DNA of 64,000 nucleotides. It comes from a virus. Its lineage: Duplodnaviria; Heunggongvirae; Uroviricota; Caudoviricetes. Each line of letters starts with the position of its first letter. Positions within the stretch are counted from its first letter, which is position 1. The DNA is taken from IMG/VR virus record IMGVR_UViG_3300048573_000051, positions 15,996 through 79,995 of that record. One strand, written 5' to 3'. The notes beneath the pieces are model-generated. The model did no database searches. It was not told the DNA's origin and saw only the letters and a list, made by a program, of their open reading frames with translations. The position numbers and the translations under genes were made by a program. Shown here in pieces: positions 1 through 64,000 of the stretch.

Positions 1-158
1 AGGCAATGTTTACGAAATTGTTGTAACAAGAACAGACCCAACCATTGCAGTAGATGCCCGTGCAGATGACAGCACTAATTCTATTGGTATTTTTGTTACA
101 GGTGTAGTTGGACAAACATACACTTGGCGAGCAGTAGTTAACACAATAGAGGTTTAAT

Positions 159-629
159 ATGACAAGACGAACAAGAGCCTTCCTTGTTGACAATACACTG
201 GGTAAAATATTCACTGGTGTTAAATCTGTTAGTGAAGCCAGCCCTGACAAGCTGATTGCTGGAACAAAATTATTAGTTAAAAGTTTAAGTGCAAATGCTA
301 GAGTACAAGTAGTGCCTACTAAAAATTTAGGAACTGGTTTAACGGGTATGTACTTATCACCAAGTGGTGCTCTAGTTACACGCATTGACTTATCCGTTTT
401 AACAGTCTGCTCAGGACAAAGTATTATTATCTCTGTACGCAAGGGTCTAACTTACGATCTATCTACCGAGATTTCAACTTACGAGTTACCTGTAGGTTTA
501 AATACAAGAGGTTATATTACTACGATGCAAGTAGATGCTAATGAAAGTTTATATTTTAGTGTCATCCAATCTGGAAGCATTAAAAGAGGTGCTGGTTTAT
601 CAGTACGAGTTAGTTATTACGCAGGATAA
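159..629 (+). CDS. hypothetical virion protein in tail-fibre gene block
   Basis: 156-aa ORF with ATG start and AGGT-type RBS; lies in the same operon as the fibre genes. Confidence 0.4.
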   Translation: MTRRTRAFLVDNTLGKIFTGVKSVSEASPDKLIAGTKLLVKSLSANARVQVVPTKNLGTGLTGMYLSPSGALVTRIDLSVLTVCSGQSIIISVRKGLTYDLSTEISTYELPVGLNTRGYITTMQVDANESLYFSVIQSGSIKRGAGLSVRVSYYAG

Positions 630-634
630 TATAA

Positions 635-841
635 ATGACAGAAGAACAAATCAGAAACTATTTTGGAAACTATTTAATATACGAATTTGATGCACAAGCA
701 GAAGAGTTATCATATCTGTTACCTGATAACAGTATAAATTATATTACTTCAGATTATAAAACGTATTTTATTTCTGACAAAATTGTTCCAGTTAATAGCA
801 GAATTAAGCTATTCGCTGATAATACACAAGGAGTTAAATAA
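635..841 (+). CDS. hypothetical protein
   Basis: 68-aa ORF tightly packed between neighbours; its stop overlaps the next start (ATGA). Confidence 0.35.
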   Translation: MTEEQIRNYFGNYLIYEFDAQAEELSYLLPDNSINYITSDYKTYFISDKIVPVNSRIKLFADNTQGVK

Positions 842-1896
842 TGTACGCAAAATTAGTAGTAGGTCCATCAATTATTAGTGCAGTTCGTGCAATGCGGGAT
901 ATCGGTAGGTTAATTACATCTGCAAATCCGAGCGTTGATTTACTTACAGCGTTTAATAAAACTTCATCCATAATTATTGACCCGACCCCGGCAGGTTGGA
1001 CATATGTAGGTGGTGTAAATGCAGCAGATCAGCCATCCATTGCCGCTGTAGATTCTACGGCAGCTACAACATCCCCTTACGGTTACACTAACGATACGCA
1101 TTACAATCTTGCATTTTCTGCTCCCTGTTTAAATAACCCATCTCGTTTAAAGTATGCACTGCTAAGTCTTGTTTGGAGAGGGACTACAACCAGTGGTTAT
1201 ACTTTTGCCTTAACTGCTGCCCAAAGTGTTACACCTCTTGGTATTGCAACAAATGAAGGTCCACGCCCATTCGCAGCCGCTGCTGAAGGTATTGGTGAAA
1301 CGAACAGTTTAGCAATTTGTACTGCAGCTAACTTTATCCTGCACGTTATTGCTTCACCACGCCATATCACAATTATCGTTGAAGGGTCAATTGCAGGTTT
1401 GAGTGCAGTTTGGGAAGCAACAAATACTGATGTACATGATTTTTATAATAAAGCTTCATTCATACAGTATTCACACGCACAATCTTCAGCAACCGCAAGA
1501 TTTCCCATTATTTCACCTACCGGCTACACTCTCACGCAAAGCCCCGGTTGGATGGCTATCGCCAGTGGTGTTACAAACGTAAACACAGGTACTTATTACG
1601 GAACATACGATATTAGTGAAGCAGGGACTGCTAACTTAGGTAACTTGGCACAAGCAAGTTCTAGTTACCGAAATAACTCTATAAATGCTGCAGGTTCTCC
1701 TAAATATCAAATTGGCCCAGTATATTTCCAAATCGGTGAATTAGGTTATCCTACACAGTTTGTAACAGGTATTGTTCCAATTTACTGGACACGGGGTAAT
1801 ATCGGCAGTACTGGTGACGAGCTTGAGGTGGGTGGTGATTCTTATATGTTTTTTAACTGTGGTTCTGGCTTCGGTGTAATTATGAAAACGGATTAA
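841..1896 (+). CDS. putative tail fibre / receptor-binding protein
   Basis: 351 aa, rich in Ser/Thr/Gly/Ala as in beta-rich fibre proteins; sits upstream of the tail fibre and tail-fibre assembly genes. Confidence 0.4.
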   Translation: MYAKLVVGPSIISAVRAMRDIGRLITSANPSVDLLTAFNKTSSIIIDPTPAGWTYVGGVNAADQPSIAAVDSTAATTSPYGYTNDTHYNLAFSAPCLNNPSRLKYALLSLVWRGTTTSGYTFALTAAQSVTPLGIATNEGPRPFAAAAEGIGETNSLAICTAANFILHVIASPRHITIIVEGSIAGLSAVWEATNTDVHDFYNKASFIQYSHAQSSATARFPIISPTGYTLTQSPGWMAIASGVTNVNTGTYYGTYDISEAGTANLGNLAQASSSYRNNSINAAGSPKYQIGPVYFQIGELGYPTQFVTGIVPIYWTRGNIGSTGDELEVGGDSYMFFNCGSGFGVIMKTD

Positions 1897-2083
1897 ATAT
1901 GTTACTAGCATTTCAGGTTTTATCTAAGGATCAAACAAATTGGCAGAATCTTGAGACAATTAAACAACTCTTGAGTGCCGAGACAATCAAAAGATTAAAA
2001 ATTTCTTATGATCCACTTATTGATCCGGGTGTTAATAATCCACAAGAGACTTACTCGTTCAATTAATATAATAGGAGTGTCAA

Positions 2084-2716
2084 ATGACAGTACTAAATTT
2101 TCCAACATCTCCTACACTTAACCAAATCTACGTTTCATCTGCTGGTCGTAGTTGGAGGTGGGACGGTTTAAGTTGGATTCCTGTAGGTTCTAATATACCG
2201 TGGGATAAAATATCAGATACTCCTACAACCTTAACTGGTTTTGGGATTACAAATGCACAACCTTTGGACGCAGATTTAACCGCGATTGCAAGTTTGACAG
2301 GTACAAACGGACTATTAAGAAAAACAGCAGTAGATACTTGGAGCTTAGATACTAATTCATATGCGACAAGTTCTGGTGCTGTACTTACAGTGCCGACCCT
2401 TACGGGAACCCGTGAGTCTCGTGTGGCGCTGTCTACTGGCGCGATTGACCTGACATCAGCTAACTACTTCACCCGCACGATCTCAGGCGCTTTGACGTTC
2501 TCGGTATTGAACGTGCCAGCGAACGGTACTGCGATCTCGTTCATCTTAGATTTGACGAACGGTGGTAGCGCAGTGATCACTTGGTGGTCAGGTGTGAAGT
2601 GGGCTGGCGGCACTGCGCCAATCCTCACGGCATCTGGTCGCGATGTGCTTGGGTTCTTTACATACGATGGCGGAGTTACTTGGACTGGCCTTGTGCTTGG
2701 AAAGGACGTGAAATGA
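2084..2716 (+). CDS. tail fibre protein
   Basis: N-terminus LNFPTSPTLNQIYVSSAGRSWRWDGLSWIPV matches the conserved phage tail-fibre N-terminal motif; GC-rich gene followed by a fibre-assembly chaperone. Confidence 0.55.
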   Translation: MTVLNFPTSPTLNQIYVSSAGRSWRWDGLSWIPVGSNIPWDKISDTPTTLTGFGITNAQPLDADLTAIASLTGTNGLLRKTAVDTWSLDTNSYATSSGAVLTVPTLTGTRESRVALSTGAIDLTSANYFTRTISGALTFSVLNVPANGTAISFILDLTNGGSAVITWWSGVKWAGGTAPILTASGRDVLGFFTYDGGVTWTGLVLGKDVK

Positions 2717-3354
2717 CAGCGCGTGATATTATCATGGCTGCTGCAGGTGCAAGCACGGCAAAGGTGTCGCCAGTGCGCAAGGGTGTTTATGCAGGTGATC
2801 TTGTAAACGGATCACTCAGCTTTGTTGCAAGCGCAGGTGACATCGTTATTGCTTTTGCGACTCCTGACTCAAAGGAAGGTCTACTTAACTGGGGCGCTGA
2901 TGCTGGCTGGACACGTATTTCAAATAACCCGTCTGAGAGCGTGGCGCTTTACCGAGTGCAGCAAGCAGGAGATCAAAGTACCGTGACTTTCTATTACGGG
3001 TACGGAAATTTCCGTTTGGATTGGGGGAGAGGCGTTGCTGTTGTCTACGGTGGGGCTGCGTATGACACGGCTGCTCAACACGAGTACGTCTACTCCACTC
3101 CGGTCACAGTCACAGGCCCAACGGCAACAGCGGATAACTCTGTGTTGTTAGGTTTCGTGAGCAGGGGTGATACTAGTGGGGATAGCGTTACTTTGGGGTC
3201 AACTGATCTCACGCAGTTAGCCATCTCGACACTACCAAACTGCGCTCAGTATGCAGGGGAAAAACCAGTGAGTGCAGGGGCAACATCCGCCACTTTTACA
3301 GCCACACAGTCAGACTACGTGTGTGCCATTTTGTTGACTCTTAAACCTGCGTAA
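2714..3354 (+). CDS. tail fibre / host specificity protein (start revised to the ATG at 2714)
   Basis: The track ORF 2581..3354 overlaps the upstream gene; the internal ATG at 2714 has an AAGGACG RBS and an ATGA overlap with the preceding stop; Gly/Thr-rich. Confidence 0.4.
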
Positions 3355-3363
3355 GGATTAAAT

Positions 3364-3792
3364 ATGCTCCTGAAACTATCAGACCAATCTCGTGTAAGCG
3401 AACAAGAATTTCGCCGATCAAACCCTGACTCATCGTTTCCAATGGTGTTAACAGACGGCATCATTGCAGAATACGGGTACGCCATTTTGTACGAAACAGA
3501 CAAGCCTGTAGCCCCAACTGGTTATAAGGTTGTAATTGATGGCGTTGAATTTGTTGACTCACAGTGGCGCACTAAATATGTCATTGAGCCACTCAATGAA
3601 TATGAGATTGAGAGACTCGCAATTCAAGTCAAGTCAATCAGGAATTCACTTCTACTCGACTGTGATTGGACTCAACTCCCAGATACCGATGTTGACAAGC
3701 ATGCGTGGGCGACTTACCGCCAAGCGTTGCGTAACCTGACGAAAAACCCAAATTGGCCTTTCATCGTTTGGCCTGAACAGCCGTCAACTTAA
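3364..3792 (+). CDS. tail fibre assembly protein (Tfa-like chaperone)
   Basis: C-terminal region LLLDCDWTQLPDTDVDKHAWATYRQALRNL resembles the conserved Tfa/Caudo_TAP motif; immediately follows the fibre genes. Confidence 0.5.
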   Translation: MLLKLSDQSRVSEQEFRRSNPDSSFPMVLTDGIIAEYGYAILYETDKPVAPTGYKVVIDGVEFVDSQWRTKYVIEPLNEYEIERLAIQVKSIRNSLLLDCDWTQLPDTDVDKHAWATYRQALRNLTKNPNWPFIVWPEQPST

Positions 3793-3846
3793 TTGGGCAA
3801 GTGATTTATAACGCAAACTGTTTGTCGTTACAATTGAAGTTTAATC

Positions 3847-3875
3847 TTGACACATCTCTTTAGAAGTGTTATAAT
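3847..3875 (+). promoter_or_regulatory. perfect consensus sigma70 promoter TTGACA-17-TATAAT
   Basis: TTGACA at 3847-3852, a 17-nt spacer, TATAAT at 3870-3875. Confidence 0.6.
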
Positions 3876-3943
3876 AAATTTGATTGACAAATGATACCTT
3901 AAGTGCGATCAAAAAGATAAAGTACAAGACTAATATAAGAAAA

Positions 3944-3973
3944 GGCTACCTCGTGTAGCCCTTTCTGTTTATT
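3944..3973 (+). terminator. rho-independent terminator
   Basis: GGCTAC-ctcgt-GTAGCC hairpin followed by CTTTCTGTTTATT. Confidence 0.55.
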
Positions 3974-3977
3974 ATAC

Positions 3978-4006
3978 TTGATTTTCTAATAAAATTATGA
4001 TATAAT
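3978..4006 (+). promoter_or_regulatory. sigma70-like promoter for the head gene operon (TTGATT-17-TATAAT, extended -10 TG)
   Basis: TTGATT at 3978-3983, TGATATAAT ending at 4006, 17-nt spacer; the same architecture recurs at 11329 and 20887. Confidence 0.55.
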
Positions 4007-4018
4007 AATGTTTATATT

Positions 4019-4831
4019 GTGCTAAATGGGAAGAATATGGAAACAATTAATAAAGCTAAAAGTTATGCTCCCACAGAAGCAATGCGAAATAATGCACGAA
4101 GAGGTTTAGCACTACGAGAGAAATATAATCGTGGTGGACTAGACGCTTCGCAAGCTAAATCAGAAGGTGTAGGTTCCGGTGTAGCAAGAGCAAGAGATAT
4201 CATTAATGGTAATCTTAGCTTGGCTACAGTCAAACGTATGTACGCTTTCTTTAGCAGACACGAAAAGAATTATAACCCTAAGAAGAAAATGCCTGATGGT
4301 GGACCTACTGCTGGTACTATCGCTTGGTTACTTTGGGGTGGCTCTGCAGGTTTAGCTTTTGCTAGGCGTGTACTGAAACAAGAAGATATTCTTAAAAGTT
4401 ACATCAAAGAGATTACAGACACTGAAGTTAACTCAGAGGATGTTTTACCTAATGTTAAACTTCCAATTACAAAAGCAGTTGACGAAGAATTAAAGCAAGC
4501 TACTTTTATCGTTATGGTTCCTGAAGAAGTTGATGCTCACGGTGATGTAACCAGTGAAGCTGAAGTTCGTAAAGCCTGTCATAACTTTAATAAATACTCT
4601 ATGAAAGCTAATCTATTTCATTTAGTTGAAACAGATACTTTTGAGTTTTGTGAAAGCTACTGCTGTCCTAGCGATTTTGTGCTAGGTGACAAATTTGTAA
4701 AAAAAGGCACTTGGTTAGCAACTATTCAATCCTTAGATGATAATCTTTGGGAATTAATCAAGTCTGGTGAAATCAATGGTTTGAGTATCGGTGCGTTAGC
4801 ATCTGTCGAATCAATCGAAGAGGATGAATAA
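4019..4831 (+). CDS. prohead maturation protease (HK97/S78-like) with N-terminal extension
   Basis: The C-terminal half carries VPEEVDAHGDV and GLSIG motifs like the HK97-family prohead protease; the gene sits directly upstream of scaffold and capsid genes; an alternative start at 4037 is possible. Confidence 0.45.
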   Translation: MLNGKNMETINKAKSYAPTEAMRNNARRGLALREKYNRGGLDASQAKSEGVGSGVARARDIINGNLSLATVKRMYAFFSRHEKNYNPKKKMPDGGPTAGTIAWLLWGGSAGLAFARRVLKQEDILKSYIKEITDTEVNSEDVLPNVKLPITKAVDEELKQATFIVMVPEEVDAHGDVTSEAEVRKACHNFNKYSMKANLFHLVETDTFEFCESYCCPSDFVLGDKFVKKGTWLATIQSLDDNLWELIKSGEINGLSIGALASVESIEEDE

Positions 4832-5823
4832 TGGCAACACAACGTAAAGCTAAAAGAAAGCTATCCGATATTAGTTTTGAGAAAGAAGGTGCTCACGTAG
4901 CTCTTACATCTAAGTCTCAAGGTGGTCCTGCTAATACACACGATTATGCACTAGTATTAAAATCAAATAAGTTTAGCGAAGAGTTTGTACAAAAGATGCA
5001 ACAAGTTCGTGTAACTATGGAACTACCTGATTTTCTACGTAAGTTCTTCTCAGTATATTACGAAGATGCAGAAGTTCTAGCTCGTATGATGGGTTATGAG
5101 AAACCTGAAGTAGAAGAATCCAAGGTTGAAGAATCTAAAGATTACTACGAAGATTATATCCAATCTAAACTAGAAGCTTTTGAAGTTTTAAAGTCTGCCA
5201 ATGATGCAGAGGCTCTATCTGAAGTACTATCTGAATTAGATGAAAACGAATATTTAGCTATGCTCAATGATCAAGCTTTAATTGAAAAAGCATTTGAAGC
5301 TATTGAGAAAGCTACACAAGAATCTGCACCTGCTGCTCTTGCAGACGGTAATGATACCTCAACAAACGCTGGCGTTGAGAATATTGAAGGGGTGTCTACC
5401 TCTGTTAACAAAGAAGAATTGGAGAAATCTAAGATGGAAGACGAAGTAAAAGTCGAAACCGTTGAAAAAGCTCAATTTGAACTTGTGCAAAAAGCTCTAG
5501 ACGAGCAAAAGGTACAACTACAAAAAGCTATGGAAACAATCGCTGCATTTGAAGCTGATAAAAAAGAAGCTATCAATAAAGCGAAAACTGAAAAAGTTAA
5601 AGCTATCGTGAAAGACGAAAGCAAAGTAGAAGCAATCGCTAAGGCTGCTCTATCACTAGAATCCGAAGATGATTTTACTGCATTCCTCGCTGCTATGGAA
5701 GCAATGATGACCACTGTAGAAACATCCGAGATGTTCGTAGAAAAAGGTGCTTCAACTCAAGAAGAAACCGTTGTAAAAGAATCTGCTGTGGCAAAGCTAT
5801 TAAAAGCCAAGCAAGTTAAGTAA
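4831..5823 (+). CDS. capsid scaffolding protein
   Basis: 330 aa, highly acidic, Glu/Lys/Ala-rich with predicted coiled coils; positioned between protease and capsid gene; ATGA overlap with the protease stop. Confidence 0.55.
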   Translation: MATQRKAKRKLSDISFEKEGAHVALTSKSQGGPANTHDYALVLKSNKFSEEFVQKMQQVRVTMELPDFLRKFFSVYYEDAEVLARMMGYEKPEVEESKVEESKDYYEDYIQSKLEAFEVLKSANDAEALSEVLSELDENEYLAMLNDQALIEKAFEAIEKATQESAPAALADGNDTSTNAGVENIEGVSTSVNKEELEKSKMEDEVKVETVEKAQFELVQKALDEQKVQLQKAMETIAAFEADKKEAINKAKTEKVKAIVKDESKVEAIAKAALSLESEDDFTAFLAAMEAMMTTVETSEMFVEKGASTQEETVVKESAVAKLLKAKQVK

Positions 5824-5841
5824 TCTTAAAAGGAAAATAAA

Positions 5842-6156
5842 ATGACTCTAATTGCCACTGAAGCAAAACGTCTTTCTAACGTTGTTAAACAAGAACTCTT
5901 CCCTGAATCTGGCTACTGCCGTGATGTTCTAACCGCTACTGGTACTTTCGTTCCCGGTACTGTTATTGCTGATGCAGAAGACAACGTGCTAGGTGTTGCT
6001 ATGGAAGAAAAATCAGGTACTGGTGCTAAAGTATTAGCTCTAGTTCGTGGTCCTGCTATCGTATCTAAAGATGGTCTATTCGTAGGCACTCTAGTTGCTG
6101 CTGATGTATACGCTGCCCTAGAAGCTAAAGGTATTCTCTGCAACGATGCAGTTTAA
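5842..6156 (+). CDS. small virion protein in the head-decoration position
   Basis: 104 aa, Gly/Ala/Val-rich, immediately upstream of the major capsid protein; same position as lambda gpD in the protease-scaffold-D-E arrangement. Confidence 0.35.
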   Translation: MTLIATEAKRLSNVVKQELFPESGYCRDVLTATGTFVPGTVIADAEDNVLGVAMEEKSGTGAKVLALVRGPAIVSKDGLFVGTLVAADVYAALEAKGILCNDAV

Positions 6157-6193
6157 TATCTAAATTACCGAACAATAAAATAAGGAAATTATA

Positions 6194-7207
6194 ATGCAAA
6201 CTCGTAGTTTTGAAAAACCATTTGAGCTAGTCGATTACACTGAAGAACTACTCTTAGTTCCTAATAAGTGGGGTCTAATTAACGAATTAGGTCTTTTCGG
6301 CGAAGAAGGCGTTGCTCAACACAGCGTTACCGTTGAATCCAGCGAAGGTACTCTCGGTCTAGTTACCGACCAAGTACGTGGCGCTCGTAACACCGTAGGT
6401 AAGAGTGATACTCGTGCTCTACGTTCATTCGCTATTCCGCACTTCCCAATGGACGATGCTGTTAAGCCAGAAGACGTTCAAGGTAAACGCGCTTACGGTT
6501 CCGCTGATCAAGCTGAAACTGAAGCTGCCGTTATCGCTCGTAAGCTAGAGCGTATCCGCATGAACCACTCCGTAACTCTAGAAGCTGCTCGTGCTTACGC
6601 TATTACTGCTGGTGCTATCTACGCTCCTAACGGTACTGTAGCTGGTAACTTCTACACTGACTTTGGCGTAACCCGCAAGTCAATCGACTTCGTACTCGGT
6701 ACTTCAACTACCGACCTAAACGCTAAGTCTGAAGAAGGTATCGCTCACATTCAAGACAACATCCTAAGCGGTGAAGTCGTTAGCAACATTATCGTACTAT
6801 GCTCACCTGCTTTCTTCGGCAAGTTGATCAACCACGCTACTGTTAAAGAAGCTTACAAGTACTACACAAGCACTCAAGAGCCACTACGTAACCGTCTAGG
6901 TTCTGGTGTCTATCGCCGTTTCGTACACGGTGGTGTTGAGTACATTGAATACCGTGGTGCTTACAATGGTACTGCTCTAATCCCTGCTGGTGAAGCTTAC
7001 ATGCTACCACAAGGTACTGCTGACATGTTCAAAACCTACTTTAGCCCTGCTAACAAGTTCTCACACGTTAACACCATTGGTGAGCAAGCGTATGTCTTTA
7101 CCTACAAAGACCCTAAAGACAGCGAAATCCAAATTCAATCCGAAGCTAACTTCTTGAACTTGATTCGCCGCCCACAAGCTGTTATTAAGTTAACAACTTC
7201 TAACTGA
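6194..7207 (+). CDS. major capsid protein
   Basis: 337 aa, strong RBS AAGGAAAT, follows protease, scaffold and decoration genes, and is followed by terminator hairpins; size and position fit a lambda-E-like capsid protein. Confidence 0.6.
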   Translation: MQTRSFEKPFELVDYTEELLLVPNKWGLINELGLFGEEGVAQHSVTVESSEGTLGLVTDQVRGARNTVGKSDTRALRSFAIPHFPMDDAVKPEDVQGKRAYGSADQAETEAAVIARKLERIRMNHSVTLEAARAYAITAGAIYAPNGTVAGNFYTDFGVTRKSIDFVLGTSTTDLNAKSEEGIAHIQDNILSGEVVSNIIVLCSPAFFGKLINHATVKEAYKYYTSTQEPLRNRLGSGVYRRFVHGGVEYIEYRGAYNGTALIPAGEAYMLPQGTADMFKTYFSPANKFSHVNTIGEQAYVFTYKDPKDSEIQIQSEANFLNLIRRPQAVIKLTTSN

Positions 7208-7212
7208 TGATT

Positions 7213-7262
7213 GCCCTTCGGGGCTTTCTGATGTAAACTTAGATTGCCTCTTCGCGGAGGCA
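7213..7262 (+). terminator. tandem stem-loops after the capsid gene (weak terminators)
   Basis: GCCC-TTCG-GGGC followed by TTTCT, then GCCTC-ttcgcg-GAGGC. Confidence 0.35.
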
Positions 7263-7275
7263 TCTAACATTAGTC

Positions 7276-7304
7276 TTGCGTTGTAACAAATCTTATGTTA
7301 TAAT
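7276..7304 (+). promoter_or_regulatory. sigma70-like promoter (TTGCGT-17-TGTTATAAT)
   Basis: -35-like TTGCGT at 7276, extended -10 TGTTATAAT ending at 7304. Confidence 0.45.
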
Positions 7305-7434
7305 TCAAGATTAATGTTAGATAAAACTTGCAGTCGCATTGCAGTGCGATACTTACATTCCGAAAAGAGTCTGCAAGCTCTGTTATGCCGGTTCATAACT
7401 AGGAATACCTATTCAAATCCAACCGAGGGATTAA

Positions 7435-8235
7435 ATGTACAACAATTATTGTGTATACGTATACAAAGACTCACAAAATATCATAAGATATGTAGGTCAA
7501 GGTAGACCTGACCGTGTAAAAAGTAAATCAGGTAGATCACCTGAATTTTTAGAGTTTATTAATAGTCAAGATTTTACTATTGAAATATTGTATGAAAACT
7601 TAACGAAAGACCAAGCTCTTTCTATAGAATCTAAGTTAATACAAAACTCAGATAATTTACTGAATAAAAACTCAACAGCTTATGTTAACGATCTGACATA
7701 TGATTTTTGTAGAGAGTATTTTTATTTTGACATAAGTTCTCCCACTTTATTAAGATGGAATAAAACAATATATTCAGGTGAACATAGAAATATTCAATCA
7801 ACGATTAAAGATTCACCTGCTGGTAACTTAATGTCAAAAGGTTATAACAGGGTAAATTTAAATCGTAAAACATTTTATGTTCATAGGATATTATGGGTTC
7901 TTTATTACGGTAAGGATATACCAAATGATAAAGTAATAAATCATATCGATGGTGATAGACTTAACAATAGTATTGAAAATTTAGAACTTTGTACACAGCA
8001 ACAAAATTGTGCTCGTACAATAAGAAAACCCACTGGTATTTCTGGTATAGTTGGTGTATCAATTAAAACATCAATTTTAGGTATTAAAAGTTCCTATGCT
8101 ACTATAAGATTTCATGGTAAACTCTATGAAAAAGGTTTCAGCCAAAAGAAATATGGTGAAGAAATTGCACTATTAAATGCGATAAAATGGCGTGAAGATA
8201 AAATTAAAGAATTGAACAATATAGGTGAAAAATGA
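7435..8235 (+). CDS. free-standing homing endonuclease (GIY-YIG-like N-terminus plus HNH-like motif)
   Basis: N-terminal CVYVYKDSQNIIRYVGQG matches the GIY-YIG pattern; NHIDGDRLNNSIENLELC is an HNH-like core; AT-rich; inserted between capsid and connector genes. Confidence 0.55.
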   Translation: MYNNYCVYVYKDSQNIIRYVGQGRPDRVKSKSGRSPEFLEFINSQDFTIEILYENLTKDQALSIESKLIQNSDNLLNKNSTAYVNDLTYDFCREYFYFDISSPTLLRWNKTIYSGEHRNIQSTIKDSPAGNLMSKGYNRVNLNRKTFYVHRILWVLYYGKDIPNDKVINHIDGDRLNNSIENLELCTQQQNCARTIRKPTGISGIVGVSIKTSILGIKSSYATIRFHGKLYEKGFSQKKYGEEIALLNAIKWREDKIKELNNIGEK

Positions 8236-8633
8236 CAATACATGCCGTTAGAATTGAATTAGGTGATACGTCAGAGTTACCTGTGATGAGTGATGAAGAG
8301 ATTAATTATTTCTTGTCCAAGAATGATTGGAACATTAGGCGCACTTGTCTAGATGTAGCCAAATCAATGTTGTTAAAACTATCAATGGCTACAGACAGCA
8401 CAGTCGATATTTTTTCCATCAAGGGTTCTTCTGCTGCAAAACAGTATATGCAAGCTTTGAAAATGTATATTTCAGACCCTAATCTTAACCAAACATTACA
8501 GACTTTACAAGGTTATGCAGGAGGGGTATCTAGAAGTGATATGCAAGCCAACGATGCTAACTTAGATAATAACATCGTTAAGCAACCTAACGCTGAAACA
8601 TTTACTTATCGTCCAAGTTCATTTGGTATTTAA
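8232..8633 (+). CDS. putative head-tail connector / head completion protein
   Basis: 133-aa ORF in the head-to-tail gene block; overlapping start and stop codons. Confidence 0.3.
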   Translation: MTIHAVRIELGDTSELPVMSDEEINYFLSKNDWNIRRTCLDVAKSMLLKLSMATDSTVDIFSIKGSSAAKQYMQALKMYISDPNLNQTLQTLQGYAGGVSRSDMQANDANLDNNIVKQPNAETFTYRPSSFGI

Positions 8634-8646
8634 CTGAAGGAATAAT

Positions 8647-9003
8647 ATGGACAGACATCTTGCTATAACACTAAAAGCAATTAATCAGCACGGCAAAAAC
8701 TGCACATATTCTATCGTTACTGAAGGTGAATATGATGTTGAAACAGGTGCTACAACTAACACTGAAACTGTTTATTCAGTAAAGATGTATAAAAAGCATA
8801 TTCGTGCTAGTCAGTATAACTTTCCAAATATGATCGGCAGAGATTCTGCACTGTTTTATTTAGCCAATAACAAACTGAGTTTTATTCCTGCACCTAAAGA
8901 TAAGATTACAATTGACACTACTACATATACAGTAGACTCTGTAACTGAACATGCTGCAGATGGTCTTGTTATTTTATACAAGATATTAACTGTAAAGGGT
9001 TAA
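8647..9003 (+). CDS. putative head-tail joining protein
   Basis: 118-aa ORF with a GAAGGAAT RBS; position only. Confidence 0.3.
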   Translation: MDRHLAITLKAINQHGKNCTYSIVTEGEYDVETGATTNTETVYSVKMYKKHIRASQYNFPNMIGRDSALFYLANNKLSFIPAPKDKITIDTTTYTVDSVTEHAADGLVILYKILTVKG

Positions 9004-9005
9004 TC

Positions 9006-9551
9006 ATGCAGATTACATGCGATACTTCAAAACTAGAACAAAGCCTTAAGAAGTTCCATGAAGAAGCTGTGCGTAAGATGGAAGGTATGGTTCAAATCTT
9101 TTCTTATAAGACAACTTTTGAAGCTATTGAAAATACACCATATGGTGATGATAAAGAATACGCTGCGCTTTATAATAACAATATTCGTAAGCGGGTTCTA
9201 AAAAATGCAAAAGCGGGTATGGCTAAAGGCGGTTGGATTATTGAGATGAACAAACCTTACACAAGTTGGTGGTTCATGCAAGCTGACAATGAAGCTGCAC
9301 TTAATGTAAAACAATCTGCAGACTATCGCTCTGAGAATTATAAACTTGGTGACACCGTTTACATTACTAACAATGTACCTTATGTATCAGGTGATGGTTG
9401 GCCTTACGATACTTATAAAAATGGTTCTCCTGTTAGATCACTTGAAGGTGGTGCATCTTCACAAGCACCTTACGGCATTATGGAACCAACATTACATGCT
9501 ATCTATGGTATTTATAGAGCAGAATTAAAATCATACTATGAGGCAAGCTAA
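9006..9551 (+). CDS. putative head-tail joining / tail completion protein
   Basis: 181-aa ORF; position only. Confidence 0.3.
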   Translation: MQITCDTSKLEQSLKKFHEEAVRKMEGMVQIFSYKTTFEAIENTPYGDDKEYAALYNNNIRKRVLKNAKAGMAKGGWIIEMNKPYTSWWFMQADNEAALNVKQSADYRSENYKLGDTVYITNNVPYVSGDGWPYDTYKNGSPVRSLEGGASSQAPYGIMEPTLHAIYGIYRAELKSYYEAS

Positions 9552-9958
9552 TGGCAATTATAGAAATTAAAAGAGCAGCCGAACGTAAACTAAACGCATT
9601 AACTCCTACTATTCCAACAGCTTGGGAAGGTATAAGTTTTGAACCTCCAAATGGTTTATACCAACGAGTTCAATTTACGATTCAAACTCCCGATGATCCT
9701 GTGCTTGGTACAGGTTTTCACAGAGAGCGCATGACACTGCAAGTATTTGTTGTTGGTGCTGCAAACAAAGGAACTTCTGAAGTAATTAACCGTGCAGAAT
9801 TAATCAGAGCGCATTTCGCCAAAGGTTTAGTACTGCAAGAAGGTAACGTAAAGATTCATGTGTTAAGAACACCACAAATTGCTGGTAACACTGTTGTATC
9901 TGAAAGAGTAATCTGTCCAGTTCTAATTGAATTAGTAGCTGAAGTTTATTCTTATTGA
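9551..9958 (+). CDS. putative tail completion / tail terminator protein
   Basis: 135-aa ORF directly upstream of the major tail protein. Confidence 0.3.
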   Translation: MAIIEIKRAAERKLNALTPTIPTAWEGISFEPPNGLYQRVQFTIQTPDDPVLGTGFHRERMTLQVFVVGAANKGTSEVINRAELIRAHFAKGLVLQEGNVKIHVLRTPQIAGNTVVSERVICPVLIELVAEVYSY

Positions 9959-10023
9959 ATCATGGTTGCTGAACCTAAATCAGTACATTTGCAAATGTGA
10001 TAATTTAAATTAAGGAAAATAAT

Positions 10024-11229
10024 ATGACAATTTCTAAAGGTACAGCTAAACAAGTTGCTTACAAAAAAGAATCTACCTTTGGTACTTTAGCAGGTAATAC
10101 ATCTGGTAAACTACTCCGCCGAGTTACAGCTAACTTTAACCTAATGAAAGAATCTTACGAGTCTAATGAAATTCGTGTAGATCGTCAAGTAGCTGACTTT
10201 CGCCACGGTGTTCGCTCTGCTGAAGGTTCATTAAACGGTGAACTATCTGCTGCATCATATGCTGATTTCATGGGTTCTATCGTTGGTAAAGATTTCGCAT
10301 CTGTTACTCTAGGCGCTGCTGCACAAGTTACCGTAACTATTACTGGTTCTACTTACACTCTAGTTCGTGCAACTGGATCATGGTTAACTGATGGTGTTAA
10401 AGTTGGTATGGTTGTACGAGCCTCTGGTTTGACTGCTACTGCTGATAATGCAAAGAACCTACTCGTTGCTTCACTAAGCGCAACAAACGCTGTTGTAGTG
10501 CCTTTAAACGGTTCTACAATGATTGCTCAAGCTGTTGCTTCAAGCGTAACTTTGACAGCTCCCGGTAAGCAATCATTTGTTCCTGCAACTGGTCACACCG
10601 ATGATTCCTACACTGTAGAAGAGTTTTATTCTGACATTGCGCAGTCTGAAGTTTACACAGGTATGAAGGTCAACAGTGTAGCTGTGCAATTACCTGCAAC
10701 TGGTTTAACTACCGTAGATGTTGGTTTTGCTGGTAAAGACCTAACACAAACTGGCACTACTCAGTATTTCACTTCCCCTGCTGCTCAAGGTACTACTGGT
10801 ATTTTCGCTGCTGTTAACGGTGTAATGCTTGTAGGTGGCGCTCCTGTCGCTCTAGTGACTTCCGCTGACTTTTCAGTTGAACGTGCTACCGAAAACGCTA
10901 CAGTTGTTGGTTCTAACTCTATTGCCGATATTTTCACTGGTCGTATCCGTGTAACTGGTAACTTGAGTGTTTACTTCCAAGATGCAGCTTTCCGTGATTA
11001 CTTTGACGATGAAACACCTGTATCAATTGTACTAACTGTAAATGCAGACAGTACCGCAACTTCTGATTTCGTAGCTTTTGCACTACCAAAAGTAAAACTA
11101 GGTAGCTTCACCAAAGATGATGGTGAACTTGGTTTGATTGCTTCTGCAAGTTTCCAAGCCCTATTGAACTCAGATACATCTGCTGGTCTACCAGCTACTA
11201 CAATTCAAATTCAAGACTCTGCTGCTTAA
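10024..11229 (+). CDS. major tail (tube) protein
   Basis: 401 aa, Thr/Ser/Val-rich beta-type protein with strong RBS AAGGAAAATAAT; immediately precedes the chaperone and tape-measure genes and is followed by a strong terminator. Confidence 0.55.
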   Translation: MTISKGTAKQVAYKKESTFGTLAGNTSGKLLRRVTANFNLMKESYESNEIRVDRQVADFRHGVRSAEGSLNGELSAASYADFMGSIVGKDFASVTLGAAAQVTVTITGSTYTLVRATGSWLTDGVKVGMVVRASGLTATADNAKNLLVASLSATNAVVVPLNGSTMIAQAVASSVTLTAPGKQSFVPATGHTDDSYTVEEFYSDIAQSEVYTGMKVNSVAVQLPATGLTTVDVGFAGKDLTQTGTTQYFTSPAAQGTTGIFAAVNGVMLVGGAPVALVTSADFSVERATENATVVGSNSIADIFTGRIRVTGNLSVYFQDAAFRDYFDDETPVSIVLTVNADSTATSDFVAFALPKVKLGSFTKDDGELGLIASASFQALLNSDTSAGLPATTIQIQDSAA

Positions 11230-11259
11230 TTAGTTAACCCTTAGTGGATATTGTGATAA

Positions 11260-11290
11260 ACCCCTTGGTCAAAAGCCGAGGGGTTTTTCT
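11260..11290 (+). terminator. rho-independent terminator after the major tail protein
   Basis: CCCCTTGG-tcaaaag-CCGAGGGG hairpin then TTTTTC. Confidence 0.6.
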
Positions 11291-11328
11291 TTATTTGTAC
11301 CTACCCTTATTTCATTTGCTTACACCTC

Positions 11329-11357
11329 TTGATTTATCTTGAATTTTATGTTATAAT
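11329..11357 (+). promoter_or_regulatory. sigma70-like promoter TTGATT-17-TGTTATAAT
   Basis: TTGATT at 11329-11334, TATAAT at 11352-11357 preceded by TG. Confidence 0.5.
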
Positions 11358-11392
11358 CAGTACTTCATTAACAATAACAGAAAGGAACTATT

Positions 11393-11800
11393 ATGATTTT
11401 TGATCTAGCAAAACATAATTACACAGAGATTGCTGAAGTAGGCTACAAGTTTGAGCTAAAACTTCCCGGTACTGGTGAAGGTACTGGAGTATTTATTACA
11501 GTACGTGGCGATCAATCTAAAACAGTAAAAGCTTTCGCTCGTAAAAAATATAGCGAATTCAAACTCCGTGAGCAACAAGCTAAACGTAGAGGTAAAGATG
11601 TTGAAGACATGACACTGGAAGAAGCAGAAGAGCTAGGTATTGAGTCTGCTGTTGTTCGTGTTATCTCTTGGGAAAACATTACAGAGGGTGGTAAGGAAAT
11701 CCCGTTCACAAAAGAAAACGCAGAGCGTATCTTTAAAGAGTATTCTTGGATTAAAGAGGCAGTGATGGAGGAAGCGGGTCAACTGCTCAATTTTCGATAA
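11393..11800 (+). CDS. tail assembly chaperone (gpG analogue)
   Basis: 135-aa acidic protein between the major tail protein and the tape measure; followed by an overlapping start-codon-less ORF. Confidence 0.55.
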   Translation: MIFDLAKHNYTEIAEVGYKFELKLPGTGEGTGVFITVRGDQSKTVKAFARKKYSEFKLREQQAKRRGKDVEDMTLEEAEELGIESAVVRVISWENITEGGKEIPFTKENAERIFKEYSWIKEAVMEEAGQLLNFR

Positions 11801-12185
11801 TCAAGAAATCGAACAAACTGTAGCTTTTGCAAAGCAAGAATTTGGTTTAGGTAGGAAGTCAAAAGACGGTTCTACCTTACGAGATCAGCTAAACTCTGTA
11901 TGGAGACAAACAGGTAAAAAACCTAAAGAACTTGATGAACTACTTGAGTTACCTCAAGATTGTCTGTCAGTTTGGAAGTGGTTTATTGACCTTCACAATG
12001 CAAGAGGTTCTAATGGTTTTGGAATCAACCCGATCACATATACTGAGATTAAATCATACTTTGATTTGATTGATTTGCAACCCGAAGAATGGGAAGTGAC
12101 GTTGATTAAACTGCTGGACAATGAAGCATTAACAGCGTATGCAAAAGAAGCAGAACTAGAGCGAAAGAAAGCCTCTAAGAAATAA
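11766..12185 (+). CDS. frameshift extension of the tail assembly chaperone (gpGT analogue), +1 frame, no start codon
   Basis: A 140-codon open frame from 11766 to TAA at 12183-12185 contains no ATG, GTG or TTG start and overlaps the end of 11393..11800 in the +1 frame; candidate slip at UUU-CGA-UAA (11792-11800). Confidence 0.45.
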   Translation, partial: WRKRVNCSIFDNQEIEQTVAFAKQEFGLGRKSKDGSTLRDQLNSVWRQTGKKPKELDELLELPQDCLSVWKWFIDLHNARGSNGFGINPITYTEIKSYFDLIDLQPEEWEVTLIKLLDNEALTAYAKEAELERKKASKK

Positions 12186-12190
12186 TAGTT

Positions 12191-12220
12191 GCCCTCTAAC
12201 GAGGGCTTCTATATTTGTAT
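12191..12220 (+). terminator. stem-loop with U-tract between chaperone and tape measure (attenuator-like)
   Basis: GCCCTC-taac-GAGGGC followed by TTCTATATTT. Confidence 0.35.
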
Positions 12221-12270
12221 ATCTGCATGGTATATAAATATAGAATTCCGTTATAACAGGAGAAAGTGCT

Positions 12271-15200
12271 ATGGATTTAGCCGAACTTAAATTTGTCGTT
12301 TTAACTGACGACTTAGAAAAAGCAGCAACAAGAATTAAAGAGTTAGGAACAGAGGTTTCCAAACTAAACAAACCAATGCAGGACTTGACAAAAGAATCTG
12401 CAAAGAGTAATAAAGAATTATCCAAAGCTGAAGAAGCCGCTGCTAAAGCTGCACTTGCTCAACTCAAGTTAGAACAGGCTCAAACAAAGAGTGCAGATTC
12501 TACAGGTAAATCTACAAGTGTACTAGAGCGTCAGACAATGATTCTCGGCTACATGGCAACTGGTCTATCAAAAGGTCAAGCATCCTACATGGCTACAGCT
12601 AAGGCTGCTGGTGCATTAGATGAAGAACTCGGGCAGTTAGAGACAACATTAAAAACTCAACGAAGTTTAATTGGTGGTGATGCGTTTGATAAAAGCATTG
12701 GTTTGATGCAAAAGCTTAGTAACGAAACTAAGGTTACTTCAGAAGTAAATAAACTATTCAATCAAAGTCTCGGTTTAACTGAAAAACAAATGATCGAACT
12801 TGCTCGTGAAAAAGAGCGATTAATTGCTTTATATAACCACGAGAAAAGAAGCTTAGATGGGTTAGATGCTGAGTACCAACAGATCATTAACAAGAGCGTA
12901 GAACTTAATCGTTTAAACGATGCTCGTACTAATAGTATGCGTCAGCAAGTTAAAGCGCAGAATGATGCCACTAAAGCTAATAATTATATTTCATCCGAAA
13001 TGGAACGACTCAATCGTTTAACAGAATCTAATGGTACAATTACTAGTGCAACAAATAATAAGCAAATCAAATTTGAACAGGCTTTAAAAGCATCCGGTAA
13101 AACTGCAAAAGAACAAGCCGATTTATTAAAATTATTTAATGAACAGATGTTATCTACGCAAAAAGCCGCTGGTAATCGTCAAGTTGACTATCTATCTCGG
13201 GCATTAGGTCCACAGATTACTGATATCGGTGTTGGTTTAGCTACTGGTCAAGCACCGTTAACTATCCTACTCCAACAAGGTGGTCAGTTACGAGATCAAT
13301 TTGCTCTGGCTGGTGTAGCTGGTGCAGACATGGGTAAAATGCTGGTTCAAGCTAGTAAGGCAATGGTTGTTAGTGTTAAAGATATTGGACTTGCTGTTGG
13401 TCAACTAGTTACTGGTGCGATTACTGGAACAGGTAAAGCTATTGCCGATAGTATTATCGCCCCATTTACCAGAATGTCGGAAGCTAAGGCTGCGTTAAAA
13501 CAGTTAGATGATGGTTTAATTTCAAGCTTACGTTATGCAAGATTAATGGAAGTTGCTAATGGTAGAATGATTCAATCTTTCATTTCACTTAGTAAGGTTG
13601 CAGGTACGGTTGCTGTAGTAGGTCTTGTAATGCTCAGTAAAGGTTTATCCGATGTAATCAAAGAACAAGACGCATTGGCTACACAATTAGTACTAACTGG
13701 TGCTTCATTAGGTGTTAATACAACTGCAGCAATCTCCTACGCAAATTCTTTAAATTCTGTAGGTGTCACAACAGCTTCAGCCTTAAAGGTCATTCAAGCA
13801 ATGGCAAAAGAAGGTGGCTTCTTAGCTGGTGAGATTAACACGATTGTTGTTGCAGCTAATAACTTGAAATTTGCTGGCGTTGCAATTGAAGACACCGTTA
13901 AGCAATTTGCTAAATTAAAAGAGAAACCAGTTGAAGCACTACTTGAGATTGCAAGAGCAACTGGAATGGTAGCTCCTGAGATTACAAAATTAGTTTACGA
14001 ACTTACACAACAAGGTAAAACAAGTGAAGCGGCTGCTGTTGCAATGAAAGCTTATGCTGATGTAACTATCCAACAAAAAGATAGGTTAAAATCTGAACTT
14101 AGTGGTTTTGCAGTTTTTATTAAAAGTTTATCATCTAATGTTGGTGAATTCTTTGATGATGTTTTTAGAAGCCTGTGGAGAAAAGCGTCCCCAACTGAAG
14201 CTATTAAAAAAGAAATAGCAGATGTTGAAAATACCATTAAAATGGGTACTGGTGCTTCAGATACAACTAAAGCTTCAAATAATGCTAAACTACTCGCACT
14301 TAAAGAGCAATTAAAGTTGACACAACAAGCTAGTGATGCAGATCAAACCAGACTTTCAGATCAAGCTAGAAGTGCAAAAGCTTACGAAGGTTTTATTAAA
14401 GATTCAGAGCAGTTTGCTTCGAACGAAATGAAACGTAAGAAAGAACTCGCAGAAGCTGAAACTAAGTATCAAGGTCTAGTTAAGAGTGGTCAAATTTCAC
14501 AAGTTCAATATGAGCAGTTAATTGCAAATATTCAAGATAAATATAAAACACCTAAAACAGATAGTCAGAAAGAATCTGATAAACTTTTCAAATCTTATCT
14601 TACAGATTTAGCGAAAATTTCTAACTTAACTAATGGTGCTATTAAAGAACAAGAGAATTATACTAAAGCTCAGAAGTTAGCTTTAGATATTTTCGCTAGT
14701 CCTGCGTTTAAAAAGTATCCTGAACAACAGCGAATTGAAATTGCAAATGCTATTGAACGTGCTCACGCTGAAGAACTAATCGCTAATGAATTAGAACGTC
14801 AACAGAAAATCAACGAACAAGTGGTCAAAACCAGAAACGAGTTGGTTGAAGCTGGTGCTAAACAATTGGACGCTTCTAAACAAACAACTCAAGCTTTAAT
14901 CGATGAATCTGCTCTATACGACTATAAGTTAACATTAGTAGGTAAAGAAGAAAAGGAAGCTGAGAAGTTACTTGCACTAAAGAAGATTCAAATTGAATAC
15001 GAAAAAGAGATTGCTCGTATCAAATCTTTGAACTTACTTTCAGGTACAAAAGAAGATTTAGAATTAGAAGCGTATAAGCAGTTCATCTTAAAGCGTGAAA
15101 ACCTAGATAAAGATGCTAACCTTAAAGCTGCACTAGATTTTCAGAAACAATTTGATAATCTCAAAACAGGTATCTCTGATAGTATTGTAACTGCTTTATT

Positions 15201-16701
15201 TGAAGGTGGTAAATCAGGTAGTAAAAAACTTCGTGATGTCTTAGTTGCTGAGTTGAAGAAACCTGTCACTGTTATCGTAAATGCCCTTGTCAACGCTGCA
15301 CTAGGTGGTTCATCTGGTGGAGGTGGTTCAGGTTCTTCACTGGTTGGTAATTTCATCAGTAATGCAGCAAGTAAATCCTTGGGTAACATTACAATTGGTG
15401 GTAGTACACTAGCAGCAGCAGGAGAATCTTTTGCTACAGGTTTTATGACTACCGTTGGTGGTGGTTCTGTCGAAGCAGCCTCTGCCGCCTACAGTGCAGC
15501 AGGAATGCAAGGTGTAAGTACAGGTTTATCTGCAGGTGCTGCTGTAGCCAGTGCTATCCCTTATGTAGCTGGTGCTTTACTGGTGGCAAATGCTCTTGGT
15601 CTATTTAAAACTACAAAACAAGTTGGTAGTGGTATTGAAGGTACGTTAGGTTCGGGTGACATTAACAGTTACACTACAATGCGTAAATCTGGTAGTCTCT
15701 TCAGTGGACCAAAATACTGGAGAGAAAACCGTGGTGAGTTCTCTGGTTCTGATGCACTACAAGCTACTTTTGCTGATCTAAAGAATTCAACTAGTATGAT
15801 GGCAGAAGCCATTGGTAAATCTTCAGATGACATTGCAGGTTACACTAAGAAAATTGAAATTAGTTTTGATGGTTTAACTAACGAACAGATTCAAGATAAG
15901 ATTGCTACGACTTTTAAAGATGTAGGTAATGAACTTGCTGCATTGGTACTAGGTGCTGGTGCTACTGCTGAACAGTTGAGTTCTTTATACAATAACGTAA
16001 TGCAACAACGTTATGATCTAGAGGCTCAACTACTTGAGTTACAAGGTGATACTGTTGCACTCCGTGAAAGAGAACGCGCTAAAATCTATGATACCAATAA
16101 AGCGTTGTACGATCAGATCAATGCATTAAAAGACAAGCAAGAAGCTGATGCTGCTGCTGCTGAATCATTGCAGAAACTAACTGCTGCGACTACTACAATC
16201 GTTGATGAAATTAACCGTCTACGTGGTGTTAATACATCTAGTACTGCATTGGAATCTCAATTTGCTATTCTAACTGCACAAGCTCGGTCTGGTGACTTAA
16301 CTGCATTAGCTCAACTACCTGAAGTTACTAAAGGTCTTGAACAAATTGCAGCTTCTAGTGCAGTTAATGCAACTGATATTATCGTTGCCCGTGCAAGACT
16401 AGCGCAATCGTTGCAAGACACATTAGGTTATGTCGGTGCTAACGGTCTGTTAAGTTCTTCAGCTACAACCTCTGTTCCTACGGTATCTTCTGTATCAGCA
16501 ACTGGTGCGCCAACTTCTGTAAATTCATCCTCTAGTAATCAAGAGTTATTATCTGCGTTGGTAACTGAAGTTCAAGGTCTACGTGCTGAAGTTAGAGCCG
16601 ATGTTTCACACAACGCTAAAACAGCTAAGATTCTAGAACGTGCTAACCAAGATGGTGAAACACTTAGTGTATCAGCTACTATTGATGGAGGTGTCGTTTG
16701 A
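12271..16701 (+). CDS. tail tape measure protein
   Basis: 1476 aa, long alpha-helical/coiled-coil regions, Gly-rich putative membrane-interacting segment (residues about 1010-1100), canonical position after the chaperone pair. Confidence 0.85.
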   Translation: MDLAELKFVVLTDDLEKAATRIKELGTEVSKLNKPMQDLTKESAKSNKELSKAEEAAAKAALAQLKLEQAQTKSADSTGKSTSVLERQTMILGYMATGLSKGQASYMATAKAAGALDEELGQLETTLKTQRSLIGGDAFDKSIGLMQKLSNETKVTSEVNKLFNQSLGLTEKQMIELAREKERLIALYNHEKRSLDGLDAEYQQIINKSVELNRLNDARTNSMRQQVKAQNDATKANNYISSEMERLNRLTESNGTITSATNNKQIKFEQALKASGKTAKEQADLLKLFNEQMLSTQKAAGNRQVDYLSRALGPQITDIGVGLATGQAPLTILLQQGGQLRDQFALAGVAGADMGKMLVQASKAMVVSVKDIGLAVGQLVTGAITGTGKAIADSIIAPFTRMSEAKAALKQLDDGLISSLRYARLMEVANGRMIQSFISLSKVAGTVAVVGLVMLSKGLSDVIKEQDALATQLVLTGASLGVNTTAAISYANSLNSVGVTTASALKVIQAMAKEGGFLAGEINTIVVAANNLKFAGVAIEDTVKQFAKLKEKPVEALLEIARATGMVAPEITKLVYELTQQGKTSEAAAVAMKAYADVTIQQKDRLKSELSGFAVFIKSLSSNVGEFFDDVFRSLWRKASPTEAIKKEIADVENTIKMGTGASDTTKASNNAKLLALKEQLKLTQQASDADQTRLSDQARSAKAYEGFIKDSEQFASNEMKRKKELAEAETKYQGLVKSGQISQVQYEQLIANIQDKYKTPKTDSQKESDKLFKSYLTDLAKISNLTNGAIKEQENYTKAQKLALDIFASPAFKKYPEQQRIEIANAIERAHAEELIANELERQQKINEQVVKTRNELVEAGAKQLDASKQTTQALIDESALYDYKLTLVGKEEKEAEKLLALKKIQIEYEKEIARIKSLNLLSGTKEDLELEAYKQFILKRENLDKDANLKAALDFQKQFDNLKTGISDSIVTALFEGGKSGSKKLRDVLVAELKKPVTVIVNALVNAALGGSSGGGGSGSSLVGNFISNAASKSLGNITIGGSTLAAAGESFATGFMTTVGGGSVEAASAAYSAAGMQGVSTGLSAGAAVASAIPYVAGALLVANALGLFKTTKQVGSGIEGTLGSGDINSYTTMRKSGSLFSGPKYWRENRGEFSGSDALQATFADLKNSTSMMAEAIGKSSDDIAGYTKKIEISFDGLTNEQIQDKIATTFKDVGNELAALVLGAGATAEQLSSLYNNVMQQRYDLEAQLLELQGDTVALRERERAKIYDTNKALYDQINALKDKQEADAAAAESLQKLTAATTTIVDEINRLRGVNTSSTALESQFAILTAQARSGDLTALAQLPEVTKGLEQIAASSAVNATDIIVARARLAQSLQDTLGYVGANGLLSSSATTSVPTVSSVSATGAPTSVNSSSSNQELLSALVTEVQGLRAEVRADVSHNAKTAKILERANQDGETLSVSATIDGGVV

Positions 16702-17267
16702 CAACAACGATTCAATTAAAACGAGGTACTAGAGCTAAGATAGATGCTCTAGCTTCTACAGGGGGTTTGCTAGAAGGTGAACCCCTTTTTATTACCGATG
16801 AAAATAGATTCGCTGTAGCCACTTCTACGACTGCTTACAGAGCTAAAACTCTAGGTGGTGAATGGGCTGCTAAGATCGGTCAAACTAGTTGGATATCTGA
16901 TTATAAATTTAGATATAATAGTGGAAAAGGAAATGGTTCGAGTTTAGATTGGGTATCATCTACCGATGGTATTTATGTTCTAAAGTCTGGATTATATTTA
17001 TGCAGAGCTACTGCTCGTTCTATTGGTACTGATATGTATATTGGTATAGGTATAAACGGATCAAGAGATGCTTTGGAGAATAGAACAACTGGTGCATGGG
17101 AACATGATCATTCTGGTTATAATAATAAATTTAGCGAATCGTCTTACTGGGGTTATCTAAATGCTGGAGAATTAATCACTGCTGGTACTCCTTCTCCTCT
17201 GCAATCTTATGTACTTTATTCGGCTGCTGGTTACGCAGGTTGTCTACGTATCATGAGGATCGACTGA
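16698..17267 (+). CDS. putative distal tail protein
   Basis: 189-aa ORF immediately after the tape measure; overlapping stop and start. Confidence 0.4.
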   Translation: MTTTIQLKRGTRAKIDALASTGGLLEGEPLFITDENRFAVATSTTAYRAKTLGGEWAAKIGQTSWISDYKFRYNSGKGNGSSLDWVSSTDGIYVLKSGLYLCRATARSIGTDMYIGIGINGSRDALENRTTGAWEHDHSGYNNKFSESSYWGYLNAGELITAGTPSPLQSYVLYSAAGYAGCLRIMRID

Positions 17268-17599
17268 TGCCTAAATATTATTTAAAAGATAAAGAGCGTT
17301 TTGCTATTCCTAATGTAGATATATTAGATAATTTCATTGCTATTTCAGATATTGAATATTCTGCACTAATTAAAGGTGTTGAACAAGGTAATAGAGTCGA
17401 GTGCATTGATGATGTACTAGTTCTTATACCAAATGAAATTCCAGATAATTCAGCAATTGAATATCAATCGTTACGTGCTCAAGAATATCCTCCTATTACT
17501 GAATACATAGATGGTGTAGTAAAAGGCGATCAAAATCAAATTGATGAATACATCAGAAAATGCTCAGAAATAAAAGCTAAGTATCCGAAACCAGTATAA
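17240..17599 (+). CDS. hypothetical tail protein
   Basis: 119-aa ORF; position only. Confidence 0.3.
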   Translation: MSTYHEDRLMPKYYLKDKERFAIPNVDILDNFIAISDIEYSALIKGVEQGNRVECIDDVLVLIPNEIPDNSAIEYQSLRAQEYPPITEYIDGVVKGDQNQIDEYIRKCSEIKAKYPKPV

Positions 17600-17611
17600 G
17601 AAAGATAAATT

Positions 17612-18964
17612 ATGAATTTAGTAAAACCAGAAACAATTAATAGCACTGGTTCTATTACTAGGAGTACGATAGGTACTTATTTCGATAGTACAGGCACAAT
17701 GCAAACTGCAGCAATTAATGCTGTTCGTATTGACTATGAACCCATCACAAGGGAGTTTAGAGGTGTATTAGTTGAAGCAGCTAGTACAAACATTCTCTTA
17801 AATTCAACTACTCTTGTTACGCAAAGTGCTACCGTAACAGCATCACAATATACTTTATCTTTCTATGGTACAGGTACTGTGGTTTTATCTGGTGTTCACT
17901 CTACTACCGTTATTGGTACAGGTACTTATCCGGTAAGAACAAGCTATACGTTTACACCAACAGCAGGAAGTTTAACGTTAACCGTAACAGGCACTGTTCA
18001 AAAAGCACAATTAGAGTTAGGTTCTAATGCTACAAGCTGGATTTCAACCAACGGCTCTCCTGCAACTAGAGCAGCAGACGTTATTACAGGCTCTGGTTTA
18101 GTTTACACTACGCTAACTGAAAGTAATCCAACATGGTCTAGTGCAACTACTTATGCATTAGGTGCAAAAGTTGTATATGGTGCTTATGGAACTTACGAAA
18201 GTCTACAAGCTGGTAACTTAAATCATACACCACCGATTGTATCGCCATACACTGACGCTTATTGGGTCCGTACAGGGCCAACAAATAAGATGGCAATGTT
18301 TGATGAACAAATCAGTAGCGTATCATCTGCTAACTCAGATATCATATTTGCAATTACATCTAGTTCAGTGGATACTGTATCACTTCTAAATATAGTTGCA
18401 GATAGAACTTCTATTTCAGTTACAGACGTTAGCACACATCAGCCCGTATATCACAACTCACAGCAATTATCTGGTGAGGAATCATTAGATTGGTTTAGTT
18501 ACTTCTTCTACGATGAAGACACTCTACGAACTAGTAGTTTATACCTAGATGTTCCGAAGGTATCTAATGGTTTGATTTCTATTAAAGTCTCTGGTCTAGG
18601 TACACTATCAGTTGGTACATTTATTTCAGGACAGTTAAAATATTTAGGTACTACACAGTATGGCGTGAACTCAGGGATTATTGATTACTCTAGAAAAGAC
18701 GTAGATGAGTTTGGTAATACCAGCTTTGTAAAAAGAAACTTCAGCAAACGCATGAATGCTACGATATCTCTAACAAATGCTAACTTAAATAAAGTTCAAC
18801 GTATTTTATATCAGTTTAGGGCTACACCTGTTCTTTGGCTTGCAAGTACCGATGTTCAATTTGAAGAGCCGCTAATCATCTACGGGTTTTATAAGGATTT
18901 CTCAACAGAGATTTCCTATCCAATGCACTCTATCTGTAATTTGCAGATCGAAGGTTTAATTTAA
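17612..18964 (+). CDS. putative tail tip / baseplate protein
   Basis: 450 aa, Thr/Ser-rich; position after the distal tail protein. Confidence 0.4.
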   Translation: MNLVKPETINSTGSITRSTIGTYFDSTGTMQTAAINAVRIDYEPITREFRGVLVEAASTNILLNSTTLVTQSATVTASQYTLSFYGTGTVVLSGVHSTTVIGTGTYPVRTSYTFTPTAGSLTLTVTGTVQKAQLELGSNATSWISTNGSPATRAADVITGSGLVYTTLTESNPTWSSATTYALGAKVVYGAYGTYESLQAGNLNHTPPIVSPYTDAYWVRTGPTNKMAMFDEQISSVSSANSDIIFAITSSSVDTVSLLNIVADRTSISVTDVSTHQPVYHNSQQLSGEESLDWFSYFFYDEDTLRTSSLYLDVPKVSNGLISIKVSGLGTLSVGTFISGQLKYLGTTQYGVNSGIIDYSRKDVDEFGNTSFVKRNFSKRMNATISLTNANLNKVQRILYQFRATPVLWLASTDVQFEEPLIIYGFYKDFSTEISYPMHSICNLQIEGLI

Positions 18965-18976
18965 TAAGGAATAAGA

Positions 18977-19876
18977 ATGTCTATTACAGCATTACCAACC
19001 CCACCAAGTAGGCAAGACCCTACAAATTTCAACGACAGGGCAGACACTTTCTTAAGTGCTTTACCTTTATTTCAAACCGAAGCAAATGCACTACAAGAGA
19101 ACGTAAACCAAAAAGAAGAAAGTGCTGTTGCTGCTTCTGCCTCTGCACTGTCTGTTGTTAACATTGTCAAATGGGTTAGCGGTACAACATATGAAAATGG
19201 TGCTGCGGTTTGGAGCCCCATTAACGGTTTAGCTTATCGTAGAATTGCGGCAAGTGGTTCTGGTACTACAGACCCAAGCTCAGATACAACAAATTACAAA
19301 CAAATCTCAGGAACAGGTGATGTTTCAACCTCTGGTAATCAAACTATTACAGGAACTAAAACTTTTACAAGTACGATTAGTGGTAATATCTCTGGTAATG
19401 CAGCTACAGCTACCAATGCAACTAATGCAACTAATGCATCGGTATCTTCTCAAGTTGTTGTAAATTATAACAACGATTCAAATGGCACTTATGCACTGCT
19501 TTGGGGCTCTGGAAATAGTATATATGCTACAGGAGGTATTTTTTGTAATCCCGGTTTAGATACTATTTATGCATCTGAAGTTCAAGCAACATCTGATGAA
19601 CGTTTAAAGACAAATTGGAGAGAGTTACCTGTTGACTTCGTAGAAAAACTATCTAAAGTAAAATCAGGTATTTACGATAGAACAGATATTCCGATGACTC
19701 AAGCAGGGTCATCTGCCCAAGACTGGCAGAAGTTACTTCCTGAAGTTGTCTCTGAAAATGAAAATGGAATGTTATCTCTTGCATATGCTAATGCAGCATT
19801 AGTTTCTGCAATTGCGTTGGCAAAGGAAGTTGAAATGTTAAAAGAAAAAATTAAACAATTGGAGAATCAATTATGA
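18977..19876 (+). CDS. tail fibre protein with C-terminal intramolecular chaperone (peptidase S74-like) domain
   Basis: The C-terminus SDERLKTNWRELPVDF...LAYANAALVSAIALAKEVEML matches the auto-cleaving intramolecular chaperone domain of phage fibres and endosialidases; the N-terminal region carries Gly-repeat collagen-like segments. Confidence 0.6.
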   Translation: MSITALPTPPSRQDPTNFNDRADTFLSALPLFQTEANALQENVNQKEESAVAASASALSVVNIVKWVSGTTYENGAAVWSPINGLAYRRIAASGSGTTDPSSDTTNYKQISGTGDVSTSGNQTITGTKTFTSTISGNISGNAATATNATNATNASVSSQVVVNYNNDSNGTYALLWGSGNSIYATGGIFCNPGLDTIYASEVQATSDERLKTNWRELPVDFVEKLSKVKSGIYDRTDIPMTQAGSSAQDWQKLLPEVVSENENGMLSLAYANAALVSAIALAKEVEMLKEKIKQLENQL

Positions 19877-20241
19877 CAGTAAGAGTTAGAGGTGGTGATA
19901 TTGTATTCAATGATGGTAGTACGCAGAGTACTGCTGCAGCAACCCCTAGCACAGACTTTGGTGTCGTTGGTACTTACGCAATTTTAATGCATGCAGTCAA
20001 TTCAGATTTGGCCCAAGGTGCCACAATAGCGGGATCAAGTTTGCGGCATTCATTAACTGGTATTACTCCTTTTGGCGCTGTTACTAGAAACATCTACGGC
20101 ACCTACCCCGGAGGCGGTATAGCACCATCTGGAACTTGGAGAAAGATGTCATACGGATTTAGTTATCAGACTTCACCATATGACTCCTATGGTAATTTAA
20201 TATACTATTGGCTCCCAAGTTTGTTCGTAAGAATTTCTTAA
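19873..20241 (+). CDS. hypothetical tail-associated protein
   Basis: 122-aa ORF overlapping the fibre gene stop. Confidence 0.3.
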   Translation: MTVRVRGGDIVFNDGSTQSTAAATPSTDFGVVGTYAILMHAVNSDLAQGATIAGSSLRHSLTGITPFGAVTRNIYGTYPGGGIAPSGTWRKMSYGFSYQTSPYDSYGNLIYYWLPSLFVRIS

Positions 20242-20257
20242 TAAAAGGATTTGCAAA

Positions 20258-20530
20258 ATGAAAATTGAATACGCAAAAGACCTGCGATGGTCAAACGAGT
20301 CCCAAGACACAATTGATTTAATTGTAAAATGGGAGCATTTTAGTGAAGAGCACCCGTTTACAGCTTCTTTAAGCGACCCGGAAAACCACGGTAAAAAACT
20401 TTTTCAGGACGCAGTCGCAGGTAAATACGGGGAAATCAAAGAGTTTATCTTGGTAACTGAAAATCCCGTTACTACTTCACCATTCCCAACACCCCCTTCT
20501 GCTGAAATTCCTGTGGTGAACATCCTATGA
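20258..20530 (+). CDS. hypothetical protein
   Basis: 90-aa ORF with an AAAGGAT RBS. Confidence 0.3.
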   Translation: MKIEYAKDLRWSNESQDTIDLIVKWEHFSEEHPFTASLSDPENHGKKLFQDAVAGKYGEIKEFILVTENPVTTSPFPTPPSAEIPVVNIL

Positions 20531-20880
20531 GTACCCCTAATGTATCCATTGGTTGTGTAGCTAATTTATTCTCCCGCATGATGCACTTTGTAAAAGCGGG
20601 AGATATCGAGCACGGGCACACGCACCAGTTCGACCATTTGACCTTATTAGCCAAAGGTAAACTTAAAGTTACCGTAGATGGCGTATCATCTGAGTTCACA
20701 GCCCCACACATGATCTATATCCACAAAGATAAAGTGCATGAGTTAGAGGCTTTGACAGATGAAACAGTAGCTTACTGTATTCATGCTTTACGTGATAAAG
20801 ATAATAATGAAATTTTAGACCCAACAATGATACCCGAAGGTGTTAAACCTCTGTCATTAGCTGGTCCTATTTGTTCATAA
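20527..20880 (+). CDS. hypothetical protein
   Basis: 117-aa ORF; overlapping stop and start. Confidence 0.3.
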   Translation: MSTPNVSIGCVANLFSRMMHFVKAGDIEHGHTHQFDHLTLLAKGKLKVTVDGVSSEFTAPHMIYIHKDKVHELEALTDETVAYCIHALRDKDNNEILDPTMIPEGVKPLSLAGPICS

Positions 20881-20886
20881 TCACCC

Positions 20887-20915
20887 TTGATTTAACCAAC
20901 TAGTTATGATATAAT
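20887..20915 (+). promoter_or_regulatory. sigma70-like promoter TTGATT-17-TGATATAAT upstream of the lysis cassette
   Basis: TTGATT at 20887-20892, TATAAT at 20910-20915 with upstream TG. Confidence 0.5.
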
Positions 20916-20928
20916 AGTCTTAACTTTC

Positions 20929-20977
20929 GCCTGAAAGCTTTCTGTTAATTCAGACGGTTTTCAGGCTTTATTTTTAT
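20929..20977 (+). terminator. hairpin with U-tract immediately downstream of a promoter (leader terminator/attenuator)
   Basis: GCCTGAAA ... TTTCAGGC 8-bp stem followed by TTTATTTTTATT. Confidence 0.5.
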
Positions 20978-21028
20978 TACAGATCATAACTAACGTTATA
21001 CAGCAAACTAGCAGTCAAAGGTATTACT

Positions 21029-21256
21029 ATGTCAGAACAAATTGAACACCGTGTTATTAAACTAGAGTTAAAAGTAGAAGATCACGCAGAAGAACTAAAG
21101 AAACTGCAAGATATCTCTACAGATTTACGCAATTCTTTATCTGGTATTGAAAAGACGTTAAATCAGATTAAATACTTGGCAATCGGTGCAGTGTTAGTTG
21201 TACTAACTCAATCAATGGGTATTACTAACGTACTCAAATTAATAGTAGGATTATAA
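21029..21256 (+). CDS. XhlA-like holin / lysis-associated membrane protein
   Basis: 75 aa with an N-terminal coiled coil and a single C-terminal transmembrane segment (YLAIGAVLVVLTQSMGI), the XhlA-family architecture; first gene of the lysis block. Confidence 0.4.
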   Translation: MSEQIEHRVIKLELKVEDHAEELKKLQDISTDLRNSLSGIEKTLNQIKYLAIGAVLVVLTQSMGITNVLKLIVGL

Positions 21257-21257
21257 C

Positions 21258-21749
21258 ATGTTACCATTAATATCGGGAATAGTAAGTTCATTAATCTCTG
21301 CGGGATTACCAAAGCTTGCACAAGTTGTAGTTGACAAGGGTTTAGATTATGTGGAAGAGAAAACAGGTATAAAGCTGGAACCTGAAATGTCTGCTGAAAA
21401 GATCGCAGAATTAAAACTAGCAGCTTCTAAGCACGAAGAATTCCAAGAAGAACAGCACAATAAAAATACTGCAAGTGCTCGTGATATGAATGCTCGTGTG
21501 CAAGAATCCAGCGTTGCTTCTACACTAGCTAAAAACGCAGCTTATATCCTAGATTTCATTATCGTCAGTGCTGCAGTGATTGTATCTTGGCTTGCATTCT
21601 TTAAAGGTGTGCCTGTTGAGAATAAAGAAATTGTTTATATGGCATTAGGTTCCTTGTGGACACTTACAGGTACTATCATTAACTTTCATCGTGGGTCTTC
21701 TCGCAATTCTCAATTAAAAGATGACACCATAAGTAAATTAACCAAGTAA
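21258..21749 (+). CDS. putative holin (multi-TM membrane protein)
   Basis: 163 aa with an N-terminal TM and two C-terminal TM segments; adjacent to the endolysin. Confidence 0.4.
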   Translation: MLPLISGIVSSLISAGLPKLAQVVVDKGLDYVEEKTGIKLEPEMSAEKIAELKLAASKHEEFQEEQHNKNTASARDMNARVQESSVASTLAKNAAYILDFIIVSAAVIVSWLAFFKGVPVENKEIVYMALGSLWTLTGTIINFHRGSSRNSQLKDDTISKLTK

Positions 21750-21757
21750 GGTGTAAC

Positions 21758-22204
21758 ATGAAATTATCTCAAAATTTTACATTGGATGAATTCACACAAT
21801 CAGCGTCTGCTAAAAGACTTGGTATCTCTAACGAACCAACACCAGAAGTCATTGCTAATCTACAACTACTTGTAACAAACGTCCTGCAACCGCTTAGAAC
21901 AGCCCTAGGGCGCTCAATTAAGGTTACTAGCGGCTACCGTAGCCTTGCAGTGAATAAAGCCGTTGGTGGTGTTAAAACAAGCCAGCACAGCGAAGGTATG
22001 GCAGTGGATATTGTTGTAGACGGTATGACACCTTACGATGTTGTGCAGTTCTTACTTGATATGAACATTGAGTTTGATCAAGTTATTAACGAGTTTAACG
22101 AATGGACACATCTTAGTTTTAACCAAGGTAGTAACCGCAAGCAAGTATTAACCGCTAAAAAGACAGATGGCAAGACTAGATTTATTTCTGGTCTTTTCAA
22201 ATAA
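21758..22204 (+). CDS. endolysin, zinc peptidase M15 family (L-alanyl-D-glutamate / D-Ala-D-Ala peptidase type)
   Basis: SGYRSLAVNKAVGGVKTSQHSEGMAVDI matches the M15 (VanY-like) SxHxxGxAxD zinc motif; last gene of the + strand module, followed by a strong terminator. Confidence 0.7.
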   Translation: MKLSQNFTLDEFTQSASAKRLGISNEPTPEVIANLQLLVTNVLQPLRTALGRSIKVTSGYRSLAVNKAVGGVKTSQHSEGMAVDIVVDGMTPYDVVQFLLDMNIEFDQVINEFNEWTHLSFNQGSNRKQVLTAKKTDGKTRFISGLFK

Positions 22205-22207
22205 AAG

Positions 22208-22250
22208 AAACCCCTAGAGGAAACCTTACGGAATCTTCTAGGGGTTTTTC
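22208..22250. terminator. bidirectional rho-independent terminator between convergent modules
   Basis: AAACCCCTAGAGG ... CCTCTAGGGGTTTTT long perfect stem with A-run before and T-run after. Confidence 0.7.
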
Positions 22251-22261
22251 TACGTCTGTAG

Positions 22262-22504
22262 TTATCCTACAAACTCTTCTAGTTGTTTAGCTGTCATTGA
22301 ACCTGTGTGACGTTTAACTACTTGTGTTCCTTCCATTAGCAATACCGTAGGTACTCCACGAATATTGAATTCAGTTGTAGCTGTAGGGTCAGCGTCAATA
22401 TCAATTATATTGATCGGAACGCCGAGGTCAATATCTTGAAGTTTTTTCTTCAGTTGTTGACAAGGGCCGCACCAGTGGGCGCTAAATACTACTAGATTTT
22501 TCAT
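22262..22504 (-). CDS. thioredoxin/glutaredoxin-like (NrdH/NrdC-type) redoxin
   Basis: 80 aa with a WCGPCQ active-site motif; downstream of nrdAB in the same operon. Confidence 0.7.
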   Translation of the reverse strand: MKNLVVFSAHWCGPCQQLKKKLQDIDLGVPINIIDIDADPTATTEFNIRGVPTVLLMEGTQVVKRHTGSMTAKQLEEFVG

Positions 22505-22943
22505 TTGTTTCCTTTAAATAGTTGATAGCGTTTTCTAAAATAACAGGATTATCTTTAGCCATACCGAGCATTGAATTGCACGAGCGATATAATAACCCTC
22601 TTACTACGCCAGTTGAATGACAGTGGTCAACGTAGAGATATTTATGCGTGTTATTATCTTGATGTGTTCCGCATATTTTGCAGTTGTAATTCTGTTTTTC
22701 TAATAACTCCAAGTATTGTTCTTTTGTCAGATTGTATTTATTTTCGATCATCCACCAACGATTAGAATCTGCTTTCTTATCTCGATTTTTCTCAAACCAT
22801 TTGTCATTGTAAACTTTTTGACAAGATTTACAAGCAGCTTTCTTACCGTCTTTAGAGTGTTTGTAATTTGAGAACTCACTGTAGAGTTTTAATTCTCCAC
22901 AGCGAGAACAGACCTTATTTAGCCCACACATCTTGCCAATCAC
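22482..22943 (-). CDS. HNH homing endonuclease with N-terminal zinc finger
   Basis: CxxC...CxxC N-terminus and YVDHCHSTGVVRGLLYRSCNSMLG HNH core; overlaps the nrdB 3-prime end and the trx start; paralogous to 27657..28184. Confidence 0.7.
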   Translation of the reverse strand: MIGKMCGLNKVCSRCGELKLYSEFSNYKHSKDGKKAACKSCQKVYNDKWFEKNRDKKADSNRWWMIENKYNLTKEQYLELLEKQNYNCKICGTHQDNNTHKYLYVDHCHSTGVVRGLLYRSCNSMLGMAKDNPVILENAINYLKETNEKSSSI

Positions 22944-23886
22944 CTGTTAAAGCACCTTTGGCATAATCAGTTACTCGTTGCTCAAAGAAGTTGCTATGTG
23001 TAGTACCAAGCATACCATCAACCCAAGGTAAAGGATTCTTTTTGATTTTAAAGATACCTTTCAAACCAAGAGCAATCAACCTGCGATCTGCAATGTAACG
23101 AATATAAAGTTTAACTTCTTCTTTAGTCAGCCCTTGCATTTCATTTACACCAAAAGCTAAGTCAATGAATTTATCTTCAAGATCAACCATTTTTTGTGCA
23201 ATGGTATACAACTGAGATTTTAGTTCATCAGTCCAAATATGTTTATTTTCTTTAACAAATTCTCTGAATAATTTGATCATGCTTTCAGTGTGTAGAGATT
23301 CATCAACTTGTGACCAAGCAATGATTTGACCCATCCCTTTCATCTTACCGAAACGAGCAAAGTTTAAAAGCATTACGAAAGAACTGAATAGTTGCATACC
23401 TTCTGTGAATGCACTAAATACAGCAACTTGTTGTGCCACTGAATTTTCATCTTGATTAATAAAAGATTCAATGTAATCGTGCTTGTCCTTCATCTCTTCA
23501 TACTGTAGAAATTCATTGTATGTAGTCTCTGGCATACCCAATGTTTCAATCAGGTGTGAATAAGCTGCAACGTGAATTGCTTCTCGTGCTGCAAAGCTTG
23601 ATAACATCATTCGTACTTCAGGTGCAGGAAAGTTTGGAAGGTAATTTGTTACATATGCACCAGCTACATCAATATCACCTTGTGTGAAGAATCGAAAGAT
23701 GTGTGTAAGAAACTGCTTTTCACTTTCTGTGAGCTTGTTCTTCCAATCATTAACATCTTCAATCATTGGTACTTCAGTATGCAACCAATGCATCTTTTCA
23801 GACATTAAGAAAGCATCGTATGCCCAAGGGTAGCTAAAGGGTTTAAAGTAACTGCGTTTATCTGTAAGTTTCAATTTTGTTTTCAT
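22915..23886 (-). CDS. nrdB: ribonucleotide reductase small (beta) subunit
   Basis: Di-iron/tyrosyl-radical motifs including FAAREAIHVAAYSH; adjacent to nrdA. Confidence 0.8.
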   Translation of the reverse strand: MKTKLKLTDKRSYFKPFSYPWAYDAFLMSEKMHWLHTEVPMIEDVNDWKNKLTESEKQFLTHIFRFFTQGDIDVAGAYVTNYLPNFPAPEVRMMLSSFAAREAIHVAAYSHLIETLGMPETTYNEFLQYEEMKDKHDYIESFINQDENSVAQQVAVFSAFTEGMQLFSSFVMLLNFARFGKMKGMGQIIAWSQVDESLHTESMIKLFREFVKENKHIWTDELKSQLYTIAQKMVDLEDKFIDLAFGVNEMQGLTKEEVKLYIRYIADRRLIALGLKGIFKIKKNPLPWVDGMLGTTHSNFFEQRVTDYAKGALTGDWQDVWAK

Positions 23887-23935
23887 TTATATCCTTAAAA
23901 TAGAAAGAGACTGCCGAAGCAGCCCCTATTATACA

Positions 23936-25726
23936 TCAACCTTCACAAGCTAGACAAGTGTCGTTGTTTACTAATGATGACATGTCGATTTCATCCTCAA
24001 TTCTTCTTCGTTCAACCTTCTGACCAACCTTATCAGCTTTACGCAATTTAGAACTACGAACATAGTATAAAGATTTTAACCCTTGCTTCCAAGCTTGAAA
24101 GTGAACAGCGTGTAAGTATTTTACACTAACATCAGGTCTAAAGAACAGATTTGTACTGATTGCTTGATCAACAAACTGTTGTCTATCAGATGTTTGCTCA
24201 ACAATCCAACGTTGATCAATTTCGGCAGCAGTTTTAAACACATCTCTGGTGTACTGATCCATCCATTCTAGATTCTGTACTGAACCATCATCTGCAATAA
24301 TACTCGCCCACGTATCATCATACCAAGAATCTTCATGTTTCAAAGCTTCTTCTTTAATGATCTTATCTAAAAACCTGTTCTTATTCAAGAATGCACCAGA
24401 AGTAGTATCTTGACGATATGCATTTGCTGAGTAGGGCTCAATACTTGGTGAAGTGTTTCCCATGATAATTGAACTAGACGCATTCGGTGCAACAGCCATA
24501 ACATGACTACACCGCTTCATCACATTCATAGTTGCTGCATCTGGACAAGGACCACGTAAGATTGCTAACTTTTCATTTGCAGCATCAAGTTGTGTTCTAA
24601 TGTGTTTAAACATTCGCATGTTAGTACTCTTAGCCAATGCGCCCTCAAATACAATATTATTCTTTTGCAGATAAGCATGATAACCTAATGCACCAACTCC
24701 TACGCTTCTCTCTTGAATTGCACTGAATCTTGCTCTTGCAATCTCATTAGGAGCATTCTGAATAAAATACTCAATAACGTTATCAAGCATTTCTAATATA
24801 TCAGGAATGAACTGAGAATCGTTTTTCCAAGTATCAAAGTATTCCAAATTGACTGAACTCAAGCAACAAACTGCAGTACGCTCTGCTGACGTAGCTAGTG
24901 AAATTTCACTGCACAAATTAGAACCATGATTTTTTAATCCTAGTTTCTTTTGGTATTCAGGTAGTCCTTCATTTGCACGATCAATAAACCAAAGGTATGG
25001 TTCACCAGTTTGCATACGTAATTCTAGCAGTTTCATCCAAAGAGCTTTAGCAGAAACAACTTCAGTTACTTTACCGCTGTGTGGTTGCACCAATTCCCAC
25101 GAATCATCTGCTGTTGGGTCAATCATGCATTTTTCAATAATCTGCATAAATTTGTCACTGATATTTACACCGTGATTCAAATTCAGTGTACGCATGTTTT
25201 GATCACCAGTTGGTTTACGCATTTCCAAGAACTGCGTAATATCTGGATGACTAATGTCCAAGTAAGCAGCATAAGAGCCTCTGCGAGTTGTACCTTGCTT
25301 GTATGCCAAACTAGATGCATCGTATACTTTTAAATGCGGCATTACACCTGCAGATTTTTCATCACAACCACGGATACCTACGTGTATTCCTACGCCACCA
25401 CCCATCATAGATAACCAGTTTGTTTCAGATAGGTTATTAACCAAACCTTCAGAAGTATCGTCCAAGAAATTTAAGTAGCAGCTAATTGGTAAACCACGTT
25501 TATTCCGTCCAAAAGATAGAATTGGGGTAGAGTAAGATAACCAGTGCTTTGATGCGTAGTCATAAAGACGTTGAGCATGTGCTTCATCTGTAGCGAAAGA
25601 TTGTGATACGAAAGCAAATCTATCTTGAGGTGACTGTTCATCATCTCGCATGTACGACTCTTTTAATCGTTTTAAACCAAGTTCATCAAACAATGAATCT
25701 CGGGTGTAATCTTTCTTAATTTGCAT
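23936..25726 (-). CDS. nrdA: ribonucleotide reductase large (alpha) subunit, class I
   Basis: 596 aa with catalytic-region motifs NLCSEI and a C-terminal Cys pair (CLACEG); upstream of nrdB. Confidence 0.85.
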   Translation of the reverse strand: MQIKKDYTRDSLFDELGLKRLKESYMRDDEQSPQDRFAFVSQSFATDEAHAQRLYDYASKHWLSYSTPILSFGRNKRGLPISCYLNFLDDTSEGLVNNLSETNWLSMMGGGVGIHVGIRGCDEKSAGVMPHLKVYDASSLAYKQGTTRRGSYAAYLDISHPDITQFLEMRKPTGDQNMRTLNLNHGVNISDKFMQIIEKCMIDPTADDSWELVQPHSGKVTEVVSAKALWMKLLELRMQTGEPYLWFIDRANEGLPEYQKKLGLKNHGSNLCSEISLATSAERTAVCCLSSVNLEYFDTWKNDSQFIPDILEMLDNVIEYFIQNAPNEIARARFSAIQERSVGVGALGYHAYLQKNNIVFEGALAKSTNMRMFKHIRTQLDAANEKLAILRGPCPDAATMNVMKRCSHVMAVAPNASSSIIMGNTSPSIEPYSANAYRQDTTSGAFLNKNRFLDKIIKEEALKHEDSWYDDTWASIIADDGSVQNLEWMDQYTRDVFKTAAEIDQRWIVEQTSDRQQFVDQAISTNLFFRPDVSVKYLHAVHFQAWKQGLKSLYYVRSSKLRKADKVGQKVERRRIEDEIDMSSLVNNDTCLACEG

Positions 25727-26146
25727 TTATTCATCCTCTGTGATTGTTGTATATTTATCTCGTGCTTCAAGCATAGCTTGCGCATCTTCTGTCTCATATC
25801 TTGAACGGTAAACATCTTCTGTTAACTTGCTTCCACTCGCTTTGTCAATGGCTGGTTTACTAGCGTAACCACTGTAAATCCAAGCTTCATCTGTGCGCTC
25901 TGCACCAACCCACCTACTACACATTACAATTTCATTGAATCTATTGCGATGTGTCAACCCATCTTGACGCTCAAAAGGTTTATCAACATCCATACCTAAC
26001 GAATGCAGAAAACTTTTGAACTTAATCTCTTCATTTTCAAACTCTGCTGAGTAATTGGGCATTACTTTTACAATCTCAGATTCTGAAACAATGCACAATG
26101 CTACGATTGCATTTGGACGAGGAGGAAATGTTAATTTTTTATTCAT
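25727..26146 (-). CDS. hypothetical protein co-transcribed with nrdA
   Basis: 139-aa ORF whose stop abuts the nrdA start. Confidence 0.35.
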   Translation of the reverse strand: MNKKLTFPPRPNAIVALCIVSESEIVKVMPNYSAEFENEEIKFKSFLHSLGMDVDKPFERQDGLTHRNRFNEIVMCSRWVGAERTDEAWIYSGYASKPAIDKASGSKLTEDVYRSRYETEDAQAMLEARDKYTTITEDE

Positions 26147-26325
26147 GTACTACCTTTAAAAATTAAGAGAATAGTGATTATATCACAGGGATTTGGGTAA
26201 AGCAAGGTCTTCATCCGTATCTACAGAATGTAGTTCCTTGTGGTCTTGAATTAGCTTATGCGTAGCAGCATAAAGTACTACTACGATTGCTACCGTAATG
26301 ATAGCACATAAAATCAACAGAAAGT

Positions 26326-26880
26326 TCATTGTTTACCTTTCAATTCAGGATTGTACATAAATTCAAGCAAGAACATTGCATTAACGGCTACAGCAGACAT
26401 ATGACTGATAGTTGGGTCACTACTATCTACATCATAGATTTCACCCCTCCTAATAGCCTCAAAATGCCTCATAAGAGCATCCATGTAGCGTTGTTCAGCA
26501 CCTTCTACCTTCTGCCAGTTATTACGCTCTTTATACTTCTTTAAACCTTCAGTTAAATTACGTGCAACTTCCTGTAATGCATACGGAGGTACTAATGTAT
26601 ATTGAAACTTACCTTGATCGTACTTAGTACCGGGAGTTTGCGGTTTATGGTTAGCTTCAAAGCCTTTCCAATCTTGCATTTGATGTGTATTAGACCGTAA
26701 ATCTACTGTTGAAACTGGTACAAAATACACATCATCTCTGGCACAATCTACAAACTTATTTGCAGATGTACACTCGTTACTACCGTTACGGAATGCACAT
26801 AGATTACACCCCTTACTGCTCTCTCTGTCAAAGATAGGTGTATAAACCTCACCGTTAACCGTAATATTGTCCAAACTCAT
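26326..26880 (-). CDS. hypothetical Cys-rich (zinc-binding?) protein, possible nucleotide-hydrolase partner
   Basis: 184 aa; N-terminal Cys cluster CNLCAF...ECTS...VDCA and a conserved-looking C-terminal helical half; directly downstream of the MazG-like gene. Confidence 0.3.
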   Translation of the reverse strand: MSLDNITVNGEVYTPIFDRESSKGCNLCAFRNGSNECTSANKFVDCARDDVYFVPVSTVDLRSNTHQMQDWKGFEANHKPQTPGTKYDQGKFQYTLVPPYALQEVARNLTEGLKKYKERNNWQKVEGAEQRYMDALMRHFEAIRRGEIYDVDSSDPTISHMSAVAVNAMFLLEFMYNPELKGKQ

Positions 26881-26882
26881 AA

Positions 26883-27386
26883 TTAATCCCCCTTAAAACC
26901 ATTCAATAACAAACTTGCAGGAATGCAGCTAGATAGGTCGTTTGATTCAAAATCAATTGGCTTCATAACTTTGTCATTCCAGTTTTTAATAACAAACAGT
27001 TCATACTCAGAGTTAAACTCTACTTGAACCGGGATACCATCTTCTTCATACTTTTGTGCAGTTTGAATTACAATTAGTTCTTTTGAAGGATACTTTGTTA
27101 AGTTATTATATGCTGTATCTCTCATGGCTTTATTTACGTCTACGCCTAGATACTCCAACTTCTGTAATAGACCTAGTGCAGTAACCATTACATCGATTAC
27201 ACCGTCAAGTGTTTCTTTCACGTTGTTCTGGTCAATACCTTTTTCTTTAATCTCTTTGGTTTCTTCAGCAATAAGTTTGTATTGAAACTCAATGTCTTTG
27301 AGTGTAGTGAGATTGTGCTTACCTGCGATTTCATTGAATGTCCAACAGTCTACTTGGAAATCTGAAATGTTGTATGTATCTTGCAT
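26883..27386 (-). CDS. MazG-like nucleoside triphosphate pyrophosphohydrolase
   Basis: IAEETKEIKEK...LDGVIDVMVTALG resembles the all-alpha MazG EExxE/D motif region. Confidence 0.4.
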   Translation of the reverse strand: MQDTYNISDFQVDCWTFNEIAGKHNLTTLKDIEFQYKLIAEETKEIKEKGIDQNNVKETLDGVIDVMVTALGLLQKLEYLGVDVNKAMRDTAYNNLTKYPSKELIVIQTAQKYEEDGIPVQVEFNSEYELFVIKNWNDKVMKPIDFESNDLSSCIPASLLLNGFKGD

Positions 27387-27656
27387 GTTTATACCTTTTT
27401 AAAATTGTGAATAGCCTTTAAAGCTACGTGTGCATCTTCCATTGCGTCTTCAATATAGCCCAATAGAAATAACGGAAGGATCAGCAACCATACGATATAA
27501 ACAATAAACTTCATGTTGTGGTTTGTTAACCAAATTACCCAAGGTTGCATTTTAATATCCTTTCAAAGTTGTTTAAGTCTCAATTGTACCATAATTCTTG
27601 GCTACTGCGACAAATTAGATGAAAAAATACCCTAGGAGTTAACCTAGGGTTTGTAC

Positions 27657-28184
27657 TTAGTTTTCTAACAGCTTATTTGATTTACTTAGATTTTCTTTTG
27701 CAAGAATAACTTGTAGATTCCACGGTACATGAAGACCACGAACATTTTTACCTCGAAGCGGTACTATGTGGTCTACATGATAATCTTGCCCTGTATAGAG
27801 CCTAAACATCTGGGCACAAGTGTAAAGTTCTCTCATTTGTTCAAGTTCTCCAGCAGTTAACCAAGTAGGTGTAGCCTGAAGTTTAGCTGCCCTGCGTTTG
27901 GAATGTTTAGCATTAATCTTATCCCTGTTTATTACACCATACTTTGCATCATACGCTGCAATCTTCTTTTTGTTATCTCGACGGTATTCCGCTTTCCGTG
28001 TTAAAATTTGATCTTTATTTTCTGCTCTATATCTGAAATTTCGATCTGAAATTTTATTTTTGTTGTCTTCGTAATAGCTCTTAATACAAGTTTTACATTT
28101 TCCATGATAACCATCTTTTTGATTCTTATGTTTATAAAACTCAGTGAATAATTTAACCTCTTTGCACTTAATGCATGTTTTCAT
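27657..28184 (-). CDS. HNH homing endonuclease with N-terminal zinc finger
   Basis: CIKCKEVK...CKTC zinc finger plus YHVDHIVPLRGKNVRGLHVPWNLQVILAKEN HNH core; flanked by intergenic gaps on both sides. Confidence 0.65.
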   Translation of the reverse strand: MKTCIKCKEVKLFTEFYKHKNQKDGYHGKCKTCIKSYYEDNKNKISDRNFRYRAENKDQILTRKAEYRRDNKKKIAAYDAKYGVINRDKINAKHSKRRAAKLQATPTWLTAGELEQMRELYTCAQMFRLYTGQDYHVDHIVPLRGKNVRGLHVPWNLQVILAKENLSKSNKLLEN

Positions 28185-28338
28185 AATTGATCCCCGTCAA
28201 ACATCCGTAAAATATAGAGCAAAAAGTAGTTACGGGAAACTACTCTTATCATTAAAGATCATGACTTCTTTAACTATTGCTTTATAACTATAACAGATAC
28301 TATTTAGGAAATCAAGTTAAATTATGGCATAAATTGCG

Positions 28339-29289
28339 TTAAACAATCAAGCTTTTTCGTTTTTCTTTTGAAGCTGTTGTTGTCCGTGTACGATGCACAG
28401 CACCACAATCATTGCAACGAACCTCTTCAAAGATGCTAACAGAAGTTGTTACGTTACGACCTGTAGGATCAACATTTTCACTGCCGCATACACGGCAACG
28501 AGTTTTATCGTCATCGTAATACAAAGCTGCATTGAAGTCTGAACCTGCACGACCTAACTGCCGAGTACGCAAGTAGATATCATACAGCAAATCTACGTCC
28601 TGTTCGCAGTATGTCACCATATCTTTCATAGCTTGCACGTCACCTTCTTGTACCTTACGCCACAGTGAGATACCACCAGTGCTAACTTTGCGACCTAATC
28701 CAAAGAACTCACCAATTGCATCCAACCGATTACTTGGTAGCTTTAGATACTTACGTGCTAACTGCAGTGTATCTAGCACTTTAACTTGTGGTAGCGGTGG
28801 AAAGTTATTAAAGATCGCTCTTGCTTGTACGACTTTGTGATCGAAACCTAATGAATTGTGCGCCAGTACAGCGTCAGCTTCTTCGTATAGTTCAAACAAC
28901 TTTGCAACAATACGGCTATCATCTTTAGCTAGAACTTCTTTTGGTGTAAGGTAGATACTTTGTGTTTCACTCTGACCTAACCAGCGCCAGCTAGAGCACA
29001 AAATCCAACCGCCGTTATCTAAGATATTATCCTGCGATAAGTTAACTTTGAAACGTCCAAATGTAAGCGCAGTAGCTGCTGCAGTTTCAGTATCAAAGAT
29101 TAGAATCTTAGGGCCATCATTGCGCTTAAATGCAACATCACGAGGGTCATATTGCAAAGGTACTCCACGTTGAAACAAGTCGTTTACACCGGACTTACTG
29201 ATACCTAAAGATTGTGCAATTGTTCGTGAAGAGTAACCTGCGAGTTTCATATTGCAGATTTTCTCAATTGTTTCATGTGTATATTTCAT
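28339..29289 (-). CDS. DEDD-family 3-prime to 5-prime exonuclease with N-terminal HTH and C-terminal zinc ribbon
   Basis: Exo I ILIFDTETAA, Exo II VLAHNSLGFD, Exo III YCEQDVDLLYDIY; N-terminal RTIAQSLGISKSGVNDL helix-turn-helix; C-terminal CRVCG...CNDCG. Confidence 0.55.
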   Translation of the reverse strand: MKYTHETIEKICNMKLAGYSSRTIAQSLGISKSGVNDLFQRGVPLQYDPRDVAFKRNDGPKILIFDTETAAATALTFGRFKVNLSQDNILDNGGWILCSSWRWLGQSETQSIYLTPKEVLAKDDSRIVAKLFELYEEADAVLAHNSLGFDHKVVQARAIFNNFPPLPQVKVLDTLQLARKYLKLPSNRLDAIGEFFGLGRKVSTGGISLWRKVQEGDVQAMKDMVTYCEQDVDLLYDIYLRTRQLGRAGSDFNAALYYDDDKTRCRVCGSENVDPTGRNVTTSVSIFEEVRCNDCGAVHRTRTTTASKEKRKSLIV

Positions 29290-29468
29290 TCTACATTACC
29301 TTCCGTAATTGTTGCATCTTCTTTTTTAATCCAATTCAGTGCATTGAATTGTCCACCTTCTCTTGCCCAATACGCTTTGTCTTCGATGAACTCTACTTTG
29401 AATTCTTCGCCGATTCTTTTAGCATACCAAAGCAAACCATCGTTGCAGTCGATTACTTTAATTTTCAT
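29286..29468 (-). CDS. hypothetical small protein
   Basis: 60-aa ORF fitting exactly between two genes, with 4- and 11-nt overlaps typical of phage operons. Confidence 0.3.
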   Translation of the reverse strand: MKIKVIDCNDGLLWYAKRIGEEFKVEFIEDKAYWAREGGQFNALNWIKKEDATITEGNVE

Positions 29469-29856
29469 ACTTATCGTAAGCTAGACTTACGCTCTCTGAG
29501 TAATAACCGTTTGATGAACCGTACCAGCGAATGTCAACCCAACCTTTGACTGTAGCTAACTTATAGAAAGTCCACGTACCAGATTCAGATGTATTTTCAT
29601 CGTTGTTTGAAGATTCCTCTGCAAATAAGATAGGTGAACCAACCAAATCAGTCAAGTCACCTGTGATATCTTCAATTGATACACTCTCACAACAGTCTTG
29701 TTCATGATAAAACTTAAAATATTCTTTATCGTTTTTAAGGATAAGTTGGTCACCAGTTTCGATTACTTCTGTAAACACTCGTCCAATTAAATCAGACATT
29801 TTTGGATAATAAGAATCACCCCAACCACTTTTTTGTACTTCGGTTACTTCCATCAC
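29458..29856 (-). CDS. hypothetical acidic protein
   Basis: 132-aa ORF; operon context. Confidence 0.35.
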   Translation of the reverse strand: MMEVTEVQKSGWGDSYYPKMSDLIGRVFTEVIETGDQLILKNDKEYFKFYHEQDCCESVSIEDITGDLTDLVGSPILFAEESSNNDENTSESGTWTFYKLATVKGWVDIRWYGSSNGYYSESVSLAYDKYEN

Positions 29857-30374
29857 ACATCCTTCTCTTTGTTGATAATGTCTCGCAGTGTATCATAGCT
29901 GAACTGCTTTGTCAACACTGCAGATTGAAATAATTTCTTGCGTTCAACAGCATTCTTACCTGCAGTTTTACCTAAAGCAACTAACACTGAATCTTTTTGT
30001 GCTTCTTTTAGCTTATTAAATGCAGTGTTAATCTTCTTTATCCACATGTTATGTCTGTAGCGTGTGTCAGGTTCTTTCTCAAGATAGTCTGCACACTCTC
30101 TGAGCAAAGTGGGTAGATCATTAGGATACCACCAAGCGATCAAACGTGTAAAAGCATTTTCACTTTTACCTAAGAAAGCATTAACCTGACGATGTAATAC
30201 ACCACGAACTAACTGAGTTTCATCGTGAACGTGATCTAAAACATGTTGCTTAACCGGAATATCTAAGCCAGTTACTGCACATGTGTTGAATTGCTCTTTT
30301 GTAAGCAGTTCTCGTACTTTCTTAACGTCTGCTGTGTTATAAAGATCAGTTGTGCTATTTGATTTAGTTGACAT
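29853..30374 (-). CDS. recombination endonuclease VII-like Holliday junction resolvase
   Basis: CAVTGLDIPVKQHVLDHVHDETQLVRGVLHRQVNAFLGK matches the T4 endo VII-type CxxC...HxDH...N motif; start moved to the ATG at 30374, which has a GAAAGAGGTG RBS. Confidence 0.5.
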   Translation of the reverse strand: MSTKSNSTTDLYNTADVKKVRELLTKEQFNTCAVTGLDIPVKQHVLDHVHDETQLVRGVLHRQVNAFLGKSENAFTRLIAWWYPNDLPTLLRECADYLEKEPDTRYRHNMWIKKINTAFNKLKEAQKDSVLVALGKTAGKNAVERKKLFQSAVLTKQFSYDTLRDIINKEKDV

Positions 30375-31341
30375 ACACACCTCTTTCCGCTGCAAACTGA
30401 ATAAAACTACTATCATCATCTGCACTGCGCTTCATGTAAGCTAACGTCCAGTACATCTGAAGCATGTCAAACCAAGTAACTTCTGTGTGATCTTCACCAT
30501 GACAGTCTGTGTAATCAAAAGGTTCTGGATATAAGTGTTTAAACTCGCTGATAACAACTTCAAGAATTTCTTTTTCAGTGTTTGCTTTCTCCAGTGCTTT
30601 CATAGCTTTAGCTGGACCGTAAGCTACATTAGACAACTGATAACCTTTGTAAGTATCTGCACTATCTCCTGAAAGTACTTGCAATGCTAGAAACTTTAGA
30701 CCTTCACCTTTGTAACTTGTCTTTTCTTTCCACAGTGCCCCTACATCGGGAATAACCTTGCCTTGCCACTCTTCTTGTCCAAAGTTTAGCACCTCTACGC
30801 CTTGAGACTGTTGTGCGTCTTTATCTGCAGAAGCAATGATAGGATAATTACCTTTAGCTAACTCTTCGTAGGCTCTAATTGTAATCATGTCGTCAGTTTC
30901 AATACCTTTGATCAACTGCGCTTTGTGCTTAACTTGTAAGTATCTTCGTACATCTACAAGTTGCAAAGGTTTGATTAGGTCATCACGATTGTTCTTATAC
31001 GGTGTAGGAAGGGCTAGAGCGTGTCTAAACGTCTTACCAGTACCAAGGTATAGCTCTACGCGATCAGCCCACGTATGGTCCGTTAAACGCTGAATAACGC
31101 TCTTTACGTTACGTAGAGCAAATCGAATAGAAGCTGCTGTTTGTACATCTTCAATTTCATAGTCTTCAGGTTTAAACTCCATGTTCTTTTCTTTGAGTAA
31201 CGTCTTTAGCTCTGTACGAGTTTTAAAGATTTTTTCTCTGCCTGATTTTAGGTGCTTTGCTACAATACTGCGCTTTTCATTCGCTGCAGCGTACTGATAT
31301 GCAATCAGGTCAGCATCAATGATAAGTACTCTTTCTGTCAT
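30364..31341 (-). CDS. 5-prime to 3-prime exonuclease / flap endonuclease (RNase H-like, T4 rnh / T7 gp6 type)
   Basis: N-terminal VLIIDADLIAYQ acidic motif and IETDDMI motif typical of the FEN/5-prime-nuclease family; replication module context. Confidence 0.55.
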   Translation of the reverse strand: MTERVLIIDADLIAYQYAAANEKRSIVAKHLKSGREKIFKTRTELKTLLKEKNMEFKPEDYEIEDVQTAASIRFALRNVKSVIQRLTDHTWADRVELYLGTGKTFRHALALPTPYKNNRDDLIKPLQLVDVRRYLQVKHKAQLIKGIETDDMITIRAYEELAKGNYPIIASADKDAQQSQGVEVLNFGQEEWQGKVIPDVGALWKEKTSYKGEGLKFLALQVLSGDSADTYKGYQLSNVAYGPAKAMKALEKANTEKEILEVVISEFKHLYPEPFDYTDCHGEDHTEVTWFDMLQMYWTLAYMKRSADDDSSFIQFAAERGVYVN

Positions 31342-31395
31342 CTACAGATTCTCCTTAAAGAAAAACCCCAAGGGATTAACCTCGGGGTCTTATTA

Positions 31396-31614
31396 TCAGC
31401 TACGAGCAGCTTGGATGGCTTCTAGTGTTAGCTCTGATTTTTCTACTAGCTTTTGGACACCATCTTTTACGATAGCTTTAGCTACATTGCACAATACTGA
31501 AGGGTCAAGACCTGCCGCTTTAGCTTCATCTTTAATCTCTTTGATTTCTTCGCCAAGAGACTGTTCTTGTGTGTATAGTCGTACTAGTTTAGCGATTGCT
31601 TCTTTACTTTGCAT
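31396..31614 (-). CDS. GapR-like (DUF2312-like) small DNA-binding protein
   Basis: 72 aa; LGEEIKEIKDEAKAAGLDPSVLCNVAKAIVKD resembles the GapR/DUF2312 pattern EExKxxxxDxKxxxxEAKxxGFD. Confidence 0.35.
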   Translation of the reverse strand: MQSKEAIAKLVRLYTQEQSLGEEIKEIKDEAKAAGLDPSVLCNVAKAIVKDGVQKLVEKSELTLEAIQAARS

Positions 31615-31615
31615 A

Positions 31616-31822
31616 TTAGGCCTTTTTAAGATTTGGTTTGTACATCCATGTGAAATTCATTACAACTACAGCTAACCAGCTATAGAATGTATATGGAATA
31701 CTCAGGATTGGAAACAACGTATTGAGCGACCAGATTGTAGCCAACGGCACAAAAATGATAGCTAAAATAGCCAATGTAAGAACAGATACAATCGTTAGAA
31801 TGTCTTTAGTTTGCTTTGTCAT
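31616..31822 (-). CDS. small membrane protein
   Basis: 68 aa with two predicted TM helices. Confidence 0.35.
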   Translation of the reverse strand: MTKQTKDILTIVSVLTLAILAIIFVPLATIWSLNTLFPILSIPYTFYSWLAVVVMNFTWMYKPNLKKA

Positions 31823-31878
31823 AATTCTCCTTGTGTTATTGAATATTAAAGGTAGGGACCGAAGCCCCTACTATATGA

Positions 31879-32520
31879 TTAGAACGGAATATCGTCATCC
31901 GTGTCATCAACCGCTGGTTTAGCTTTAGCTTTTGCAGCAGGTTTAGCGGCAGGTTTCTCTGCTTTTGGTGCAGGAGTATCATCACCGAATTCATCACCGG
32001 GATTGTAATCACTTGCTGAACCTTCTTCTGGCACATATTCGATCATTTCGGTAACAAGAATGTTCTTTAGGTAAAGAGAACTTGTACCGTTGTTGCGAGT
32101 AAACACATCAATACTGATTGAACCAATAGAACCATTACCGGGTAGCTTAGTGTTGGTTACATCAACTAGTGTATTCTTAACCTTCTCAAAGACTTTCGGC
32201 TTATATAGATCAGGTACAGGCTTACCAGTTTTACCTAGCTCTGTAGATTTACGGAAAGTGACAACCCAAATATTCTTACCTGCGCCTTCTGGTGGTGCGG
32301 TTTTATATACGGCTTCAAACTCTGCAGTTTTGACTTTCTTGACTGATACTTTTGCGTCAATGCTTTTAGCATAATCTTCAAATTCATCGATAGTGTCTTC
32401 ATCTACAATAGCTACAGATGCTTTCCATTCGTCAGCTTTAGGTGCATCGCCAGCTTTGACATAAGCTTTAACAGGCTTGTTGAGTTGGACGTAGAGTAGA
32501 GTTCCAGTTAATTTATTCAT
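31879..32520 (-). CDS. ssb: single-stranded DNA-binding protein with host-SSB-like acidic C-terminal tail
   Basis: The C-terminus ...DDTDDDIPF is identical to the bacterial SSB DDDIPF protein-interaction tip; preceded by a Pro/Ala/Lys-rich linker; replication module. Confidence 0.6.
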   Translation of the reverse strand: MNKLTGTLLYVQLNKPVKAYVKAGDAPKADEWKASVAIVDEDTIDEFEDYAKSIDAKVSVKKVKTAEFEAVYKTAPPEGAGKNIWVVTFRKSTELGKTGKPVPDLYKPKVFEKVKNTLVDVTNTKLPGNGSIGSISIDVFTRNNGTSSLYLKNILVTEMIEYVPEEGSASDYNPGDEFGDDTPAPKAEKPAAKPAAKAKAKPAVDDTDDDIPF

Positions 32521-32649
32521 ATATTTCCTTTCGAGGACTAATTATGTTACAGACTAAAATGTGCAGGACTAAATGCACGACTAATGCAGCTTTTGCCACA
32601 AACCAGATTATAACAAAGCTTGTTAGTCAAGTCAAGCTTTATTTTTTTG

Positions 32650-32988
32650 TTATTCGTAGACAATGACAGTCTTTTGTTTAGGTGTTACAAACTTGTAACC
32701 TTGGTAATCTGTACCGTAGTGTGATGCGTAATAACCGTAGACTTTAACAAAGCACTCTTCACCGTCTTTGCTAAACTTCCATACGCACCAGTAGTGAGAA
32801 CCTTGGTCTTCACCGCCGTAACTATCTACCGATTCATAAGCGATTGATTGATTGTCAAGTGCAGTAGCAATTTCACCGTAACAGTTATCTTCATTCATCA
32901 TATCTTCTAGTGAACTATCAGTTACACTACTAAACATACTTTTTAAAGTTTCTTTAAGACTCATATTAAACTCCTTATTTCTTTTCAA
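32650..32988 (-). CDS. hypothetical protein, member of a tandem paralogue pair
   Basis: Shares YGGEDQGSHYWCVWKF...YYASHYG motifs with the adjacent 32975..33331 gene. Confidence 0.4.
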   Translation of the reverse strand: MKRNKEFNMSLKETLKSMFSSVTDSSLEDMMNEDNCYGEIATALDNQSIAYESVDSYGGEDQGSHYWCVWKFSKDGEECFVKVYGYYASHYGTDYQGYKFVTPKQKTVIVYE

Positions 32989-33331
32989 ACACAGTAATAG
33001 TTTTCTCTACAGCTTGCACTTCGTAGAATTCTTCGTAGGTTGAATCATCATATGATGCATAGTAGCCATCAAACTTAATGAATACAACTTGCATTCCATC
33101 TGAGAATGAATACACACTCCAGTAGTCCGATCCTTGGTCTTCACCGCCGTAGCGATCTACAAGTTCAAAGTTGATGTTAGCTTCAGTAAGCTGTTTTCTA
33201 AAGTCTTTTACACTTGGGTAATCCCAATTATCTTCTTTAGATGAAAACACACCATTATGCAATTCATATTTAACTTCATTAGCAGTTTCCGCAAGTAGTG
33301 TACTAATTCTGTCAATTAAACGCTCAGTCAT
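32975..33331 (-). CDS. hypothetical protein, member of a tandem paralogue pair
   Basis: RYGGEDQGSDYWSVYSF...GYYASY motif shared with 32650..32988. Confidence 0.4.
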   Translation of the reverse strand: MTERLIDRISTLLAETANEVKYELHNGVFSSKEDNWDYPSVKDFRKQLTEANINFELVDRYGGEDQGSDYWSVYSFSDGMQVVFIKFDGYYASYDDSTYEEFYEVQAVEKTITVFEKK

Positions 33332-33332
33332 A

Positions 33333-34145
33333 TTACTCCTTTAGTAAAATTTGTTTAACATTCTCAAACTTAGCAGCATCAAACATATCCAAGATATCTG
33401 TATAGTTATCAATTGCATAGTTTCTAAACCAGCCTGAACACAGTGTAGTACAAATCTTGTTGACTGATTTGTAAAACGCTAGTTTAGCTGGTGTATTCCA
33501 ATCGCTAGGCACTAAGAACCTTTCAGTTGAAATAACATAAGCTTCTTCTGCAATGCATCTAAGTTTGTCTGCATGACTTAGATTGTACCACAAATTTTTA
33601 TCGCACCACGCTAACTTTGAATCTTTTTGTAATTTTTTATACAAAGGTTGATCGTAATAGGCAAACAACTCGTGCAAGTAATCGTGATTGTACTTCTTAG
33701 TTACAGCATCATCAAAGAAATCTTCTACTGTTTGCATCAAGTTTGGATTACCTTGTGGGTATGCTGACATTGTAAGTTTGGTGCGTTTGTTTAGTACATC
33801 TTCATCTTTGTCAGTAAAGAAAGGACGAAATACTTTTAAGTACAGATTGTAGTGCGTCATATGTTTTTCAAACTTCCGATCACGCCACAAGTGACTGCGC
33901 TTTACAATAGCAAGGCCAACAGGATTAACTACGTAAACTCTTTGACCTGCAATCTCAATGTAGTGCGTACTTGCATAGTTTAGTAGATCGTAATTACCGA
34001 CTTGATCAAATGTATGCCATTCAATGCGCTTATTGTCATCTTGAATTTTATGTTCGCTGATAACATCCCAATCTGAATCTGGCTTTGCTTTAAACGTAGC
34101 ACTCCAGTATTGCAATGCTTGTGAACCGATCAGAAGATTTTTCAT
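33333..34145 (-). CDS. hypothetical protein (start revised to the ATG at 34145)
   Basis: The track ORF extends to 34277 and overlaps a tRNA; the internal ATG at 34145 has an AAGGAG RBS at 34151-34156. Confidence 0.45.
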   Translation of the reverse strand: MKNLLIGSQALQYWSATFKAKPDSDWDVISEHKIQDDNKRIEWHTFDQVGNYDLLNYASTHYIEIAGQRVYVVNPVGLAIVKRSHLWRDRKFEKHMTHYNLYLKVFRPFFTDKDEDVLNKRTKLTMSAYPQGNPNLMQTVEDFFDDAVTKKYNHDYLHELFAYYDQPLYKKLQKDSKLAWCDKNLWYNLSHADKLRCIAEEAYVISTERFLVPSDWNTPAKLAFYKSVNKICTTLCSGWFRNYAIDNYTDILDMFDAAKFENVKQILLKE

Positions 34146-34160
34146 GTTAACTCCTTTATT

Positions 34161-34238
34161 TGGTGGACAGTGGCAGAGTCGAACTGCCGCCATGCTTGAG
34201 TTACAAACACCTGTTAGCCGTTTACACAGTAACTGCCC
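34161..34238 (-). tRNA. tRNA-like gene with a non-canonical anticodon arm (anticodon ambiguous)
   Basis: 78 nt with a CCA end; acceptor stem GGGCAGT/ACTGTCC (one G-U); D arm CTGT/ACAG; T arm GGCAG-TTCGACT-CTGCC; anticodon region GTGTTTGTAACTCAAGC folds only with a 5-nt loop or with G32/U37, both atypical. Confidence 0.5.
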
Positions 34239-34700
34239 ATGTTTGGTGTGAGCGACAGGTAACGCTCCTGCTTCCAACGACTTATGAGGTCGCTGCCTGA
34301 CTTCTCGGCTTCACTCACGGTTATAGTAAAATATACATAAATACACTTTACTATAAACTCTGGTCCCTAAACCAGTATTATAGTGTCTTTCGCTCCCGTA
34401 GAAGATTTCTCTCCTATTATTCGTTACACTATTGGACGACAATCCGCATGCTGGAAATCCTGCAGTACAGCGCAACTTGTACTTGCATTTTTAATGACGG
34501 GACTTACACCCGCCTCGCTGGAAGTTTGCCGCTAACTCTAGGGATTTGAGCAACAGGCATCAGCGGGACTATTTATGAATTTAAACTTACGAATCCTTTG
34601 ATTTCCGACTATCGCAGCTTAGATATATCTAGAATCATCTACGAGTAAGTACAAAGGCATCGAGGCTGGCAACCTTTCGGTTCATTCGTAAGTTTAAAAC

Positions 34701-34802
34701 TGGTGTAACTGGATGGATTCGAACCATCGGCTTGGTTTACCCTCTGGCATTTGGTCCTTCACCGTGAAGAGGTTCCTGCTCTACCAACTGAGCTACAGTT
34801 AC
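34701..34802 (-). tRNA. aberrant 102-nt tRNA-like gene with a 49-nt central region lacking a canonical anticodon arm
   Basis: Perfect acceptor stem GTAACTG/CAGTTAC with ACCA end; consensus D arm TAGCTCAGTTGGTAGAGC; T arm GATGG-TTCGAAT-CCATC. No 5-bp/7-nt anticodon stem-loop can be drawn between them; there is an internal hairpin CTTCA-cgg-TGAAG flanked by CCTCT/AGAGG. Confidence 0.45.
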
Positions 34803-34808
34803 ATTGTT

Positions 34809-34885
34809 TGGTGCGAGTGGAGGGATTCGAACCCACGACCAATGGTGTAGAAGACCAGTGCTCTATCCAACTGAGCTACACTCGC
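34809..34885 (-). tRNA. tRNA-Arg (anticodon UCU)
   Basis: 77 nt: GCGAGTG acceptor stem, GCTCAGTTGGATAGAGC D arm, anticodon loop CTTCTAC (U33, UCU, A37) resembling E. coli argU, T arm GTGGG-TTCGAAT-CCCTC, encoded CCA end. Confidence 0.8.
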
Positions 34886-35189
34886 TTAATCTCAATTATA
34901 CATCAGTTTTTAACTTTGTGTCAACAACTCGTAAAATATTTACTCTAATATTCAGCCTAGTCAATTCGTTAAGATCAGATTGTGGCATTGACATACAAGC
35001 TCGTAGTATACCGTTTTTATCATACTGCTCCAACGTTTGATACTCTTTATTGTACTTATACGTGTAACTCATAGTATAACCTTTATGATATAATCGTGTT
35101 TAATACCTGAAGATAAAAATGCAAGTTTAGCTTCATGTTTGTTTTGTGCAGTAATTATAAAGTGCCCAAGCTTAGGTTGCTTGTATTCT

Positions 35190-35411
35190 TTATAAACCAC
35201 ATAGTACTCTTTCATGATTCCATCCTCCAACAGCGTGTGTTTTAAACGTAGCTTTTGATATGCTGATTACATGCTCAGGTAACTGCTTATGTGTACCAGC
35301 AAACCATTCATCTTCAAAACAGCATTGCATCTTAGCAAGGTCATGTTCGTATGCTACTTCCCACACCCAAAACGGTAAAGCACCCCAACTCATGTGTTCT
35401 CCTTCAACCAT
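35190..35411 (-). CDS. hypothetical protein
   Basis: 73-aa ORF downstream of the DNA polymerase operon. Confidence 0.3.
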   Translation of the reverse strand: MVEGEHMSWGALPFWVWEVAYEHDLAKMQCCFEDEWFAGTHKQLPEHVISISKATFKTHAVGGWNHERVLCGL

Positions 35412-35656
35412 TTTTCACGTTCACTTTCGTGTTTTAAATCAATATATGCTGAGTCCAGTAGTAATTGATATGCTAACTTTTCTAGATTTGAAGGAGGATC
35501 ACCTACGTGTGCCCGTAATGTAATGTTTTCTAGATCGTCAATGCATTTTGAAACAAAGTTGCTATCAAAAATTCCACAACCTGCTATACGTAATTGAACA
35601 ACAGGGGCAGTCCCTCTCGGTTGTAAATTATTTCTCAATCGTTCAATGATATCCAT
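35390..35656 (-). CDS. hypothetical protein
   Basis: 88-aa ORF; stop is 14 nt from the polymerase gene end. Confidence 0.3.
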   Translation of the reverse strand: MDIIERLRNNLQPRGTAPVVQLRIAGCGIFDSNFVSKCIDDLENITLRAHVGDPPSNLEKLAYQLLLDSAYIDLKHESEREKWLKENT

Positions 35657-35669
35657 AATCTTCCTTTCA

Positions 35670-37967
35670 TTAATGGCACTGACCCCAATTCATACCGGGA
35701 ATGTACTCAAAGCCTAAGTCTACACGAAGTTTCAACTCTTGGCAAGCTTTTTTGATACCTTCTTCGATGCATTCTACAGGTACAGTCTTCATACCAACAT
35801 ACGCACCCTTCGAACCGTGACCAATAGCACTACAACCGGGATTAGCTTGAACGAATTCTTTTGCTTCTTCTTCAGTTGCAAACGATTTAATCTGCAGCAA
35901 ACTAGGATGACAAGCCATCTGTTGTTCATCATGCATGTGAATCAACCACCAGACTTTAACATCTTTCTTGGTATCTTTGAAAGGATCGCCAAGGATTCCA
36001 CGCTCTTCCATAGCCTGAGCTAAACGAACAGCAGACCACTTAGCAGCAATAGCACCACCAGACTGGAATAGAACGTTAATAAGGCTGTGTTTACTACGAG
36101 TTGATAGCAACCTACCATCAAGGCCCGGAATGCTCTTCTTGCCGCTTGCTTCCCATCGTTGCTCTACACGTTCTTTTAATTCTTTAAGTGCAGGTACAGC
36201 GTCCCAATATTCGTTAAACAAGCGTTGACCTTCAGCTTCACTAATGCCAAGCATCTTAGATAGCTTTTTAGGTTGTGCACCATAAATCGCAGCATAGGAA
36301 AAGGACTTTGCAGAGCTACGGTCAATTCCAAGTTTACGTGCGTTAATACTGTGAATGTCATTAGGCTTTTCTGCAACCAACGCTGCAGCTAAGTTTACAC
36401 CGTCAGTATAAGGCAGCACATAGTGACCCATTACTCGTGCCTCCAGTGAAGCAAAGTCGTAACCCAACTGCCATAGTCCCTTTCCGCTACCAAACAGTGT
36501 ACGCATTTGTTCACCGTACAGCGAAGTTACGCGAGGTACGTTACACACAATCTTATGGCGATAGCGTCCAGTGTTAGCACCTAAAGTATCTGCAGGAGTA
36601 GGCACACGACCATCTTCACGTACAGCACTTAGAAAACCTGTCATTGGTTCACCATCTTCATCCAAAGCACCACCAGCAATAGAATTCTTTCGGTGACGAT
36701 ATGTGTAGTAATGCACAACATCTTTTACGAACTCTGCTTTTTGACCTAGTGAGATAAGGTTAGGACAGATTTCTTTTTCTACACCTACAGTAAGCTTAGG
36801 AGTAGTAGGCAGGTAAATAGGTTTTGTACCGTTGATTTTCTTAATCAAGAATGCACGTAAGTTTTCCATACGAACATCCAGCAATTCTAAACGCAAGTCA
36901 CGAAACACTGAAGTTTCAGTTTGCTTGACATAGCGGTCAATAGCTTCAATGATGCCATCGTAATCTCTTACGCTCTTATCGGTCTTCTTAACGATATCGC
37001 GCTCTTTAACTTCAGATGGAACCCAACCCAAGGAAATCAGATAGCCTTTGACAACATCGATATCTTCAATGTCTGCCTCCTCTTCATTCTTTAGAGGCTC
37101 GTCTGTAGTAATAGGAAATACCTTACCTTCAAAGGTAATTGTCTTTTGGTCTTCTGAGATAACTGCAGAAGTTTTCTCGCAGAACTTCAGAAGGTTAGCT
37201 GACACTTCGCCGTTCTTTTTAAAACGAATCTTTGGCAACTGATAGAAACTTGCATTGGCTTGTGTCATGCGCTTTTTAGGCAGCAGTGGGTCTACAGTCT
37301 TCGCAATGTCTTGCATCAATGTAGTTAGTTCTGCAATGTTCTTATGTGCAAGCTCTACGTTAAAATCAAAACCGAATAGTTCTTGACGTAAGGTAAGATC
37401 AGTCAGCTTAACTTCCATGCTGTAAGGTGTATTCCAATCGTGCTTACCTTGCTCTTTGATAAGCTCGCTTAGAACTGAAGCATTAACGCTTGTATCTTGA
37501 ATACAGTAGTCTAGCATTTCTTGTGAGAAACGGTCCCACTCTGCAAAGTGAATCTTGTTGTTGCCCAAACGCTTACCCCAAGCATCAAGGCTGTGACCAC
37601 CAAGACGATCAGCATTCAGTAGTTTAGACCACAAAAGTGTATCTGTAATTTGAACAGGTTTACCAAACAGTGTACTAGGTTGACCGGGATAGCCTACAGT
37701 GTAGTCCAAGGCATCATACAGCATCAGTACAGGTAAGTCGAAAGCTACAATGTTATGTCCAATCAGTTCGGTGCAATCACTCAAAATACGACTGAGATTC
37801 TTCTTTGTGATCTCTTCTTTGACTAGTGATACTACAGCTTTGGTGTCTAGGTTACGCACGACCACGCACCAGACTTTGTAGTCAGGCTTTAACTGAAAAG
37901 GCATAGAGGTGTAATCCAAACCGTTTTGCAGCAAGTTCGTAGATTCGATGTCGATGATGTAACGCAT
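35670..37967 (-). CDS. DNA polymerase, family A (Pol I-like) with N-terminal 3-prime to 5-prime exonuclease
   Basis: 765 aa; N-terminal MRYIIDIESTNL exo motif; palm motif A LGYDFASLEARVMGHY and motif C HMHDEQQM typical of family A polymerases. Confidence 0.85.
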   Translation of the reverse strand: MRYIIDIESTNLLQNGLDYTSMPFQLKPDYKVWCVVVRNLDTKAVVSLVKEEITKKNLSRILSDCTELIGHNIVAFDLPVLMLYDALDYTVGYPGQPSTLFGKPVQITDTLLWSKLLNADRLGGHSLDAWGKRLGNNKIHFAEWDRFSQEMLDYCIQDTSVNASVLSELIKEQGKHDWNTPYSMEVKLTDLTLRQELFGFDFNVELAHKNIAELTTLMQDIAKTVDPLLPKKRMTQANASFYQLPKIRFKKNGEVSANLLKFCEKTSAVISEDQKTITFEGKVFPITTDEPLKNEEEADIEDIDVVKGYLISLGWVPSEVKERDIVKKTDKSVRDYDGIIEAIDRYVKQTETSVFRDLRLELLDVRMENLRAFLIKKINGTKPIYLPTTPKLTVGVEKEICPNLISLGQKAEFVKDVVHYYTYRHRKNSIAGGALDEDGEPMTGFLSAVREDGRVPTPADTLGANTGRYRHKIVCNVPRVTSLYGEQMRTLFGSGKGLWQLGYDFASLEARVMGHYVLPYTDGVNLAAALVAEKPNDIHSINARKLGIDRSSAKSFSYAAIYGAQPKKLSKMLGISEAEGQRLFNEYWDAVPALKELKERVEQRWEASGKKSIPGLDGRLLSTRSKHSLINVLFQSGGAIAAKWSAVRLAQAMEERGILGDPFKDTKKDVKVWWLIHMHDEQQMACHPSLLQIKSFATEEEAKEFVQANPGCSAIGHGSKGAYVGMKTVPVECIEEGIKKACQELKLRVDLGFEYIPGMNWGQCH

Positions 37968-38026
37968 GTCTTCCTTCCAAATAAATAAGCCCCAAGTCTA
38001 TCACAACTTGAGGCCCATGTCAACTA

Positions 38027-39745
38027 TCAATGATTGTTTAACCAGTCATCCAAGCTATGCAGTGTATGAGTGGCATTGTCGTAGTAGATAGAACCAGCAG
38101 GTCCAGTCAAACCGCATACACGATTCTTAGTTACGCTGATTTCAGTACTGTTACGTGTGATCTCACTTTCAGCCATCTTATCACGTTTTAGCAAGATATT
38201 AGCAGAAGCAGATTTGATAATCGTACTAGAACCCATGATGTTCTGTTCGCTATCAGCACCGTTTTGACCTGCAGGTGTCTTACGCATGTGGTTAATAAAG
38301 ATGAAAGTAATGCCGTGACTCTTAATAAAGCCTTTAGCCCACTTCATAAATTCCGCTTGCTCTTCGTTAGATAGACCATCCAAAATATCTTGCAGTGGGT
38401 CCAGTACGATTACTTTCGCACCACAAGCAGAAACTAACTCTTCAACAGTGTCTTGAATTTCTTCAATTGAACCATCGCGGTTATCTAGCAGATAGAAACG
38501 AGAATCACCATCTTCTTTAATGGTAAGTTCTTTTGCTTTTTCTACTACACGGTCTGTACTCAAGTAAGCCATCTTCTCGTCTTGGCTTTCGATTAGTGCA
38601 AGCTTCTTTTCAAGGTGTCGTGACAATAGCACTTCACCATATTGACCTGCATCTAATTCCATTGACACAATACCTACAGTGTGTGGAGAGTTAAAAATCC
38701 AGTAGTAAATCAATTCGTTTACCAGTGTAGTTTTACCAATGCCTGTATCTGCAGCAATGTTTACAATGTGACCTAGTGGCATACCACCAACGAACAACTC
38801 GTTAAGCTTTTGCATGAAAGGTGGAAACGGAATCTTGGCAACCGCAGTTTGACCCATGATTCGGTCATACAGTTTACTAGAAGCTAATACACCTACAGGA
38901 ACTTGCTTTTTAGCATCATAAAAATCATGAATGAACTCCTTTGCTTTGTCTTTTTCAAGATATTCGTTTGCGTCTTTATAACGCATTGGCATAATCTTGA
39001 CCTTACCTTTTGGTAGTACTTTAAGTAGTTGCTCTGTAGCAGTTTGACCAGCCTTATCATTGTCATATGAAATAACAATATTCTCAAACGAATCAAAGAA
39101 CCTGAATTGTCCTGCAATTTGTTTGTGCGAGTTAGCACCTGTAGTTGGAGACACTACAGCAGTTTCAAATACACCGCCTTTGGCTTCAGCATACTCAGAC
39201 AGCATTTGATATGCAGATAGTGCGTCAATTTCACCTTCGGTAATGATCACATATTTACCACCACGGTTAAATCGAAACTGCATGAACAACTCGCAGTCAG
39301 CCCCTGTTCGACCTTTGGAATAGAAATTCTTAGGTACTTCACGGACCTTGTAGCCTACCAATTGACCTTCTTGTGTGCAAGGGTAGTACTGCTCAATAAC
39401 TTCGCCTGTATCCTCTGCAAAAGCATGTCGTACACCAAACTTAGTGTAAACAGCATCATCAATACCACGAAAGCCTTTAGCCTTAACAGAAGTTTCAGAT
39501 TTAATCTCTGAATTCTCTTCTGGTGTAAGTGCAGGTTTTGTACTTGGTTTAACTTCCATGTTCTCTACTTCCTTTTTAACGCTAGAGCGAACTCTAGATG
39601 GTTTCTTTTGATTTGCTTCTTTGAACTCTTCAGATGGTATTGTATGCTCACAAACAAAACAGTGACTTGATTCGTCTTGATACACTGCTCTACCATCTGA
39701 ACTGCCGCATTTATCACAACTTGTATGCCTGATAAAATTCGCCAT
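38027..39745 (-). CDS. primase-helicase (zinc finger + TOPRIM + DnaB/gp4-like helicase)
   Basis: N-terminal CDKCGSSDG...CFVCEH zinc ribbon; TOPRIM-like ITEGEIDALS; Walker A GMPLGHIVNIAADTGIGKTT and helicase motifs. Confidence 0.85.
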   Translation of the reverse strand: MANFIRHTSCDKCGSSDGRAVYQDESSHCFVCEHTIPSEEFKEANQKKPSRVRSSVKKEVENMEVKPSTKPALTPEENSEIKSETSVKAKGFRGIDDAVYTKFGVRHAFAEDTGEVIEQYYPCTQEGQLVGYKVREVPKNFYSKGRTGADCELFMQFRFNRGGKYVIITEGEIDALSAYQMLSEYAEAKGGVFETAVVSPTTGANSHKQIAGQFRFFDSFENIVISYDNDKAGQTATEQLLKVLPKGKVKIMPMRYKDANEYLEKDKAKEFIHDFYDAKKQVPVGVLASSKLYDRIMGQTAVAKIPFPPFMQKLNELFVGGMPLGHIVNIAADTGIGKTTLVNELIYYWIFNSPHTVGIVSMELDAGQYGEVLLSRHLEKKLALIESQDEKMAYLSTDRVVEKAKELTIKEDGDSRFYLLDNRDGSIEEIQDTVEELVSACGAKVIVLDPLQDILDGLSNEEQAEFMKWAKGFIKSHGITFIFINHMRKTPAGQNGADSEQNIMGSSTIIKSASANILLKRDKMAESEITRNSTEISVTKNRVCGLTGPAGSIYYDNATHTLHSLDDWLNNH

Positions 39746-39753
39746 TTTACTCC

Positions 39754-40785
39754 TTATTCGTTTTTAAGTAACCATTTGTTGTTAATTGCCTTAAAGCTGC
39801 AATCATGCACAGTGTTACTCTTAAACACCAAACCTTCACGTTCACTGCCATTTAACAAAGACTTACCTTCAGCATGTTCTAATAGAATCTGAATAGTACA
39901 GTCTTTAATATTGGCAGTTTCTCTGATGATAGGCACATGCTTTAACCCAAGCTTTTCACACGCCGCTTTAAGCTGTACAGGTAAGATATATTGTCCTGTG
40001 TGGGTATTGTACATGTCGTAAACGTAGAAGTCAAGCTGTACTTTGTACTGATTTCCTTGGATACCTTCACCGATCATTTCACCTTGAATTGCCATACCCT
40101 TCATAAAATTACGGCGCATGATATCTTCAATATTAAACTTACGTGCTACTTTCCAGAATGAATTTGCTTCGTCTTCTTTCAAGTCTAAGTTACGTGAGCA
40201 TACATGGAATACACCTTCATCATCAAGATAGAATGTGGAAGAGGAGCCATCAAGCTTTTCCGTGATTGACCAAGTATCTTTTTGGTACTCTTCAAACTGT
40301 CGTGTCAAGTTTTGAATACGCTCTTGATCAGTCTTTGGTACTAGCGCAGGGAAATTACCTCGTGCCATACCAGCAAGTTGAGCGTTCATGGGGCGTTCCC
40401 ATTTGATAATACCAAGAATATCACTTACATCTGATCCTTCGAATTCATCAGGAGTTAGCCAATCTTCTTTTTGTACTTTCGTTAGTACATTTAATGGTAG
40501 CAACAAACCTTGTGAAATTTGACCACGTAGTTTTACTGTACGTAGGCGCTCACCCTTTACACCTTCAAATTCACGAGGCTCTTTACCTTTAGATAGGAAT
40601 GGTGCAATATCGTGACCTACCCACGAGTCAATTTCGATATACACGGCAAGTGAATCAACTGCAAATTCACCCTTCTTTACTACAACTTTCCAACCATCGA
40701 CTACAGCGACTTCAATAGCATCTGCACCTTCGATGGGTTCAATTGCTGCAATCTTACGAATAGTTGCTAATTTACGTTCTGTCAT
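39754..40785 (-). CDS. RNA ligase-like nucleotidyltransferase (Rnl5-like: N-terminal OB-type domain plus central KxDG motif)
   Basis: Motif I ITEKLDGSS in mid-protein; N-terminal MTERKLATIRKIAAIEPIEGADAIEVA resembles the N-terminal domain of the DraRnl-type RNA ligase family. Confidence 0.45.
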   Translation of the reverse strand: MTERKLATIRKIAAIEPIEGADAIEVAVVDGWKVVVKKGEFAVDSLAVYIEIDSWVGHDIAPFLSKGKEPREFEGVKGERLRTVKLRGQISQGLLLPLNVLTKVQKEDWLTPDEFEGSDVSDILGIIKWERPMNAQLAGMARGNFPALVPKTDQERIQNLTRQFEEYQKDTWSITEKLDGSSSTFYLDDEGVFHVCSRNLDLKEDEANSFWKVARKFNIEDIMRRNFMKGMAIQGEMIGEGIQGNQYKVQLDFYVYDMYNTHTGQYILPVQLKAACEKLGLKHVPIIRETANIKDCTIQILLEHAEGKSLLNGSEREGLVFKSNTVHDCSFKAINNKWLLKNE

Positions 40786-40796
40786 TTGTTTCTCCT

Positions 40797-41711
40797 TTAC
40801 ATGTCATCTTTATGTCGAATACCAACTAAAACCGGAAATCTAGGTACGGAGTATCCTGTGCCAACGTCAAAGTACTTAACCTTTGCAAGTTGACCCATCA
40901 GTGATTCTCTGCGTTCCCACAAGTCTTCTCGGATAGCATCAGTCATACCACTGCCACAACTGAATGTATCGCCTTTAGAGGTACGTAGAAGCAACGATCC
41001 CATTGTATCTAAGGCTACCATACCGTCTTTAGCTGTAGAGCGTTCTGTGCGGCCTAATTCATTGGTCTTTGCTTCATTGGTGTTGGTGTACTTAGGCTCC
41101 CAACCGATGATTTCAAATTCATTGTCTACAAAGCGTTTGACTTTCTGCAATTCTGGATTCTTAGTTCCAGATCGACCGCACTTATATTTAGCATCGGTAT
41201 CACGAATCATAACACCTTCTGCACCTTGAGCCAGCATTTCAGCTTCAAATTCATCAAGCTGTTCATCGCATGATATGGAATAGTGCGGCAATACTTCTAC
41301 TCGCAATGGTAAACGATCATCACGATCTATCTTAACCAAATGAGCGTAACGCTCTAACCAAGTAGATGTAGGATGAAAGCGGTCAAATACCCAAAAAGTA
41401 AAATCTGGTTCACCCTCAATACGCATAACTCCAGAAGTACTTTGGTTAAATACATCAGGTGCATTCTTATCACCAATGATTAGTTCACCATCTAGACCCT
41501 CCAGTAACCCACCTGTCCACTGGTTCTTAAAATAAGCTTGAATAAACTTATTTGGAATCGATTTAAGACTACGTGAATAAGCTACACCACCAAATACAAT
41601 GCAGCGAATACCGTCAAGCTTTTCAGACATATATCGGTTTGCTGGTTGTGTCTTAACCTTGGTTTGCTCGATTGCAAGTTGTGGCTTAAAGCCCTCTGGA
41701 ATTGTCATCAT
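40797..41711 (-). CDS. ATP-dependent DNA ligase (T7-like, minimal)
   Basis: Motif I SEKLDGIRC near the N-terminus; 304-aa size typical of phage ATP-dependent DNA ligases; replication module. Confidence 0.6.
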   Translation of the reverse strand: MMTIPEGFKPQLAIEQTKVKTQPANRYMSEKLDGIRCIVFGGVAYSRSLKSIPNKFIQAYFKNQWTGGLLEGLDGELIIGDKNAPDVFNQSTSGVMRIEGEPDFTFWVFDRFHPTSTWLERYAHLVKIDRDDRLPLRVEVLPHYSISCDEQLDEFEAEMLAQGAEGVMIRDTDAKYKCGRSGTKNPELQKVKRFVDNEFEIIGWEPKYTNTNEAKTNELGRTERSTAKDGMVALDTMGSLLLRTSKGDTFSCGSGMTDAIREDLWERRESLMGQLAKVKYFDVGTGYSVPRFPVLVGIRHKDDM

Positions 41712-42283
41712 CGTTCTCCATGTTGATCTGTATATTTTTGAAAATAGTCTCGATTTAAAATTTCAATAGCTGTTTTTCGAGCCTCATATGCTTTATTAAA
41801 AGCAACAGCATCTCCGTATTTTACTGCAGAAAACGAAAGGTTCATCTGTTCACCATTAATATTTTTCCAAGTTGCTCTCCAACTTTTATTTTTGGAGTCA
41901 TACGAAACACCTGTAATTCCTGAGCTATTGTTAGAATTTTTACTTCTATTTTGTAAATTTTCTCTGAAAGATTTTACACAAAGATTTTTTAAATTGTTAT
42001 TGTGTGCATTTCTGTCCATATGATCAATAACACAAGATTTATCAAAAATATCAAAATCAGGGTTAAACAGTTTCCAAATAATTCGATGTACAGCATAAGA
42101 TTTATTATCAAATGTAACTCGCCAACTCTGCGGTTTACCTGTTTTTCTAAATATTCTGTGTCCGGCAATATCATTAAAATGAGCAACTGTTTGTCTACCT
42201 TTTTGAGTAAGTTTGTTACATTTCCAACGTAGGCAACTTTCACTTGTCTCATCGTAATAAAAATAATCTTCAAATCTGATCAA
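41708..42283 (-). CDS. HNH-AP2 homing endonuclease
   Basis: VIDHMDRNAHNNNLKNLC HNH core followed by an AP2-like GITGVSYD...WRATW domain; paralogous to 53720..54301. Confidence 0.6.
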   Translation of the reverse strand: MIRFEDYFYYDETSESCLRWKCNKLTQKGRQTVAHFNDIAGHRIFRKTGKPQSWRVTFDNKSYAVHRIIWKLFNPDFDIFDKSCVIDHMDRNAHNNNLKNLCVKSFRENLQNRSKNSNNSSGITGVSYDSKNKSWRATWKNINGEQMNLSFSAVKYGDAVAFNKAYEARKTAIEILNRDYFQKYTDQHGER

Positions 42284-42392
42284 AACTAATCTCTCCCAGC
42301 TTTAAAAATGCGATACCGTTTGTTACCAATCTTCAAGTATAGACCAGCATGGTAGAAAATCTTAGGTGATTGCCAAATAAATTTAGGAAAAT

Positions 42393-42614
42393 TCATGCTT
42401 CGATCTCCTTAACTATTTTTCCGTTCGGTTTGTTCTTATGAACACTAGCTATTCTTAATTTACGTTCAAGCAACTTCTCTGCACTTCTGGCATCAGTAAG
42501 TCCGGTGTAAACGTTCTTCCAGAAAAACCAAACCTTTTGTTGTACGGAAAATGTCATTTCGTACTCACCACTCCAATTTTCAAAACGAGGTACTTCAATA
42601 ATACGAAATTTCAT
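42393..42614 (-). CDS. hypothetical protein
   Basis: 73-aa ORF; ATGA overlap with the upstream gene. Confidence 0.3.
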   Translation of the reverse strand: MKFRIIEVPRFENWSGEYEMTFSVQQKVWFFWKNVYTGLTDARSAEKLLERKLRIASVHKNKPNGKIVKEIEA

Positions 42615-42976
42615 TTAGTTTTCTCCTTGACTTTACTTTTGATAGCATCAAGCTCTTCTGCAAGCTTAAATTCAATAAGCTCTAATGTCTGCTTACCGAT
42701 TGTGCTTTCCATTACTTTTTCACCTGTGTACGCACCAGCCATCATCCACATTGTGCGTTCGCTTGGCAGAAATGCTCCGATTGTACCACAAGCTAGAATT
42801 ACAGCAATAGGCCATGAATAAAATTTACCTCTTTTATGCCAGTAGTCCGCATTGGCTAGTAAATAACCAACGACATATGCAGCGTAAAAAACAATCGTTG
42901 AGCCAACGATAAAACTTAGAAATTTTACAATGCTGGTAATAACACCAGCCAAATAAATTAGAAATACTAAACTCAT
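42611..42976 (-). CDS. membrane protein (3-4 TM)
   Basis: 121 aa, hydrophobic helices throughout. Confidence 0.35.
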   Translation of the reverse strand: MSLVFLIYLAGVITSIVKFLSFIVGSTIVFYAAYVVGYLLANADYWHKRGKFYSWPIAVILACGTIGAFLPSERTMWMMAGAYTGEKVMESTIGKQTLELIEFKLAEELDAIKSKVKEKTK

Positions 42977-43111
42977 TGTGCCACCACCTGTAAAATCATG
43001 TTAATACCTTGGATGATCATCTGTTGCTCCATTGGGTTCAACTGATGCCATGTACGTTTGTCGCCAAACTTTGTAGCTACTGTAGACCAAAACTGCTCTA
43101 CATCTGATTGA

Positions 43112-43543
43112 TTACTCATTATTTTCCCCTAAAGTTACAGTTCCTGTTCTATACACAAGTTCTTTCTTGAATAGCATCTCAACGTAAGTACCTCTGATCT
43201 GCGTTTGAGTCTCAAGTATAGCACGAATATGGTCAATAGCCATCTCGCACAAGTAAATATAAACACCGTGTGGGATATGCTCACCGTTCTTACCATAAGA
43301 CTTCCACACAAAGTTCCTACGAATAGTCTCAAAAGGATCACTCAGGTACACATCCATTGCTGTAGCAGGTGTTGTATTTACGCTACGGCGCAAGTAATCA
43401 TTGCCACCGTCTACAATGTAGACTTCACCAGATACTTTATCTAAGTGCTCTTTGTAGTCATGTCGGTTATAGCTACGCAGGTATGTACCATCGGGTGTCA
43501 TGATAGCGTTGCAAATGATAGTTTCAGTAGTCATCTTCGTCAC
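43112..43543 (-). CDS. hypothetical protein
   Basis: 143-aa ORF. Confidence 0.35.
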   Translation of the reverse strand: MTKMTTETIICNAIMTPDGTYLRSYNRHDYKEHLDKVSGEVYIVDGGNDYLRRSVNTTPATAMDVYLSDPFETIRRNFVWKSYGKNGEHIPHGVYIYLCEMAIDHIRAILETQTQIRGTYVEMLFKKELVYRTGTVTLGENNE

Positions 43544-43730
43544 TCCATGTTTCTACAACTTCAGGGTCATGTGCTGTTGGATCAAAGAATTGTAATGCAT
43601 CTTTGATAGCTTCAGCTTCATTGCACACATCATCAATCACCAGTGTTTCTTCAACTTTAATAGTTACAAAATATCTCATAGTTCCTCCAAACTTTAAAAC
43701 AATAAAAGGGGAGCCGAAGCCCTCCCTGTA

Positions 43731-44531
43731 TTACTTACCGATCGAAACCATTCCCTTGAAATCCATCGGTACAACAATTGTATTTACACGCCCTGCTGCA
43801 ATGCCTTCTGCAATCTTCATTTGTGCTTGCGCTTGCATATAAGCAATAGACTGACCAGAGTTAGAACTTAGTGCAGCCATACGCTCGGATTCTTTCTTAG
43901 CAATATCAACTTCAGTTTGCTTAATCTTTAGTTCATTCTGCGCACGAACATAGTTGGTAGCAGACTGCAAAATTTCAGCATTGGGTAGAATGTTACGCAC
44001 TTGCACAACTGTTAGTGATACAGCGTTGTCCAACTTTTCAGCTTTCAGTTGCTCATTTACAGTATCACGGATTTGCTCTTCAATCTTAGCACGATTGTCT
44101 GCAACCTCAAGTGACTTATAACCACGGATTACTTTATATGCAGCATTATTAGTCAATGTAGACATATAATTGTACATCAAGAAAATATCACCTTTACTTT
44201 CAGCATGAAATGATCGACTCTTAGTTGAGTACAGTTCAGATACAGACGTTGAATTTAGACCGTACACAATTGTAATATCAAAGTCAGCGAGAGCACTATT
44301 ATCTGCAGTCATTGGTGTTTTATTGTCTAGGTTAATTGAGATATCTTTTGTTGGAAATGTCAAAATAGAGCCAACTAAAGTTTGATTCCAAGTTCCCGGT
44401 TGCAGTTCTGTACCTTCAATTTGCTTTGATGCATTGACCCGTACACCGACTTCGCCAGTCTCAATGCGAGTGCAACCCACAGAAGCCAAAGCAACTGCAA
44501 CAGCAAGAATAACACTTTTAATAAATTTCAT
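43731..44531 (-). CDS. SPFH/band-7 (stomatin/prohibitin-like) lipoprotein
   Basis: Start revised to MKFIKSVILAVAVALASVGC (signal peptide with lipobox LASVGC; AGGAG RBS); the body has an SPFH-like beta-rich then long coiled-coil architecture ending in a Gln/Ala-rich helix. Confidence 0.5.
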   Translation of the reverse strand: MKFIKSVILAVAVALASVGCTRIETGEVGVRVNASKQIEGTELQPGTWNQTLVGSILTFPTKDISINLDNKTPMTADNSALADFDITIVYGLNSTSVSELYSTKSRSFHAESKGDIFLMYNYMSTLTNNAAYKVIRGYKSLEVADNRAKIEEQIRDTVNEQLKAEKLDNAVSLTVVQVRNILPNAEILQSATNYVRAQNELKIKQTEVDIAKKESERMAALSSNSGQSIAYMQAQAQMKIAEGIAAGRVNTIVVPMDFKGMVSIGK

Positions 44532-44545
44532 AAATACTCCTTTAA

Positions 44546-44722
44546 TTAAAACAAAATAACAATGCCAGCCAGAATTGACACAGCAATGAATCCGAAGAAT
44601 AGCAAGTATAGCACAGTTTTTACTGCTTTCCACTTTGCAGATGCATCTGATTCTTTAAAAAAGAAAAATACTCCTGCTACGATCAGCGTTACCAATGCTA
44701 GTACAAAAATTAGTTTGATCAT
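44546..44722 (-). CDS. small 2-TM membrane peptide translationally coupled upstream of the SPFH gene
   Basis: 58-codon ORF MIKLIFVLALVTLIVAGVFFFFK...; its ATG overlaps the stop of 44719..44964 (ATGA); it ends 15 nt before the SPFH start; not in the ORF track (under 60 aa). Confidence 0.35.
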   Translation of the reverse strand: MIKLIFVLALVTLIVAGVFFFFKESDASAKWKAVKTVLYLLFFGFIAVSILAGIVILF

Positions 44723-44964
44723 TCGTTAGTCTCCTTAAATAATTTCAGAACTTCCCTTACTGCAGGTACATACATGTCAGCTTTTTCATTCCATGACCAA
44801 CCTTCATTAAGAAAGATATTTTCGATTTGCTCGTCTGTAAGGTCAACAAAGGATTTTAACTCAGCTTTAGCTTTGCCGTATGCTTTACCACCAGCAAATG
44901 CAACATCTAAACAGATTTGAAACTGCTGGATAGTTTTTGGTAAACTTGTTGCTTTAACTTTCAT
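44719..44964 (-). CDS. hypothetical protein
   Basis: 81-aa ORF. Confidence 0.35.
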   Translation of the reverse strand: MKVKATSLPKTIQQFQICLDVAFAGGKAYGKAKAELKSFVDLTDEQIENIFLNEGWSWNEKADMYVPAVREVLKLFKETNE

Positions 44965-45482
44965 ACATTCTTCTCCTTGAGTTTGGCTTCAATGGCTTTA
45001 ACAAAGGCCTTGGTCTCTGGAAAACTAACAAGCACACCACTACGAACAACAAGTGTCGGCATCTCACCATCCGTCAGTCCAACCCATTGACGCTGTGCTG
45101 CGGGTGGGGTGGTGAGCGCAGCGTACAAATCACGAAGCACAAGTCTAAGATCGGCTTGCTGAGGTGAGTTTAGGCACTTCAGCGTTCGCTCAACTGCATT
45201 TCGATGAATGTGCAGCACATCTAATGGATGAGGCTCCTGCACAGGTGATGTATGTTTTGCAATCACTGCAACAAGTTCAGCTTTATCCTCTGCACTCCAA
45301 TTTGCCATTTCCGCTGTAATTGGTCCTGCACTGAGAACTGGTGCTGCTTGCATAACATCTAACAAGGCAAGCCTACGCATTTCACCTTCTCGCTCTAGTC
45401 TTTCATTACGCGCACGTAACAGACGATTTTCTTGCTCTAGTTCGTCAATTTCATTTTGCATACGTTCTTCTGCTGTACTCAT
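44961..45482 (-). CDS. hypothetical coiled-coil protein, compositionally atypical (about 50% GC)
   Basis: 173 aa; N-terminal heptad-rich ELEQENRLLRARNERLERE; markedly higher GC than its neighbours. Confidence 0.4.
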   Translation of the reverse strand: MSTAEERMQNEIDELEQENRLLRARNERLEREGEMRRLALLDVMQAAPVLSAGPITAEMANWSAEDKAELVAVIAKHTSPVQEPHPLDVLHIHRNAVERTLKCLNSPQQADLRLVLRDLYAALTTPPAAQRQWVGLTDGEMPTLVVRSGVLVSFPETKAFVKAIEAKLKEKNV

Positions 45483-45484
45483 AA

Positions 45485-45706
45485 TTATCCTTTAATCTGA
45501 GGTTTCCATGTACAAGTTGCTTCACTTGCGTACCATCCAAGGTGTTCTTTGTGATCTTGTATCTCTTGTTGATCAGGCCAACCAAGGGCATATTGCCAAG
45601 CATGATGTTCATTCATAGCAAGACCAAGCCATCTTAGACCATCAGGTGCAACAATCACCCACGGAAACATTGGTTTATCGTGTTTGAAGTTTGATTGTTT
45701 GTTCAT
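45485..45706 (-). CDS. hypothetical protein
   Basis: 73-aa Trp-rich ORF. Confidence 0.3.
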   Translation of the reverse strand: MNKQSNFKHDKPMFPWVIVAPDGLRWLGLAMNEHHAWQYALGWPDQQEIQDHKEHLGWYASEATCTWKPQIKG

Positions 45707-45872
45707 AGTTTCTCCATTTTAATGCTACGAAGTGAAGGACTCTTACGCATTTGCATCAGATGCCAGCTTGCACTTTTATCATCACAAGCATAAGAACGAT
45801 TTGAGATTGTACCATCGTTTTTGACTTCCTGCCATGTCAAGCGAACATTTTTAACATCTTTTGATTTTAACT

Positions 45873-46094
45873 TCATGAACCCATCCCTTCAGATGCAAGT
45901 GGTTTGTACATTGTGTTACGAGTTTCAAAACTACCGTCAAAGAACTTCTGTAGAACTGTAGAAGTGCGAACATTACTGCACTTACCAAGCACAGGATGAT
46001 TGATAACAAAGAGCAAACTTGCAACTTCACTATTTTCGTTCCACATCCAGAACTCAGGTTGACCCATGTAATATGCTACTGGTTTTTCATTCAT
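45873..46094 (-). CDS. hypothetical protein
   Basis: 73-aa ORF. Confidence 0.3.
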   Translation of the reverse strand: MNEKPVAYYMGQPEFWMWNENSEVASLLFVINHPVLGKCSNVRTSTVLQKFFDGSFETRNTMYKPLASEGMGS

Positions 46095-46097
46095 AAT

Positions 46098-46361
46098 TTA
46101 CTCCTTAGACATTTGGTTTGTAATGTACGCTTCAACTTTAGCATCATCGACAGCTTCTTGTAAAAGCTGATCAGCTACTGAGTATATCGCATCTTCAATC
46201 TCTGTAGACCACTCGTTACTCATTAAATCTGTGATATCAACTTCAGGATGTTCATACAAGTATACCTTAAGTGTCTCCCAATCTATGTCACGATCTGAAT
46301 CTAACGTAAAGTTTACCACAACTGTTGTACCTGTGTAACCAATCTTTGTTTGTATCTGCAT
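46098..46361 (-). CDS. hypothetical acidic early protein (first gene of the minus-strand early operon)
   Basis: 87-aa, very acidic ORF directly adjacent to the divergent promoter region. Confidence 0.35.
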   Translation of the reverse strand: MQIQTKIGYTGTTVVVNFTLDSDRDIDWETLKVYLYEHPEVDITDLMSNEWSTEIEDAIYSVADQLLQEAVDDAKVEAYITNQMSKE

Positions 46362-46540
46362 ATATCCTTTATGTTGTAACTTAAGTTAATAACTTCAGTA
46401 TATAACTGAAGGAAGATTCTGAAGTTGAGTTCCTTGTCGAGTTCCCTGCCGTACCCTCCGTCCCTCGTCCCGTTTTGGATTGTAGCTTAACTTCAATTCT
46501 TGTCAAGTACTTTGTGTAAAATTTATTTGTGCAAAAAGTA

Positions 46541-46568
46541 GTTGCAAAGCTAAATTGTTGTGCTATGA
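46541..46568 (+). promoter_or_regulatory. early promoter TTGCAA-16-TGcTATGAT
   Basis: -35 TTGCAA at 46541, extended -10 TGCTATGAT ending at 46568; followed by the conserved GGCTTCAAC leader motif. Confidence 0.5.
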
Positions 46569-46603
46569 TCATGGCTTCAACTTAACAACCGAAAGGAACT
46601 TAC

Positions 46604-47047
46604 ATGATCTTGAAACCTGAATTTGCACACATGGTAGACCGTATGGGTCTTGAAGATGCAGAACTTGCACTAGCAGAAATCGTATGGGAGAAAGCTGAAC
46701 GTGCTATGCAAGGCAAACCAGTGCAAGAACCTGTGCTAACTAACAATAAACTGCAAGATTTTCTTAAGTCTTACTCGCATACACATCGTGCAGTATCTCT
46801 TACCACAGAAGAATTGCAGTCGCTTACCAAAGGTCTTTCTGAAGTTCTAGCTGCAGACGAAGAGGCACTGAGTTTCATCAAAGGTCGAATTGATGCTTGC
46901 TGGCAAAAGAGTAACCCTGACGATGCAACCACTGAAGCTTACTTTAACACGATGAACTTCTATCGTAACGAACAACGTAAGCTTAAAAAGAAACACAAGG
47001 TACTTGCTACTATTCAACACAAACTCAAACAAGCTAAGAAACTGTAA
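46604..47047 (+). CDS. hypothetical early protein with basic C-terminus
   Basis: 147-aa ORF with a GAAAGGAAC RBS; first gene after the early promoter. Confidence 0.4.
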   Translation: MILKPEFAHMVDRMGLEDAELALAEIVWEKAERAMQGKPVQEPVLTNNKLQDFLKSYSHTHRAVSLTTEELQSLTKGLSEVLAADEEALSFIKGRIDACWQKSNPDDATTEAYFNTMNFYRNEQRKLKKKHKVLATIQHKLKQAKKL

Positions 47048-47391
47048 TGACACGTAAACGCTATGAAATTGTTGCAACAGCCTTCGATAAGAAAGGTCGT
47101 GTGCTAGGAACTGGAGTTAACGATTACAACCGTAGTCATCCACTCATGAAGCACTTTGCTGTACAAGCTGGAGAGTCAGAACAAAAGGATAAAATCCATG
47201 CTGAACTTTCTGCTGTACTGGCATCGGGTCGCAAGAATATTCATAGCGTTTTTGTTCAACGGTTTCACAATGATGGTACAATGGCTACTGCTAAACCTTG
47301 TCCAACTTGCCAAGCTATGCTCAAAGGCTTTGGTGTTAAAGTTGTGAGTTATACATCTGAAGAAGGAATTAAAGAATATGAAGTTTCCTAA
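47047..47391 (+). CDS. cytidine/deoxycytidylate deaminase-fold protein (second deaminase, substrate unknown)
   Basis: HAE (IHAELSAV) and PCxxC (KPCPTCQAML) zinc-binding motifs of the CDA fold in a 114-aa protein. Confidence 0.45.
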   Translation: MTRKRYEIVATAFDKKGRVLGTGVNDYNRSHPLMKHFAVQAGESEQKDKIHAELSAVLASGRKNIHSVFVQRFHNDGTMATAKPCPTCQAMLKGFGVKVVSYTSEEGIKEYEVS

Positions 47392-47647
47392 ATTTTACAA
47401 TCCGTTTAAACCGCACATTGTTTCATTTGGTGATAAGTACCTTGTACGTAGATGGTATGGATTGTGTTGGTCGTACAAAGAAACATTTACATTCCGAAAC
47501 GATGAACCGCTATGGTGGTGTCTATGGGAATGTGTCAATAAGTACTGCGTGTGCAACTCATTAGCACAAGCTATTGCACTACGAGATAAAGTGTGGATTG
47601 ATCCTATGAAAAAACCTAAAGTTAAGATGAAAGTGATTCATGGCTAA
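47378..47647 (+). CDS. hypothetical Cys/Trp-rich small protein
   Basis: 89-aa ORF between the two deaminase genes. Confidence 0.3.
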   Translation: MKFPKFYNPFKPHIVSFGDKYLVRRWYGLCWSYKETFTFRNDEPLWWCLWECVNKYCVCNSLAQAIALRDKVWIDPMKKPKVKMKVIHG

Positions 47648-48083
47648 TCAAAAAGACCTTGATGAAACCTACATGGGTACTGCCATATTGCACAGCAAAC
47701 TATCCAAAGCCCGTAGAGCGCAGGTAGGAGCGATTTTAGTAACTAGGCAAGGTGTTACCCTCAGCGGATACAATGGCACTGCTGTAGGCCGTCCTAACGA
47801 ATGCGAGACATTTGACACTGTAGTTATCAACATGCCAGTGTACATAACAAAACCAGAAGTTATCCATGCCGAGAAAAACGCAATTTTAAAAGCTGCTCGT
47901 GAAGGTGTAAGTTGTGTAGATGCTACAATGTATGTTACACTAGCACCCTGTGTACAATGCGCTGCTATGATGCTACAAGCTGGAATTAAGCGTGTGGTGT
48001 ATTTGCAACAGTACCGAGATAATTCTGGTGTTGAACTCCTACAAGAATCAAATGTAGTGGTACAATTGTATGATCAACTTTAA
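47640..48083 (+). CDS. dCMP deaminase
   Basis: HAEKNAI ... TLAPCVQCAAMMLQAGIKRVVY is the canonical dCMP deaminase zinc motif; 147 aa. Confidence 0.7.
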   Translation: MANQKDLDETYMGTAILHSKLSKARRAQVGAILVTRQGVTLSGYNGTAVGRPNECETFDTVVINMPVYITKPEVIHAEKNAILKAAREGVSCVDATMYVTLAPCVQCAAMMLQAGIKRVVYLQQYRDNSGVELLQESNVVVQLYDQL

Positions 48084-48095
48084 GGAGAAACTAAC

Positions 48096-48401
48096 ATGGC
48101 ATTGAAAGATCAAAAAGACGTATTGATTGCTTGGATCAATGGTGAAGATATTCAATTTAAAGTTGGGGATGCATGGCACAACTGTAGTAAGTTTGCTAAA
48201 TGTGATTCAATTGATATTTCTGATGGTCAATACCGCATCAAACCAAAAGAAATTGTAACTACTACGTGTATTCAACGTGATATTTACTTTTCAAAGACAG
48301 GTCTTCATGTAACTTATAGTAGTACAGGGGTAAAGATTCACAACCTTCGTCTAACATGGTCAGAAGATGGTGAAACACTCTTGAAAGCAGAGGTGATCTG
48401 A
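48096..48401 (+). CDS. hypothetical protein
   Basis: 101-aa ORF with an AAGGAGAAAC RBS. Confidence 0.3.
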   Translation: MALKDQKDVLIAWINGEDIQFKVGDAWHNCSKFAKCDSIDISDGQYRIKPKEIVTTTCIQRDIYFSKTGLHVTYSSTGVKIHNLRLTWSEDGETLLKAEVI

Positions 48402-48703
48402 TGACTCAACAAGTAAATTTACTAGTTACAATCGAAACAGAAGTAGCTGTCAAAATTAACCCTAGTATCGCTTACAGTACTTTACTAAAAGAATTTAGTG
48501 AGTGCATTTTCAAGATTGAAACCTTCACTGAACTTTTTCAATTTATTGCAAAGAGAATTGCTGTAGGTGATCGCAATTTTATTGAAGGCATTGGCAAAAT
48601 TGAGTATAACTACGGTCAGGATTTTGCGGAAGATGTAGTAGTAATATATTCTACATCCGTGAGTGGCACTGATGTTATAGCTTTCGGAACTGAGTACGTT
48701 TAA
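48401..48703 (+). CDS. hypothetical protein
   Basis: 100-aa ORF. Confidence 0.3.
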   Translation: MTQQVNLLVTIETEVAVKINPSIAYSTLLKEFSECIFKIETFTELFQFIAKRIAVGDRNFIEGIGKIEYNYGQDFAEDVVVIYSTSVSGTDVIAFGTEYV

Positions 48704-48912
48704 TGCTACGTTGGTCTGGTACAATCTTCTACATGATCGGGATGCTGCTGACTGCACTAAATATTTTTCCTTTGAATCTGATATTTGGTGCAATCGGCGG
48801 TATACTTTGGTGTATCGTAGGCTTTAACTACAAAGACAAAGCTTTGATTTTAGTGGAAGCTGCTTCTGCAGCTATCTATTTGTTTGGACTATTACATTGG
48901 GGGATAAAATGA
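48703..48912 (+). CDS. small membrane protein
   Basis: 69 aa with two TM helices. Confidence 0.3.
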   Translation: MLRWSGTIFYMIGMLLTALNIFPLNLIFGAIGGILWCIVGFNYKDKALILVEAASAAIYLFGLLHWGIK

Positions 48913-49139
48913 ACGAACGAATTAAAGAACTTGCAAACAAAGCAGGATGTGACTATCTTTATGATTACTCAGAAGACGGTCATGCTGTGGTCTGTAACTT
49001 GAGTGATATTGAAAAGTTCGCCAAGTCGATTATTCAGGAATGTTTGAAAATTATTGAACCCACAGAAGATAGTGGTGATGAGTGGTGCGTAACCCTTAAA
49101 GGGGCTGCTGAAGAGATTAAAGAACATTTTGGAGTATAA
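48897..49139 (+). CDS. hypothetical protein, paralogue of 54850..55059
   Basis: Begins MNERIKELANKAG and ends EEIKEHFGV; the paralogue begins MNERIEELMFEAG and ends EILEHFGV. Confidence 0.35.
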   Translation: MGDKMNERIKELANKAGCDYLYDYSEDGHAVVCNLSDIEKFAKSIIQECLKIIEPTEDSGDEWCVTLKGAAEEIKEHFGV

Positions 49140-49566
49140 AATGAACAAACAAAAACCTACGCTACTCCTAATCAGAGGCGTACCGGGCAGCGGTAAATCA
49201 ACGTTTGCAAACCTACTTAATCAATATGCACTGACTATGATTAACTTGGAAGCTGATGATTTCTTTACAAAGTACAATGCTGAGACTAACTCCTTTGATT
49301 ATGAGTTTGATCCAACAAAACTAAAAGATGCACATCAGTGGTGTCAATCTACTGCTTTGCATTTTCTAGAGCAAGGGTTTAACGTTTCGGTGTCCAACAC
49401 TAGCGTTACAGAGTGGGAAGTTGCTACGTATATGGATATTGCAAATCTTGCTGGTGCTAATTTTGTAAGTCTTATCGTAGAGAATTATCACGGTAACAAA
49501 AACATTCACGGTTGTCCTGACGAAAAGGTACAGCAGATGAAACGTAAATTTCACACGCAACTCTAA
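49129..49566 (+). CDS. P-loop polynucleotide 5-prime-kinase-like protein (Pnk kinase domain only)
   Basis: Walker A LLLIRGVPGSGKSTFANLL closely resembles the T4 Pnk N-terminus GCPGSGKSTWAREF; 145 aa. Confidence 0.5.
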   Translation: MEYKMNKQKPTLLLIRGVPGSGKSTFANLLNQYALTMINLEADDFFTKYNAETNSFDYEFDPTKLKDAHQWCQSTALHFLEQGFNVSVSNTSVTEWEVATYMDIANLAGANFVSLIVENYHGNKNIHGCPDEKVQQMKRKFHTQL

Positions 49567-49574
49567 AGGAATAT

Positions 49575-50465
49575 ATGCTGTTAACATACGATCAACAAAT
49601 GAACTTGGTTAATCGTGGTCTAGCTACCATGAAAAATGATGGGAAATACACTACGTTCAAATACCATCGTAGAGCCATGTATGATTATCTCTGGTATGAA
49701 GTACCTGAATTGTTGGAATCGCGTGGACACGTATACCACAATAGCACAAAAGAACTAGTACAAGCTGCTCCACGTAAAAGCTTCAATTATCTTGAACGTG
49801 GCTACTGGAGTGAAGTACCACTAGATACTCCAGTTGAAATGTACAAGAAAATCAATGGTTTTATGGCTTGTGCTACACTACACAATGGTGAATTGATTGT
49901 ATCTACTACAGGTACAACCACAAGTGAATACGCTCAGTGGGCTAAAGATTTAATCGTTCGTGATATGAAACTTTGGGATATTATGCTTGATGATAAAACT
50001 ACAGTTCTATTTGAAGTTGTAGTACCACAAGACCCACACATTGTACAAGAGCGTCAAGGTTTGCACTTACTTGGTGTACGTGAGAAGGATACAGGAGATT
50101 TTTACCCTTTAGGTTTTAATACTCGTTGTTCTTTAGAGCAAGCATTGGAAATCGCAAAGTGCGCCCGTGGTGAAGGTTTTATGGTATATCCTTTAATTGC
50201 TGATGCAGGTAATCCATTTGGATACCACAATTACAATCACTGCTGTAAACTAAAGACTCCATACTACGTTGGCAAGAAAAAGTTGATGCGTATGACAGCA
50301 AAGAACGTTGAATTGATGTACAATAATCTTCCGCACACGATCAGTACGTTACCTGAGATGTGGCATGAGGTTCCTGAACAGATTGTACAGAGCGTTCATA
50401 AAGACACATGGTTAGCTATGAACGATCAACAACGCAGGGTAATTCTTGAAGATTTTAAAGGATAA
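49575..50465 (+). CDS. putative RNA ligase (Rnl2-like nucleotidyltransferase)
   Basis: Candidate motif I KINGF resembling the Rnl2 KIHG; 296 aa; located between the kinase and phosphoesterase genes. Confidence 0.35.
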   Translation: MLLTYDQQMNLVNRGLATMKNDGKYTTFKYHRRAMYDYLWYEVPELLESRGHVYHNSTKELVQAAPRKSFNYLERGYWSEVPLDTPVEMYKKINGFMACATLHNGELIVSTTGTTTSEYAQWAKDLIVRDMKLWDIMLDDKTTVLFEVVVPQDPHIVQERQGLHLLGVREKDTGDFYPLGFNTRCSLEQALEIAKCARGEGFMVYPLIADAGNPFGYHNYNHCCKLKTPYYVGKKKLMRMTAKNVELMYNNLPHTISTLPEMWHEVPEQIVQSVHKDTWLAMNDQQRRVILEDFKG

Positions 50466-50470
50466 TAATT

Positions 50471-50656
50471 ATGCAAGGTCACAATTTTAACCGTACATTA
50501 CATGCCAAAGGTCTGTTTGTGTATAATAACTGTGGCCTTATTCGTTTGAATAATCGTGCTACTGAAAAGCAGGTCAATAAGCCTTGCGTTGGACTACGAG
50601 AGCTAGAAGACGAAGAGTGTTTGAAACTCAAAGGACAAATGAAAGGTAAACGATGA
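50471..50656 (+). CDS. hypothetical protein
   Basis: 61-aa ORF; an unlisted 53-codon ORF follows at 50653..50814. Confidence 0.25.
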   Translation: MQGHNFNRTLHAKGLFVYNNCGLIRLNNRATEKQVNKPCVGLRELEDEECLKLKGQMKGKR

Positions 50657-50813
50657 AAGAAATTAAACTACCAATTGAAGTTCAGCTTGTGGTTCGAAGT
50701 AAAGACCTACCAGATACATGTGAACTGTTATTACATCTTCAAGATATTGTAGATGAATGGTACCGGAGTAAAGTTCCTACAATTCCTTGTGCATTTATTA
50801 GAAAGAACAGATA

Positions 50814-51386
50814 ATGAAAATATTCACAAGTGATTTGCACTTTGGACATAAACGAATTGTAGAATTTACAAACCGTGCTGTTGATTGCACCTCACAAGAA
50901 AATCACACAGAGTGGTTAATCGATGTTTGGAACACAGAGGTATCTGCAGGTGATATTGTGTATCATCTAGGGGATTTCTCATTCTTTAAAAAGTACAGTG
51001 AAGTAGCTGATGTTGTTTCACAGCTTAAGGGTTCTAAGATTTTCATCAAGGGTAATCACGATAAACGAGAGCATCTAGATGAACTGGTAGAAGACCAACT
51101 AATCGCAGCATGGTATGACTACAAAGAGATTAAACTAGGTGATACTCCTGTAGTACTATTTCACTATCCTATCGCGTCTTGGCATCGTCAGGGTCATGGT
51201 GCATATCATCTGCACGGTCACTGTCATGGAAACTTTAAAGATAGTAAAGGTAAAATGCTTGACGTAGGTATTGATTCAGTGTATAATCTGTATGGTAAGC
51301 ATGGGTTTTTAAACGAACAACAGATTAGTGAATTCATGAAAGAAAAAGAAATCTACATTGCAGATCATCACAAGGAGTATAAATGA
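50814..51386 (+). CDS. calcineurin-like metallophosphoesterase (candidate 3-prime-phosphatase / 2-prime,3-prime-cyclic phosphoesterase)
   Basis: DLHFGH ... HLGDF ... GNHD ... metal-binding motifs of the metallophosphatase superfamily; 190 aa. Confidence 0.6.
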   Translation: MKIFTSDLHFGHKRIVEFTNRAVDCTSQENHTEWLIDVWNTEVSAGDIVYHLGDFSFFKKYSEVADVVSQLKGSKIFIKGNHDKREHLDELVEDQLIAAWYDYKEIKLGDTPVVLFHYPIASWHRQGHGAYHLHGHCHGNFKDSKGKMLDVGIDSVYNLYGKHGFLNEQQISEFMKEKEIYIADHHKEYK

Positions 51387-51895
51387 AAGATATCCACCCG
51401 AAGCTAAAACTGAAGCTTGACACAATCAAGAAAGATTATCAAAAAGTGACAGCATTTGCTGAACTCCTATCATTATTTGCAGGTCGTATCATTGATCGTG
51501 AGTTTACAGGAGATCGTTATTGTGAACTAGCTGATTATTATAAGCAGATTCCTTTTAATTGGGGTATTAACTGGGGTGTCAACTCACCAACTAACTTTCC
51601 AGATGATAAATATCACCAAGGTTTAGTCAATGTATATATCAACTGCATGAGTCTATTTCATGATGATGTTTATCATATTGCACAAAAAGAATTGTGGGAA
51701 GCAATGAAGGATGTTCCATGCTATTATACTGATGTTCTAAATTCTACGTTTTATTTTAAACCTGATGAAATTGAAGTTGGACTAGAAGCTTTAAATAATT
51801 GGTATGTCAAAGTTAAAGATAGCACTCAAGATTATCTGAAAGAACAAAAACGCAAGCAATTACAAGCACAACTACAGGAGTTAGATAATAAATGA
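51383..51895 (+). CDS. hypothetical protein
   Basis: 170-aa ORF; ATGA overlaps on both sides. Confidence 0.35.
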   Translation: MKDIHPKLKLKLDTIKKDYQKVTAFAELLSLFAGRIIDREFTGDRYCELADYYKQIPFNWGINWGVNSPTNFPDDKYHQGLVNVYINCMSLFHDDVYHIAQKELWEAMKDVPCYYTDVLNSTFYFKPDEIEVGLEALNNWYVKVKDSTQDYLKEQKRKQLQAQLQELDNK

Positions 51896-52803
51896 TTGAA
51901 GTAAAAATTATCAAAGACAGTTATAACAAAGATTTAAAGTCTCGTTTAACTACATTCGAGTTAGTGTATCCGCGATTTATTCACGGTGAACTAATGACAC
52001 ATCGGATGTTTAGCCGCAATGCAGCAAGCTCTCGTGCTATTCCGATTGATAGGGTTATTGAACTGCTTAAGACAAATCCAGCGATGCCTGTGCATTGGGG
52101 TAAGAACCAAGCAGGTATGCAAGCTAACACTGAGATTGATAATATCGAAGGTGCAAAGCAATTATGGTTAGCTGCCCGTGATAGCGCCATTAGCCATGCT
52201 ATTGTTATGCGCGATATGGGATTGCACAAGCAGATCGTTAATCGCGTATTAGAGCCATTTCAATTGATTAAGACGATTGTCACCGCTACGGAACTAAACA
52301 ACTGGTTTTGGCTGCGCGATCACCTTGACGCACAACCAGAGATTAAAGAACTTGCAAAGAAAATGCTAGAGGCTTATGATAAATCAACACCAGAGCAACT
52401 ATTTGAAGGCGAATGGCATGTGCCTTATGTAGAGACATATAGAGCCAATGAGTCCGAGAATTTCCACTATCTAGACGAAAACGATAAGTACATCACTGCA
52501 GATGAAGCACGTATGATCAGTGCAAGTTGCTGCGCTCAAGTATCGTACCGTAAGAACGATGGAAGCTTAGAGAAAGCTGCAGTAGTATTTGATCGTTTGA
52601 TTAACTCTGTACCTGTTCATGCAAGCCCTGTAGAACACATTGCAACACCTATCACGAATAAAATGATGCTAGGTCTATGCGATGAAAACAGGTTAATTCA
52701 GGGCATGACGCACGTAAGTGAAAATGGTCAACCTTGGTCTGGTAATCTACGTGGTTGGGTGCAATATCGTCAACTAATTGCTAACAATGTAAAGGAAGGT
52801 TGA
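51892..52803 (+). CDS. thyX: flavin-dependent thymidylate synthase ThyX
   Basis: ThyX signature ELMTHRMFSRNAASSRAIP (RHR ... SxR) and overall size of 303 aa. Confidence 0.8.
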   Translation: MIEVKIIKDSYNKDLKSRLTTFELVYPRFIHGELMTHRMFSRNAASSRAIPIDRVIELLKTNPAMPVHWGKNQAGMQANTEIDNIEGAKQLWLAARDSAISHAIVMRDMGLHKQIVNRVLEPFQLIKTIVTATELNNWFWLRDHLDAQPEIKELAKKMLEAYDKSTPEQLFEGEWHVPYVETYRANESENFHYLDENDKYITADEARMISASCCAQVSYRKNDGSLEKAAVVFDRLINSVPVHASPVEHIATPITNKMMLGLCDENRLIQGMTHVSENGQPWSGNLRGWVQYRQLIANNVKEG

Positions 52804-52804
52804 T

Positions 52805-53032
52805 ATGATTAATGAACACGATGTTAAAGACTGGCAGATGCTAACTACACCTTTGAAACTGGAGAAGTTAAAAGAAGGTGCATTCTTTAGTGTTCCGGGT
52901 AGTGAAAAGGTATTTAAATTAATTGCAGTAGCAAATGATATTGCTTTCGCTGAAACTGCAGAGGTTTTTAATGCTTTTGCACTCCCTCGGTTTATGGAAG
53001 TATTCGAATGGAGCAAAAATGCAAAGTCGTAA
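52805..53032 (+). CDS. hypothetical protein
   Basis: 75-aa ORF. Confidence 0.3.
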   Translation: MINEHDVKDWQMLTTPLKLEKLKEGAFFSVPGSEKVFKLIAVANDIAFAETAEVFNAFALPRFMEVFEWSKNAKS

Positions 53033-53336
53033 AGCAGTAAGTTTTAAAAAGCTCATTGAAGCTGTAGCAGAGTCCTGTAAGTACCATAAGTATGAAGTTG
53101 AAGATGTACTTGTGCATCTAAGTAAAGTACTACAAAAGATTCTTGTTGAAGAAAAATCTGTACGTCTAACAGGTCTAGGTAAAATTAACATGAAAAAGTT
53201 AAAGACCCGATCTACAAAAGACAAAGACCTGTGGTATGATACGTTCAGGTTGTCAGTACAACAAGACACCTACATGAAAGAATACCTAAAGGAGAATTAT
53301 GTTGAAGCAGTGGAACAAGTCGATGCATCCAAATGA
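53010..53336 (+). CDS. hypothetical basic protein, possibly HU/IHF-like DNA-binding
   Basis: Start chosen at the ATG at 53010 (MQSRKAVSFKKLIEAV...); KSVRLTGLGKINMKK weakly resembles the HU arm region. Confidence 0.25.
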   Translation, partial: GAKMQSRKAVSFKKLIEAVAESCKYHKYEVEDVLVHLSKVLQKILVEEKSVRLTGLGKINMKKLKTRSTKDKDLWYDTFRLSVQQDTYMKEYLKENYVEAVEQVDASK

Positions 53337-53719
53337 CAACTTGCCAGTTAAATGGCCCTTTCCAACGTACAATAACCAACGTACAAAAGAAAGCCAAGAG
53401 TTGCTAGATAAGAAAAATCACAGCAAGACTAAAGATAATTTCTCAGACATCCCGGAGGCTTTGCTTTGAACGATAAAGTTGATGTACAATCCATTTTTGA
53501 CGAACAGTGTATAGAGTTCAATTCATATGAAGATGAAAAAGAAGCTATTGCAAGTTTAATGTATAACAGGGAATTGGAGATTTATGACGATAGATGATTT
53601 TGAAGTAGCTCTTCAGCGGTTATTTTCAGAAGCTAACCGTGAAGAACTTGATATTGGTGATATCTACCATGTCTTGCACGGTCAGACAATTATTGCAGAA
53701 ACAATCTTAAAGCTTAGTA

Positions 53720-54301
53720 TTGAAAAAGCTTATAAAGAACGCTGGTTTTAAATTGGAATACGCTGACTATTTTGAATATACCAGTGAAAGTCCTAGCGGA
53801 TTAAAGTGGAAATTTTCTCATGGTTGGAATGGAAGATATTTTATTAATAAAGAAAATAGTGTAGTTGGTACGATAGTTTATCAAAGAAAGACAGGTAAAC
53901 CTCAAAAATGGGTTGTAAAGTTTGATGGCAAGTATTTAGCAGTACACAGAATAATTTATATTATGTTCCATTCCAACATAAATGAGAATATGGTGGTTGA
54001 TCACATAGACAGAAATCCGTTAAACAATAGTATCGAAAATTTGAGAATTGTGCCAAAATTGATCAATAATCGGAACTACTCGAAATATGCAAACAATACA
54101 TCTGGTAAAACTGGTGTACAATTAACAAGAGATAACAGATTTAGAGTTACATGGAAAGAATTTGGTAAACATTGCACAAAATCTTTCAGTATTTCTAAAT
54201 ATGGCTATGATACAGCTAAGAAATTGGCGTATTCTTTTAGGGATAATGTTTTAGAACGTTTGAAACAAACCCACAACTTTTCATCAAATCATGGAGAATA
54301 A
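53720..54301 (+). CDS. HNH-AP2 homing endonuclease
   Basis: VVDHIDRNPLNNSIENLRIV HNH core plus an AP2-like TGVQLTRDNRFRVTW domain; AT-rich. Confidence 0.65.
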   Translation: MKKLIKNAGFKLEYADYFEYTSESPSGLKWKFSHGWNGRYFINKENSVVGTIVYQRKTGKPQKWVVKFDGKYLAVHRIIYIMFHSNINENMVVDHIDRNPLNNSIENLRIVPKLINNRNYSKYANNTSGKTGVQLTRDNRFRVTWKEFGKHCTKSFSISKYGYDTAKKLAYSFRDNVLERLKQTHNFSSNHGE

Positions 54302-54451
54302 AATGCGTTACATTACAAAATGGAATAACGGTTATCATAAAGTCTTTGACACCTTACAATATACCGATGTACAATTGTGCGGCTTGCTGACAGAAGCAAA
54401 AAACGTAGCTCAACGGCTAAATAACCGAGTCTAACTCAGGTATAATCTAGG

Positions 54452-54492
54452 TAGTGCCTTCACAGGTGCTACCTTTCTTTTTATTTTAGGAG
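54452..54492 (+). terminator. rho-independent terminator
   Basis: GGTAGTGCC-ttcaca-GGTGCTACC hairpin followed by TTTCTTTTTATTTT. Confidence 0.5.
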
Positions 54493-54849
54493 TCAATATG
54501 TCAGAAGTAGCAGAAACAGTCATTGTTCGTAGTAAACTATCAAATACATTGTTTGATGTGGTAGAGATTGATATGGAAGGTGATGTTGTTAATTACATTG
54601 CACGTTCAGCTACGTTTGAACAAGCACAAAATATTTTAGAAAGTTTGTTCGAACCTATCGCAACAGTGCTATAATTTAACCATCGTAACAACACAACCAA
54701 GGAAACCAAATGCACAGCTCTTACCTTCAAAACAACAAAGCCAAGAAAAAACGCTTTGATGATGCAGGTTATGAAGAAACTCCATCTAAGAATGACAAGA
54801 AGAAAAAGAAAGATTTCTCTCAAGATCGTCAACGCAAGCGAGGTGAAGT

Positions 54850-55059
54850 ATGAACGAACGAATCGAAGAACTAATGTTTGAGGCTGGTAGGTTCGCTGAT
54901 GAAAATACCGGGAGTTCAGACCGAAGTGGTATGTGGGTATACCAATACAGTGAAAAGTTCGCCGAGTTGATTGTGCGGGAATGTGCTCGATTAGCAGATA
55001 ACTCACCTCAATATATCGACGGTCGTGAGATTTTAGAACATTTTGGAGTTAAAGAATGA
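54850..55059 (+). CDS. hypothetical protein, paralogue of 48897..49139
   Basis: Shared N- and C-terminal motifs (MNERIxEL ... EHFGV). Confidence 0.35.
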   Translation: MNERIEELMFEAGRFADENTGSSDRSGMWVYQYSEKFAELIVRECARLADNSPQYIDGREILEHFGVKE

Positions 55060-55241
55060 CTACTGTAACAAAAGACACTCTAATCTATGGTGGTAAGTAT
55101 AATTGGAAATGGCAGTCTGAAAGGTTAGAATATATAGGCAAAGAAGGTGTATGGTATCAGTTTGCATTAACTTCGAATCTTAGAAAAGTTTGGTGTGAAG
55201 TTCTTGCAGAAGACTTGAGTAGGCTTGAGGAGACAAAATGA
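55056..55241 (+). CDS. hypothetical protein
   Basis: 61-aa ORF. Confidence 0.3.
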   Translation: MTTVTKDTLIYGGKYNWKWQSERLEYIGKEGVWYQFALTSNLRKVWCEVLAEDLSRLEETK

Positions 55242-55795
55242 ACGAGCATTTTAAACAACTGCTAAAGCACCTGTTGTATTACATCATTGTACTAATTGTA
55301 GCTTCATTCTTGGTAATGGAATACCAGAACTACACTGCGATTAAACAACAAGAAGCTGCACACCGCATTGAGCAACAACGCTTTAAAGCTAAAGAAGCTA
55401 ACTGTCTAAAGAATGCTCTATGGTATGAGGCAGGTAATCAGTCGTTGCATGGTGTAATGGCTGTAGCTTCTGTGATTGACAACCGCAAGAACCACGAGAA
55501 TTACCCTGATACTTATTGTGGTGTTATTCATCAACATAAACAATTCAGTTATACCTTACTGAAGAAACCTGACGTAGAGCAGGTAATGCATAAGTTTCAA
55601 CCTATGGAAACAGTAGCATATCAAAAAGTTGAGTATGTAGCTGATGAAATGATCTACGGTAAGTTTGAGCCTGTTCTAGACCGTTCTGTGCGATTCTATG
55701 CAACACGGGCAGTTAAGAACTACTGGACAAAGACTAAGGTTGTAGCTGCACGTATTGGAGCGCATGTTTTCTATAAAGACAAAGAAAAGAAATAA
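55238..55795 (+). CDS. SleB-like cell wall hydrolase with N-terminal transmembrane anchor
   Basis: NALWYEAGNQSLHGVMAVASVIDNRKNHENYPDTYCGVIHQHKQFSY matches the SleB/Hydrolase_2 family core; N-terminal TM LLYYIIVLIVASFLVM. Confidence 0.6.
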   Translation: MNEHFKQLLKHLLYYIIVLIVASFLVMEYQNYTAIKQQEAAHRIEQQRFKAKEANCLKNALWYEAGNQSLHGVMAVASVIDNRKNHENYPDTYCGVIHQHKQFSYTLLKKPDVEQVMHKFQPMETVAYQKVEYVADEMIYGKFEPVLDRSVRFYATRAVKNYWTKTKVVAARIGAHVFYKDKEKK

Positions 55796-55803
55796 CCTTT
55801 ATT

Positions 55804-55838
55804 TCCCTGTGGGTATATCCTGCAGGGATTTTTTTATT
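55804..55838 (+). terminator. rho-independent terminator
   Basis: TCCCTG-tgggtatatc-CTGCAGGGA hairpin followed by TTTTTTTATT. Confidence 0.65.
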
Positions 55839-55881
55839 GTATAATTCACTCCAGACGTTAACTACTCAAAGGATTTCAAAC

Positions 55882-56046
55882 ATGCGAAAATTCACCGATG
55901 TACTTGAAGAGTATCTTGATCTACGTGAACAATTAAATAGTGATTACTATGATAACCGTTCGATTTGTTCCAGAAGTGATGCTCGGGAATCTATTGAAAA
56001 ACTTAAGATTGAACTTGATGAATTTTTCAAAGGTGTTGAACAATGA
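55882..56046 (+). CDS. hypothetical small protein
   Basis: Start set at the ATG at 55882, downstream of the TTGTATAAT promoter at 55837-55845. Confidence 0.3.
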   Translation: MRKFTDVLEEYLDLREQLNSDYYDNRSICSRSDARESIEKLKIELDEFFKGVEQ

Positions 56047-56348
56047 AGACATACAAATTCTACCTAGACCCTTCTCACGGTTGGCTTGCGGTTAAGATCA
56101 CTGAGCTGATGGAACTTGGTATCATCACACAGATTAGCACATACAGTTACATGCGTGGTGCTACGGCATACCTTGAAGAAGACTGCGATGCATCTTTGTT
56201 CTTTGAAGCTTATAAAGCTAAGACTGGTTACTATCCTGAACATACTTACAAGCATACAAATAACCGTAGTCCTATTCGTAACTACGATGGTTACAATGCA
56301 AATAAAGCTGTAGACTACACTTTGAGTAAACTTGGAGAAAAGAAATGA
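56043..56348 (+). CDS. hypothetical protein
   Basis: 101-aa ORF. Confidence 0.3.
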   Translation: MKTYKFYLDPSHGWLAVKITELMELGIITQISTYSYMRGATAYLEEDCDASLFFEAYKAKTGYYPEHTYKHTNNRSPIRNYDGYNANKAVDYTLSKLGEKK

Positions 56349-56505
56349 AAGTCTGGATCGGATATGATGTCTATTACGATTACTGTAATGAGTGGCGCTC
56401 GGCAGTCAAGGTATTCGATGAGGAAGTCAAAGCCTTAATTTGGAAAGCAGAATTTGAAGCTACATCCCTTGAATGGCGAACTTATGAACAATTTGAGGTA
56501 GAATA

Positions 56506-56769
56506 ATGAACAAAAATATGACGCTGACTGACCTTGCGAATCTACTTAACTACATTCACATGTATCATTCACCATTAGCTGCACGTTCAGGACGCAGGGT
56601 AGTAAAGTACGTAGACCCGCACATTGACATGCGTGACGGTATGTGCTTTAGTATTATGTTTCGTACATATGGCGGTGAATTCAGCTTTTATACGACAAAT
56701 GAAGAGCGCGATAACCCTGAAAATTTGTTCACACGTTGTATGCTTTGGTTAAATTCTGATACAATCTAA
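56506..56769 (+). CDS. hypothetical protein
   Basis: 87-aa ORF; an unlisted 54-codon ORF at 56345..56508 precedes it. Confidence 0.3.
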   Translation: MNKNMTLTDLANLLNYIHMYHSPLAARSGRRVVKYVDPHIDMRDGMCFSIMFRTYGGEFSFYTTNEERDNPENLFTRCMLWLNSDTI

Positions 56770-56791
56770 GCTTCAACAACCGGAGAATCTT

Positions 56792-57049
56792 ATGATGACA
56801 TTTCGAGAACTCAACATTGGAGAATTCCAAGAGTGCGACTACGAGCATTACTTCACCTACCGTAAGACTGATAACCTATGGGCTATTGAACATGGTTTCA
56901 TGCATGAAGTTGACGTAGGAGATTGTCAGGTACGCTTTGCACGAGTGCTTAAAACTGTAGCTTATATCTGCACAGATGAAGATGCTGAGTGCAAACCTGT
57001 GTATGAAATCTGGAAGATTAAGAAACACAATTTGTATAACAAGGAGTAA
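56792..57049 (+). CDS. hypothetical protein
   Basis: 85-aa ORF downstream of the TGATACAAT promoter/leader element. Confidence 0.3.
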   Translation: MMTFRELNIGEFQECDYEHYFTYRKTDNLWAIEHGFMHEVDVGDCQVRFARVLKTVAYICTDEDAECKPVYEIWKIKKHNLYNKE

Positions 57050-57151
57050 TATGCTTGCTTTATTCGGATGGTTTGTTTGTATGGTTTTAGATGCCCCTTG
57101 GTGGTTATTTGTAATCGGATTTTTGTGCTTAATTATTGATTCAAACGGAGG

Positions 57152-57484
57152 TTGGAAATGAACAAAACTAAAGTAATAGTCAAACGTGTTTTTATTGGTA
57201 TTGGTTGGTTTAATGGTAAAACAATCCAAGAAGTTAAAGAACACCTTGATCTGATTAGTAATAATCACATCGACATGCTCTACCAAGGTTGTACTGCTAA
57301 ATTTGAAATAGATTTCAATACTTTTGATGATCAACCTGATCTTTATCTTGTCTTTGATCGAATGGAGACAGATAAAGAATACCAATTCAGAATGGAGACT
57401 CGTAGTAAAGAAATCCAAAGAGCTATGGATAGAAAGTACGAAGAATATCTGAAGCTAAAAGAAGAGTTCGATAAGTCTGAGTAA
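57152..57484 (+). CDS. hypothetical protein
   Basis: 110-aa ORF; preceded by an unlisted 36-codon TM peptide ORF at 57050..57160. Confidence 0.3.
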   Translation: MEMNKTKVIVKRVFIGIGWFNGKTIQEVKEHLDLISNNHIDMLYQGCTAKFEIDFNTFDDQPDLYLVFDRMETDKEYQFRMETRSKEIQRAMDRKYEEYLKLKEEFDKSE

Positions 57485-57556
57485 AGTGTAGGGTTATTCT
57501 CAAAGCTTAAAAATCTCTGCTACAATCTTTGCATACCAACACACAATGGAGTTTAT

Positions 57557-58000
57557 ATGAAGACAATCCAATCTTTTACTCGTGGTGCTACTGCAGGTGG
57601 TCTGGAGAACAACGACTGCACAGTTCGTGCATTGGCTAACGCAGGTGGCATTGATTATGCAGACGCTCATATCCTGCTGAAAAAGCACGGACGTAAAAAT
57701 CACTGCGGTGCAACGTTCAGTACAATGCACAAAGCTTACGATGAAGCTGGTTTTGTACTTAACTCTGTGCATGGTACTACAGGTCAAGCTCGTTATGTAG
57801 CACGTATTACCAAACGTGAAGCTCAAGAAGGTATTACACTGGCTAAGATGCTGCCTAAGCTTGCCTTTGGTGAATACATTGTTAACGTCACTGGTCACGC
57901 TGTGGCTGTAGTTAACGGTAAGGTCATTGATACTTTTAATAATCCTGCAGGTAAACGAGTCATTGCAGTGTTTAAAAAAGTTGAAAAGTTTGGCGAATAA
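57557..58000 (+). CDS. hypothetical protein with possible Cys/His hydrolase-like motifs
   Basis: 147 aa; ENNDCTVRALA (Cys) and TGHAVAVVNGKVID (His) in the order of papain-like/CHAP-type folds; weak. Confidence 0.25.
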   Translation: MKTIQSFTRGATAGGLENNDCTVRALANAGGIDYADAHILLKKHGRKNHCGATFSTMHKAYDEAGFVLNSVHGTTGQARYVARITKREAQEGITLAKMLPKLAFGEYIVNVTGHAVAVVNGKVIDTFNNPAGKRVIAVFKKVEKFGE

Positions 58001-58051
58001 CTCAAAATCTACTGTATAATCTAATCTTCTAAACCTTGAAAGGAAATCAAC

Positions 58052-58318
58052 ATGTCTTCTTCTAAATTTCTCGCTTCTTTGATTGACCAGTCCAATGGTA
58101 AAATGATCACCGTAAGCTTTGTAAAGAAAGACGGTTCAACTCGTGTTCTCAATGGTCGCCTTGGTGTTAAAAAGTACATTAAAGGTTCAACCCTTAACAA
58201 AACCTCCAATGCATACATTACAGTGTATGATGTGCAAAATAAAGGATATCGCAGCGTAAGTCGTGATACAATTGTTGCTGTACGTTGCAACGGCGTTGAA
58301 GCTGTAGCTGTACAATAA
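58052..58318 (+). CDS. hypothetical protein
   Basis: 88-aa ORF with a GAAAGGAAAT RBS. Confidence 0.3.
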   Translation: MSSSKFLASLIDQSNGKMITVSFVKKDGSTRVLNGRLGVKKYIKGSTLNKTSNAYITVYDVQNKGYRSVSRDTIVAVRCNGVEAVAVQ

Positions 58319-58341
58319 TTTAGCAATTCAAAAGGAATACC

Positions 58342-58974
58342 ATGTCTTATCCTTATCCTGACCCTCTTACACAAGAACAGCGTATTGACCTGAAAGAAAA
58401 GCTGCAGCTTATTGCTGAGTGGTATTTCACAGAAGAAAAACCTGTACAAACCAGTTGTGGTATTTGTAATGCGTTGTCTACTACGTTTGACGACAGCAGT
58501 TATTACGAAAAAATGGAATCATTGCTTTGGGAACTATACGGTGATTTGCATTTAGCATCCTATACAGATTCTTACGAAGAGTGGGAAGATCGTGCATACA
58601 TGTGTTTGTTTTTGGTGGAATACCTTGACACTACTATTGATTTGAAGAGCAGTGAAATCTTGCGTAAGGCTTCTGTTTTGCTTGTAGATAGTCTATATGA
58701 TTACGATATAGATGATTGGAGTTGCTATATTTGTGATTGTATTCGTATAATCGAACGCGATATAGGTTCTACAGTGTCTACTATGGCAAAAGGTAGACAG
58801 CTTCGACAACATATTTCAGAAATGCTCGGAGGAGACTTTAGCCTTGGAAATTGGCTTGTCAATAACGGACATGCAACTTTGCAAGAAATCCGAGATCACC
58901 CGCAAAAGATGCAGCAAACACGGTATAATATGCTTAGTTCAATGATTGAATACTACGAATCTAAAGGAGATTGA
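58342..58974 (+). CDS. hypothetical acidic protein
   Basis: 210-aa ORF. Confidence 0.35.
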   Translation: MSYPYPDPLTQEQRIDLKEKLQLIAEWYFTEEKPVQTSCGICNALSTTFDDSSYYEKMESLLWELYGDLHLASYTDSYEEWEDRAYMCLFLVEYLDTTIDLKSSEILRKASVLLVDSLYDYDIDDWSCYICDCIRIIERDIGSTVSTMAKGRQLRQHISEMLGGDFSLGNWLVNNGHATLQEIRDHPQKMQQTRYNMLSSMIEYYESKGD

Positions 58975-59217
58975 TATGAAAAATTATACTATCGCTGACA
59001 TCTTGCATCATGCTGCTACAATGGCAGAAGAACAAGGTGTATAATATGCAAAGATTTATCACAGAATATGTAGTGCGTATTCTTGTTGCAGATTTACCAC
59101 AGGAGTATCACTACTACAGTCAAACGCAAGTTGTAAAGATTTTAAAAAATCTACGTCAGCTTAAGAAACCGTATGTATATGAAGTTCATGTACATGAATT
59201 ACATTAAGGAGAATATC

Positions 59218-59439
59218 ATGCAAGTCCAAATTAAAGAGATCGAACAAGAGAAAGTGTTTAAGCCGGTAATGGTAGCTTTAAACTTTGAAAATAAAGCAGA
59301 TTTTGATATGTTTTTTCATATGGTCAGCTACAATGAAAGTATTCCCGAACTGGTTGCAAAAGGTTCACCAAAAGATTATAATCATTGTCAAAAACTCTTG
59401 ACAGCTATCCACAAATCAATGCGAGAATATCTTGACTAA
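59218..59439 (+). CDS. hypothetical protein
   Basis: 73-aa ORF with a TAAGGAGAAT RBS (start at 59218); an unlisted 53-codon ORF at 59047..59207 precedes it. Confidence 0.3.
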   Translation: MQVQIKEIEQEKVFKPVMVALNFENKADFDMFFHMVSYNESIPELVAKGSPKDYNHCQKLLTAIHKSMREYLD

Positions 59440-59706
59440 GAAGCTTAAGAAACTAAAGATTAAACAAAGGAATCATCTTGTAGCTATCGTCATGCGTAAA
59501 GCTGTACAAAAGCACAAAGATAAAAAGCGCGAACTTAAAAACAAAGGATATGACGATGAAAATGTTTCATGTAGTTTTGGCTGTAATGTATGGTGTTAAT
59601 ATTGGTATCCAGATTATGACAGGAAATGTAGCAGGTATTTGTGGATGGCTTGCTGCATTGATTGCACAGATTCAAATTATCAATTCAGATTGGGAGTAAA
59701 AAAAAC

Positions 59707-59922
59707 ATGCTAACACAAGAAGCACTAGACGAACTGAACTATCTACTATTGATCAAAACGGTTGAGTTGATCGATAAAGCTGCAGCAGAGTATATGCAAG
59801 GCCCAATGCGAGAGATTGAAGGCTTTGAACCTTCTGGTGATCTTTGGGGTGTAGTCATTTGGGAGTACACAAAGCAAGGCACAGATTATTGGTTTGATAT
59901 TGCAGGTAAGATTGGTCAGTGA
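59707..59922 (+). CDS. hypothetical protein
   Basis: Start at the ATG at 59707; an unlisted 48-codon TM peptide ORF at 59554..59700 precedes it. Confidence 0.3.
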   Translation: MLTQEALDELNYLLLIKTVELIDKAAAEYMQGPMREIEGFEPSGDLWGVVIWEYTKQGTDYWFDIAGKIGQ

Positions 59923-59931
59923 TCAAAAATC

Positions 59932-59958
59932 TGTGATACAATAGAGGCTTCAACAACT
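59932..59958 (+). promoter_or_regulatory. conserved promoter/leader element copy 1 (TGTGATACAATAGAGGCTTCAACAACT)
   Basis: Extended -10 TGATACAAT followed by GGCTTCAACAAC; identical 27-mer at 60159..60185; related copies at 56757..56780 and 46570..46590. Confidence 0.5.
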
Positions 59959-59968
59959 GGAGTAAAGA

Positions 59969-60163
59969 ATGAACGATTTCACAGTCGAAATGCTGGCGCT
60001 GCTTAAAAAGTACAATGTCACTATCAGTTGGGGTTGCCATTCCTCTTCTGATTTGCATGGTGTTCATGGTGAGTACATGGAAGCTGTAGATCGAGAAGGT
60101 AAAGTCGTAATGTATCTTGATGGAAATAGCATCAGCACTTACGAAATCAACGATCAATTGTGA
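59969..60163 (+). CDS. hypothetical protein
   Basis: 64-aa ORF downstream of element copy 1. Confidence 0.3.
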   Translation: MNDFTVEMLALLKKYNVTISWGCHSSSDLHGVHGEYMEAVDREGKVVMYLDGNSISTYEINDQL

Positions 60164-60185
60164 TACAATAGAGGCTTCAACAACT
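60159..60185 (+). promoter_or_regulatory. conserved promoter/leader element copy 2 (identical 27-mer)
   Basis: Exact repeat of 59932..59958. Confidence 0.5.
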
Positions 60186-60365
60186 AAAAGACTAACATGA
60201 AATATTATCTGATCTATCTGCAATCTGGTACAGTGATTGATATCTGTTCATATGATGACCAAGAAACTCGTGATACAGTGTACCGTTCATGGGTCTATCG
60301 TGATCAAAACGTCTGTAATGATTCAGTGTTTGATCAACTACAATGCTTTAATCAGGTGGTATAAT

Positions 60366-60551
60366 ATGATGGACAACTTTAACGATTTCATTAAACTGCA
60401 TGCTATTTGTAAGTATTTGCAAAGCTTTGGTTATAAAGCTATGGTACACGACAACAGCATGTCTGTGCATTTGAAAGAAGATGCTACAATCCTTGTGCTT
60501 ACTACATGGGAAGCTGCAAGAGAATTTATCAAAGTTCGTTCACAAGATTGA
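60366..60551 (+). CDS. hypothetical protein
   Basis: Start at the ATG at 60366; an unlisted 55-codon ORF at 60198..60365 precedes it. Confidence 0.3.
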   Translation: MMDNFNDFIKLHAICKYLQSFGYKAMVHDNSMSVHLKEDATILVLTTWEAAREFIKVRSQD

Positions 60552-60591
60552 ATTTAGGTTATAATTCAGTCATAGCAACACTGGAGTATTT

Positions 60592-60822
60592 ATGAGCAAT
60601 CTTCGCCTTCAATATGAAATCCAACTTGATACAGCAATTCGAACTGCACGGTTTAAACTTATTGAGTTGGACCTTGTTATGGTTACACACCCTATCCGCG
60701 AAACTCGCATTAGTATCTTGGGCAATGCAATTAGTCGTGCAATGTTTGAAGTATGGAAACAAAAAGGTAGCAACGTAAGAAAATTGTGCGTTGTTGATAA
60801 AACGGGTAAAGTTGTGGTATAA
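60592..60822 (+). CDS. hypothetical protein
   Basis: 76-aa ORF downstream of a GGTTATAAT promoter. Confidence 0.3.
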   Translation: MSNLRLQYEIQLDTAIRTARFKLIELDLVMVTHPIRETRISILGNAISRAMFEVWKQKGSNVRKLCVVDKTGKVVV

Positions 60823-60853
60823 TTAACCTACAGTAACAAAACAGGAGTTTCAA

Positions 60854-61264
60854 ATGCAAGTTAAAACAAATAAACTGACAGGAGCTGCACTTGATTGGGC
60901 GGTGGCGATAGCTGAAGGGTTCAAGCCTACGCAGTTGTATATCAGCAAGTATCCACATTCTCCGGCTTCAATCTATACACTCACCTTTGACGATGACGGC
61001 AAACCAGACGGGTATATGACTGGACCCAATAGGCTATATAGCCGCAAATGGGAAGCTGGCGGGCCGATCATTGAGCGTACATGCGCTTCTTTGTTTGTTG
61101 ACCAAAAACATGCCGCTTATGAAGGTCACCCGGAAGAATTTTGGTTTTGTGAGATTGCTGAAGGGGGTTTGTGGTTTGGCCCCACACCTCTAATTGCCGC
61201 TATGCGGTGCTACGTAGCAAATAAATTTGGAGATATCGTAGAAATTCCTGAAGAACTTGTATAA
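60854..61264 (+). CDS. hypothetical protein
   Basis: 136-aa ORF with an AACAGGAG RBS; N-terminal LTGAALDWAVAIAEG motif. Confidence 0.35.
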   Translation: MQVKTNKLTGAALDWAVAIAEGFKPTQLYISKYPHSPASIYTLTFDDDGKPDGYMTGPNRLYSRKWEAGGPIIERTCASLFVDQKHAAYEGHPEEFWFCEIAEGGLWFGPTPLIAAMRCYVANKFGDIVEIPEELV

Positions 61265-61306
61265 GTCTGCTATAATCTAATCATCGTAAACAAACAGGAG
61301 TTTCAA

Positions 61307-61729
61307 ATGGCATACGTTACACAAGAAGTTATCAACAAGGCTCGTGCTGCACTTAAAGCACTCAACAAAGAATACGGTGTAAAAGCTACATTTAGTGGGA
61401 AAGGTGATAGCACCTTGTATTTGACTATTGCAGAGGGTAAAATTGATTTCATCGCTAATTATTGCGAGAATGTAGCAGCTAAACGTATCCAGCATGATAC
61501 TCAGCAGGTTATTGATTGGGTTACAAAAGAACAGCATGCCTGTGTTAATCAGTATTATCTGGATAGCTCATTCTCAGGTATTGCACTGGAATATCTGGAG
61601 AAAGCTAAAGCTATCATGTATGCTGATCATTGGGATAAATCTGATATTCAGACCGACTACTTTAATTGCGCTTATTATGTAAATATTAATGTAGGTCGTT
61701 GGAATAAACCATATAAACTTGTCAAATAA
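61307..61729 (+). CDS. hypothetical protein
   Basis: 140-aa ORF with an AACAGGAG RBS and a TGCTATAAT promoter at 61268-61276. Confidence 0.35.
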   Translation: MAYVTQEVINKARAALKALNKEYGVKATFSGKGDSTLYLTIAEGKIDFIANYCENVAAKRIQHDTQQVIDWVTKEQHACVNQYYLDSSFSGIALEYLEKAKAIMYADHWDKSDIQTDYFNCAYYVNINVGRWNKPYKLVK

Positions 61730-61745
61730 CTTTAAGGAGAATTAA

Positions 61746-61994
61746 ATGAAAACTAACCACACATTTACTACACAAACCGTAACTAAAGAGCTTCCTGCAC
61801 TTCAAATCACATTGTCTGTTGAAGATGCACAAGCACTACGGGCATTAGGAGCTACATCACAATATGATCGTTGTGAGATGCTGGCTGCTAGTGATCCAAC
61901 TAATCACTATGAACATCATGATTTGTGTGCCCGGTTGCTTGGTAATCTTTTTCTTGCAGCAGATTATTTCTTGCAAGAACAAGGTTTACGTTAA
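61746..61994 (+). CDS. hypothetical protein
   Basis: 82-aa ORF with a TAAGGAGAAT RBS; last gene before a strong terminator. Confidence 0.35.
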   Translation: MKTNHTFTTQTVTKELPALQITLSVEDAQALRALGATSQYDRCEMLAASDPTNHYEHHDLCARLLGNLFLAADYFLQEQGLR

Positions 61995-62004
61995 AAATCC
62001 ATGT

Positions 62005-62047
62005 ACCCATTACGGTTTCAAAAAGCCGTGATGGGTTATTTTTATTT
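62005..62047 (+). terminator. strong rho-independent terminator ending the + strand early/middle region
   Basis: ACCCATTACGG ... CCGTGATGGGT 11-bp stem followed by TATTTTTATTT. Confidence 0.65.
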
Positions 62048-62143
62048 GAAAAAGCCGTTTGCCTAAATTTTTTGAAAAGCCGCTTACCTATTTGCGAAAT
62101 GAAGACGGCTAAATGTAATAAGGGTGGCGAATATCCGTCAATC

Positions 62144-62215
62144 CTTATATAAGCATATAAGCATATAAGCATATAAGCATATAAGCATATAAGCATATAA
62201 GCATATAAGCATATA
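62144..62215. repeat. 9 tandem copies of the octamer GCATATAA (AT-rich unwinding-element-like)
   Basis: Exact 8-bp periodicity over 72 bp. Confidence 0.9.
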
Positions 62216-62283
62216 AGCATATTCAACTATCACGCAAACCTTACAAGAATCTTACAGTGTAGCGTAAAAACAACACGGCAAAG

Positions 62284-62412
62284 TTATCCACAGGTTATCA
62301 ACAGGTTATACATTATCCACAGGTGGGCAAGTATCATGCCTGAGTTATCCACAGGTTATCAGTCTTATATAAGAGTCAAATTGTGGATAAGTAGCACTAC
62401 TGGTGTGGATAA
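62284..62412. promoter_or_regulatory. cluster of six consensus DnaA boxes (4x TTATCCACA forward, 2x TGTGGATAA reverse) plus degenerate boxes
   Basis: TTATCCACA at 62284, 62313, 62345; TTATCAACA at 62295; TGTGGATAA at 62382 and 62404; the 12-mer GTTATCCACAGG occurs 3 times. Confidence 0.7.
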
Positions 62413-62935
62413 CTATTTTGCATGGGGTAGTAGCTTGGACGATGAAAACGGCTCAAAACGCGTTTAAACGCTTGGCATGATTTTTGATTGGCATGAATTT
62501 TGCTACGTGTGCGCGTGCGCGTTATTTATAAGATAGTAAAATGAACACTAAATTCTACTTAGGGTTTATCCTATAAAAATAATTTGAGCATGGCACAAAA
62601 ACCGGGTTTTATGTCATACAATAGAGCCATGCCAAGCAATAACGCAAGGCAACAAACGAAAGCCCGAAAATGTTTAAACTTGAAAATGTAATCGCAGTTG
62701 TTCTTTTTGCACCACTTACCGCCTATACGGTTGTTCTTTTTTGCGTGCAGTTTAAGATCATCTAAGGAAATCAACGTGAAAAACGATGCAATTCTGATCA
62801 CAATCAACGTCATTCTTTGGGTCATAATCTGCCCACTTGTCGCCCATTTGTTCTAAATTGTCAGTCTATAAGCCCGTTAAATGTCGGGCTTATAGGCGGG
62901 TAATTTCACCCGGTCTTCCACAATGGATTTTTATC

Positions 62936-63172
62936 ATGCAAAATACCCTATTCACCTCGACTAAATTTGTCACACTGCAACAACTGGAGAACAACCCGCC
63001 GAAAGTGGGCCAGTGGGTTTTGATCGATGGCGCTACCCGTGGGCAATATCTGGGCAGAACCCGTGCAGGGGTTGTTGTGATGCGCTATCAAAATGGGAAA
63101 TTCGGTAGCAAAGCCGATACTGAATCTAATCATTATCTGAGGCAGTTTGCCAAAGTTAACGGCGCAAAATAA
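62936..63172 (+). CDS. hypothetical protein (about 50% GC, compositionally distinct)
   Basis: Start chosen at the ATG at 62936 (MQNTLFTSTK...), inside track ORF 62837..63172; codon usage differs from the phage body. Confidence 0.35.
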   Translation: MQNTLFTSTKFVTLQQLENNPPKVGQWVLIDGATRGQYLGRTRAGVVVMRYQNGKFGSKADTESNHYLRQFAKVNGAK

Positions 63173-63199
63173 ATTAACGATTAACCCGAGATTATCATT

Positions 63200-63412
63200 A
63201 TGTCAAAATTTAAATCAAACCCTCGAATCATCGTCACAGTGTCAGATAATGGCGTTTCTTGTAAGGGCGTTTATATTGACTCGAAAGAAAGCACATATTC
63301 ATTTAATCGGACATTTACTGAAGAAAATCAAGCGTTAGATTATCTCAATAATATGCGAGAGAATAACGCTGAATTTTCGATTCAAGTAAACCGCATTAAC
63401 TGGAAGGCATAA
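63200..63412 (+). CDS. hypothetical protein
   Basis: 70-aa ORF. Confidence 0.3.
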   Translation: MSKFKSNPRIIVTVSDNGVSCKGVYIDSKESTYSFNRTFTEENQALDYLNNMRENNAEFSIQVNRINWKA

Positions 63413-63416
63413 CATC

Positions 63417-63770
63417 ATGTCGGCATTCATTTTGTCAGATAAGCATTTTTCAGTAATCGCGTATTATATCGGGAATCTGACCGATATTGACCCGCAAATT
63501 ATCGCCGATAAATTGAAAGCAATTAACATTGAATCCGTGAATTATCGGTATAAAGAAAAGACACCGAAAAGAAAATGCAAGTTAATGCACACGGGTGATA
63601 ATTACTCTACCGCTGACATTATCCGGCTAATACGATGCTGGTCATATCAAAGTTGTGAGAATGGATTATCTCTTGATTATCAAACGATGGATGTTTTCTT
63701 ATTGTCGTTTTTTGAAACGGACGATATTCTAGATTCCCGCTTGCACTCTGACAAATGGTCCATTGATTAA
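63417..63770 (+). CDS. hypothetical protein
   Basis: 117-aa ORF. Confidence 0.3.
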   Translation: MSAFILSDKHFSVIAYYIGNLTDIDPQIIADKLKAINIESVNYRYKEKTPKRKCKLMHTGDNYSTADIIRLIRCWSYQSCENGLSLDYQTMDVFLLSFFETDDILDSRLHSDKWSID

Positions 63771-64000
63771 GTAGTGTTCAAATAAGCTAACGCTTATATA
63801 AGCTTGCACTTATATAATACGCACGTTCAAATAAGCTAACGCTTATATAAGCTTGCACTTATATAATACGCACGTTCAAATAAGCTAACGCTTATATAAG
63901 CTTGCACTTATATAATACGCACGTTCAAATAAGCTAACGCTTATATAAGCTTGCACTTATATAATACGCACGTTCAAATAAGCTAACGCTTATATAAGCT
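63771..64000. repeat. 49-bp tandem direct repeats (at least 4.7 copies, truncated by the window end), each containing two short palindromes
   Basis: Unit CACGTTCAAATAAGCTAACGCTTATATAAGCTTGCACTTATATAATACG with palindromes ATAAGC-taac-GCTTAT and ATAAG-cttgc-ACTTAT; period 49. Confidence 0.9.

What the first reader, a model, noticed from the sequence alone, without database searches (positions are those of the whole stretch)
3847..4006. Perfect consensus promoter followed 65 nt later by a terminator, then a second promoter: a candidate small RNA or antitermination leader upstream of the head operon
TTGACA-17-TATAAT (3847..3875) is a textbook sigma70 promoter. A clean rho-independent terminator lies at 3944..3973, and the actual head-operon promoter (TTGATT-17-TGATATAAT, 3978..4006) follows immediately. 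The first promoter would make a terminated RNA of roughly 70-90 nt with no ORF. An analogous promoter-then-terminator pair precedes the lysis cassette (20887..20977). This resembles lambda PR-prime/tR-prime (6S RNA), where a Q-type antiterminator converts a short terminated transcript into late-gene readthrough, or it encodes a regulatory sRNA.
Basis: partly seen in the sequence, partly recalled or inferred. Interest (0 to 1): 0.55.

Follow-up and report, generated by a model that had tools for sequence, protein, structure and literature searches.

The report
Gutted promoter–terminator gene cassette remnant
The perfect promoter and the terminator 65 nt downstream are real. They are the surviving ends of a small self-contained gene cassette whose 50-codon gene has been deleted in this phage, so this is an ordinary evolutionary relic and not a lambda-style switch for the head genes.

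Summary
P1 (3847-3875) is TTGACA-17-TGtTATAAT; only two 12/12 matches occur in the window, against 0.07 expected. An intrinsic terminator lies at 3938-3973, and P2 at 3978-4006.

The window is a DC31-like virulent Limnohabitans siphophage. The region sits at the junction between a variable tail-fibre module and the conserved head module.
- P2 is conserved in about 35 distinct relatives. It belongs to a late promoter class, CTTGATTT-N14-TATGnTATAAT.
- P1 and the terminator are absent from nearly all relatives.
- Where they do occur (L022, L105-L115), they flank a 50-aa ORF that has an SD and is under strong purifying selection (dN/dS 0.03-0.10). The terminator there shows compensatory changes.
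- The window aligns to this cassette at the promoter and its left flank. It then lacks about 120 nt (5'UTR, SD, start codon and about 35 codons), and re-aligns over the last 13 codons (frameshifted), the terminator and P2.

So P1-T is an ORF-less derivative of a moron-like cassette. It probably still makes a non-coding RNA of about 90 nt, and its terminator insulates P2. No Q-like antiterminator was found.

Separately, the promoter-then-terminator layout before the lysis genes (20887-20977) is conserved, and a second such leader exists upstream of the window. These deserve their own follow-up.

The parts
3364..3792 (+). Tail-fibre assembly chaperone gene, the last gene of a GC-richer, lineage-specific tail-fibre module (2084-3792)
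   Evidence: Pfam PF16778 at 1e-14 and PHROG tail fibre assembly families. GC is 44-47% against about 37% elsewhere. The nearest homologue outside this clone is 46% identical. There is no DNA match in relatives.
3835..3846 (+). Remnant of the 3' end and stop codon of the DUF7936 gene, which precedes the cassette in relatives (TGAAGTTTAATC against L109 TGAAGTTTGATA)
   Evidence: Local alignment of window 3835-3852 to L109 gives 16/18 identity; 2% of shuffles score as high. The family flanks are listed, and the multiple alignment is A7.
3847..3875 (+). P1: TTGACA-17-TGtTATAAT, a host sigma70-type consensus promoter with an extended -10. It is positionally equivalent to the promoter of the 50-aa ORF cassette; the predicted start is near 3882.
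   Evidence: 12/12; 2 in the window against 0.07 expected. The hexamers and the TG are identical in L022, L105/106, L109-112, L114 and L115, while the spacers differ in every lineage.
3876..3894 (+). Junction sequence, where about 120 nt present in the intact cassettes (5'UTR, SD, ATG and about 35 codons) are missing
   Evidence: A single gap of about 122 columns in alignment A7. The pairwise alignment resumes at 3895.
3895..3933 (+). Pseudogene remnant: the last 13 or so codons and the TAA stop of the 50-aa ORF. It has two 1-nt deletions relative to L109 and no start codon.
   Evidence: 29 matches, 10 mismatches and 2 gaps against L109.
3938..3973 (+). Intrinsic terminator of the cassette: hairpin 3938-3966 and T-rich tract to 3973. 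It also ends upstream read-through and insulates P2.
   Evidence: It is homologous to the terminators of L022 and L105-L115. Compensatory changes occur in 4 of 10 pairs, with 90% of cells paired against 60% or less in the slid controls. The window version has lost one G, creating an A.C mismatch, and is the weakest of the family (-13.1 against -14.4 to -17.8).
3977..4006 (+). P2: the late-class promoter of the head operon (CTTGATTT-N14-TATGATATAAT)
   Evidence: Conserved in DC31 and in about 35 distinct IMG/VR contexts, with homology to relatives beginning about 3 to 17 nt upstream of its -35 hexamer. The same motif occurs at 11328 and 20886 only, all in the late block.
4037..4831 (+). First gene of the head operon: an XkdF-type prohead protease
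   Evidence: Pfam PF14550 at 4e-24. It is followed by a phiTE_211-like protein and the major capsid protein PF03864.
20886..20977 (+).
   Evidence: The layout is conserved in 10 of 12 distinct relatives, with three unrelated hairpin sequences. An endolysin lies at 21758-22204.

Best explanation
The P1-to-terminator unit is an ORF-less derivative of a small autonomous, moron-like transcription cassette.

In a subset of DC31-like Limnohabitans siphophages, this cassette sits between the tail-fibre module and the head operon. The intact cassette consists of a perfect sigma70 promoter, a conserved 5'UTR with SD, a 50-aa ORF and an intrinsic terminator.

In the window's lineage three things happened:
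- The tail-fibre module to the left was replaced, up to about 12 nt before the -35.
- About 120 nt carrying the UTR, the start codon and roughly 35 codons were lost.
- The remaining 13 codons acquired frameshifts.

Shown: the homology, the deletion, the conservation pattern and the covariation in the terminator.

Inferred:
- Host RNA polymerase still fires at P1 from the start of infection.
- It makes a non-coding RNA of about 86-92 nt that ends at the cassette terminator.
- The terminator also stops read-through from the upstream late genes and from P1, so that the head operon is driven by its own conserved late promoter P2.
- The short RNA is most likely a by-product without a dedicated function.
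For: **Distribution among relatives**
- P2 is conserved in DC31 and in about 35 distinct IMG/VR contexts. Homology to relatives begins about 3 to 17 nt upstream of its -35 hexamer.
- Only L022 among those contexts has a strong promoter and a terminator upstream of P2.

**The intact cassette**
- L022 has TTGACA-17-TATAAT, then an SD, a 50-aa ORF, the homologous terminator and P2.
- The ORF has 9 homologue clusters at 76-94% identity.
- All contexts fetched place it in the same slot, between DUF7936 and the protease, with the same promoter hexamers, conserved UTR and terminator.
- dN/dS is 0.03-0.10 at dS of about 1, so it is a real gene and the invariant hexamers are under selection.
- The terminator hairpin has compensatory changes in 4 of 10 pairs.

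**The window against the cassette**
- 3835-3852 matches the DUF7936 end plus the -35.
- One gap of about 120 nt follows.
- 3895-3933 matches the last 13 codons, with two frameshifting deletions.
- 3962-4018 is 100% identical to L109.

**Negative searches**
- No Q, N, sigma or phage RNAP family was found.
- No Rfam family matched.

**P1's promoter class**
- P1 is of the same class as the other canonical promoters of the phage, such as the one in front of the tRNAs. It differs from the late class.
Against: - No transcript data exist, so the activity of P1 and the efficiency of the terminator are inferred.
- The left-flank match is short (16/18 nt, shuffle p about 0.02). The spacer is unrelated to any family member, so orthology of P1 with the family promoter is likely but not proven. 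A replacement by a foreign promoter is possible.
- The promoter (14 of 14 key positions) and the terminator remain intact while the ORF remnant has decayed. This could mean that selection is keeping the RNA, or keeping the promoter for some other purpose.
- Every copy recovered from metagenomes is 100% identical, so selection within the lineage cannot be measured.
Confidence: 0.72

Rival explanations
1. Exapted small RNA. After the ORF was lost, the promoter-terminator pair was retained because the RNA of about 90 nt acts in trans on host or phage transcripts or proteins. That RNA has a 5' hairpin, an A-rich single-stranded middle and a terminator hairpin.
For: - The promoter is perfect and the terminator functional-looking, despite decay of the coding remnant.
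- The predicted fold has a z-score of -2.5 against shuffles.
- The general shape is sRNA-like: a strong promoter, an unstructured A/U-rich stretch and an intrinsic terminator.
Against: - It is found in one clonal lineage only. Its 5' part has no match in IMG/VR, in the metagenome collection or among GenBank phages.
- No Rfam family matches.
- The best duplex with the translation initiation regions of the phage's own genes is within the null range (-25.4 against -21.3 +/- 2.6).
- Much of the fold score comes from the inherited terminator.
- The RNA body is a deletion junction plus a frameshifted ORF tail.
Confidence: 0.15
2. Lambda PR'/tR'-like antitermination leader. A phage factor loads on RNA polymerase at P1 and converts the short terminated transcript into read-through transcription of the head operon.
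For: - The layout is promoter, then short non-coding RNA, then terminator, upstream of late genes.
- The initially transcribed region contains TTGACA directly followed by AATGAT (3884-3895). This recalls, from memory only, the -35-like and -10-like elements at the lambda PR' pause site.
- Late-class promoters elsewhere in this phage group are followed by conserved leader hairpins with T-runs.
Against: - A conserved promoter, P2, lies between the terminator and the head genes, and it is the only element shared by relatives.
- In relatives, P1 and the terminator flank a protein-coding gene and are missing from most genomes.
- The TTGACA/AATGAT motif lies in the deletion junction and is absent from the intact cassettes.
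- P1 is not of the late promoter class.
- No Q-family or other antiterminator domain was found by Pfam or PHROGs in the window. None appears in the precomputed Pfam calls for the 9.8 kb upstream or in the published DC31 paper.
Confidence: 0.04
3. Chimeric junction. P1 is not orthologous to the family promoter. It arrived with the foreign tail-fibre/chaperone module, as the promoter of some other donor gene, and was fused by recombination to the 3' end of the resident cassette. The outcome is the same: an accidental promoter-terminator pair.
For: - The spacer and the first 19 transcribed nucleotides have no similarity to any family member.
- The module to the left is compositionally foreign, and its chaperone is only 46% identical to its nearest homologue.
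Against: - The 12 nt upstream of the -35 match the DUF7936 gene end of L109, including a stop codon in the same place.
- Spacers differ among all bona fide family members too.
- No donor sequence was found.
Confidence: 0.09

Closest known systems
Morons of lambdoid phages (e.g. HK97 gene 15), as summarised in PMC3594210
   Same: The unit is an autonomous insertion between conserved late genes, with its own sigma70 promoter and factor-independent terminator. It is sporadically distributed among otherwise collinear relatives, and the intact relatives carry one small ORF.
   Different: - The host phage is virulent (DC31 forms clear plaques, PMC12195039), so expression from a repressed prophage does not apply.
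- The window copy has lost its cargo ORF, and only the transcription signals remain.
- The function of the 50-aa protein is unknown.
Lambda PR'-tR' 6S RNA with Q antitermination (from established knowledge)
   Same: A strong constitutive-looking promoter is followed by a short non-coding transcript that ends at an intrinsic terminator upstream of late genes.
   Different: - A separate conserved promoter follows the terminator.
- There is no Q-like gene.
- The element is not conserved among relatives.
- It derives from a protein-coding cassette.

The lysis-cassette leader at 20886-20977 resembles lambda more closely than the flagged site does.
Small RNAs born from decayed or truncated phage genes (e.g. 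IpeX and DicF from cryptic prophages; lambda oop RNA as a short promoter-to-terminator phage transcript) (from established knowledge, not tested here)
   Same: The RNA would be a short phage transcript defined by a promoter and a terminator, with a body made of remnant coding sequence.
   Different: There is no evidence here of a target, of conservation or of expression. Those known RNAs have demonstrated antisense or trans targets.

Membership tests
Lambda-type Q antitermination unit (PR'-tR') | A Q-family antiterminator protein is encoded by the phage | tested here: not met
   No PF03589, PF06530 or PF06323 hit, and no other antiterminator, sigma or RNAP domain. The scans were Pfam on about 115 of 120 window ORFs, PHROGs on 36 ORFs and precomputed Pfam on the 10 genes of the 9.8 kb upstream. 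Nothing of the kind appears in the DC31 paper. About 6 kb of the genome, and many small ORFs of unknown function, remain unassessed.
Lambda-type Q antitermination unit (PR'-tR') | Late genes downstream depend on read-through, with no promoter between the terminator and the genes | tested here: not met
   P2 (3977-4006) lies between the terminator and the protease gene. It is the element conserved in about 35 relatives.
Lambda-type Q antitermination unit (PR'-tR') | The promoter-leader-terminator unit is conserved among related phages that share the late operon | tested here: not met
   It is absent from 34 of 35 distinct IMG/VR contexts. Where present, it encloses a 50-aa gene.
Lambda-type Q antitermination unit (PR'-tR') | A sigma-dependent promoter-proximal pause element (-10-like) and a Q-binding element at the promoter | tested here: inconclusive
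   AATGAT lies next to TTGACA at 3884-3895, but it sits in the deletion junction and is absent from the intact cassettes. Binding and pausing cannot be tested with these tools.
Moron-like autonomous cassette | Own sigma70-type promoter | tested here: met
   P1 scores 12/12 with TG. The hexamers are invariant across family members at dS of about 1.
Moron-like autonomous cassette | Own factor-independent terminator | tested here: met
   A hairpin with a T-tract at 3938-3973. Compensatory changes occur across the family.
Moron-like autonomous cassette | Carries a cargo gene | tested here: not met
   The window has only a frameshifted 13-codon remnant without a start codon. Relatives carry an intact 50-aa ORF under purifying selection. 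The window copy is therefore filed as a remnant of such a cassette, not as an intact member.
Moron-like autonomous cassette | Present or absent between conserved neighbours in related genomes | tested here: met
   The slot upstream of P2 is empty or differently filled in most relatives. The cassette is present in L022 and L105-L115.
Trans-acting bacterial/phage sRNA gene | Conservation of the RNA body, or covarying structure, beyond one lineage | tested here: not met
   There are no matches to the 5' part. All copies are clonal. Covariation exists only in the inherited terminator.
Trans-acting bacterial/phage sRNA gene | An identifiable target by complementarity | tested here: inconclusive
   The phage's own translation initiation regions give a best duplex of -25.4 against a null of -21.3 +/- 2.6. 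Host targets were not testable, because no host genome was in hand.
Trans-acting bacterial/phage sRNA gene | The RNA is detected in vivo | not testable with these tools
   No transcriptome data are available here.

The most novel reading that the evidence does not exclude
DC31-like phages may control part of their late programme by regulated read-through of promoter-proximal terminators, using an antiterminator unrelated to the known Q and N families.

Two of the four late-class promoters in this phage are followed, within about 11-14 nt of the -10, by a conserved hairpin and T-rich run. One is before the lysis cassette (20886-20977) and one is before the 465-aa gene about 5 kb upstream of the window. 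No further promoter follows either hairpin, and the hairpins are maintained by replacement or by compensatory changes.

Under this reading, the flagged terminator at 3938-3973 would be one more terminator that late transcription must handle. The P1 RNA could even be an exapted early RNA. The evidence does not exclude this, but it does not favour it over simple attenuation or 5'-hairpin mRNA stabilisation.
Probability: 0.15. Interest if true: 0.6.

Novelty: new member of a known kind. Interest (0 to 1): 0.2.

Why it matters
For the flagged site the value is mostly corrective. A textbook promoter and terminator pair in a phage genome need not be a regulatory RNA gene or an antitermination leader. 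Here, comparative data show it to be the shell of a small accessory gene cassette.

It also gives a first sketch of the transcription signals of DC31-like freshwater phages:
- canonical TTGACA/TATAAT promoters for accessory and early units and for the tRNAs;
- a distinct late class, CTTGATTT-N14-TATGnTATAAT;
- terminators at module borders.

It identifies a conserved, strongly expressed 50-aa accessory protein of unknown function. Finally, it points to conserved promoter-proximal leader hairpins before the lysis genes as the better place to look for antitermination or attenuation.

Tried and rejected
- **Rfam.** Gathering thresholds on the whole window, and a permissive E-value scan of 3780-4040, gave only tRNAs and sub-threshold noise.
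- **tRNA or tmRNA at the site.** None.
- **Other copies of P1 in the window.** None within 3 mismatches.
- **Exact-pattern scans for the P1/5' RNA part.** There were 0 hits in IMG/VR. The 6 hits in the metagenome collection share no flanking similarity and are chance matches.
- **Scan for the terminator/P2 junction.** Only the L022 contig in IMG/VR, and nothing in the metagenome collection.
- **Chaperone relatives in IMG/VR.** None. In the large protein collection the nearest is 46% identical, so the idea that the cassette travels with the chaperone could not be tested.
- **Identical-protein look-ups.** These returned only 100% identical copies of the same phage, which say nothing about conservation.
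- **sRNA-target search against the translation initiation regions of 120 phage genes.** Not significant (an earlier attempt timed out).
- **Lambda-like pause element (TTGACA + AATGAT at 3884-3895).** Considered and rejected, because it lies in the deletion junction and is absent from the intact cassettes.
- **A hidden small protein in the RNA.** Rejected.
- **Q-like antiterminator.** Not found.

Full report
**Observation.**
- P1 is TTGACA (3847-3852), a 17-nt spacer and TATAAT (3870-3875), with TG at 3867-3868.
- A hairpin lies at 3938-3966 (core GGCTAC/GTAGCC, 3944-3960), followed by a T-rich tract that runs to 3973.
- P2 is TTGATT (3978-3983), a 17-nt spacer and TGATATAAT (3998-4006).

The consensus scan ranks P1 first, at 12/12. 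My own scan finds only two 12/12 sites on both strands of the window. The other, at 34924-34895 on the minus strand, lies directly upstream of two tRNA-Arg genes. First-order Markov simulations give a mean of 0.07 such sites, and none of 300 reached two.

The hairpin folds at -12 to -13 kcal/mol. That is weaker than the other good terminators of the window, which range from -15.8 to -18.5. A transcript starting near 3882 would be about 86-92 nt and has no credible ORF.

**Context.** Upstream lies a tail-fibre gene pair and a tail-fibre assembly chaperone (3364-3792, PF16778). Downstream lie an XkdF-type prohead protease (4037-4831), a phiTE_211-like protein and the major capsid protein. The tail-fibre module is GC-richer, at 44-47% against about 37%.

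The nearest GenBank phage is Limnohabitans phage DC31, at 86% identity. Homology starts only at about 3969-3977, just upstream of P2. DC31 is a virulent siphovirus of 76 kb and 37.6% GC, and no transcription signals have been described for it (PMC12195039).

**Comparative test.** Sixty-three IMG/VR loci encode the protease. In about 35 distinct upstream contexts, P2 is conserved as CTTGATTT-N14-TATG[GA]TATAAT-TATGTTTA. The gene upstream of it is different almost every time, and homology to the window begins about 3 to 17 nt upstream of the -35 hexamer.

The same motif occurs at only two other places in the window, 11328 and 20886. Both are in the structural and lysis block, so it defines a late promoter class distinct from P1.

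Of those contexts, only L022 has a strong promoter and a terminator upstream of P2. The head operon of this phage group is therefore driven by P2. P1 and the terminator are accessory.

**What the accessory unit is.** In L022 the same slot contains TTGACA-17-TGcTATAAT, an SD, a 50-aa ORF, a terminator homologous to the window's, and then P2. The ORF has nine homologue clusters at 76-94% identity. In all contexts fetched (L105-L115), the cassette lies between a DUF7936 gene and the protease. It has invariant promoter hexamers and TG, a conserved 5'UTR (AGGTTTTTAACCAACGAAAGGAAAT..ATG) and a terminator.
- The ORF is under strong purifying selection, with dN/dS of 0.03-0.10 at dS of about 1.
- The terminator hairpin is maintained by compensatory changes. 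Four of 10 pairs change on both sides, and 90% of cells are paired against 60% or less in the slid controls.

This is the anatomy of a moron: an independent transcription unit with its own promoter and terminator, inserted between conserved genes (PMC3594210). The difference is that the host phage here is virulent.

**The window copy is a gutted version of this cassette.** Pairwise and multiple alignments show the following:
- 3835-3852 (TGAAGTTTAATCTTGACA) matches L109's DUF7936 stop codon plus the -35 (TGAAGTTTGATATTGACA). Identity is 16/18, and 2% of shuffles score as high.
- The -10 and the TG are identical. The spacer is unrelated, but spacers differ between all family members.
- A single gap of about 120 nt removes the 5'UTR, the SD, the ATG and roughly 35 codons.
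- 3895-3933 matches the last 13 codons and the stop codon, but carries two 1-nt deletions.
- The terminator has lost one G, which creates an A.C mismatch. It is the weakest of the family (-13.1 against -14.4 to -17.8).
- 3962-4018 is 100% identical to L109.

To the left of about 3835, the resident fibre and DUF7936 genes have been replaced by a foreign fibre-chaperone module.

**Mechanism.** Shown: the homology, the deletion, the conservation pattern and the terminator covariation.

Inferred:
- P1 is still recognised by host sigma70 polymerase and produces a non-coding RNA of about 90 nt that stops at the cassette terminator.
- The terminator also ends read-through from the upstream late genes. 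The previous good terminator is about 4.5 kb upstream, after the 760-aa gene.
- The terminator shields P2 from P1.
- P2 then drives the head genes.

**Rivals.** The lambda PR'/tR' model fails three tested defining features. There is a promoter after the terminator, the unit is not conserved among relatives, and no Q-like protein was found. The TTGACA/AATGAT motif at 3884-3895 recalled lambda's pause site, but it lies in the deletion junction and is absent from the intact cassettes.

An exapted sRNA cannot be excluded, because the promoter and terminator remain perfect while the ORF tail has decayed. Nothing supports it, however:
- no Rfam family matches;
- the 5' part has no homologue anywhere searched;
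- no outstanding target duplex was found;
- only clonal copies are available.

A chimeric origin of P1, arriving with the foreign fibre module, is possible and would lead to the same functional conclusion.

**Side result.** The 'analogous' pair at 20886-20977 is not analogous. It is a late-class promoter followed, 14 nt after the -10, by a hairpin and a T-run, with no promoter before the holin-like gene.

This layout is conserved in 10 of 12 distinct relatives, with three unrelated hairpin sequences. Two lineages lack both the promoter and the hairpin.

A second such leader lies about 5 kb upstream of the window, before a 465-aa gene. It is conserved in 9 relatives, with one compensatory change. 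These could be attenuators, targets of an unknown antiterminator, or 5' stabilising hairpins.

**Verdict.** The features are real, and the explanation is ordinary: a promoter-terminator shell left by the loss of a small accessory gene at a module junction. Interest is low for the flagged site itself, and novelty is limited to a new, degenerate member of a known kind.

Noticed in passing
window 20886-21029: A late-class promoter (CTTGATTT..TATGATATAAT) is followed 14 nt after the -10 by a strong hairpin (20930-20965, -18 kcal/mol) and TTTATTTTTATT. No further promoter occurs before the holin-like gene at 21029. The layout is conserved in 10 of 12 distinct relatives, with three unrelated hairpin sequences; 2 lineages lack both the promoter and the hairpin. 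It may be an attenuator or an antitermination target for lysis timing.
   Followed up: partly
L122 4774-4862 (about 5 kb upstream of the window start; locus position = window position + 9842): A fourth late-class promoter (ACTTGAATT-N14-TATGATATAAT) is followed 11 nt later by the hairpin ACCCTGAG-TTAAT-CTCAGGGT and TATTGTTGTTTT, before a 465-aa gene. It is conserved in 9 IMG/VR relatives with a compensatory T:A to C:G change.
   Followed up: partly
L001, L009-L011, L017, L024, L031, L033, L035, L036, L040, L045, L051, L055: 13-37 nt upstream of the P2 -35 hexamer: In 14 of 35 lineages, an inverted copy of the 10-nt box containing the -35 lies upstream. It co-varies with the box: CACTTGATTT pairs with AAATCAAGTG, and CTCTTGATTT pairs with AAATCAAGAG. 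The spacing is variable. It could be a weak terminator-like hairpin whose 3' arm is the -35 box, or paired half-sites of a late regulator. The window and L022 have the canonical terminator at this position instead.
   Followed up: partly
window 3977, 11328, 20886 (+ strand): A distinct late promoter class, CTTGAT[TA]-N13-16-TGnTATAAT, occurs exactly three times in the window. All three are in the structural and lysis block. The sites at 3977 and 11328 are each preceded by a terminator (3938-3973 and 11258-11286).
   Followed up: partly
window 34701-34924 (- strand): The only other 12/12 consensus promoter (34924-34895) sits directly in front of two tRNA-Arg genes. One of them (34701-34802, anticodon ACG) is about 100 nt long according to both ARAGORN and Rfam, which suggests an insertion or intron.
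   Followed up: no
window 2084-3792: The tail-fibre and chaperone module is GC-richer (44-47% against about 37%) and has no DNA match in any relative. The chaperone's nearest homologue is 46% identical. This looks like recent horizontal replacement of the host-range module, ending about 12 nt before P1.
   Followed up: partly
L022 2746-2898; L105-L115: A conserved 50-aa acidic protein (MEKxTVS..LNYLAEQKFKDVA..) is expressed from a perfect sigma70 promoter. It has dN/dS of 0.03-0.10 and no Pfam or PHROG family. It is an accessory gene of unknown function in DC31-like phages.
   Followed up: partly
L122 1-530 (upstream of the DUF5681/terminase genes, outside the window): A non-coding, GC-richer stretch of about 530 nt begins with a tRNA-like T-arm sequence (TTCGAATC). 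No Rfam family reaches the gathering threshold. It could be a packaging or terminal region, or an unknown structured RNA.
   Followed up: no
window 7435-8235, 53720-54301, and one in 30364-45876 (- strand): There are several HNH_3 or AP2-HNH homing-endonuclease-like genes. One of them is inserted between the major capsid gene and the head-tail genes.
   Followed up: no
window 55238-55795: A second cell-wall hydrolase (PF07486 Hydrolase_2, with a PHROG endolysin match) is encoded in the early block, far from the lysis cassette.
   Followed up: no

Follow-up and report, generated by a model that had tools for sequence, protein, structure and literature searches.

Two tRNA-like RNAs encoded by a tailed phage form discrete, virus-only families whose secondary structures are held by compensatory substitutions, and both probably mimic tRNAs instead of functioning as adaptors, since each keeps the acceptor half of a tRNA and carries a rebuilt anticodon arm. 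The compensatory changes found within the two families place these RNAs under selection, and neither can be read as a one-off sequence or a pseudogene. The window analysed is a stretch of 64,000 nt from the virus record IMGVR_UViG_3300048573_000051 (positions 15,996 to 79,995), which was searched using ARAGORN for both tRNA and tmRNA genes and using the Rfam covariance model RF00005 (gathering score 29 bits).

A minus-strand operon of small RNAs

The RNA genes and their promoter, together with the protein gene that follows them, are:

34161-34924, minus strand: promoter-driven operon of small RNAs, all features being on the same strand.
34895..34924, minus strand: consensus sigma-70 promoter ahead of the RNA cassette (TTGACA-18 nt-TATAAT; 12/12 hexamer matches).
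34809..34885, minus strand: canonical tRNA-Arg(UCU) with encoded CCA (ARAGORN Arg(tct); Rfam 68.9 bits).
34701..34802, minus strand: B, a tRNA-like RNA of 102 nt (ARAGORN 'tRNA-Arg(acg)'; Rfam 49.9 bits).
34580..34700, minus strand: H120, a structured RNA of ~120 nt with a 15-bp terminal stem and the internal motif UUCUAGAUAUAUCUAAG.
34320..34575, minus strand: E, a conserved multi-helix non-coding RNA of ~250 nt, then a hairpin ending just before the next gene.
34244..34318, minus strand: C, a tRNA with anticodon CAU (Rfam 40.8 bits; no ARAGORN call).
34161..34238, minus strand: D, a tRNA-like RNA of 78 nt (ARAGORN 'tRNA-Val(aac)'; Rfam 27.3 bits over 34238..34164).
33333..34145, minus strand: DUF7277+DUF7275 gene, with its ribosome binding site directly after D.

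The first-pass annotation had described a cluster of one canonical and two structurally aberrant tRNA genes. ARAGORN calls these three at exactly the same coordinates on the minus strand, the tRNA-Arg(UCU) is as clean as described, and the Rfam covariance model gives neither of the other two a standard anticodon arm, so the aberrant pair stands. The count does not, as the CAU tRNA at 34244-34318, lying between B and D, had been missed, and the cluster thus holds four tRNA-shaped genes (tRNA-Arg(UCU), B, C and D). The tRNA-Arg(UCU) is present in most related loci as the near-constant decoder of the cassette, and AGA makes up 19% of the Arg codons. C has a canonical anticodon loop (CUCAUAA) and an unusual elbow (A8, no G18G19, T loop AGCGUUA), with near-identical copies in loci L005, L011, L038, L040 and L113. 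Tentatively, we read the tRNA-shaped part of the cassette as two decoding tRNAs (Arg-UCU and the CAU tRNA) together with two tRNA mimics (B and D).

The 380-nt 'gap' between the tRNA genes is occupied by two structured RNAs. H120 has an MFE z-score of -3.7, 0/200 shuffles fold equally well, and both of its stems are kept via compensatory changes in five variants (the window, L035, L040, L101 and L105). E is represented by at least 21 distinct versions, in which RNAalifold finds 10 doubly changed pairs and three mutually complementary segments covary. By nhmmer, it lies upstream of the nucleotidyltransferase-like gene that follows the cassette (described below) down to 48% protein identity, and no Rfam family matches it at E<=10.

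The region has the same sequence in two independent samples and is therefore not an assembly artefact. A TATAAT..TGAG lead-in also stands ahead of the first tRNA in related loci, across which the cassette is hypervariable and mosaic, with many differently damaged-looking tRNA-like genes; its accessory content differs even among near-identical phages, as would be expected of arms-race loci. In L011, L041, L045 and Limnohabitans phage DC31, ORFs resembling HNH or other endonucleases sit at or within the tRNA-Arg gene as insertions. T5-like phages had been invoked as a comparison, but the nearest cultured relative of the phage is DC31, whose adjacent protein is 63% identical, its PolA shares <=46% identity with every full-length phage polymerase of the collection, and a megablast search of cultured phages for close relatives returned only a 52-nt match, in DC31. 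In this sole cultured relative the RNA slot is without any annotation.

A 102-nt RNA with a replaced anticodon arm

B has a 7-bp acceptor, U8, a GCUC/GAGC D stem, G18G19, a GAUGG/CCAUC T stem, a UUCGAAU T loop, A73 and an encoded CCA, with all tertiary-core nucleotides intact, and its score of 49.9 bits clears the gathering score on this top half alone. The D and T stems are 49 nt apart, the Rfam alignment having 41 nt in place of 15 central anticodon-arm model positions, and nowhere in B did an exhaustive search for stem-loops detect a 5-bp stem closing a 7-nt loop that carries U33 and R37. Alignment and scan thus agree with the initial description of sound acceptor, D and T arms separated by 49 nt without an anticodon stem-loop. 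In place of the anticodon arm stands an irregular arm of 43 nt, consisting of G27-C69 and G28-C68, an internal loop (AA/GUAAA), the helix CCUCU:AGAGG and a conserved apex (GGU-GAAGG-ACC). Here the earlier fold is only partly upheld: its CCUCU/AGAGG pairing is backed by covariation, whereas the inner CUUCA-CGG-UGAAG hairpin overlaps this pairing and is not kept in L117 and L116, the pairing that covaries at the apex being GGU/ACC.

The B family comprises eight full members and one truncated one, carried by phages with 50-91% identity in the adjacent protein, the full copies reaching down to an identity of 50-56%. In their alignment 97% of cells are paired, with 7 doubly changed pairs, 4 of them in the replacement arm; 0/500 shuffles reach this pairing score, slid controls also score far lower, and RNAalifold gives the same fold independently. 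Covariance model R2 scores B members at 118-128 bits and ordinary tRNAs at <=51 bits. The tRNA-like genes of the L040 type, considered as possible members, were rejected at 39.9 bits. B is 83-92% conserved, compared to 58-81% for the neighbouring tRNA-Arg, and much of the arm (GGAA, GAAGG, CCAAAUGC and GUAAACC) is strongly conserved or invariant in sequence, which suggests that the arm itself has a specific partner; a pure acceptor-end decoy would leave this conservation unexplained. Two structural readings of the arm were discarded: a class-II tRNA with a long variable arm, which fits the tRNA-Ile(UAU) of L016 and not B, and a kink-turn in the internal loop, where no tandem G·A was seen by eye.

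The top half of B is closest to tRNA-Arg(UCU), and the acceptor of the L107 tRNA-Arg (GCGACUG/CAGUUGC) is that of B in L088 and L090. Bacterial ArgRS reads A20 and C35 (PMC9976931); the D loop of B is AGUUGGUA, compared to AGUUGGAUA in the adjacent tRNA-Arg, and both determinants are absent from B, which has no anticodon and is thus no longer a tRNA-Arg. Judged by these likenesses, B is derived from the phage's own tRNA-Arg(UCU), having lost A20 and C35 and gained the conserved 43-nt arm. G3·U70 occurs in only 2/7 aligned members, so B does not carry the alanine-acceptor set that characterises D.

ARAGORN reports B as a long tRNA and the phage encodes two RNA ligases, so one might suppose that B is an intron-containing tRNA from which an insert of ~26 nt is removed, perhaps with the help of these ligases. 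This is extremely improbable: cutting out any segment of B restores no 5-bp anticodon stem, because the conserved AAACC lies opposite GGAAC and leaves A29·A67 and A30·A66 unpaired; no group I/II core and no Rfam intron family match at E<=10 was found; and the supposed insert is the most conserved part of the RNA.

A 78-nt RNA with alanine acceptor determinants

D shares with B a canonical acceptor and CCA, a G18G19 D arm and a UUCRANY T arm. It carries G3·U70, A73 and an encoded CCA, and its D loop of 11 nt is unusual (GUAAACGGCUA). With 27.3 bits it falls below the gathering score, and its anticodon region is left unaligned by the Rfam model. This region was originally said to fold only with a 5-nt loop or with atypical positions 32 and 37, and both folds were recovered: UGUUU/AAGCA closing the loop GUAACUC (G32, U33, U37, C38), or a 7-bp stem (26:44 to 32:38) closing the 5-nt loop UAACU.

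The D family consists of 12 sequences on 12 contigs, mostly within arrays of 7-39 tRNAs, and is 99.3% paired with 14 doubly changed pairs. ARAGORN misses most of the other members. Covariance model R1 gives the family 87-105 bits, the next best score being 46 bits for a phage tRNA-Ala(UGC), and the B and D families both stand >40 bits apart from ordinary tRNAs. Most relatives carry G8. The loops are WAACY, CRCAAA or UGAAUAA, with AAC kept in 9/12; in the WAACY pentaloop position 33 is A in 4/9 and position 37 is always a pyrimidine, whilst in 3/12 members the arm is 2 bp shorter and ends in a loop of 6 or 7 nt.

The bacterial AlaRS set comprises G3·U70, A73 and G2-C71 (PMC9976931). In the D family these are found in 12/12, 12/12 and 11/12 members respectively, and the pairs 2:71, 4:69, 5:68 and 6:67 vary around the fixed G3·U70. 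D is closest to phage tRNA-Ala, its nearest ordinary tRNA being tRNA-Ala(UGC), and holds the AlaRS determinants whilst the surrounding pairs covary. It is not a tRNA-Ala proper, as the family has no NGC anticodon, and the D-bearing arrays also contain canonical tRNA-Ala(UGC) genes. The T-stem pairs 50:64 G-C and 51:63 C-G of D match those of E. coli tRNA-Ala, and tmRNA is also alanylated via G3·U70. Taken together with the acceptor set, this likeness could make D an alanine donor outside ordinary decoding, serving a tRNA-dependent transferase or delivering alanine to ribosomes independently of a codon, as tmRNA does. We consider that very unlikely, given that no partner enzyme and no mRNA-like domain were found and that the full anticodon arm of D would fill the place of SmpB on tmRNA.

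The first-pass annotation had also proposed nuclease-resistant variants. On this proposal D, and conceivably B, would be a working decoder with a loop altered against host anticodon nucleases, and D would read GUU via AAC. ARAGORN calls D a Val(AAC) tRNA, the window copy has a perfect stem together with U33, AAC is kept in 9/12 family members, and GUU makes up 41% of the Val codons. Some normal tRNAs have Watson-Crick 32:38 pairs. Anticodon-loop changes are known to let phage tRNAs escape nucleases (PMC10264068). The proposal nevertheless fares badly and seems unlikely. Nuclease escape calls for decoding geometry together with cognate synthetase identity; B, without an anticodon loop, has neither, and D combines an alanine acceptor with a non-alanine loop and an arm of variable length. 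The A33, the pyrimidine 37, a G32/C38 pair that can shrink the loop to 5 nt and the three members with shorter arms and different loops all speak against decoding, and the acceptor has the alanine G3·U70, not the valine G3-C70/U4-A69. With this determinant D as a decoder would place alanine at valine codons, and D may conceivably be an alanine-charged RNA reading GUU, i.e. an agent of deliberate mistranslation. The AAC loop core and A73 also fit the ValRS determinants A35/C36, so that the amino-acid identity of D could be dual.

Both families were found in viruses only. A D-family member gave no blastn match among 50,697 phage records, the D motif had one match in 185,579 bacterial species genomes (a chance, non-tRNA match), exact-motif scans for the B insert and the D T arm returned known copies only or none, and a metagenome scan by protein added six loci, 0/6 with B or D. 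Decay could account for damaged-looking tRNA-like genes in a mosaic cassette with endonuclease-like ORF insertions, B and D then being functionless duplicates or by-products of homing-endonuclease shuffling, for which T4 SegB, a homing endonuclease in a tRNA cluster, is a precedent (PMC2330249). This account is already disfavoured and highly improbable, since every helix, the novel arm included, is kept by compensatory substitutions, B outconserves the adjacent functional tRNA-Arg with its core nucleotides intact, and B and D are tight families set well apart from ordinary tRNAs.

Genes for enzymes of the tRNA-repair type elsewhere in the window are:

39754-40785: second RNA ligase.
49575-50465: Rnl1-type RNA ligase.
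50814-51386: metallophosphoesterase, weak match.

Of the kinase, phosphoesterase and two RNA-ligase-like enzymes previously listed, the ligases are confirmed, the phosphoesterase is retained on its weak match and the kinase was not found, ORF 51383-51895 having no P-loop. The Rnl1-type ligase suggests that the phage invests in tRNA damage control. The start codon of the DUF7277+DUF7275 gene lies 15 nt from the end of D, a pre-gene spot that in other loci is occupied by tRNA-Met, C or a hairpin. Its product is a predicted minimal nucleotidyltransferase that in structure comes nearest to the MenT/AbiEii-type tRNA 3'-end-modifying toxins, a group (DUF1814) defined by a Pol-beta-type nucleotidyltransferase fold, an hG[GS]...DxD motif and nucleotide transfer to tRNA 3' ends; by sequence (Pfam E<=1, PDB profile search) it was not identified. 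Relatives of this gene occur in 735 phage records, T4-like phages included. MenT toxins extend tRNA 3' ends (PMC10435456, PMC7450476).

The position of D directly ahead of the ribosome binding site of this gene, where other RNAs or a hairpin stand elsewhere, together with the short spacers, the encoded CCA and the single consensus promoter, could also mean that B and D act as processing or stability punctuation, recruiting RNase P and 3'-end enzymes for H120, E and the 5' end of the downstream mRNA. RNase P needs only the acceptor/T half of its substrate. We regard such a role as quite unlikely on the whole: canonical tRNAs already flank the B and D positions, D also sits in large ordinary-tRNA arrays remote from genes of this kind, and neither the conservation of the B arm nor the invariant G3·U70 of D would be explained.

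Possible partners and comparison with known systems

Both RNAs keep the acceptor stem, the D/T elbow, A73 and CCA, which are the parts needed for RNase P, 3'-end processing and proteins that read the acceptor and T arm, and in neither is the anticodon limb the standard 5-bp stem closing a 7-nt loop with U33 and R37. A decoy or mimic had been among the options raised at the outset and is still the best reading; a primer role, also raised then, gained no support. We infer, with reservations, that B and D are non-decoding surrogate or decoy ligands for proteins reading the acceptor, T arm and CCA. They would be processed like tRNAs, D would be charged with alanine, neither would decode, and both would rival real tRNAs in binding proteins that recognise the acceptor stem, T arm and CCA, whatever the anticodon. 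The likeliest partners would be host tRNA-directed immune effectors such as CCA-tail nucleases and MenT/AbiEii-type nucleotidyltransferases, the alternative being the phage's own MenT-like enzyme encoded directly downstream. Cas12a3 grips the acceptor stem together with the T arm and CCA, and its cleavage of the tail does not depend on the anticodon (PMC12851939). Decoy tRNAs have not been described for the defence systems cited here, and the term 'decoy' is absent from two papers searched for it. Against this reading, too, the D family is not linked to the nucleotidyltransferase-like gene outside this clade (1/12 loci).

A more specific version, in which B and D (the latter alanylated) are an RNA counter-defence soaking up or misdirecting effectors that act on the acceptor/CCA end, and form with the MenT-like nucleotidyltransferase and E a tRNA-end maintenance or regulation module, seems to us rather unlikely. 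It extends to the freshwater clade and to other phages with large tRNA arrays and takes the nucleotidyltransferase gene as always adjacent.

Current explanations for phage tRNAs are codon supply and the replacement of host tRNAs that immune nucleases have destroyed. Look-alikes that are conserved, covary and do not decode fit neither, and would point to viruses putting the tRNA shape to a third use, as a mimic directed at proteins that recognise the acceptor end. Such RNAs are mislabelled or missed by standard annotation, ARAGORN calling the window copies 'Arg(acg)' and 'Val(aac)', and a literature search returned nothing relevant on tRNA-like RNAs of phages that carry U70 or have an alanine identity. 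The ~250-nt E RNA and the MenT-like enzyme gene are further leads, and DC31 and its relatives are culturable.

Amongst known systems, YrlA, the bacterial Y-RNA-like RNA with an Rsr-bound tRNA-like module, is likewise a non-coding mimic of the tRNA elbow, but is circularly permuted relative to tRNA whilst B is not. An Rfam YrlA match in the window, spanning the T arm of tRNA-Arg and the D arm of B, was rejected (28.3 bits compared to a cut-off of 69). The tRNA cluster of T4 includes co-transcribed stable RNAs, species 1 and 2 (rnaC/rnaD), that are processed with the tRNAs, and these resemble B and D as small non-tRNA RNAs within a phage tRNA operon. Species 1 and 2 go unmentioned in the T4 SegB paper (PMC2330249). 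The tRNA-like domain of tmRNA, alanylated via G3·U70, and the 3' tRNA-like structures of plant viruses, charged without a decoding role, mimic the acceptor/T half as B and D do. In contrast, B and D are free-standing cloverleaves of ~75-100 nt with normal D arms, no mRNA-like domain and no pseudoknotted acceptor, and neither the ARAGORN tmRNA search nor Rfam found a tmRNA in the window.

Non-canonical anticodon arms are known from tRNA-Pyl and mitochondrial tRNA-Ser(UCN), both with 6-bp anticodon stems, and from allo-tRNAs (PMC7609411, PMC5389517). D resembles tRNA-Pyl in its paired 26:44 and 3-nt variable region, and allo-tRNAs in that its acceptor identity is decoupled from the anticodon, but all of these decode with a 7-nt loop and have no counterpart to the G32:C38, Y37 and variable arm of D or the 43-nt arm of B. 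The closest functional comparison is with the nuclease-escape tRNAs of mycobacteriophage and of T5 (tRNA-Lys against PARIS, tRNA-Tyr against the retron PtuAB; PMC10264068, PMC11464382, PMC11555353). Escape tRNAs are decoders with a normal arm and 7-nt loop that replace a cleaved host tRNA, whereas B has no anticodon loop and the D family varies in arm length, lacks R37 and does not keep U33 constant (A33 in 4/9). Like them, however, B and D are phage-encoded, lie in tRNA clusters and have an anticodon region unlike that of the host, and they are probably part of the same conflict over tRNA-directed immunity.

The tRNA cluster and its relatives

The cluster lies on the minus strand of the window, where ARAGORN and the Rfam tRNA model, together with analysis of the sequence between the genes, gave the following features:

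34924..34895, minus: consensus promoter (12/12 match), just upstream of the cluster
34885..34809, minus: tRNA-Arg(tct) (ARAGORN; Rfam tRNA model 68.9 bits, full match)
34802..34701, minus: B, 102-nt tRNA-like gene, called tRNA-Arg(acg) by ARAGORN (49.9 bits)
34580-34700, minus: H120, structured RNA of ~120 nt closed by a 15-bp stem (MFE z-score -3.7)
34320-34575, minus: E, structured RNA of ~200-250 nt, nearly always between tRNAs and the nucleotidyltransferase-like gene
34318..34244, minus: C, CAU tRNA (40.8 bits)
34238..34161, minus: D, 78-nt tRNA-like gene, called tRNA-Val(aac) by ARAGORN (27.3 bits)

The first-pass annotation had placed three of these genes at coordinates identical to the ARAGORN calls, and its gene count was incomplete, the CAU tRNA having been missed both there and by ARAGORN and exposed by Rfam. 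Its view of two genes as aberrant held up, as the covariance model gave no standard anticodon arm to B or D. In B the Rfam model skipped 41 nt in place of 15 central anticodon-arm positions, and a 5-bp stem bearing a 7-nt loop, U33 and R37 did not turn up in an exhaustive scan of the 102-nt gene. D scored under the 29-bit Rfam cut-off with its anticodon region left unaligned, and an exhaustive stem-loop scan found a perfect anticodon stem with the loop GUAACUC, carrying U37. C has a canonical anticodon loop, CUCAUAA (CAU; Met or Ile2), and a degenerate elbow (A8, a D loop without G18G19, T loop AGCGUUA), and is near-identical in L005, L011, L038, L040 and even L113, whose flanking protein is 56% identical. 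The intergenic region was base-for-base identical in the JGI metagenome and an independent Logan assembly.

The phage is not T5-like: among the full-length phage polymerases in the collection, none exceeds 46% identity to its DNA polymerase, and one 2.5-kb fragment was 79% identical. The sole megablast match of the region, 52 nt, was in Limnohabitans phage DC31, which has the same layout (HNH ORF, tRNA-Arg(UCU), conserved non-coding element, hairpin and a homologue of the downstream gene at 63% identity). This shared layout, together with Curvibacter phage P26059A, makes freshwater Burkholderiales the likely hosts. Related loci were gathered by a downstream-protein search (17 IMG/VR loci), a conserved DNA motif search (26 loci), a metagenome scan (6 loci) and a protein-alignment search (80 loci, 44-91% identity). 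Among close relatives the slot from promoter to downstream gene is a mosaic in which the tRNA-Arg(UCU) and the ~200-250-nt conserved element are near-constant, the rest being gained or lost between phages whose flanking protein is ~90% identical.

Covariation and identity elements in the B and D families

Both families keep the tRNA core and CCA and have lost the geometry of decoding. A scanner for T-arm and acceptor complementarity detected B-like genes in L054, L060, L088, L090, L101, L116 and L117, and these seven contigs were again the ones picked out of IMG/VR by a degenerate-pattern scan. In their alignment the structure first predicted by RNAfold had 97% of cells paired, with seven pairs changed on both sides: 33:60 (U-A to G-C), 34:59 (C-G to A-U), 35:58 (U-A to C-G), 42:48 in the apex (U-A to C-G), two in the acceptor and one in the T stem. 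This covariation score was reached by 0/500 shuffles, slid-register controls brought pairing down to 24-40% in all registers, and RNAalifold independently arrived at the same fold; the inner CUUCA/UGAAG hairpin proposed in the first-pass annotation is not preserved in L116 or L117. The B covariance model scored members at 118-128 bits and a contig-end fragment in L095 at 75 bits, against at most 51 bits for ordinary tRNAs. Identity across phages was 83-92% for B, 58-81% for the adjacent tRNA-Arg and 50-56% for the flanking protein, and, compensated pairs aside, the arm is near-invariant (GGAA, GAAGG loop, CCAAAUGC, GUAAACC). B is a conserved family rather than debris. That B and D are neutral relics of homing-endonuclease shuffling is quite improbable, given the covariation and a B more conserved than the neighbouring tRNA-Arg.

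The acceptor, D and T parts of B are nearest to the phage's own tRNA-Arg(UCU), and the acceptor GCGACUG/CAGUUGC is common to the L107 tRNA-Arg and to B of L088 and L090. Its tertiary-core nucleotides are complete (U8, A14, G15-C48, G18G19, U54U55C56, A58); the Arg identity elements are lost, A20 being gone from the D loop and C35 absent, the main ArgRS determinants (PMC9976931). B is therefore a tRNA-Arg paralogue in which the L-shape core persists and a specific structure of greater length has replaced the anticodon arm. Reading B as an intron-containing tRNA is barely credible, with neither a restorable stem nor an intron core.

D was found in no close relative by blastn, and its T-arm 20-mer had no match in IMG/VR. 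A distant homologue in L114 exposed the odd D arm as the conserved part, and a scan for CTGTGTAAAYGGCTAACAG placed the family in 12 contigs, most of them large arrays of 7-39 tRNA genes. In the 12-sequence alignment 99.3% of cells are paired and 14 pairs have changed on both sides, with RNAalifold in agreement. The acceptor carries G3·U70 and A73 in 12/12 members and G2-C71 in 11/12, the set of identity elements used by bacterial AlaRS (PMC9976931), and pairs 4:69, 5:68 and 6:67 covary freely around G3·U70. An acceptor, GGGCUGU...GUCCACCA, is common to the family and co-resident tRNA-Ala genes. The covariance model scored members at 87-105 bits and the best hit outside the family, a phage tRNA-Ala(UGC), at 46 bits; blastn found no match in 50,697 phage records, and a single match, due to chance and not a tRNA, turned up among 185,579 bacterial and archaeal species genomes. 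Like B, D is a conserved family, and its acceptor carries alanine identity elements. Its AAC core and A73 also match ValRS determinants (A35/C36), so that a dual identity, Ala and Val, is possible.

Pair 26:44 covaries (C-G/G-U), so the long stem of gene D runs unbroken through 7 bp to G32:C38, which is invariant. The family loop is WAACY, with A33 in four of nine members and a pyrimidine always at position 37; in three members the arm is shorter by 2 bp and the loop is CACAAA, CGCAAA or UGAAUAA. From established tRNA structure, a fixed elbow-to-anticodon distance, U33 and R37 should be indispensable to any decoder. D as a decoder that escapes nucleases is distinctly unlikely, in view of A33/Y37, an arm that varies in length and the pairing of an Ala acceptor with a Val-like loop. 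A role for D as a non-ribosomal or codon-independent alanine donor, for which no partner enzyme was seen, is improbable, and processing punctuation by B and D is rather improbable, as it leaves unexplained the conservation of arms and identity and the presence of D inside large arrays.

Neighbouring RNAs and accessory genes

H120 and E both lie between B and C. Two stems of H120 are preserved by compensatory changes in five variants, among them L035, L040, L101 and L105, and it holds UUCUAGAUA, a motif that further tRNA-like genes within the clade also carry. E, known in at least 21 versions, has several covarying hairpins, matches no Rfam family and is found with the downstream gene even where protein identity is as low as 48%. 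It contains an invariant hairpin loop A-UCCCUA with a complementary loop UAGGGA in a later hairpin, and its TATAAT-box lookalike is one strand of the helix ACUAUAAU:GUUAUAGU, for which ACUAUAAC, immediately preceding the RBS of the next gene, is an alternative pairing partner. The joint change of three 8-nt segments, complementary to one another, in L001 and L095 suggests that E may switch between alternative pairings directly upstream of the RBS.

The downstream gene (33333-34145, minus; DUF7277/DUF7275) encodes a predicted minimal nucleotidyltransferase, structurally nearest, with weak scores, to the tRNA-end-modifying toxins MenT1/3/4. It is linked genomically to tRNA-Arg/Met genes across the clade: a tRNA lies within 1.2 kb upstream in 32 of the 58 loci whose upstream sequence spans 1 kb or more, and many remaining loci have tRNA-Arg or tRNA-Met within ~2.5 kb downstream. 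The protein has relatives in 735 phage records; among these is T4-like Karamvirus, where the gene lies close to nudE and the lysozyme gene.

At least five further tRNA-like families combine a normal acceptor and T arm with a non-standard middle (for example a GUUA tetraloop hairpin plus variable hairpin, 8-nt loops, or a 64-nt mini form), one with a possible H-type pseudoknot (AUGCU..CUUCCU..AGCAU.AGGAGG). The GUACGUU type adjoins D-family genes in L114 and L147, and the long variable arm of the tRNA-Ile(UAU) genes, with loop AGAUAA or AGAUUA, recurs in phage tRNA arrays.

L001:5557-5670, L012, L033, L034, L039, L098: GAAGCUG... type
L006/L010/L012/L013/L098: GGACAAG... type
L006 and L114/L147: GUACGUU... 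type
L038/L040: AUAACUG... type
L095:86-153: further tRNA-like gene
L066:2882-2984, L136:3399-3490, L141:9289-9380, L142:7990-8081, minus: tRNA-Ile(UAU), 92-103 nt
L010:5242-5317, L041, L088:2130-2204, DC31 (L051) 2690-2770 (minus): tRNA-Arg(UCU) without D arm, long variable region
L011:4400-5440, L045:2560-3100: ORFs inserted between tRNA-Arg and E
Window 41708-42283 (minus), 53720-54301 (plus): HNH-AP2 homing-endonuclease-type ORFs
Window 26326-26880 (minus): ORF with PF18909, dATP/dGTP diphosphohydrolase N-terminal domain (E 2e-26)
Window 49575-50465 (plus): Rnl1-type RNA ligase (PF09511)
Window 50814-51386 (plus): metallophosphoesterase, weak match, adjacent to the Rnl1-type ligase
Window 39754-40785 (minus): second RNA ligase (PF09414 with PHA02142 OB domain)

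An HNH ORF directly precedes the D-arm-less tRNA-Arg in L041 and in DC31, where the tRNA is unannotated in the record, and L041 retains a 10-nt 5' fragment of a normal tRNA-Arg upstream of that ORF; such loci look like homing-endonuclease insertions with a cleavage-resistant replacement gene. The inserted ORFs of L011 and L045 are probably further homing endonucleases; that of L011 has many CxxC repeats. The PF18909 ORF may be a sign that nucleotide pools are manipulated or DNA bases modified. Of the kinase, phosphoesterase and two RNA ligases claimed earlier, both ligases and a weak metallophosphoesterase match were recovered and the kinase was not found; the ligases and this match are likely a tRNA-repair toolkit, and an ATP-dependent DNA ligase is also encoded.

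Possible function and comparison with known systems

The promoter-driven transcript would yield four tRNA-shaped RNAs through cleavage by RNase P and 3'-end enzymes. Of these, tRNA-Arg and C would decode and D would be alanylated; B and D, non-decoding, would rival tRNAs as ligands of proteins recognising the acceptor stem, T arm and CCA. Cas12a3 clamps these parts and removes the CCA tail whatever the anticodon (PMC12851939), and MenT/AbiEii toxins lengthen tRNA 3' ends (PMC10435456, PMC7450476, PMC11541572). Accessory counter-defence genes would be expected to come and go among near-identical phages, as B, D and other tRNA-like genes do. B and D are very probably conserved non-decoding tRNA mimics; the decoy mechanism specifically is doubtful, and the two taken as a single statement we hold only tentatively, at somewhat less than even chances. 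Against decoys, none is known to have been described, D is unlinked to the nucleotidyltransferase gene outside this clade, and the arm of B is too conserved in sequence for a pure acceptor-end decoy, so this arm probably has a partner of its own.

Searches of Rfam 15, the 50,697 phage records and the searchable literature gave no account of either family. As tRNA mimics, B and D resemble the tRNA-like domain of tmRNA, viral tRNA-like structures and YrlA, and they share their genomic setting with nuclease-escape phage tRNAs, but they lack the defining features of each. Mimicry of tRNA is itself already known and B and D are a variant of it, one in which conserved, non-decoding members of phage tRNA arrays would surprise a specialist and could be tested in a culturable relative.

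Follow-up and report, generated by a model that had tools for sequence, protein, structure and literature searches.

We analyzed a stretch of 64,000 nucleotides of DNA from a freshwater phage (the window) and found a two-gene membrane module on its minus strand. The module consists of a 58-aa ORF with two predicted transmembrane (TM) helices, followed by a gene encoding a 266-aa SPFH lipoprotein. The features of the locus are listed below.

46479..46506, minus strand: sigma70-like promoter TTGACA-16-TACAAT (11/12 match, best site of the scanned region), located in a divergent intergenic region
44719..44964, minus strand: upstream 81-aa ORF, no PHROG or curated Pfam family
44731..44736, minus strand: Shine-Dalgarno sequence AAGGAG, 8 nt ahead of the ATG of the small ORF
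44546..44722, minus strand: hairpin protein of 58 aa with two TM helices, its central loop basic and its C-terminal Leu-Phe conserved
44537..44542, minus strand: Shine-Dalgarno sequence AAGGAG for the SPFH gene, within the 14 nt between the two ORFs
43731..44531, minus strand: 266-aa SPFH/Band-7 lipoprotein with an ATG start (Pfam PF01145, phrog_200, AF2 model, lipobox)
43697..43726, minus strand: intrinsic-terminator-like hairpin GGGAGGGC-UUCG-GCUCCCC, then UUUUAUUGUUUU, beginning 4 nt past the SPFH stop

Both ORFs were found at the coordinates of the earlier note, and they are encoded on the minus strand. The 81-aa ORF upstream ends in a TGA that overlaps the start codon of the small ORF (ATGA, 44719..44722), as that note described, and the SPFH start follows the small ORF after a gap, which measured 14 nt and not the 15 nt given previously. 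Translational coupling of the two genes had been claimed as well. The ATGA joins the small ORF to the upstream gene, both genes of the pair have their own Shine-Dalgarno sequences, and coupling to the SPFH gene is only suggested. Homologues of the 81-aa ORF precede the pair in two other phage loci (L013 and L014) too.

The proposed early-operon position of the pair agreed with the layout of the region. Eight small genes run from the sigma70-like promoter, the pair ends the unit, and the hairpin with its U-run comes directly after the SPFH stop. The promoter probably marks the start of a leftward early-type unit that ends with the pair. The totals of promoter-like and terminator-like sites in the scanned region were not in excess of the shuffle expectation; therefore the promoter was called on match quality and position only. 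The folding energy of the terminator hairpin did not differ significantly from that of shuffled sequences (z = -0.58). The hairpin is conserved in the close relatives L012 and L013, with pairing-preserving changes on both arms, and many distant phages carry unrelated hairpin and T-run elements after the SPFH gene. We thus read the transcription unit from position, match quality and conservation. A PHROG scan returned only unknown families for the remaining operon genes. The neighbours of the pair are unknown early genes and replication genes, with no recognisable lysis cassette among them. The locus gave zero megablast matches against phage records. The nearest sequenced relative was Limnohabitans phage DC31 (68% primase identity), which has no SPFH gene, and the phage is thus without a close sequenced relative.

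The longest SPFH reading frame reaches back to a GTG at 44633. We set the start at 44531, because the homologues are 263-268 aa long and begin with MKF or MKK, there is an AAGGAG at 44537..44542 and a GTG start would make the gene run into the small ORF. The protein had been described as SPFH-like, and the SPFH fold was supported. Pfam Band_7 (PF01145, clan CL0433) scored 66.5 bits over residues 22-214, above its gathering threshold of 23.6 (E = 3.9e-18), and phrog_200, annotated as 'lipoprotein', matched with E = 7e-32. The predicted architecture comprises a signal peptide (residues 1-19), a lipidated Cys20, the SPFH domain and a helix of approximately 60 residues (185-245). In the AF2 model, which was of moderate quality (pLDDT 71), strands at 27-92 are followed by helices at 94-164, a strand at 171-182 and the helix at 185-245. 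The conserved C-terminus, GKVxTIVVPxDF, was left unmodelled (pLDDT <50). When the model was compared with the PDB by Foldseek, the top 30 matches were all SPFH cage subunits with probability 1.0 (HflK/C, prohibitin, erlin, stomatin, QmcA and flotillin; E = 6e-11 to 1e-6). The family profile gave weak sequence matches in the PDB to QmcA, stomatin and prohibitin, with the C-terminal strand aligned with that of QmcA. Single-sequence phmmer against the PDB returned a spurious histone-regulator match only.

The lipoprotein signal noted previously was also found. The lipobox AVAVALASVGC has Cys20 (codon 44472..44474) as its last residue, and MKFIKSVILAVAVALASVG with the C that follows it agrees with the PROSITE-type pattern. 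Cys20 was invariant in both alignments (A1 and A2), and the distance to the Cys, the basic N-region and the uncharged hydrophobic region were all typical of lipoproteins. The usual membrane anchor of the SPFH superfamily, a TM helix or hairpin, is replaced here by the lipobox signal peptide. The lipoprotein signal peptide predicts export and lipid anchoring of the mature protein, with its SPFH domain facing the periplasm. Cys20 is followed by Thr (+2) and Arg (+3), and only about 6 residues separate it from the first SPFH strand.

The membrane concerned would most probably be the inner one, because close and distant orthologues (Giesbergeria/Simplicispira, L082 and cyanophages) have a plain uncleaved N-terminal TM anchor and no lipobox. 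Under the Lol rule of E. coli, lipoproteins without Asp at +2 are sorted to the outer membrane. We observed +2 Asp in no lipoprotein member of the family: the residues were CTR in the window and Roseateles, CTI/CKV in Oxalobacteraceae, CS/CT in Acinetobacter phages and CGG/CGV in Ackermannviridae. The rule would therefore put the protein away from an inner-membrane hairpin. It could then sit in the inner leaflet of the outer membrane and cap or alter a receptor or porin, blocking superinfection, while the hairpin acted separately or cooperated indirectly. There is precedent in the T5 Llp and Cor lipoproteins, which block superinfection at the receptor. In Kuttervirus, further, the next gene upstream encodes a Pfam GP17 'superinfection exclusion' protein, and an HflK/C-like SPFH protein of a Pasteurella multocida prophage is reported to occur in outer-membrane vesicles and to signal via TLR1/2 (PMC9872710). 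We nevertheless consider outer-membrane action unlikely. Orthologues with an uncleaved TM anchor must reside in the cytoplasmic membrane, the spacer after the lipidated Cys is short, sorting rules differ beyond Enterobacteria, and it would not explain why tight coupling to an inner-membrane hairpin recurs.

A second alternative follows from the structural matches. The best of them include the HflK/C-FtsH complexes 9cz2 (best match, E = 5.8e-11), 7vhq and 7wi3, and the protein might mimic HflK/C by surrounding host FtsH or competing for it, thus shifting the turnover of membrane or phage proteins. Its predicted periplasm-facing orientation on the inner membrane is that of HflK/C (PMC2636767), and the JGI label of the family, 'regulator of protease activity HflC', is only that of COG0330. 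However, prohibitin, erlin and stomatin scored equally in Foldseek, and the NCBIfam HflK and HflC models did not match the window protein. HflK and HflC form a pair with TM anchors, while the window has a single SPFH gene, with no K/C paralogue pair, and a lipid anchor. Since phmmer over 1.84 billion representatives found only 295 relatives, the protein belongs to a separate narrow subfamily. We regard such mimicry as very unlikely.

The sequence data indicate that the 58-aa ORF is a real gene and not a chance ORF, in agreement with the earlier note. Comparison with IMG/VR relatives gave Nei-Gojobori dN/dS values of 0.09-0.48, that is, purifying selection, and purine-rich motifs similar to its AAGGAG precede most homologues. 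The length of 58-60 aa and the two-helix topology are kept even where identity drops to about 20%. AlphaFold predicted a helix-turn-helix (H2-24 and H27-57, pLDDT 83). The loop contains 3-6 K/R and the termini are almost uncharged, a distribution that favours a termini-out topology; Phe is the last residue in 27/29 sequences. Small proteins with at least two TM segments are rare among the approximately 115 ORFs of the window (1-2 only). The peptide had no family in Pfam, PHROG, NCBIfam or PADLOC, and the NCBIfam and PADLOC scans returned none for the SPFH protein either. A PADLOC scan of the pair and its two upstream neighbours gave no anti-phage defence match. An HMM of the hairpin protein found homologues adjoining SPFH genes in phage and bacterial loci.

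The earlier note had suggested looking at the distribution of the pair in related phages. Of 50,697 phage records, approximately 210 contained a member of this SPFH clade. This fits the description of SPFH genes as uncommon in phages as far as counts are concerned; on the other hand, phrog_200 is a large PHROG and such genes have been in the literature since 2006. Phage loci were parsed from BLAST anchors. An intact hairpin gene was located directly upstream in 17 of the 27 evaluable IMG/VR loci with SPFH identity of at least 69%, and within 1.1 kb in 4 more. It was also found in BUCT-ZZ01 (46% SPFH identity) and in L037/38 (44%). We did not find it in L031-36 and L041 (viral relatives of the Oxalobacteraceae clade), L029, the Herod/AM24 group or Bacillus phage Kirov. 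In five close phage relatives (L004/L010, L008/L009 and L011) it was truncated or frameshifted next to an intact SPFH gene. The hairpin partner is dispensable in some lineages.

The pair is not confined to phages. Chromosomes of Roseateles, Mitsuaria, Inhella, Parvibium and Burkholderiales MAGs encode a homologous hairpin of 60 aa, 9-19 nt ahead of an SPFH lipoprotein gene. The hairpin HMM, run against 3238 ORFs, reached E values down to 2.8e-6 in these bacterial loci, and reciprocal look-up from the hairpin proteins returned a Band_7 neighbour in 2/2 cases. The chromosomal pairs are flanked by housekeeping genes (aspS/NUDIX; rph-rdgB-hemW). This context was taken from lower-GC loci and precomputed gene calls, as greedy ORF calling was unreliable in high-GC loci. 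Burkholderiales are the likely host order of the phage, and with the homologous pair in their chromosomes the phage pair is part of a module common to the phage and that order. HflK/C is near-universal in Betaproteobacteria (38/40; PMC2636767), the class of these carriers, and the chromosomal pair therefore seems to have a different job from HflK/C. The chromosomal pair was absent from the earlier note, as was the recurrence of analogous pairs in other phage lineages described below. We also considered, and rejected, a rule by which TM-anchored SPFH proteins lack the partner. It holds in Giesbergeria and fails in cyanophages, and the Oxalobacteraceae SPFH lipoproteins had no hairpin partner.

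Small two-TM ORFs precede SPFH genes elsewhere. They are 84-92 aa long in Acinetobacter phages of four genome types and 53-54 aa in the cyanophages S-CREM1 and B23. In Ackermannviridae they measure 69-72 aa (CBA120 orf127A/PhiSH19) and 64 aa (phiEa2809), and overlap the SPFH start. The gene order is thus the same in four lineages, with frequent start/stop overlap. We observed no homology among the window-, Acinetobacter- and cyanophage-type partners by hhalign and hmmsearch. With no detectable sequence similarity among the four, we do not claim the analogous partners as one family. Such ORFs have a background frequency of about 1-6% per gene, and some of the adjacency could be coincidental, because phage early regions often contain small membrane ORFs. 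In the literature searched we found no mention of a conserved small membrane partner for phage SPFH proteins.

These data also bear on whether the two proteins act together at all. The hairpin could be a separate early membrane protein (Imm-like, holin- or antiholin-like, or other) whose only tie to the SPFH gene is their common expression unit. Loss or disruption of the partner in several lineages with an intact SPFH gene is consistent with such independence, as are the four partner families without detectable homology and the other small two-TM ORFs near SPFH genes (about 6% per gene). However, the homologous pair stays adjacent in chromosomes with unrelated flanks and in phages of different architecture, and the same order with frequent start/stop overlap recurs in the four lineages. 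Further, Pfam matches to Imm_superinfect and holin families were not above noise, and the pair is not part of a recognisable lysis cassette. We find it unlikely that the two genes are only neighbours.

We compared the pair with known systems. Phage SPFH lipoproteins have been noted since 2006 without an assigned function (PMC1524935, PMC10892097, PMC13239085). They are known from Kuttervirus CBA120 (orf126), Vi01 and PhiSH19, from the Acinetobacter phages Herod and AbTZA1 and from Schitoviridae GIB1; further SPFH ORFs are known in the T4-like phages 44RR, Aeh1 and RB43. The window protein resembles the lipoproteins in family (tblastn identity 28-46%), length, lipobox and early/middle-gene location. 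It differs from them in belonging to a Burkholderiales-associated clade and in having its own partner family of 58-60 aa.

The earlier note had related the small ORF to the NfeD-type partners of SPFH proteins. In SPFH-NfeD operons (E. coli QmcA-YbbJ, PDB 8z5g; B. subtilis YuaF-FloT; Pyrococcus PH1510-PH1511) the SPFH gene is likewise tightly linked to a small multi-TM gene, and QmcA matched our SPFH model in Foldseek with E = 1.8e-7. According to the account of Tan et al. 2024 given in PMC13086221, the QmcA-YbbJ cage consists of 26 heterodimers. Homology to NfeD was not upheld. PF01957 matched neither the window peptide nor nine analogous partners, even at E values up to 1-10. The hairpin has 58 aa, compared with about 150 or more in NfeD, and its two TM helices leave no room for an OB-fold NfeD domain. 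QmcA is also cytoplasmic with a TM anchor, whereas the window SPFH protein is predicted to be periplasmic with a lipid anchor. The likeness is one of organisation only: a membrane protein gene adjoins the SPFH gene in the same orientation.

Early membrane proteins that exclude other phages include T4 Imm and Sp and the lipoproteins T5 Llp and T1/phi80 Cor. They too are expressed early, in pairs or singly, as a small two-TM inner-membrane protein and/or a periplasmic lipoprotein. This is a likeness of context only: they have no sequence or fold kinship to the window pair, and Llp and Cor are small non-SPFH proteins. We rejected a T4 Imm-type or holin identity of the hairpin, as neither the window peptide nor its analogues matched such families in Pfam or PHROG beyond noise level. 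A two-component spanin (Rz/Rz1), in which an inner-membrane protein has a long periplasmic coiled coil and its partner is a small outer-membrane lipoprotein, was rejected as well. A periplasmic domain is virtually absent from the hairpin, the lipoprotein has 266 aa and an SPFH domain, and the neighbours are not lysis genes.

We propose that the pair is a self-contained membrane module, in which a lipid-anchored SPFH ring and a membrane hairpin partner remodel the envelope of the infected cell, and we give this reading an even chance. The long helix and the C-terminal strand of the SPFH lipoprotein would mediate its assembly into a ring or dome, as in all SPFH proteins whose full-length structures have been solved (HflK/C, QmcA, prohibitin, erlin, stomatin and flotillin). 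The dome would stand on the periplasmic face of the membrane. The hairpin would insert into the inner membrane, its basic loop facing the cytoplasm and the conserved Leu-Phe at its C-terminus lying at the periplasmic surface. It may serve as the integral-membrane partner of the dome, either as the bilayer-spanning 'fence' missing from a lipid-anchored SPFH protein or as an enclosed client. Functionally it would be analogous, and not homologous, to NfeD as the partner of stomatin-type SPFH proteins. The module would be produced early in infection and may fence off or stabilise patches of the envelope; we speculate that the pay-off would most likely be exclusion of superinfecting phage DNA or a membrane kept intact until programmed lysis.

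We hold a wider reading to be doubtful. In it, phages and some Proteobacteria would share obligate two-component periplasmic SPFH assemblies, in which a lipid- or TM-anchored SPFH dome is paired with a hairpin of approximately 55-90 aa that replaces NfeD. The hairpins would then be an SPFH partner class not recognised before, too divergent for annotation to have caught it. At least four phage lineages would use these assemblies early to wall off inner-membrane patches against superinfecting DNA or membrane-targeting abortive-infection effectors.

Structures of SPFH cages (HflK/C, prohibitin, stomatin, flotillin, erlin and QmcA) have been solved rapidly since 2022. The module described here combines a compact, putatively periplasmic lipid-anchored SPFH protein with a 58-aa partner and is open to genetics. 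It is present in culturable Roseateles, and analogues exist in CBA120 and Vi01 (E. coli, Salmonella) and in Acinetobacter phages. Should the hairpin prove to be a genuine partner, the concept of an SPFH operon partner would extend beyond NfeD. It would also give a handle on the retention of SPFH genes in lytic phages of several families, which has been called unclear since 2006. As a by-product, we observed that the small partner ORF is missing from the annotation of some reference genomes, namely those of PhiSH19 and phiEa2809.

The module pairs an SPFH protein, predicted to be exported and lipid-anchored, with a co-expressed membrane hairpin; the two are inherited together. It lies on the minus strand of the window:

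43731..44531, minus strand, SPFH gene, 266 aa, ATG start at 44531
44546..44722, minus strand, small ORF encoding the hairpin, 58 aa
44719..44722, minus strand, ATGA overlap between the small-ORF ATG and the stop of an 81-aa upstream ORF

The earlier note had proposed this pair with coordinates and description that are correct except for the strand and for one nucleotide, as 14 nt separate the end of the small ORF from the SPFH ATG. The mechanical ORF list starts the SPFH gene at a GTG at 44633. We place the true start at ATG 44531, because AAGGAG is found 5 nt 5' of it, the homologues are 263-268 aa long with the same N-terminal MKx motif, and a start at 44633 would make the gene run into the small ORF.

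Residues 1-20 of the SPFH protein, MKFIKSVILAVAVALASVGC, match a PROSITE-type lipobox pattern, and Cys20 was invariant in two alignments. With a lipoprotein signal predicted at its N-terminus, the protein must expose its SPFH domain to the periplasm. Such an orientation is known for HflK/C (PMC2636767) and differs from that of QmcA (PMC13086221).

The SPFH assignment is solid. The lipoprotein scored 66.5 bits against Pfam Band_7 (threshold 23.6), and its PHROGs family is phrog_200, 'lipoprotein'. An AlphaFold2 model built on a 30-sequence alignment (pLDDT 71) presents the SPFH beta/alpha core and a 60-residue helix. Its best PDB matches were without exception SPFH cage subunits, each with probability 1.0: HflK/C-FtsH (9cz2, 7vhq, 7wi3), prohibitin, erlin, stomatin, QmcA-YbbJ, flotillin and major vault protein. 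In sequence the family stands far from these cages: phmmer with the single window sequence found no known SPFH cage protein, and with the family profile QmcA, stomatin and prohibitin came up only weakly, at E 0.02-0.2. We detected 295 relatives among 1.84 billion cluster representatives. Judged from sequence, this is a narrow and distinct subfamily of SPFH proteins. The protein belongs to the SPFH superfamily and to the previously annotated phage 'SPFH/band 7 lipoprotein' group. HflK/C identity was rejected in membership tests.

The small ORF is a genuine gene: a separate AAGGAG lies 8 nt 5' of its ATG, and its dN/dS against relatives recovered from IMG/VR was 0.09-0.48. With identity falling to about 20%, these relatives keep a length of 54-60 aa, two hydrophobic helices, a basic loop and a terminal Leu-Phe. 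AlphaFold predicted a helix-turn-helix (pLDDT 83). With 3-6 Lys/Arg in the loop and hardly any charge at the termini, the positive-inside rule would put the loop in the cytoplasm and both termini in the periplasm. We found no match for the small ORF in Pfam, PHROGs, NCBIfam or PADLOC, and all of its 47 database relatives are labelled 'hypothetical'. NfeD, spanin, Imm and holin identities were tried in membership tests and rejected. A conserved small hairpin partner of an SPFH lipoprotein appears to be new.

Linkage was counted in viral contigs whose SPFH protein is at least 69% identical to that of the window (27 evaluable loci). An intact hairpin gene stood directly 5' of the SPFH gene in 17 of the 27, one ORF away in three and 1.1 kb away in one; one locus had none. 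In the remaining five (SPFH loci L004/L010, L008/L009 and L011) the hairpin gene was disrupted just upstream of locus position 3001. These are three independent events, each found in contigs of different samples: one shortens the protein N-terminally to 42 aa, one splits it by a frameshift into 33 + 25 aa, and one is a deletion that joins the hairpin to the upstream coiled-coil protein. In all three the second helix and the ..VILF end stay in an open frame, which hints at the C-terminal half as the functional core of the hairpin. The pair also occurs at lower SPFH identity in phage BUCT-ZZ01 (46%) and in loci L037/38 (44%). BUCT-ZZ01 (ON615601.1) is recorded as a Synechococcus phage and carries the Burkholderiales-type pair; shortly 3' of its SPFH gene there is another small two-TM ORF, which has a basic tail (3802..4041).

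The principal new finding, from a scan of bacterial genomes, is that the SPFH lipoprotein is encoded on the chromosomes of many Burkholderiales. It is 58-63% identical to the phage protein in Roseateles, Mitsuaria, Inhella, Parvibium and related MAGs, where a 60-aa hairpin with a C-terminal LF or FF is encoded 9-19 nt 5' of it. A phage-derived HMM matched these hairpins with E down to 2.8e-6 (3238 ORFs), and reciprocal look-ups from hairpin proteins found a Band_7 neighbour in 2/2. The chromosomal pair has a GC similar to its host genome's, and housekeeping genes flank it, namely aspS and a NUDIX hydrolase gene for Parvibium and rph-rdgB-hemW for one Burkholderiales MAG. A homologous chromosomal pair appears not to have been described before. 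Oxalobacteraceae (Massilia, Duganella and others; 50-53% identity) have the lipoprotein and lack the hairpin, as do the viral contigs clustering with them. A further chromosomal copy is 69-70% identical to the phage protein:

about 2465..3304 in L049-L052 (Simplicispira MAG, Giesbergeria anulus, Burkholderiaceae MAG, G. sinuosa), chromosomal SPFH copy

Its GC is 0.45-0.46 versus 0.56-0.58 in the flanks, which are non-phage (chemotaxis receptor, GntR regulator). It has a plain TM anchor in place of the lipobox Cys, and the hairpin gene is absent. In an NJ tree it clusters with the phage clade, which suggests a transfer from phage to bacterium. Limnohabitans and Curvibacter phages are relatives of the window phage, whose host is accordingly likely to be a freshwater bacterium of the Burkholderiales. 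Given the chromosomal copies and this probable host, the module is therefore common to Burkholderiales and their phages; it has been transferred more than once.

More distant phages also carry a small two-TM ORF directly 5' of an SPFH gene, and such analogous pairs across phage families appear to be new as well. It is 84-92 aa long in Acinetobacter phages of four genome types (T4-like, Schitoviridae XC38, At2, phiAB441) and 53-54 aa in cyanophages S-CREM1 and B23, whose SPFH protein is TM-anchored. In Ackermannviridae it is 69-72 aa (CBA120, PhiSH19) or 64 aa (phiEa2809):

L115, 1432..1650, minus strand, two-TM ORF of Salmonella phage PhiSH19
L116, 492..701, two-TM ORF of CBA120 (orf127A)
L117, 504..698, plus strand, two-TM ORF of Erwinia phage phiEa2809

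These ORFs encode a very basic loop and overlap or abut the SPFH lipoprotein start; the PhiSH19 and phiEa2809 records leave them unannotated, and in CBA120 the ORF is only 'hypothetical'. In Kuttervirus the next gene upstream matches Pfam GP17 'superinfection exclusion'. Among the window-type, Acinetobacter-type and cyanophage-type partners, the three families compared, no homology was detectable; the families have either diverged to an extreme degree or been recruited independently. Small proteins with at least two TM segments account for about 1-2% of the window's ORFs and for about 6% of the genes next to SPFH genes, so recurrence in 4 of about 6 lineages is unlikely to be due to chance. 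The Herod/AM24 group and Bacillus phage Kirov had no such neighbour at the SPFH gene.

Since all solved full-length SPFH proteins have such structures, the lipoprotein would form a ring or dome on a periplasmic membrane face, through its long helix and conserved C-terminal strand. The inner membrane is our preferred site, as some orthologues have a TM anchor that is not cleaved. The outer membrane is a less likely alternative that would fit the lack of Asp at +2 and a prophage SPFH protein reported in outer-membrane vesicles (PMC9872710), but the TM-anchored orthologues speak against it. For a dome at the inner membrane, the hairpin would be the integral-membrane partner, either fence or client, analogous and not homologous to NfeD. 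The anatomy and evolutionary history of the module are well supported. As for candidate functions, it might exclude superinfecting phages, stabilise the envelope until lysis or modulate FtsH. In the literature searched, phage SPFH genes appear only as annotations of unclear function.

The pair forms the final two genes of a leftward unit starting at a divergent region near 46.5 kb, where TTGACA-16-TACAAT is the best sigma70-like site. A GC-rich UUCG hairpin with a U-run starts 4 nt past the SPFH stop and is kept in relatives with pair-preserving changes; many distant phages have unrelated hairpin and T-run elements 3' of the SPFH gene. The promoter-like site, the position in the unit and the terminator-like hairpin support, as a pattern, an early, cassette-like unit. 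Replication genes (ligases, primase/helicase, polymerase) follow on the same strand.

A 121-aa membrane protein (phrog_3878; 42611..42976, minus strand), encoded about 750 nt 3' of the pair, may be the third member of a membrane-protein cluster. A 157-aa membrane protein near the pair in BUCT-ZZ01 resembles it, and L013 has a clear homologue 3' of the pair. An HNH endonuclease ORF (phrog_99; 41708..42283, minus strand), probably a homing endonuclease insertion, separates the early small-gene cluster from the DNA ligase/RNA ligase/primase block. The window encodes an ATP-dependent DNA ligase and two RNA-ligase-family proteins (phrog_968; phrog_562, 'RNA ligase and tail fiber attachment catalyst') at 39754..41711 (minus strand) and 49575..50465 (plus strand). 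The GC of positions 2001..4000 is 0.459, versus 0.36-0.40 in the remainder of the window.
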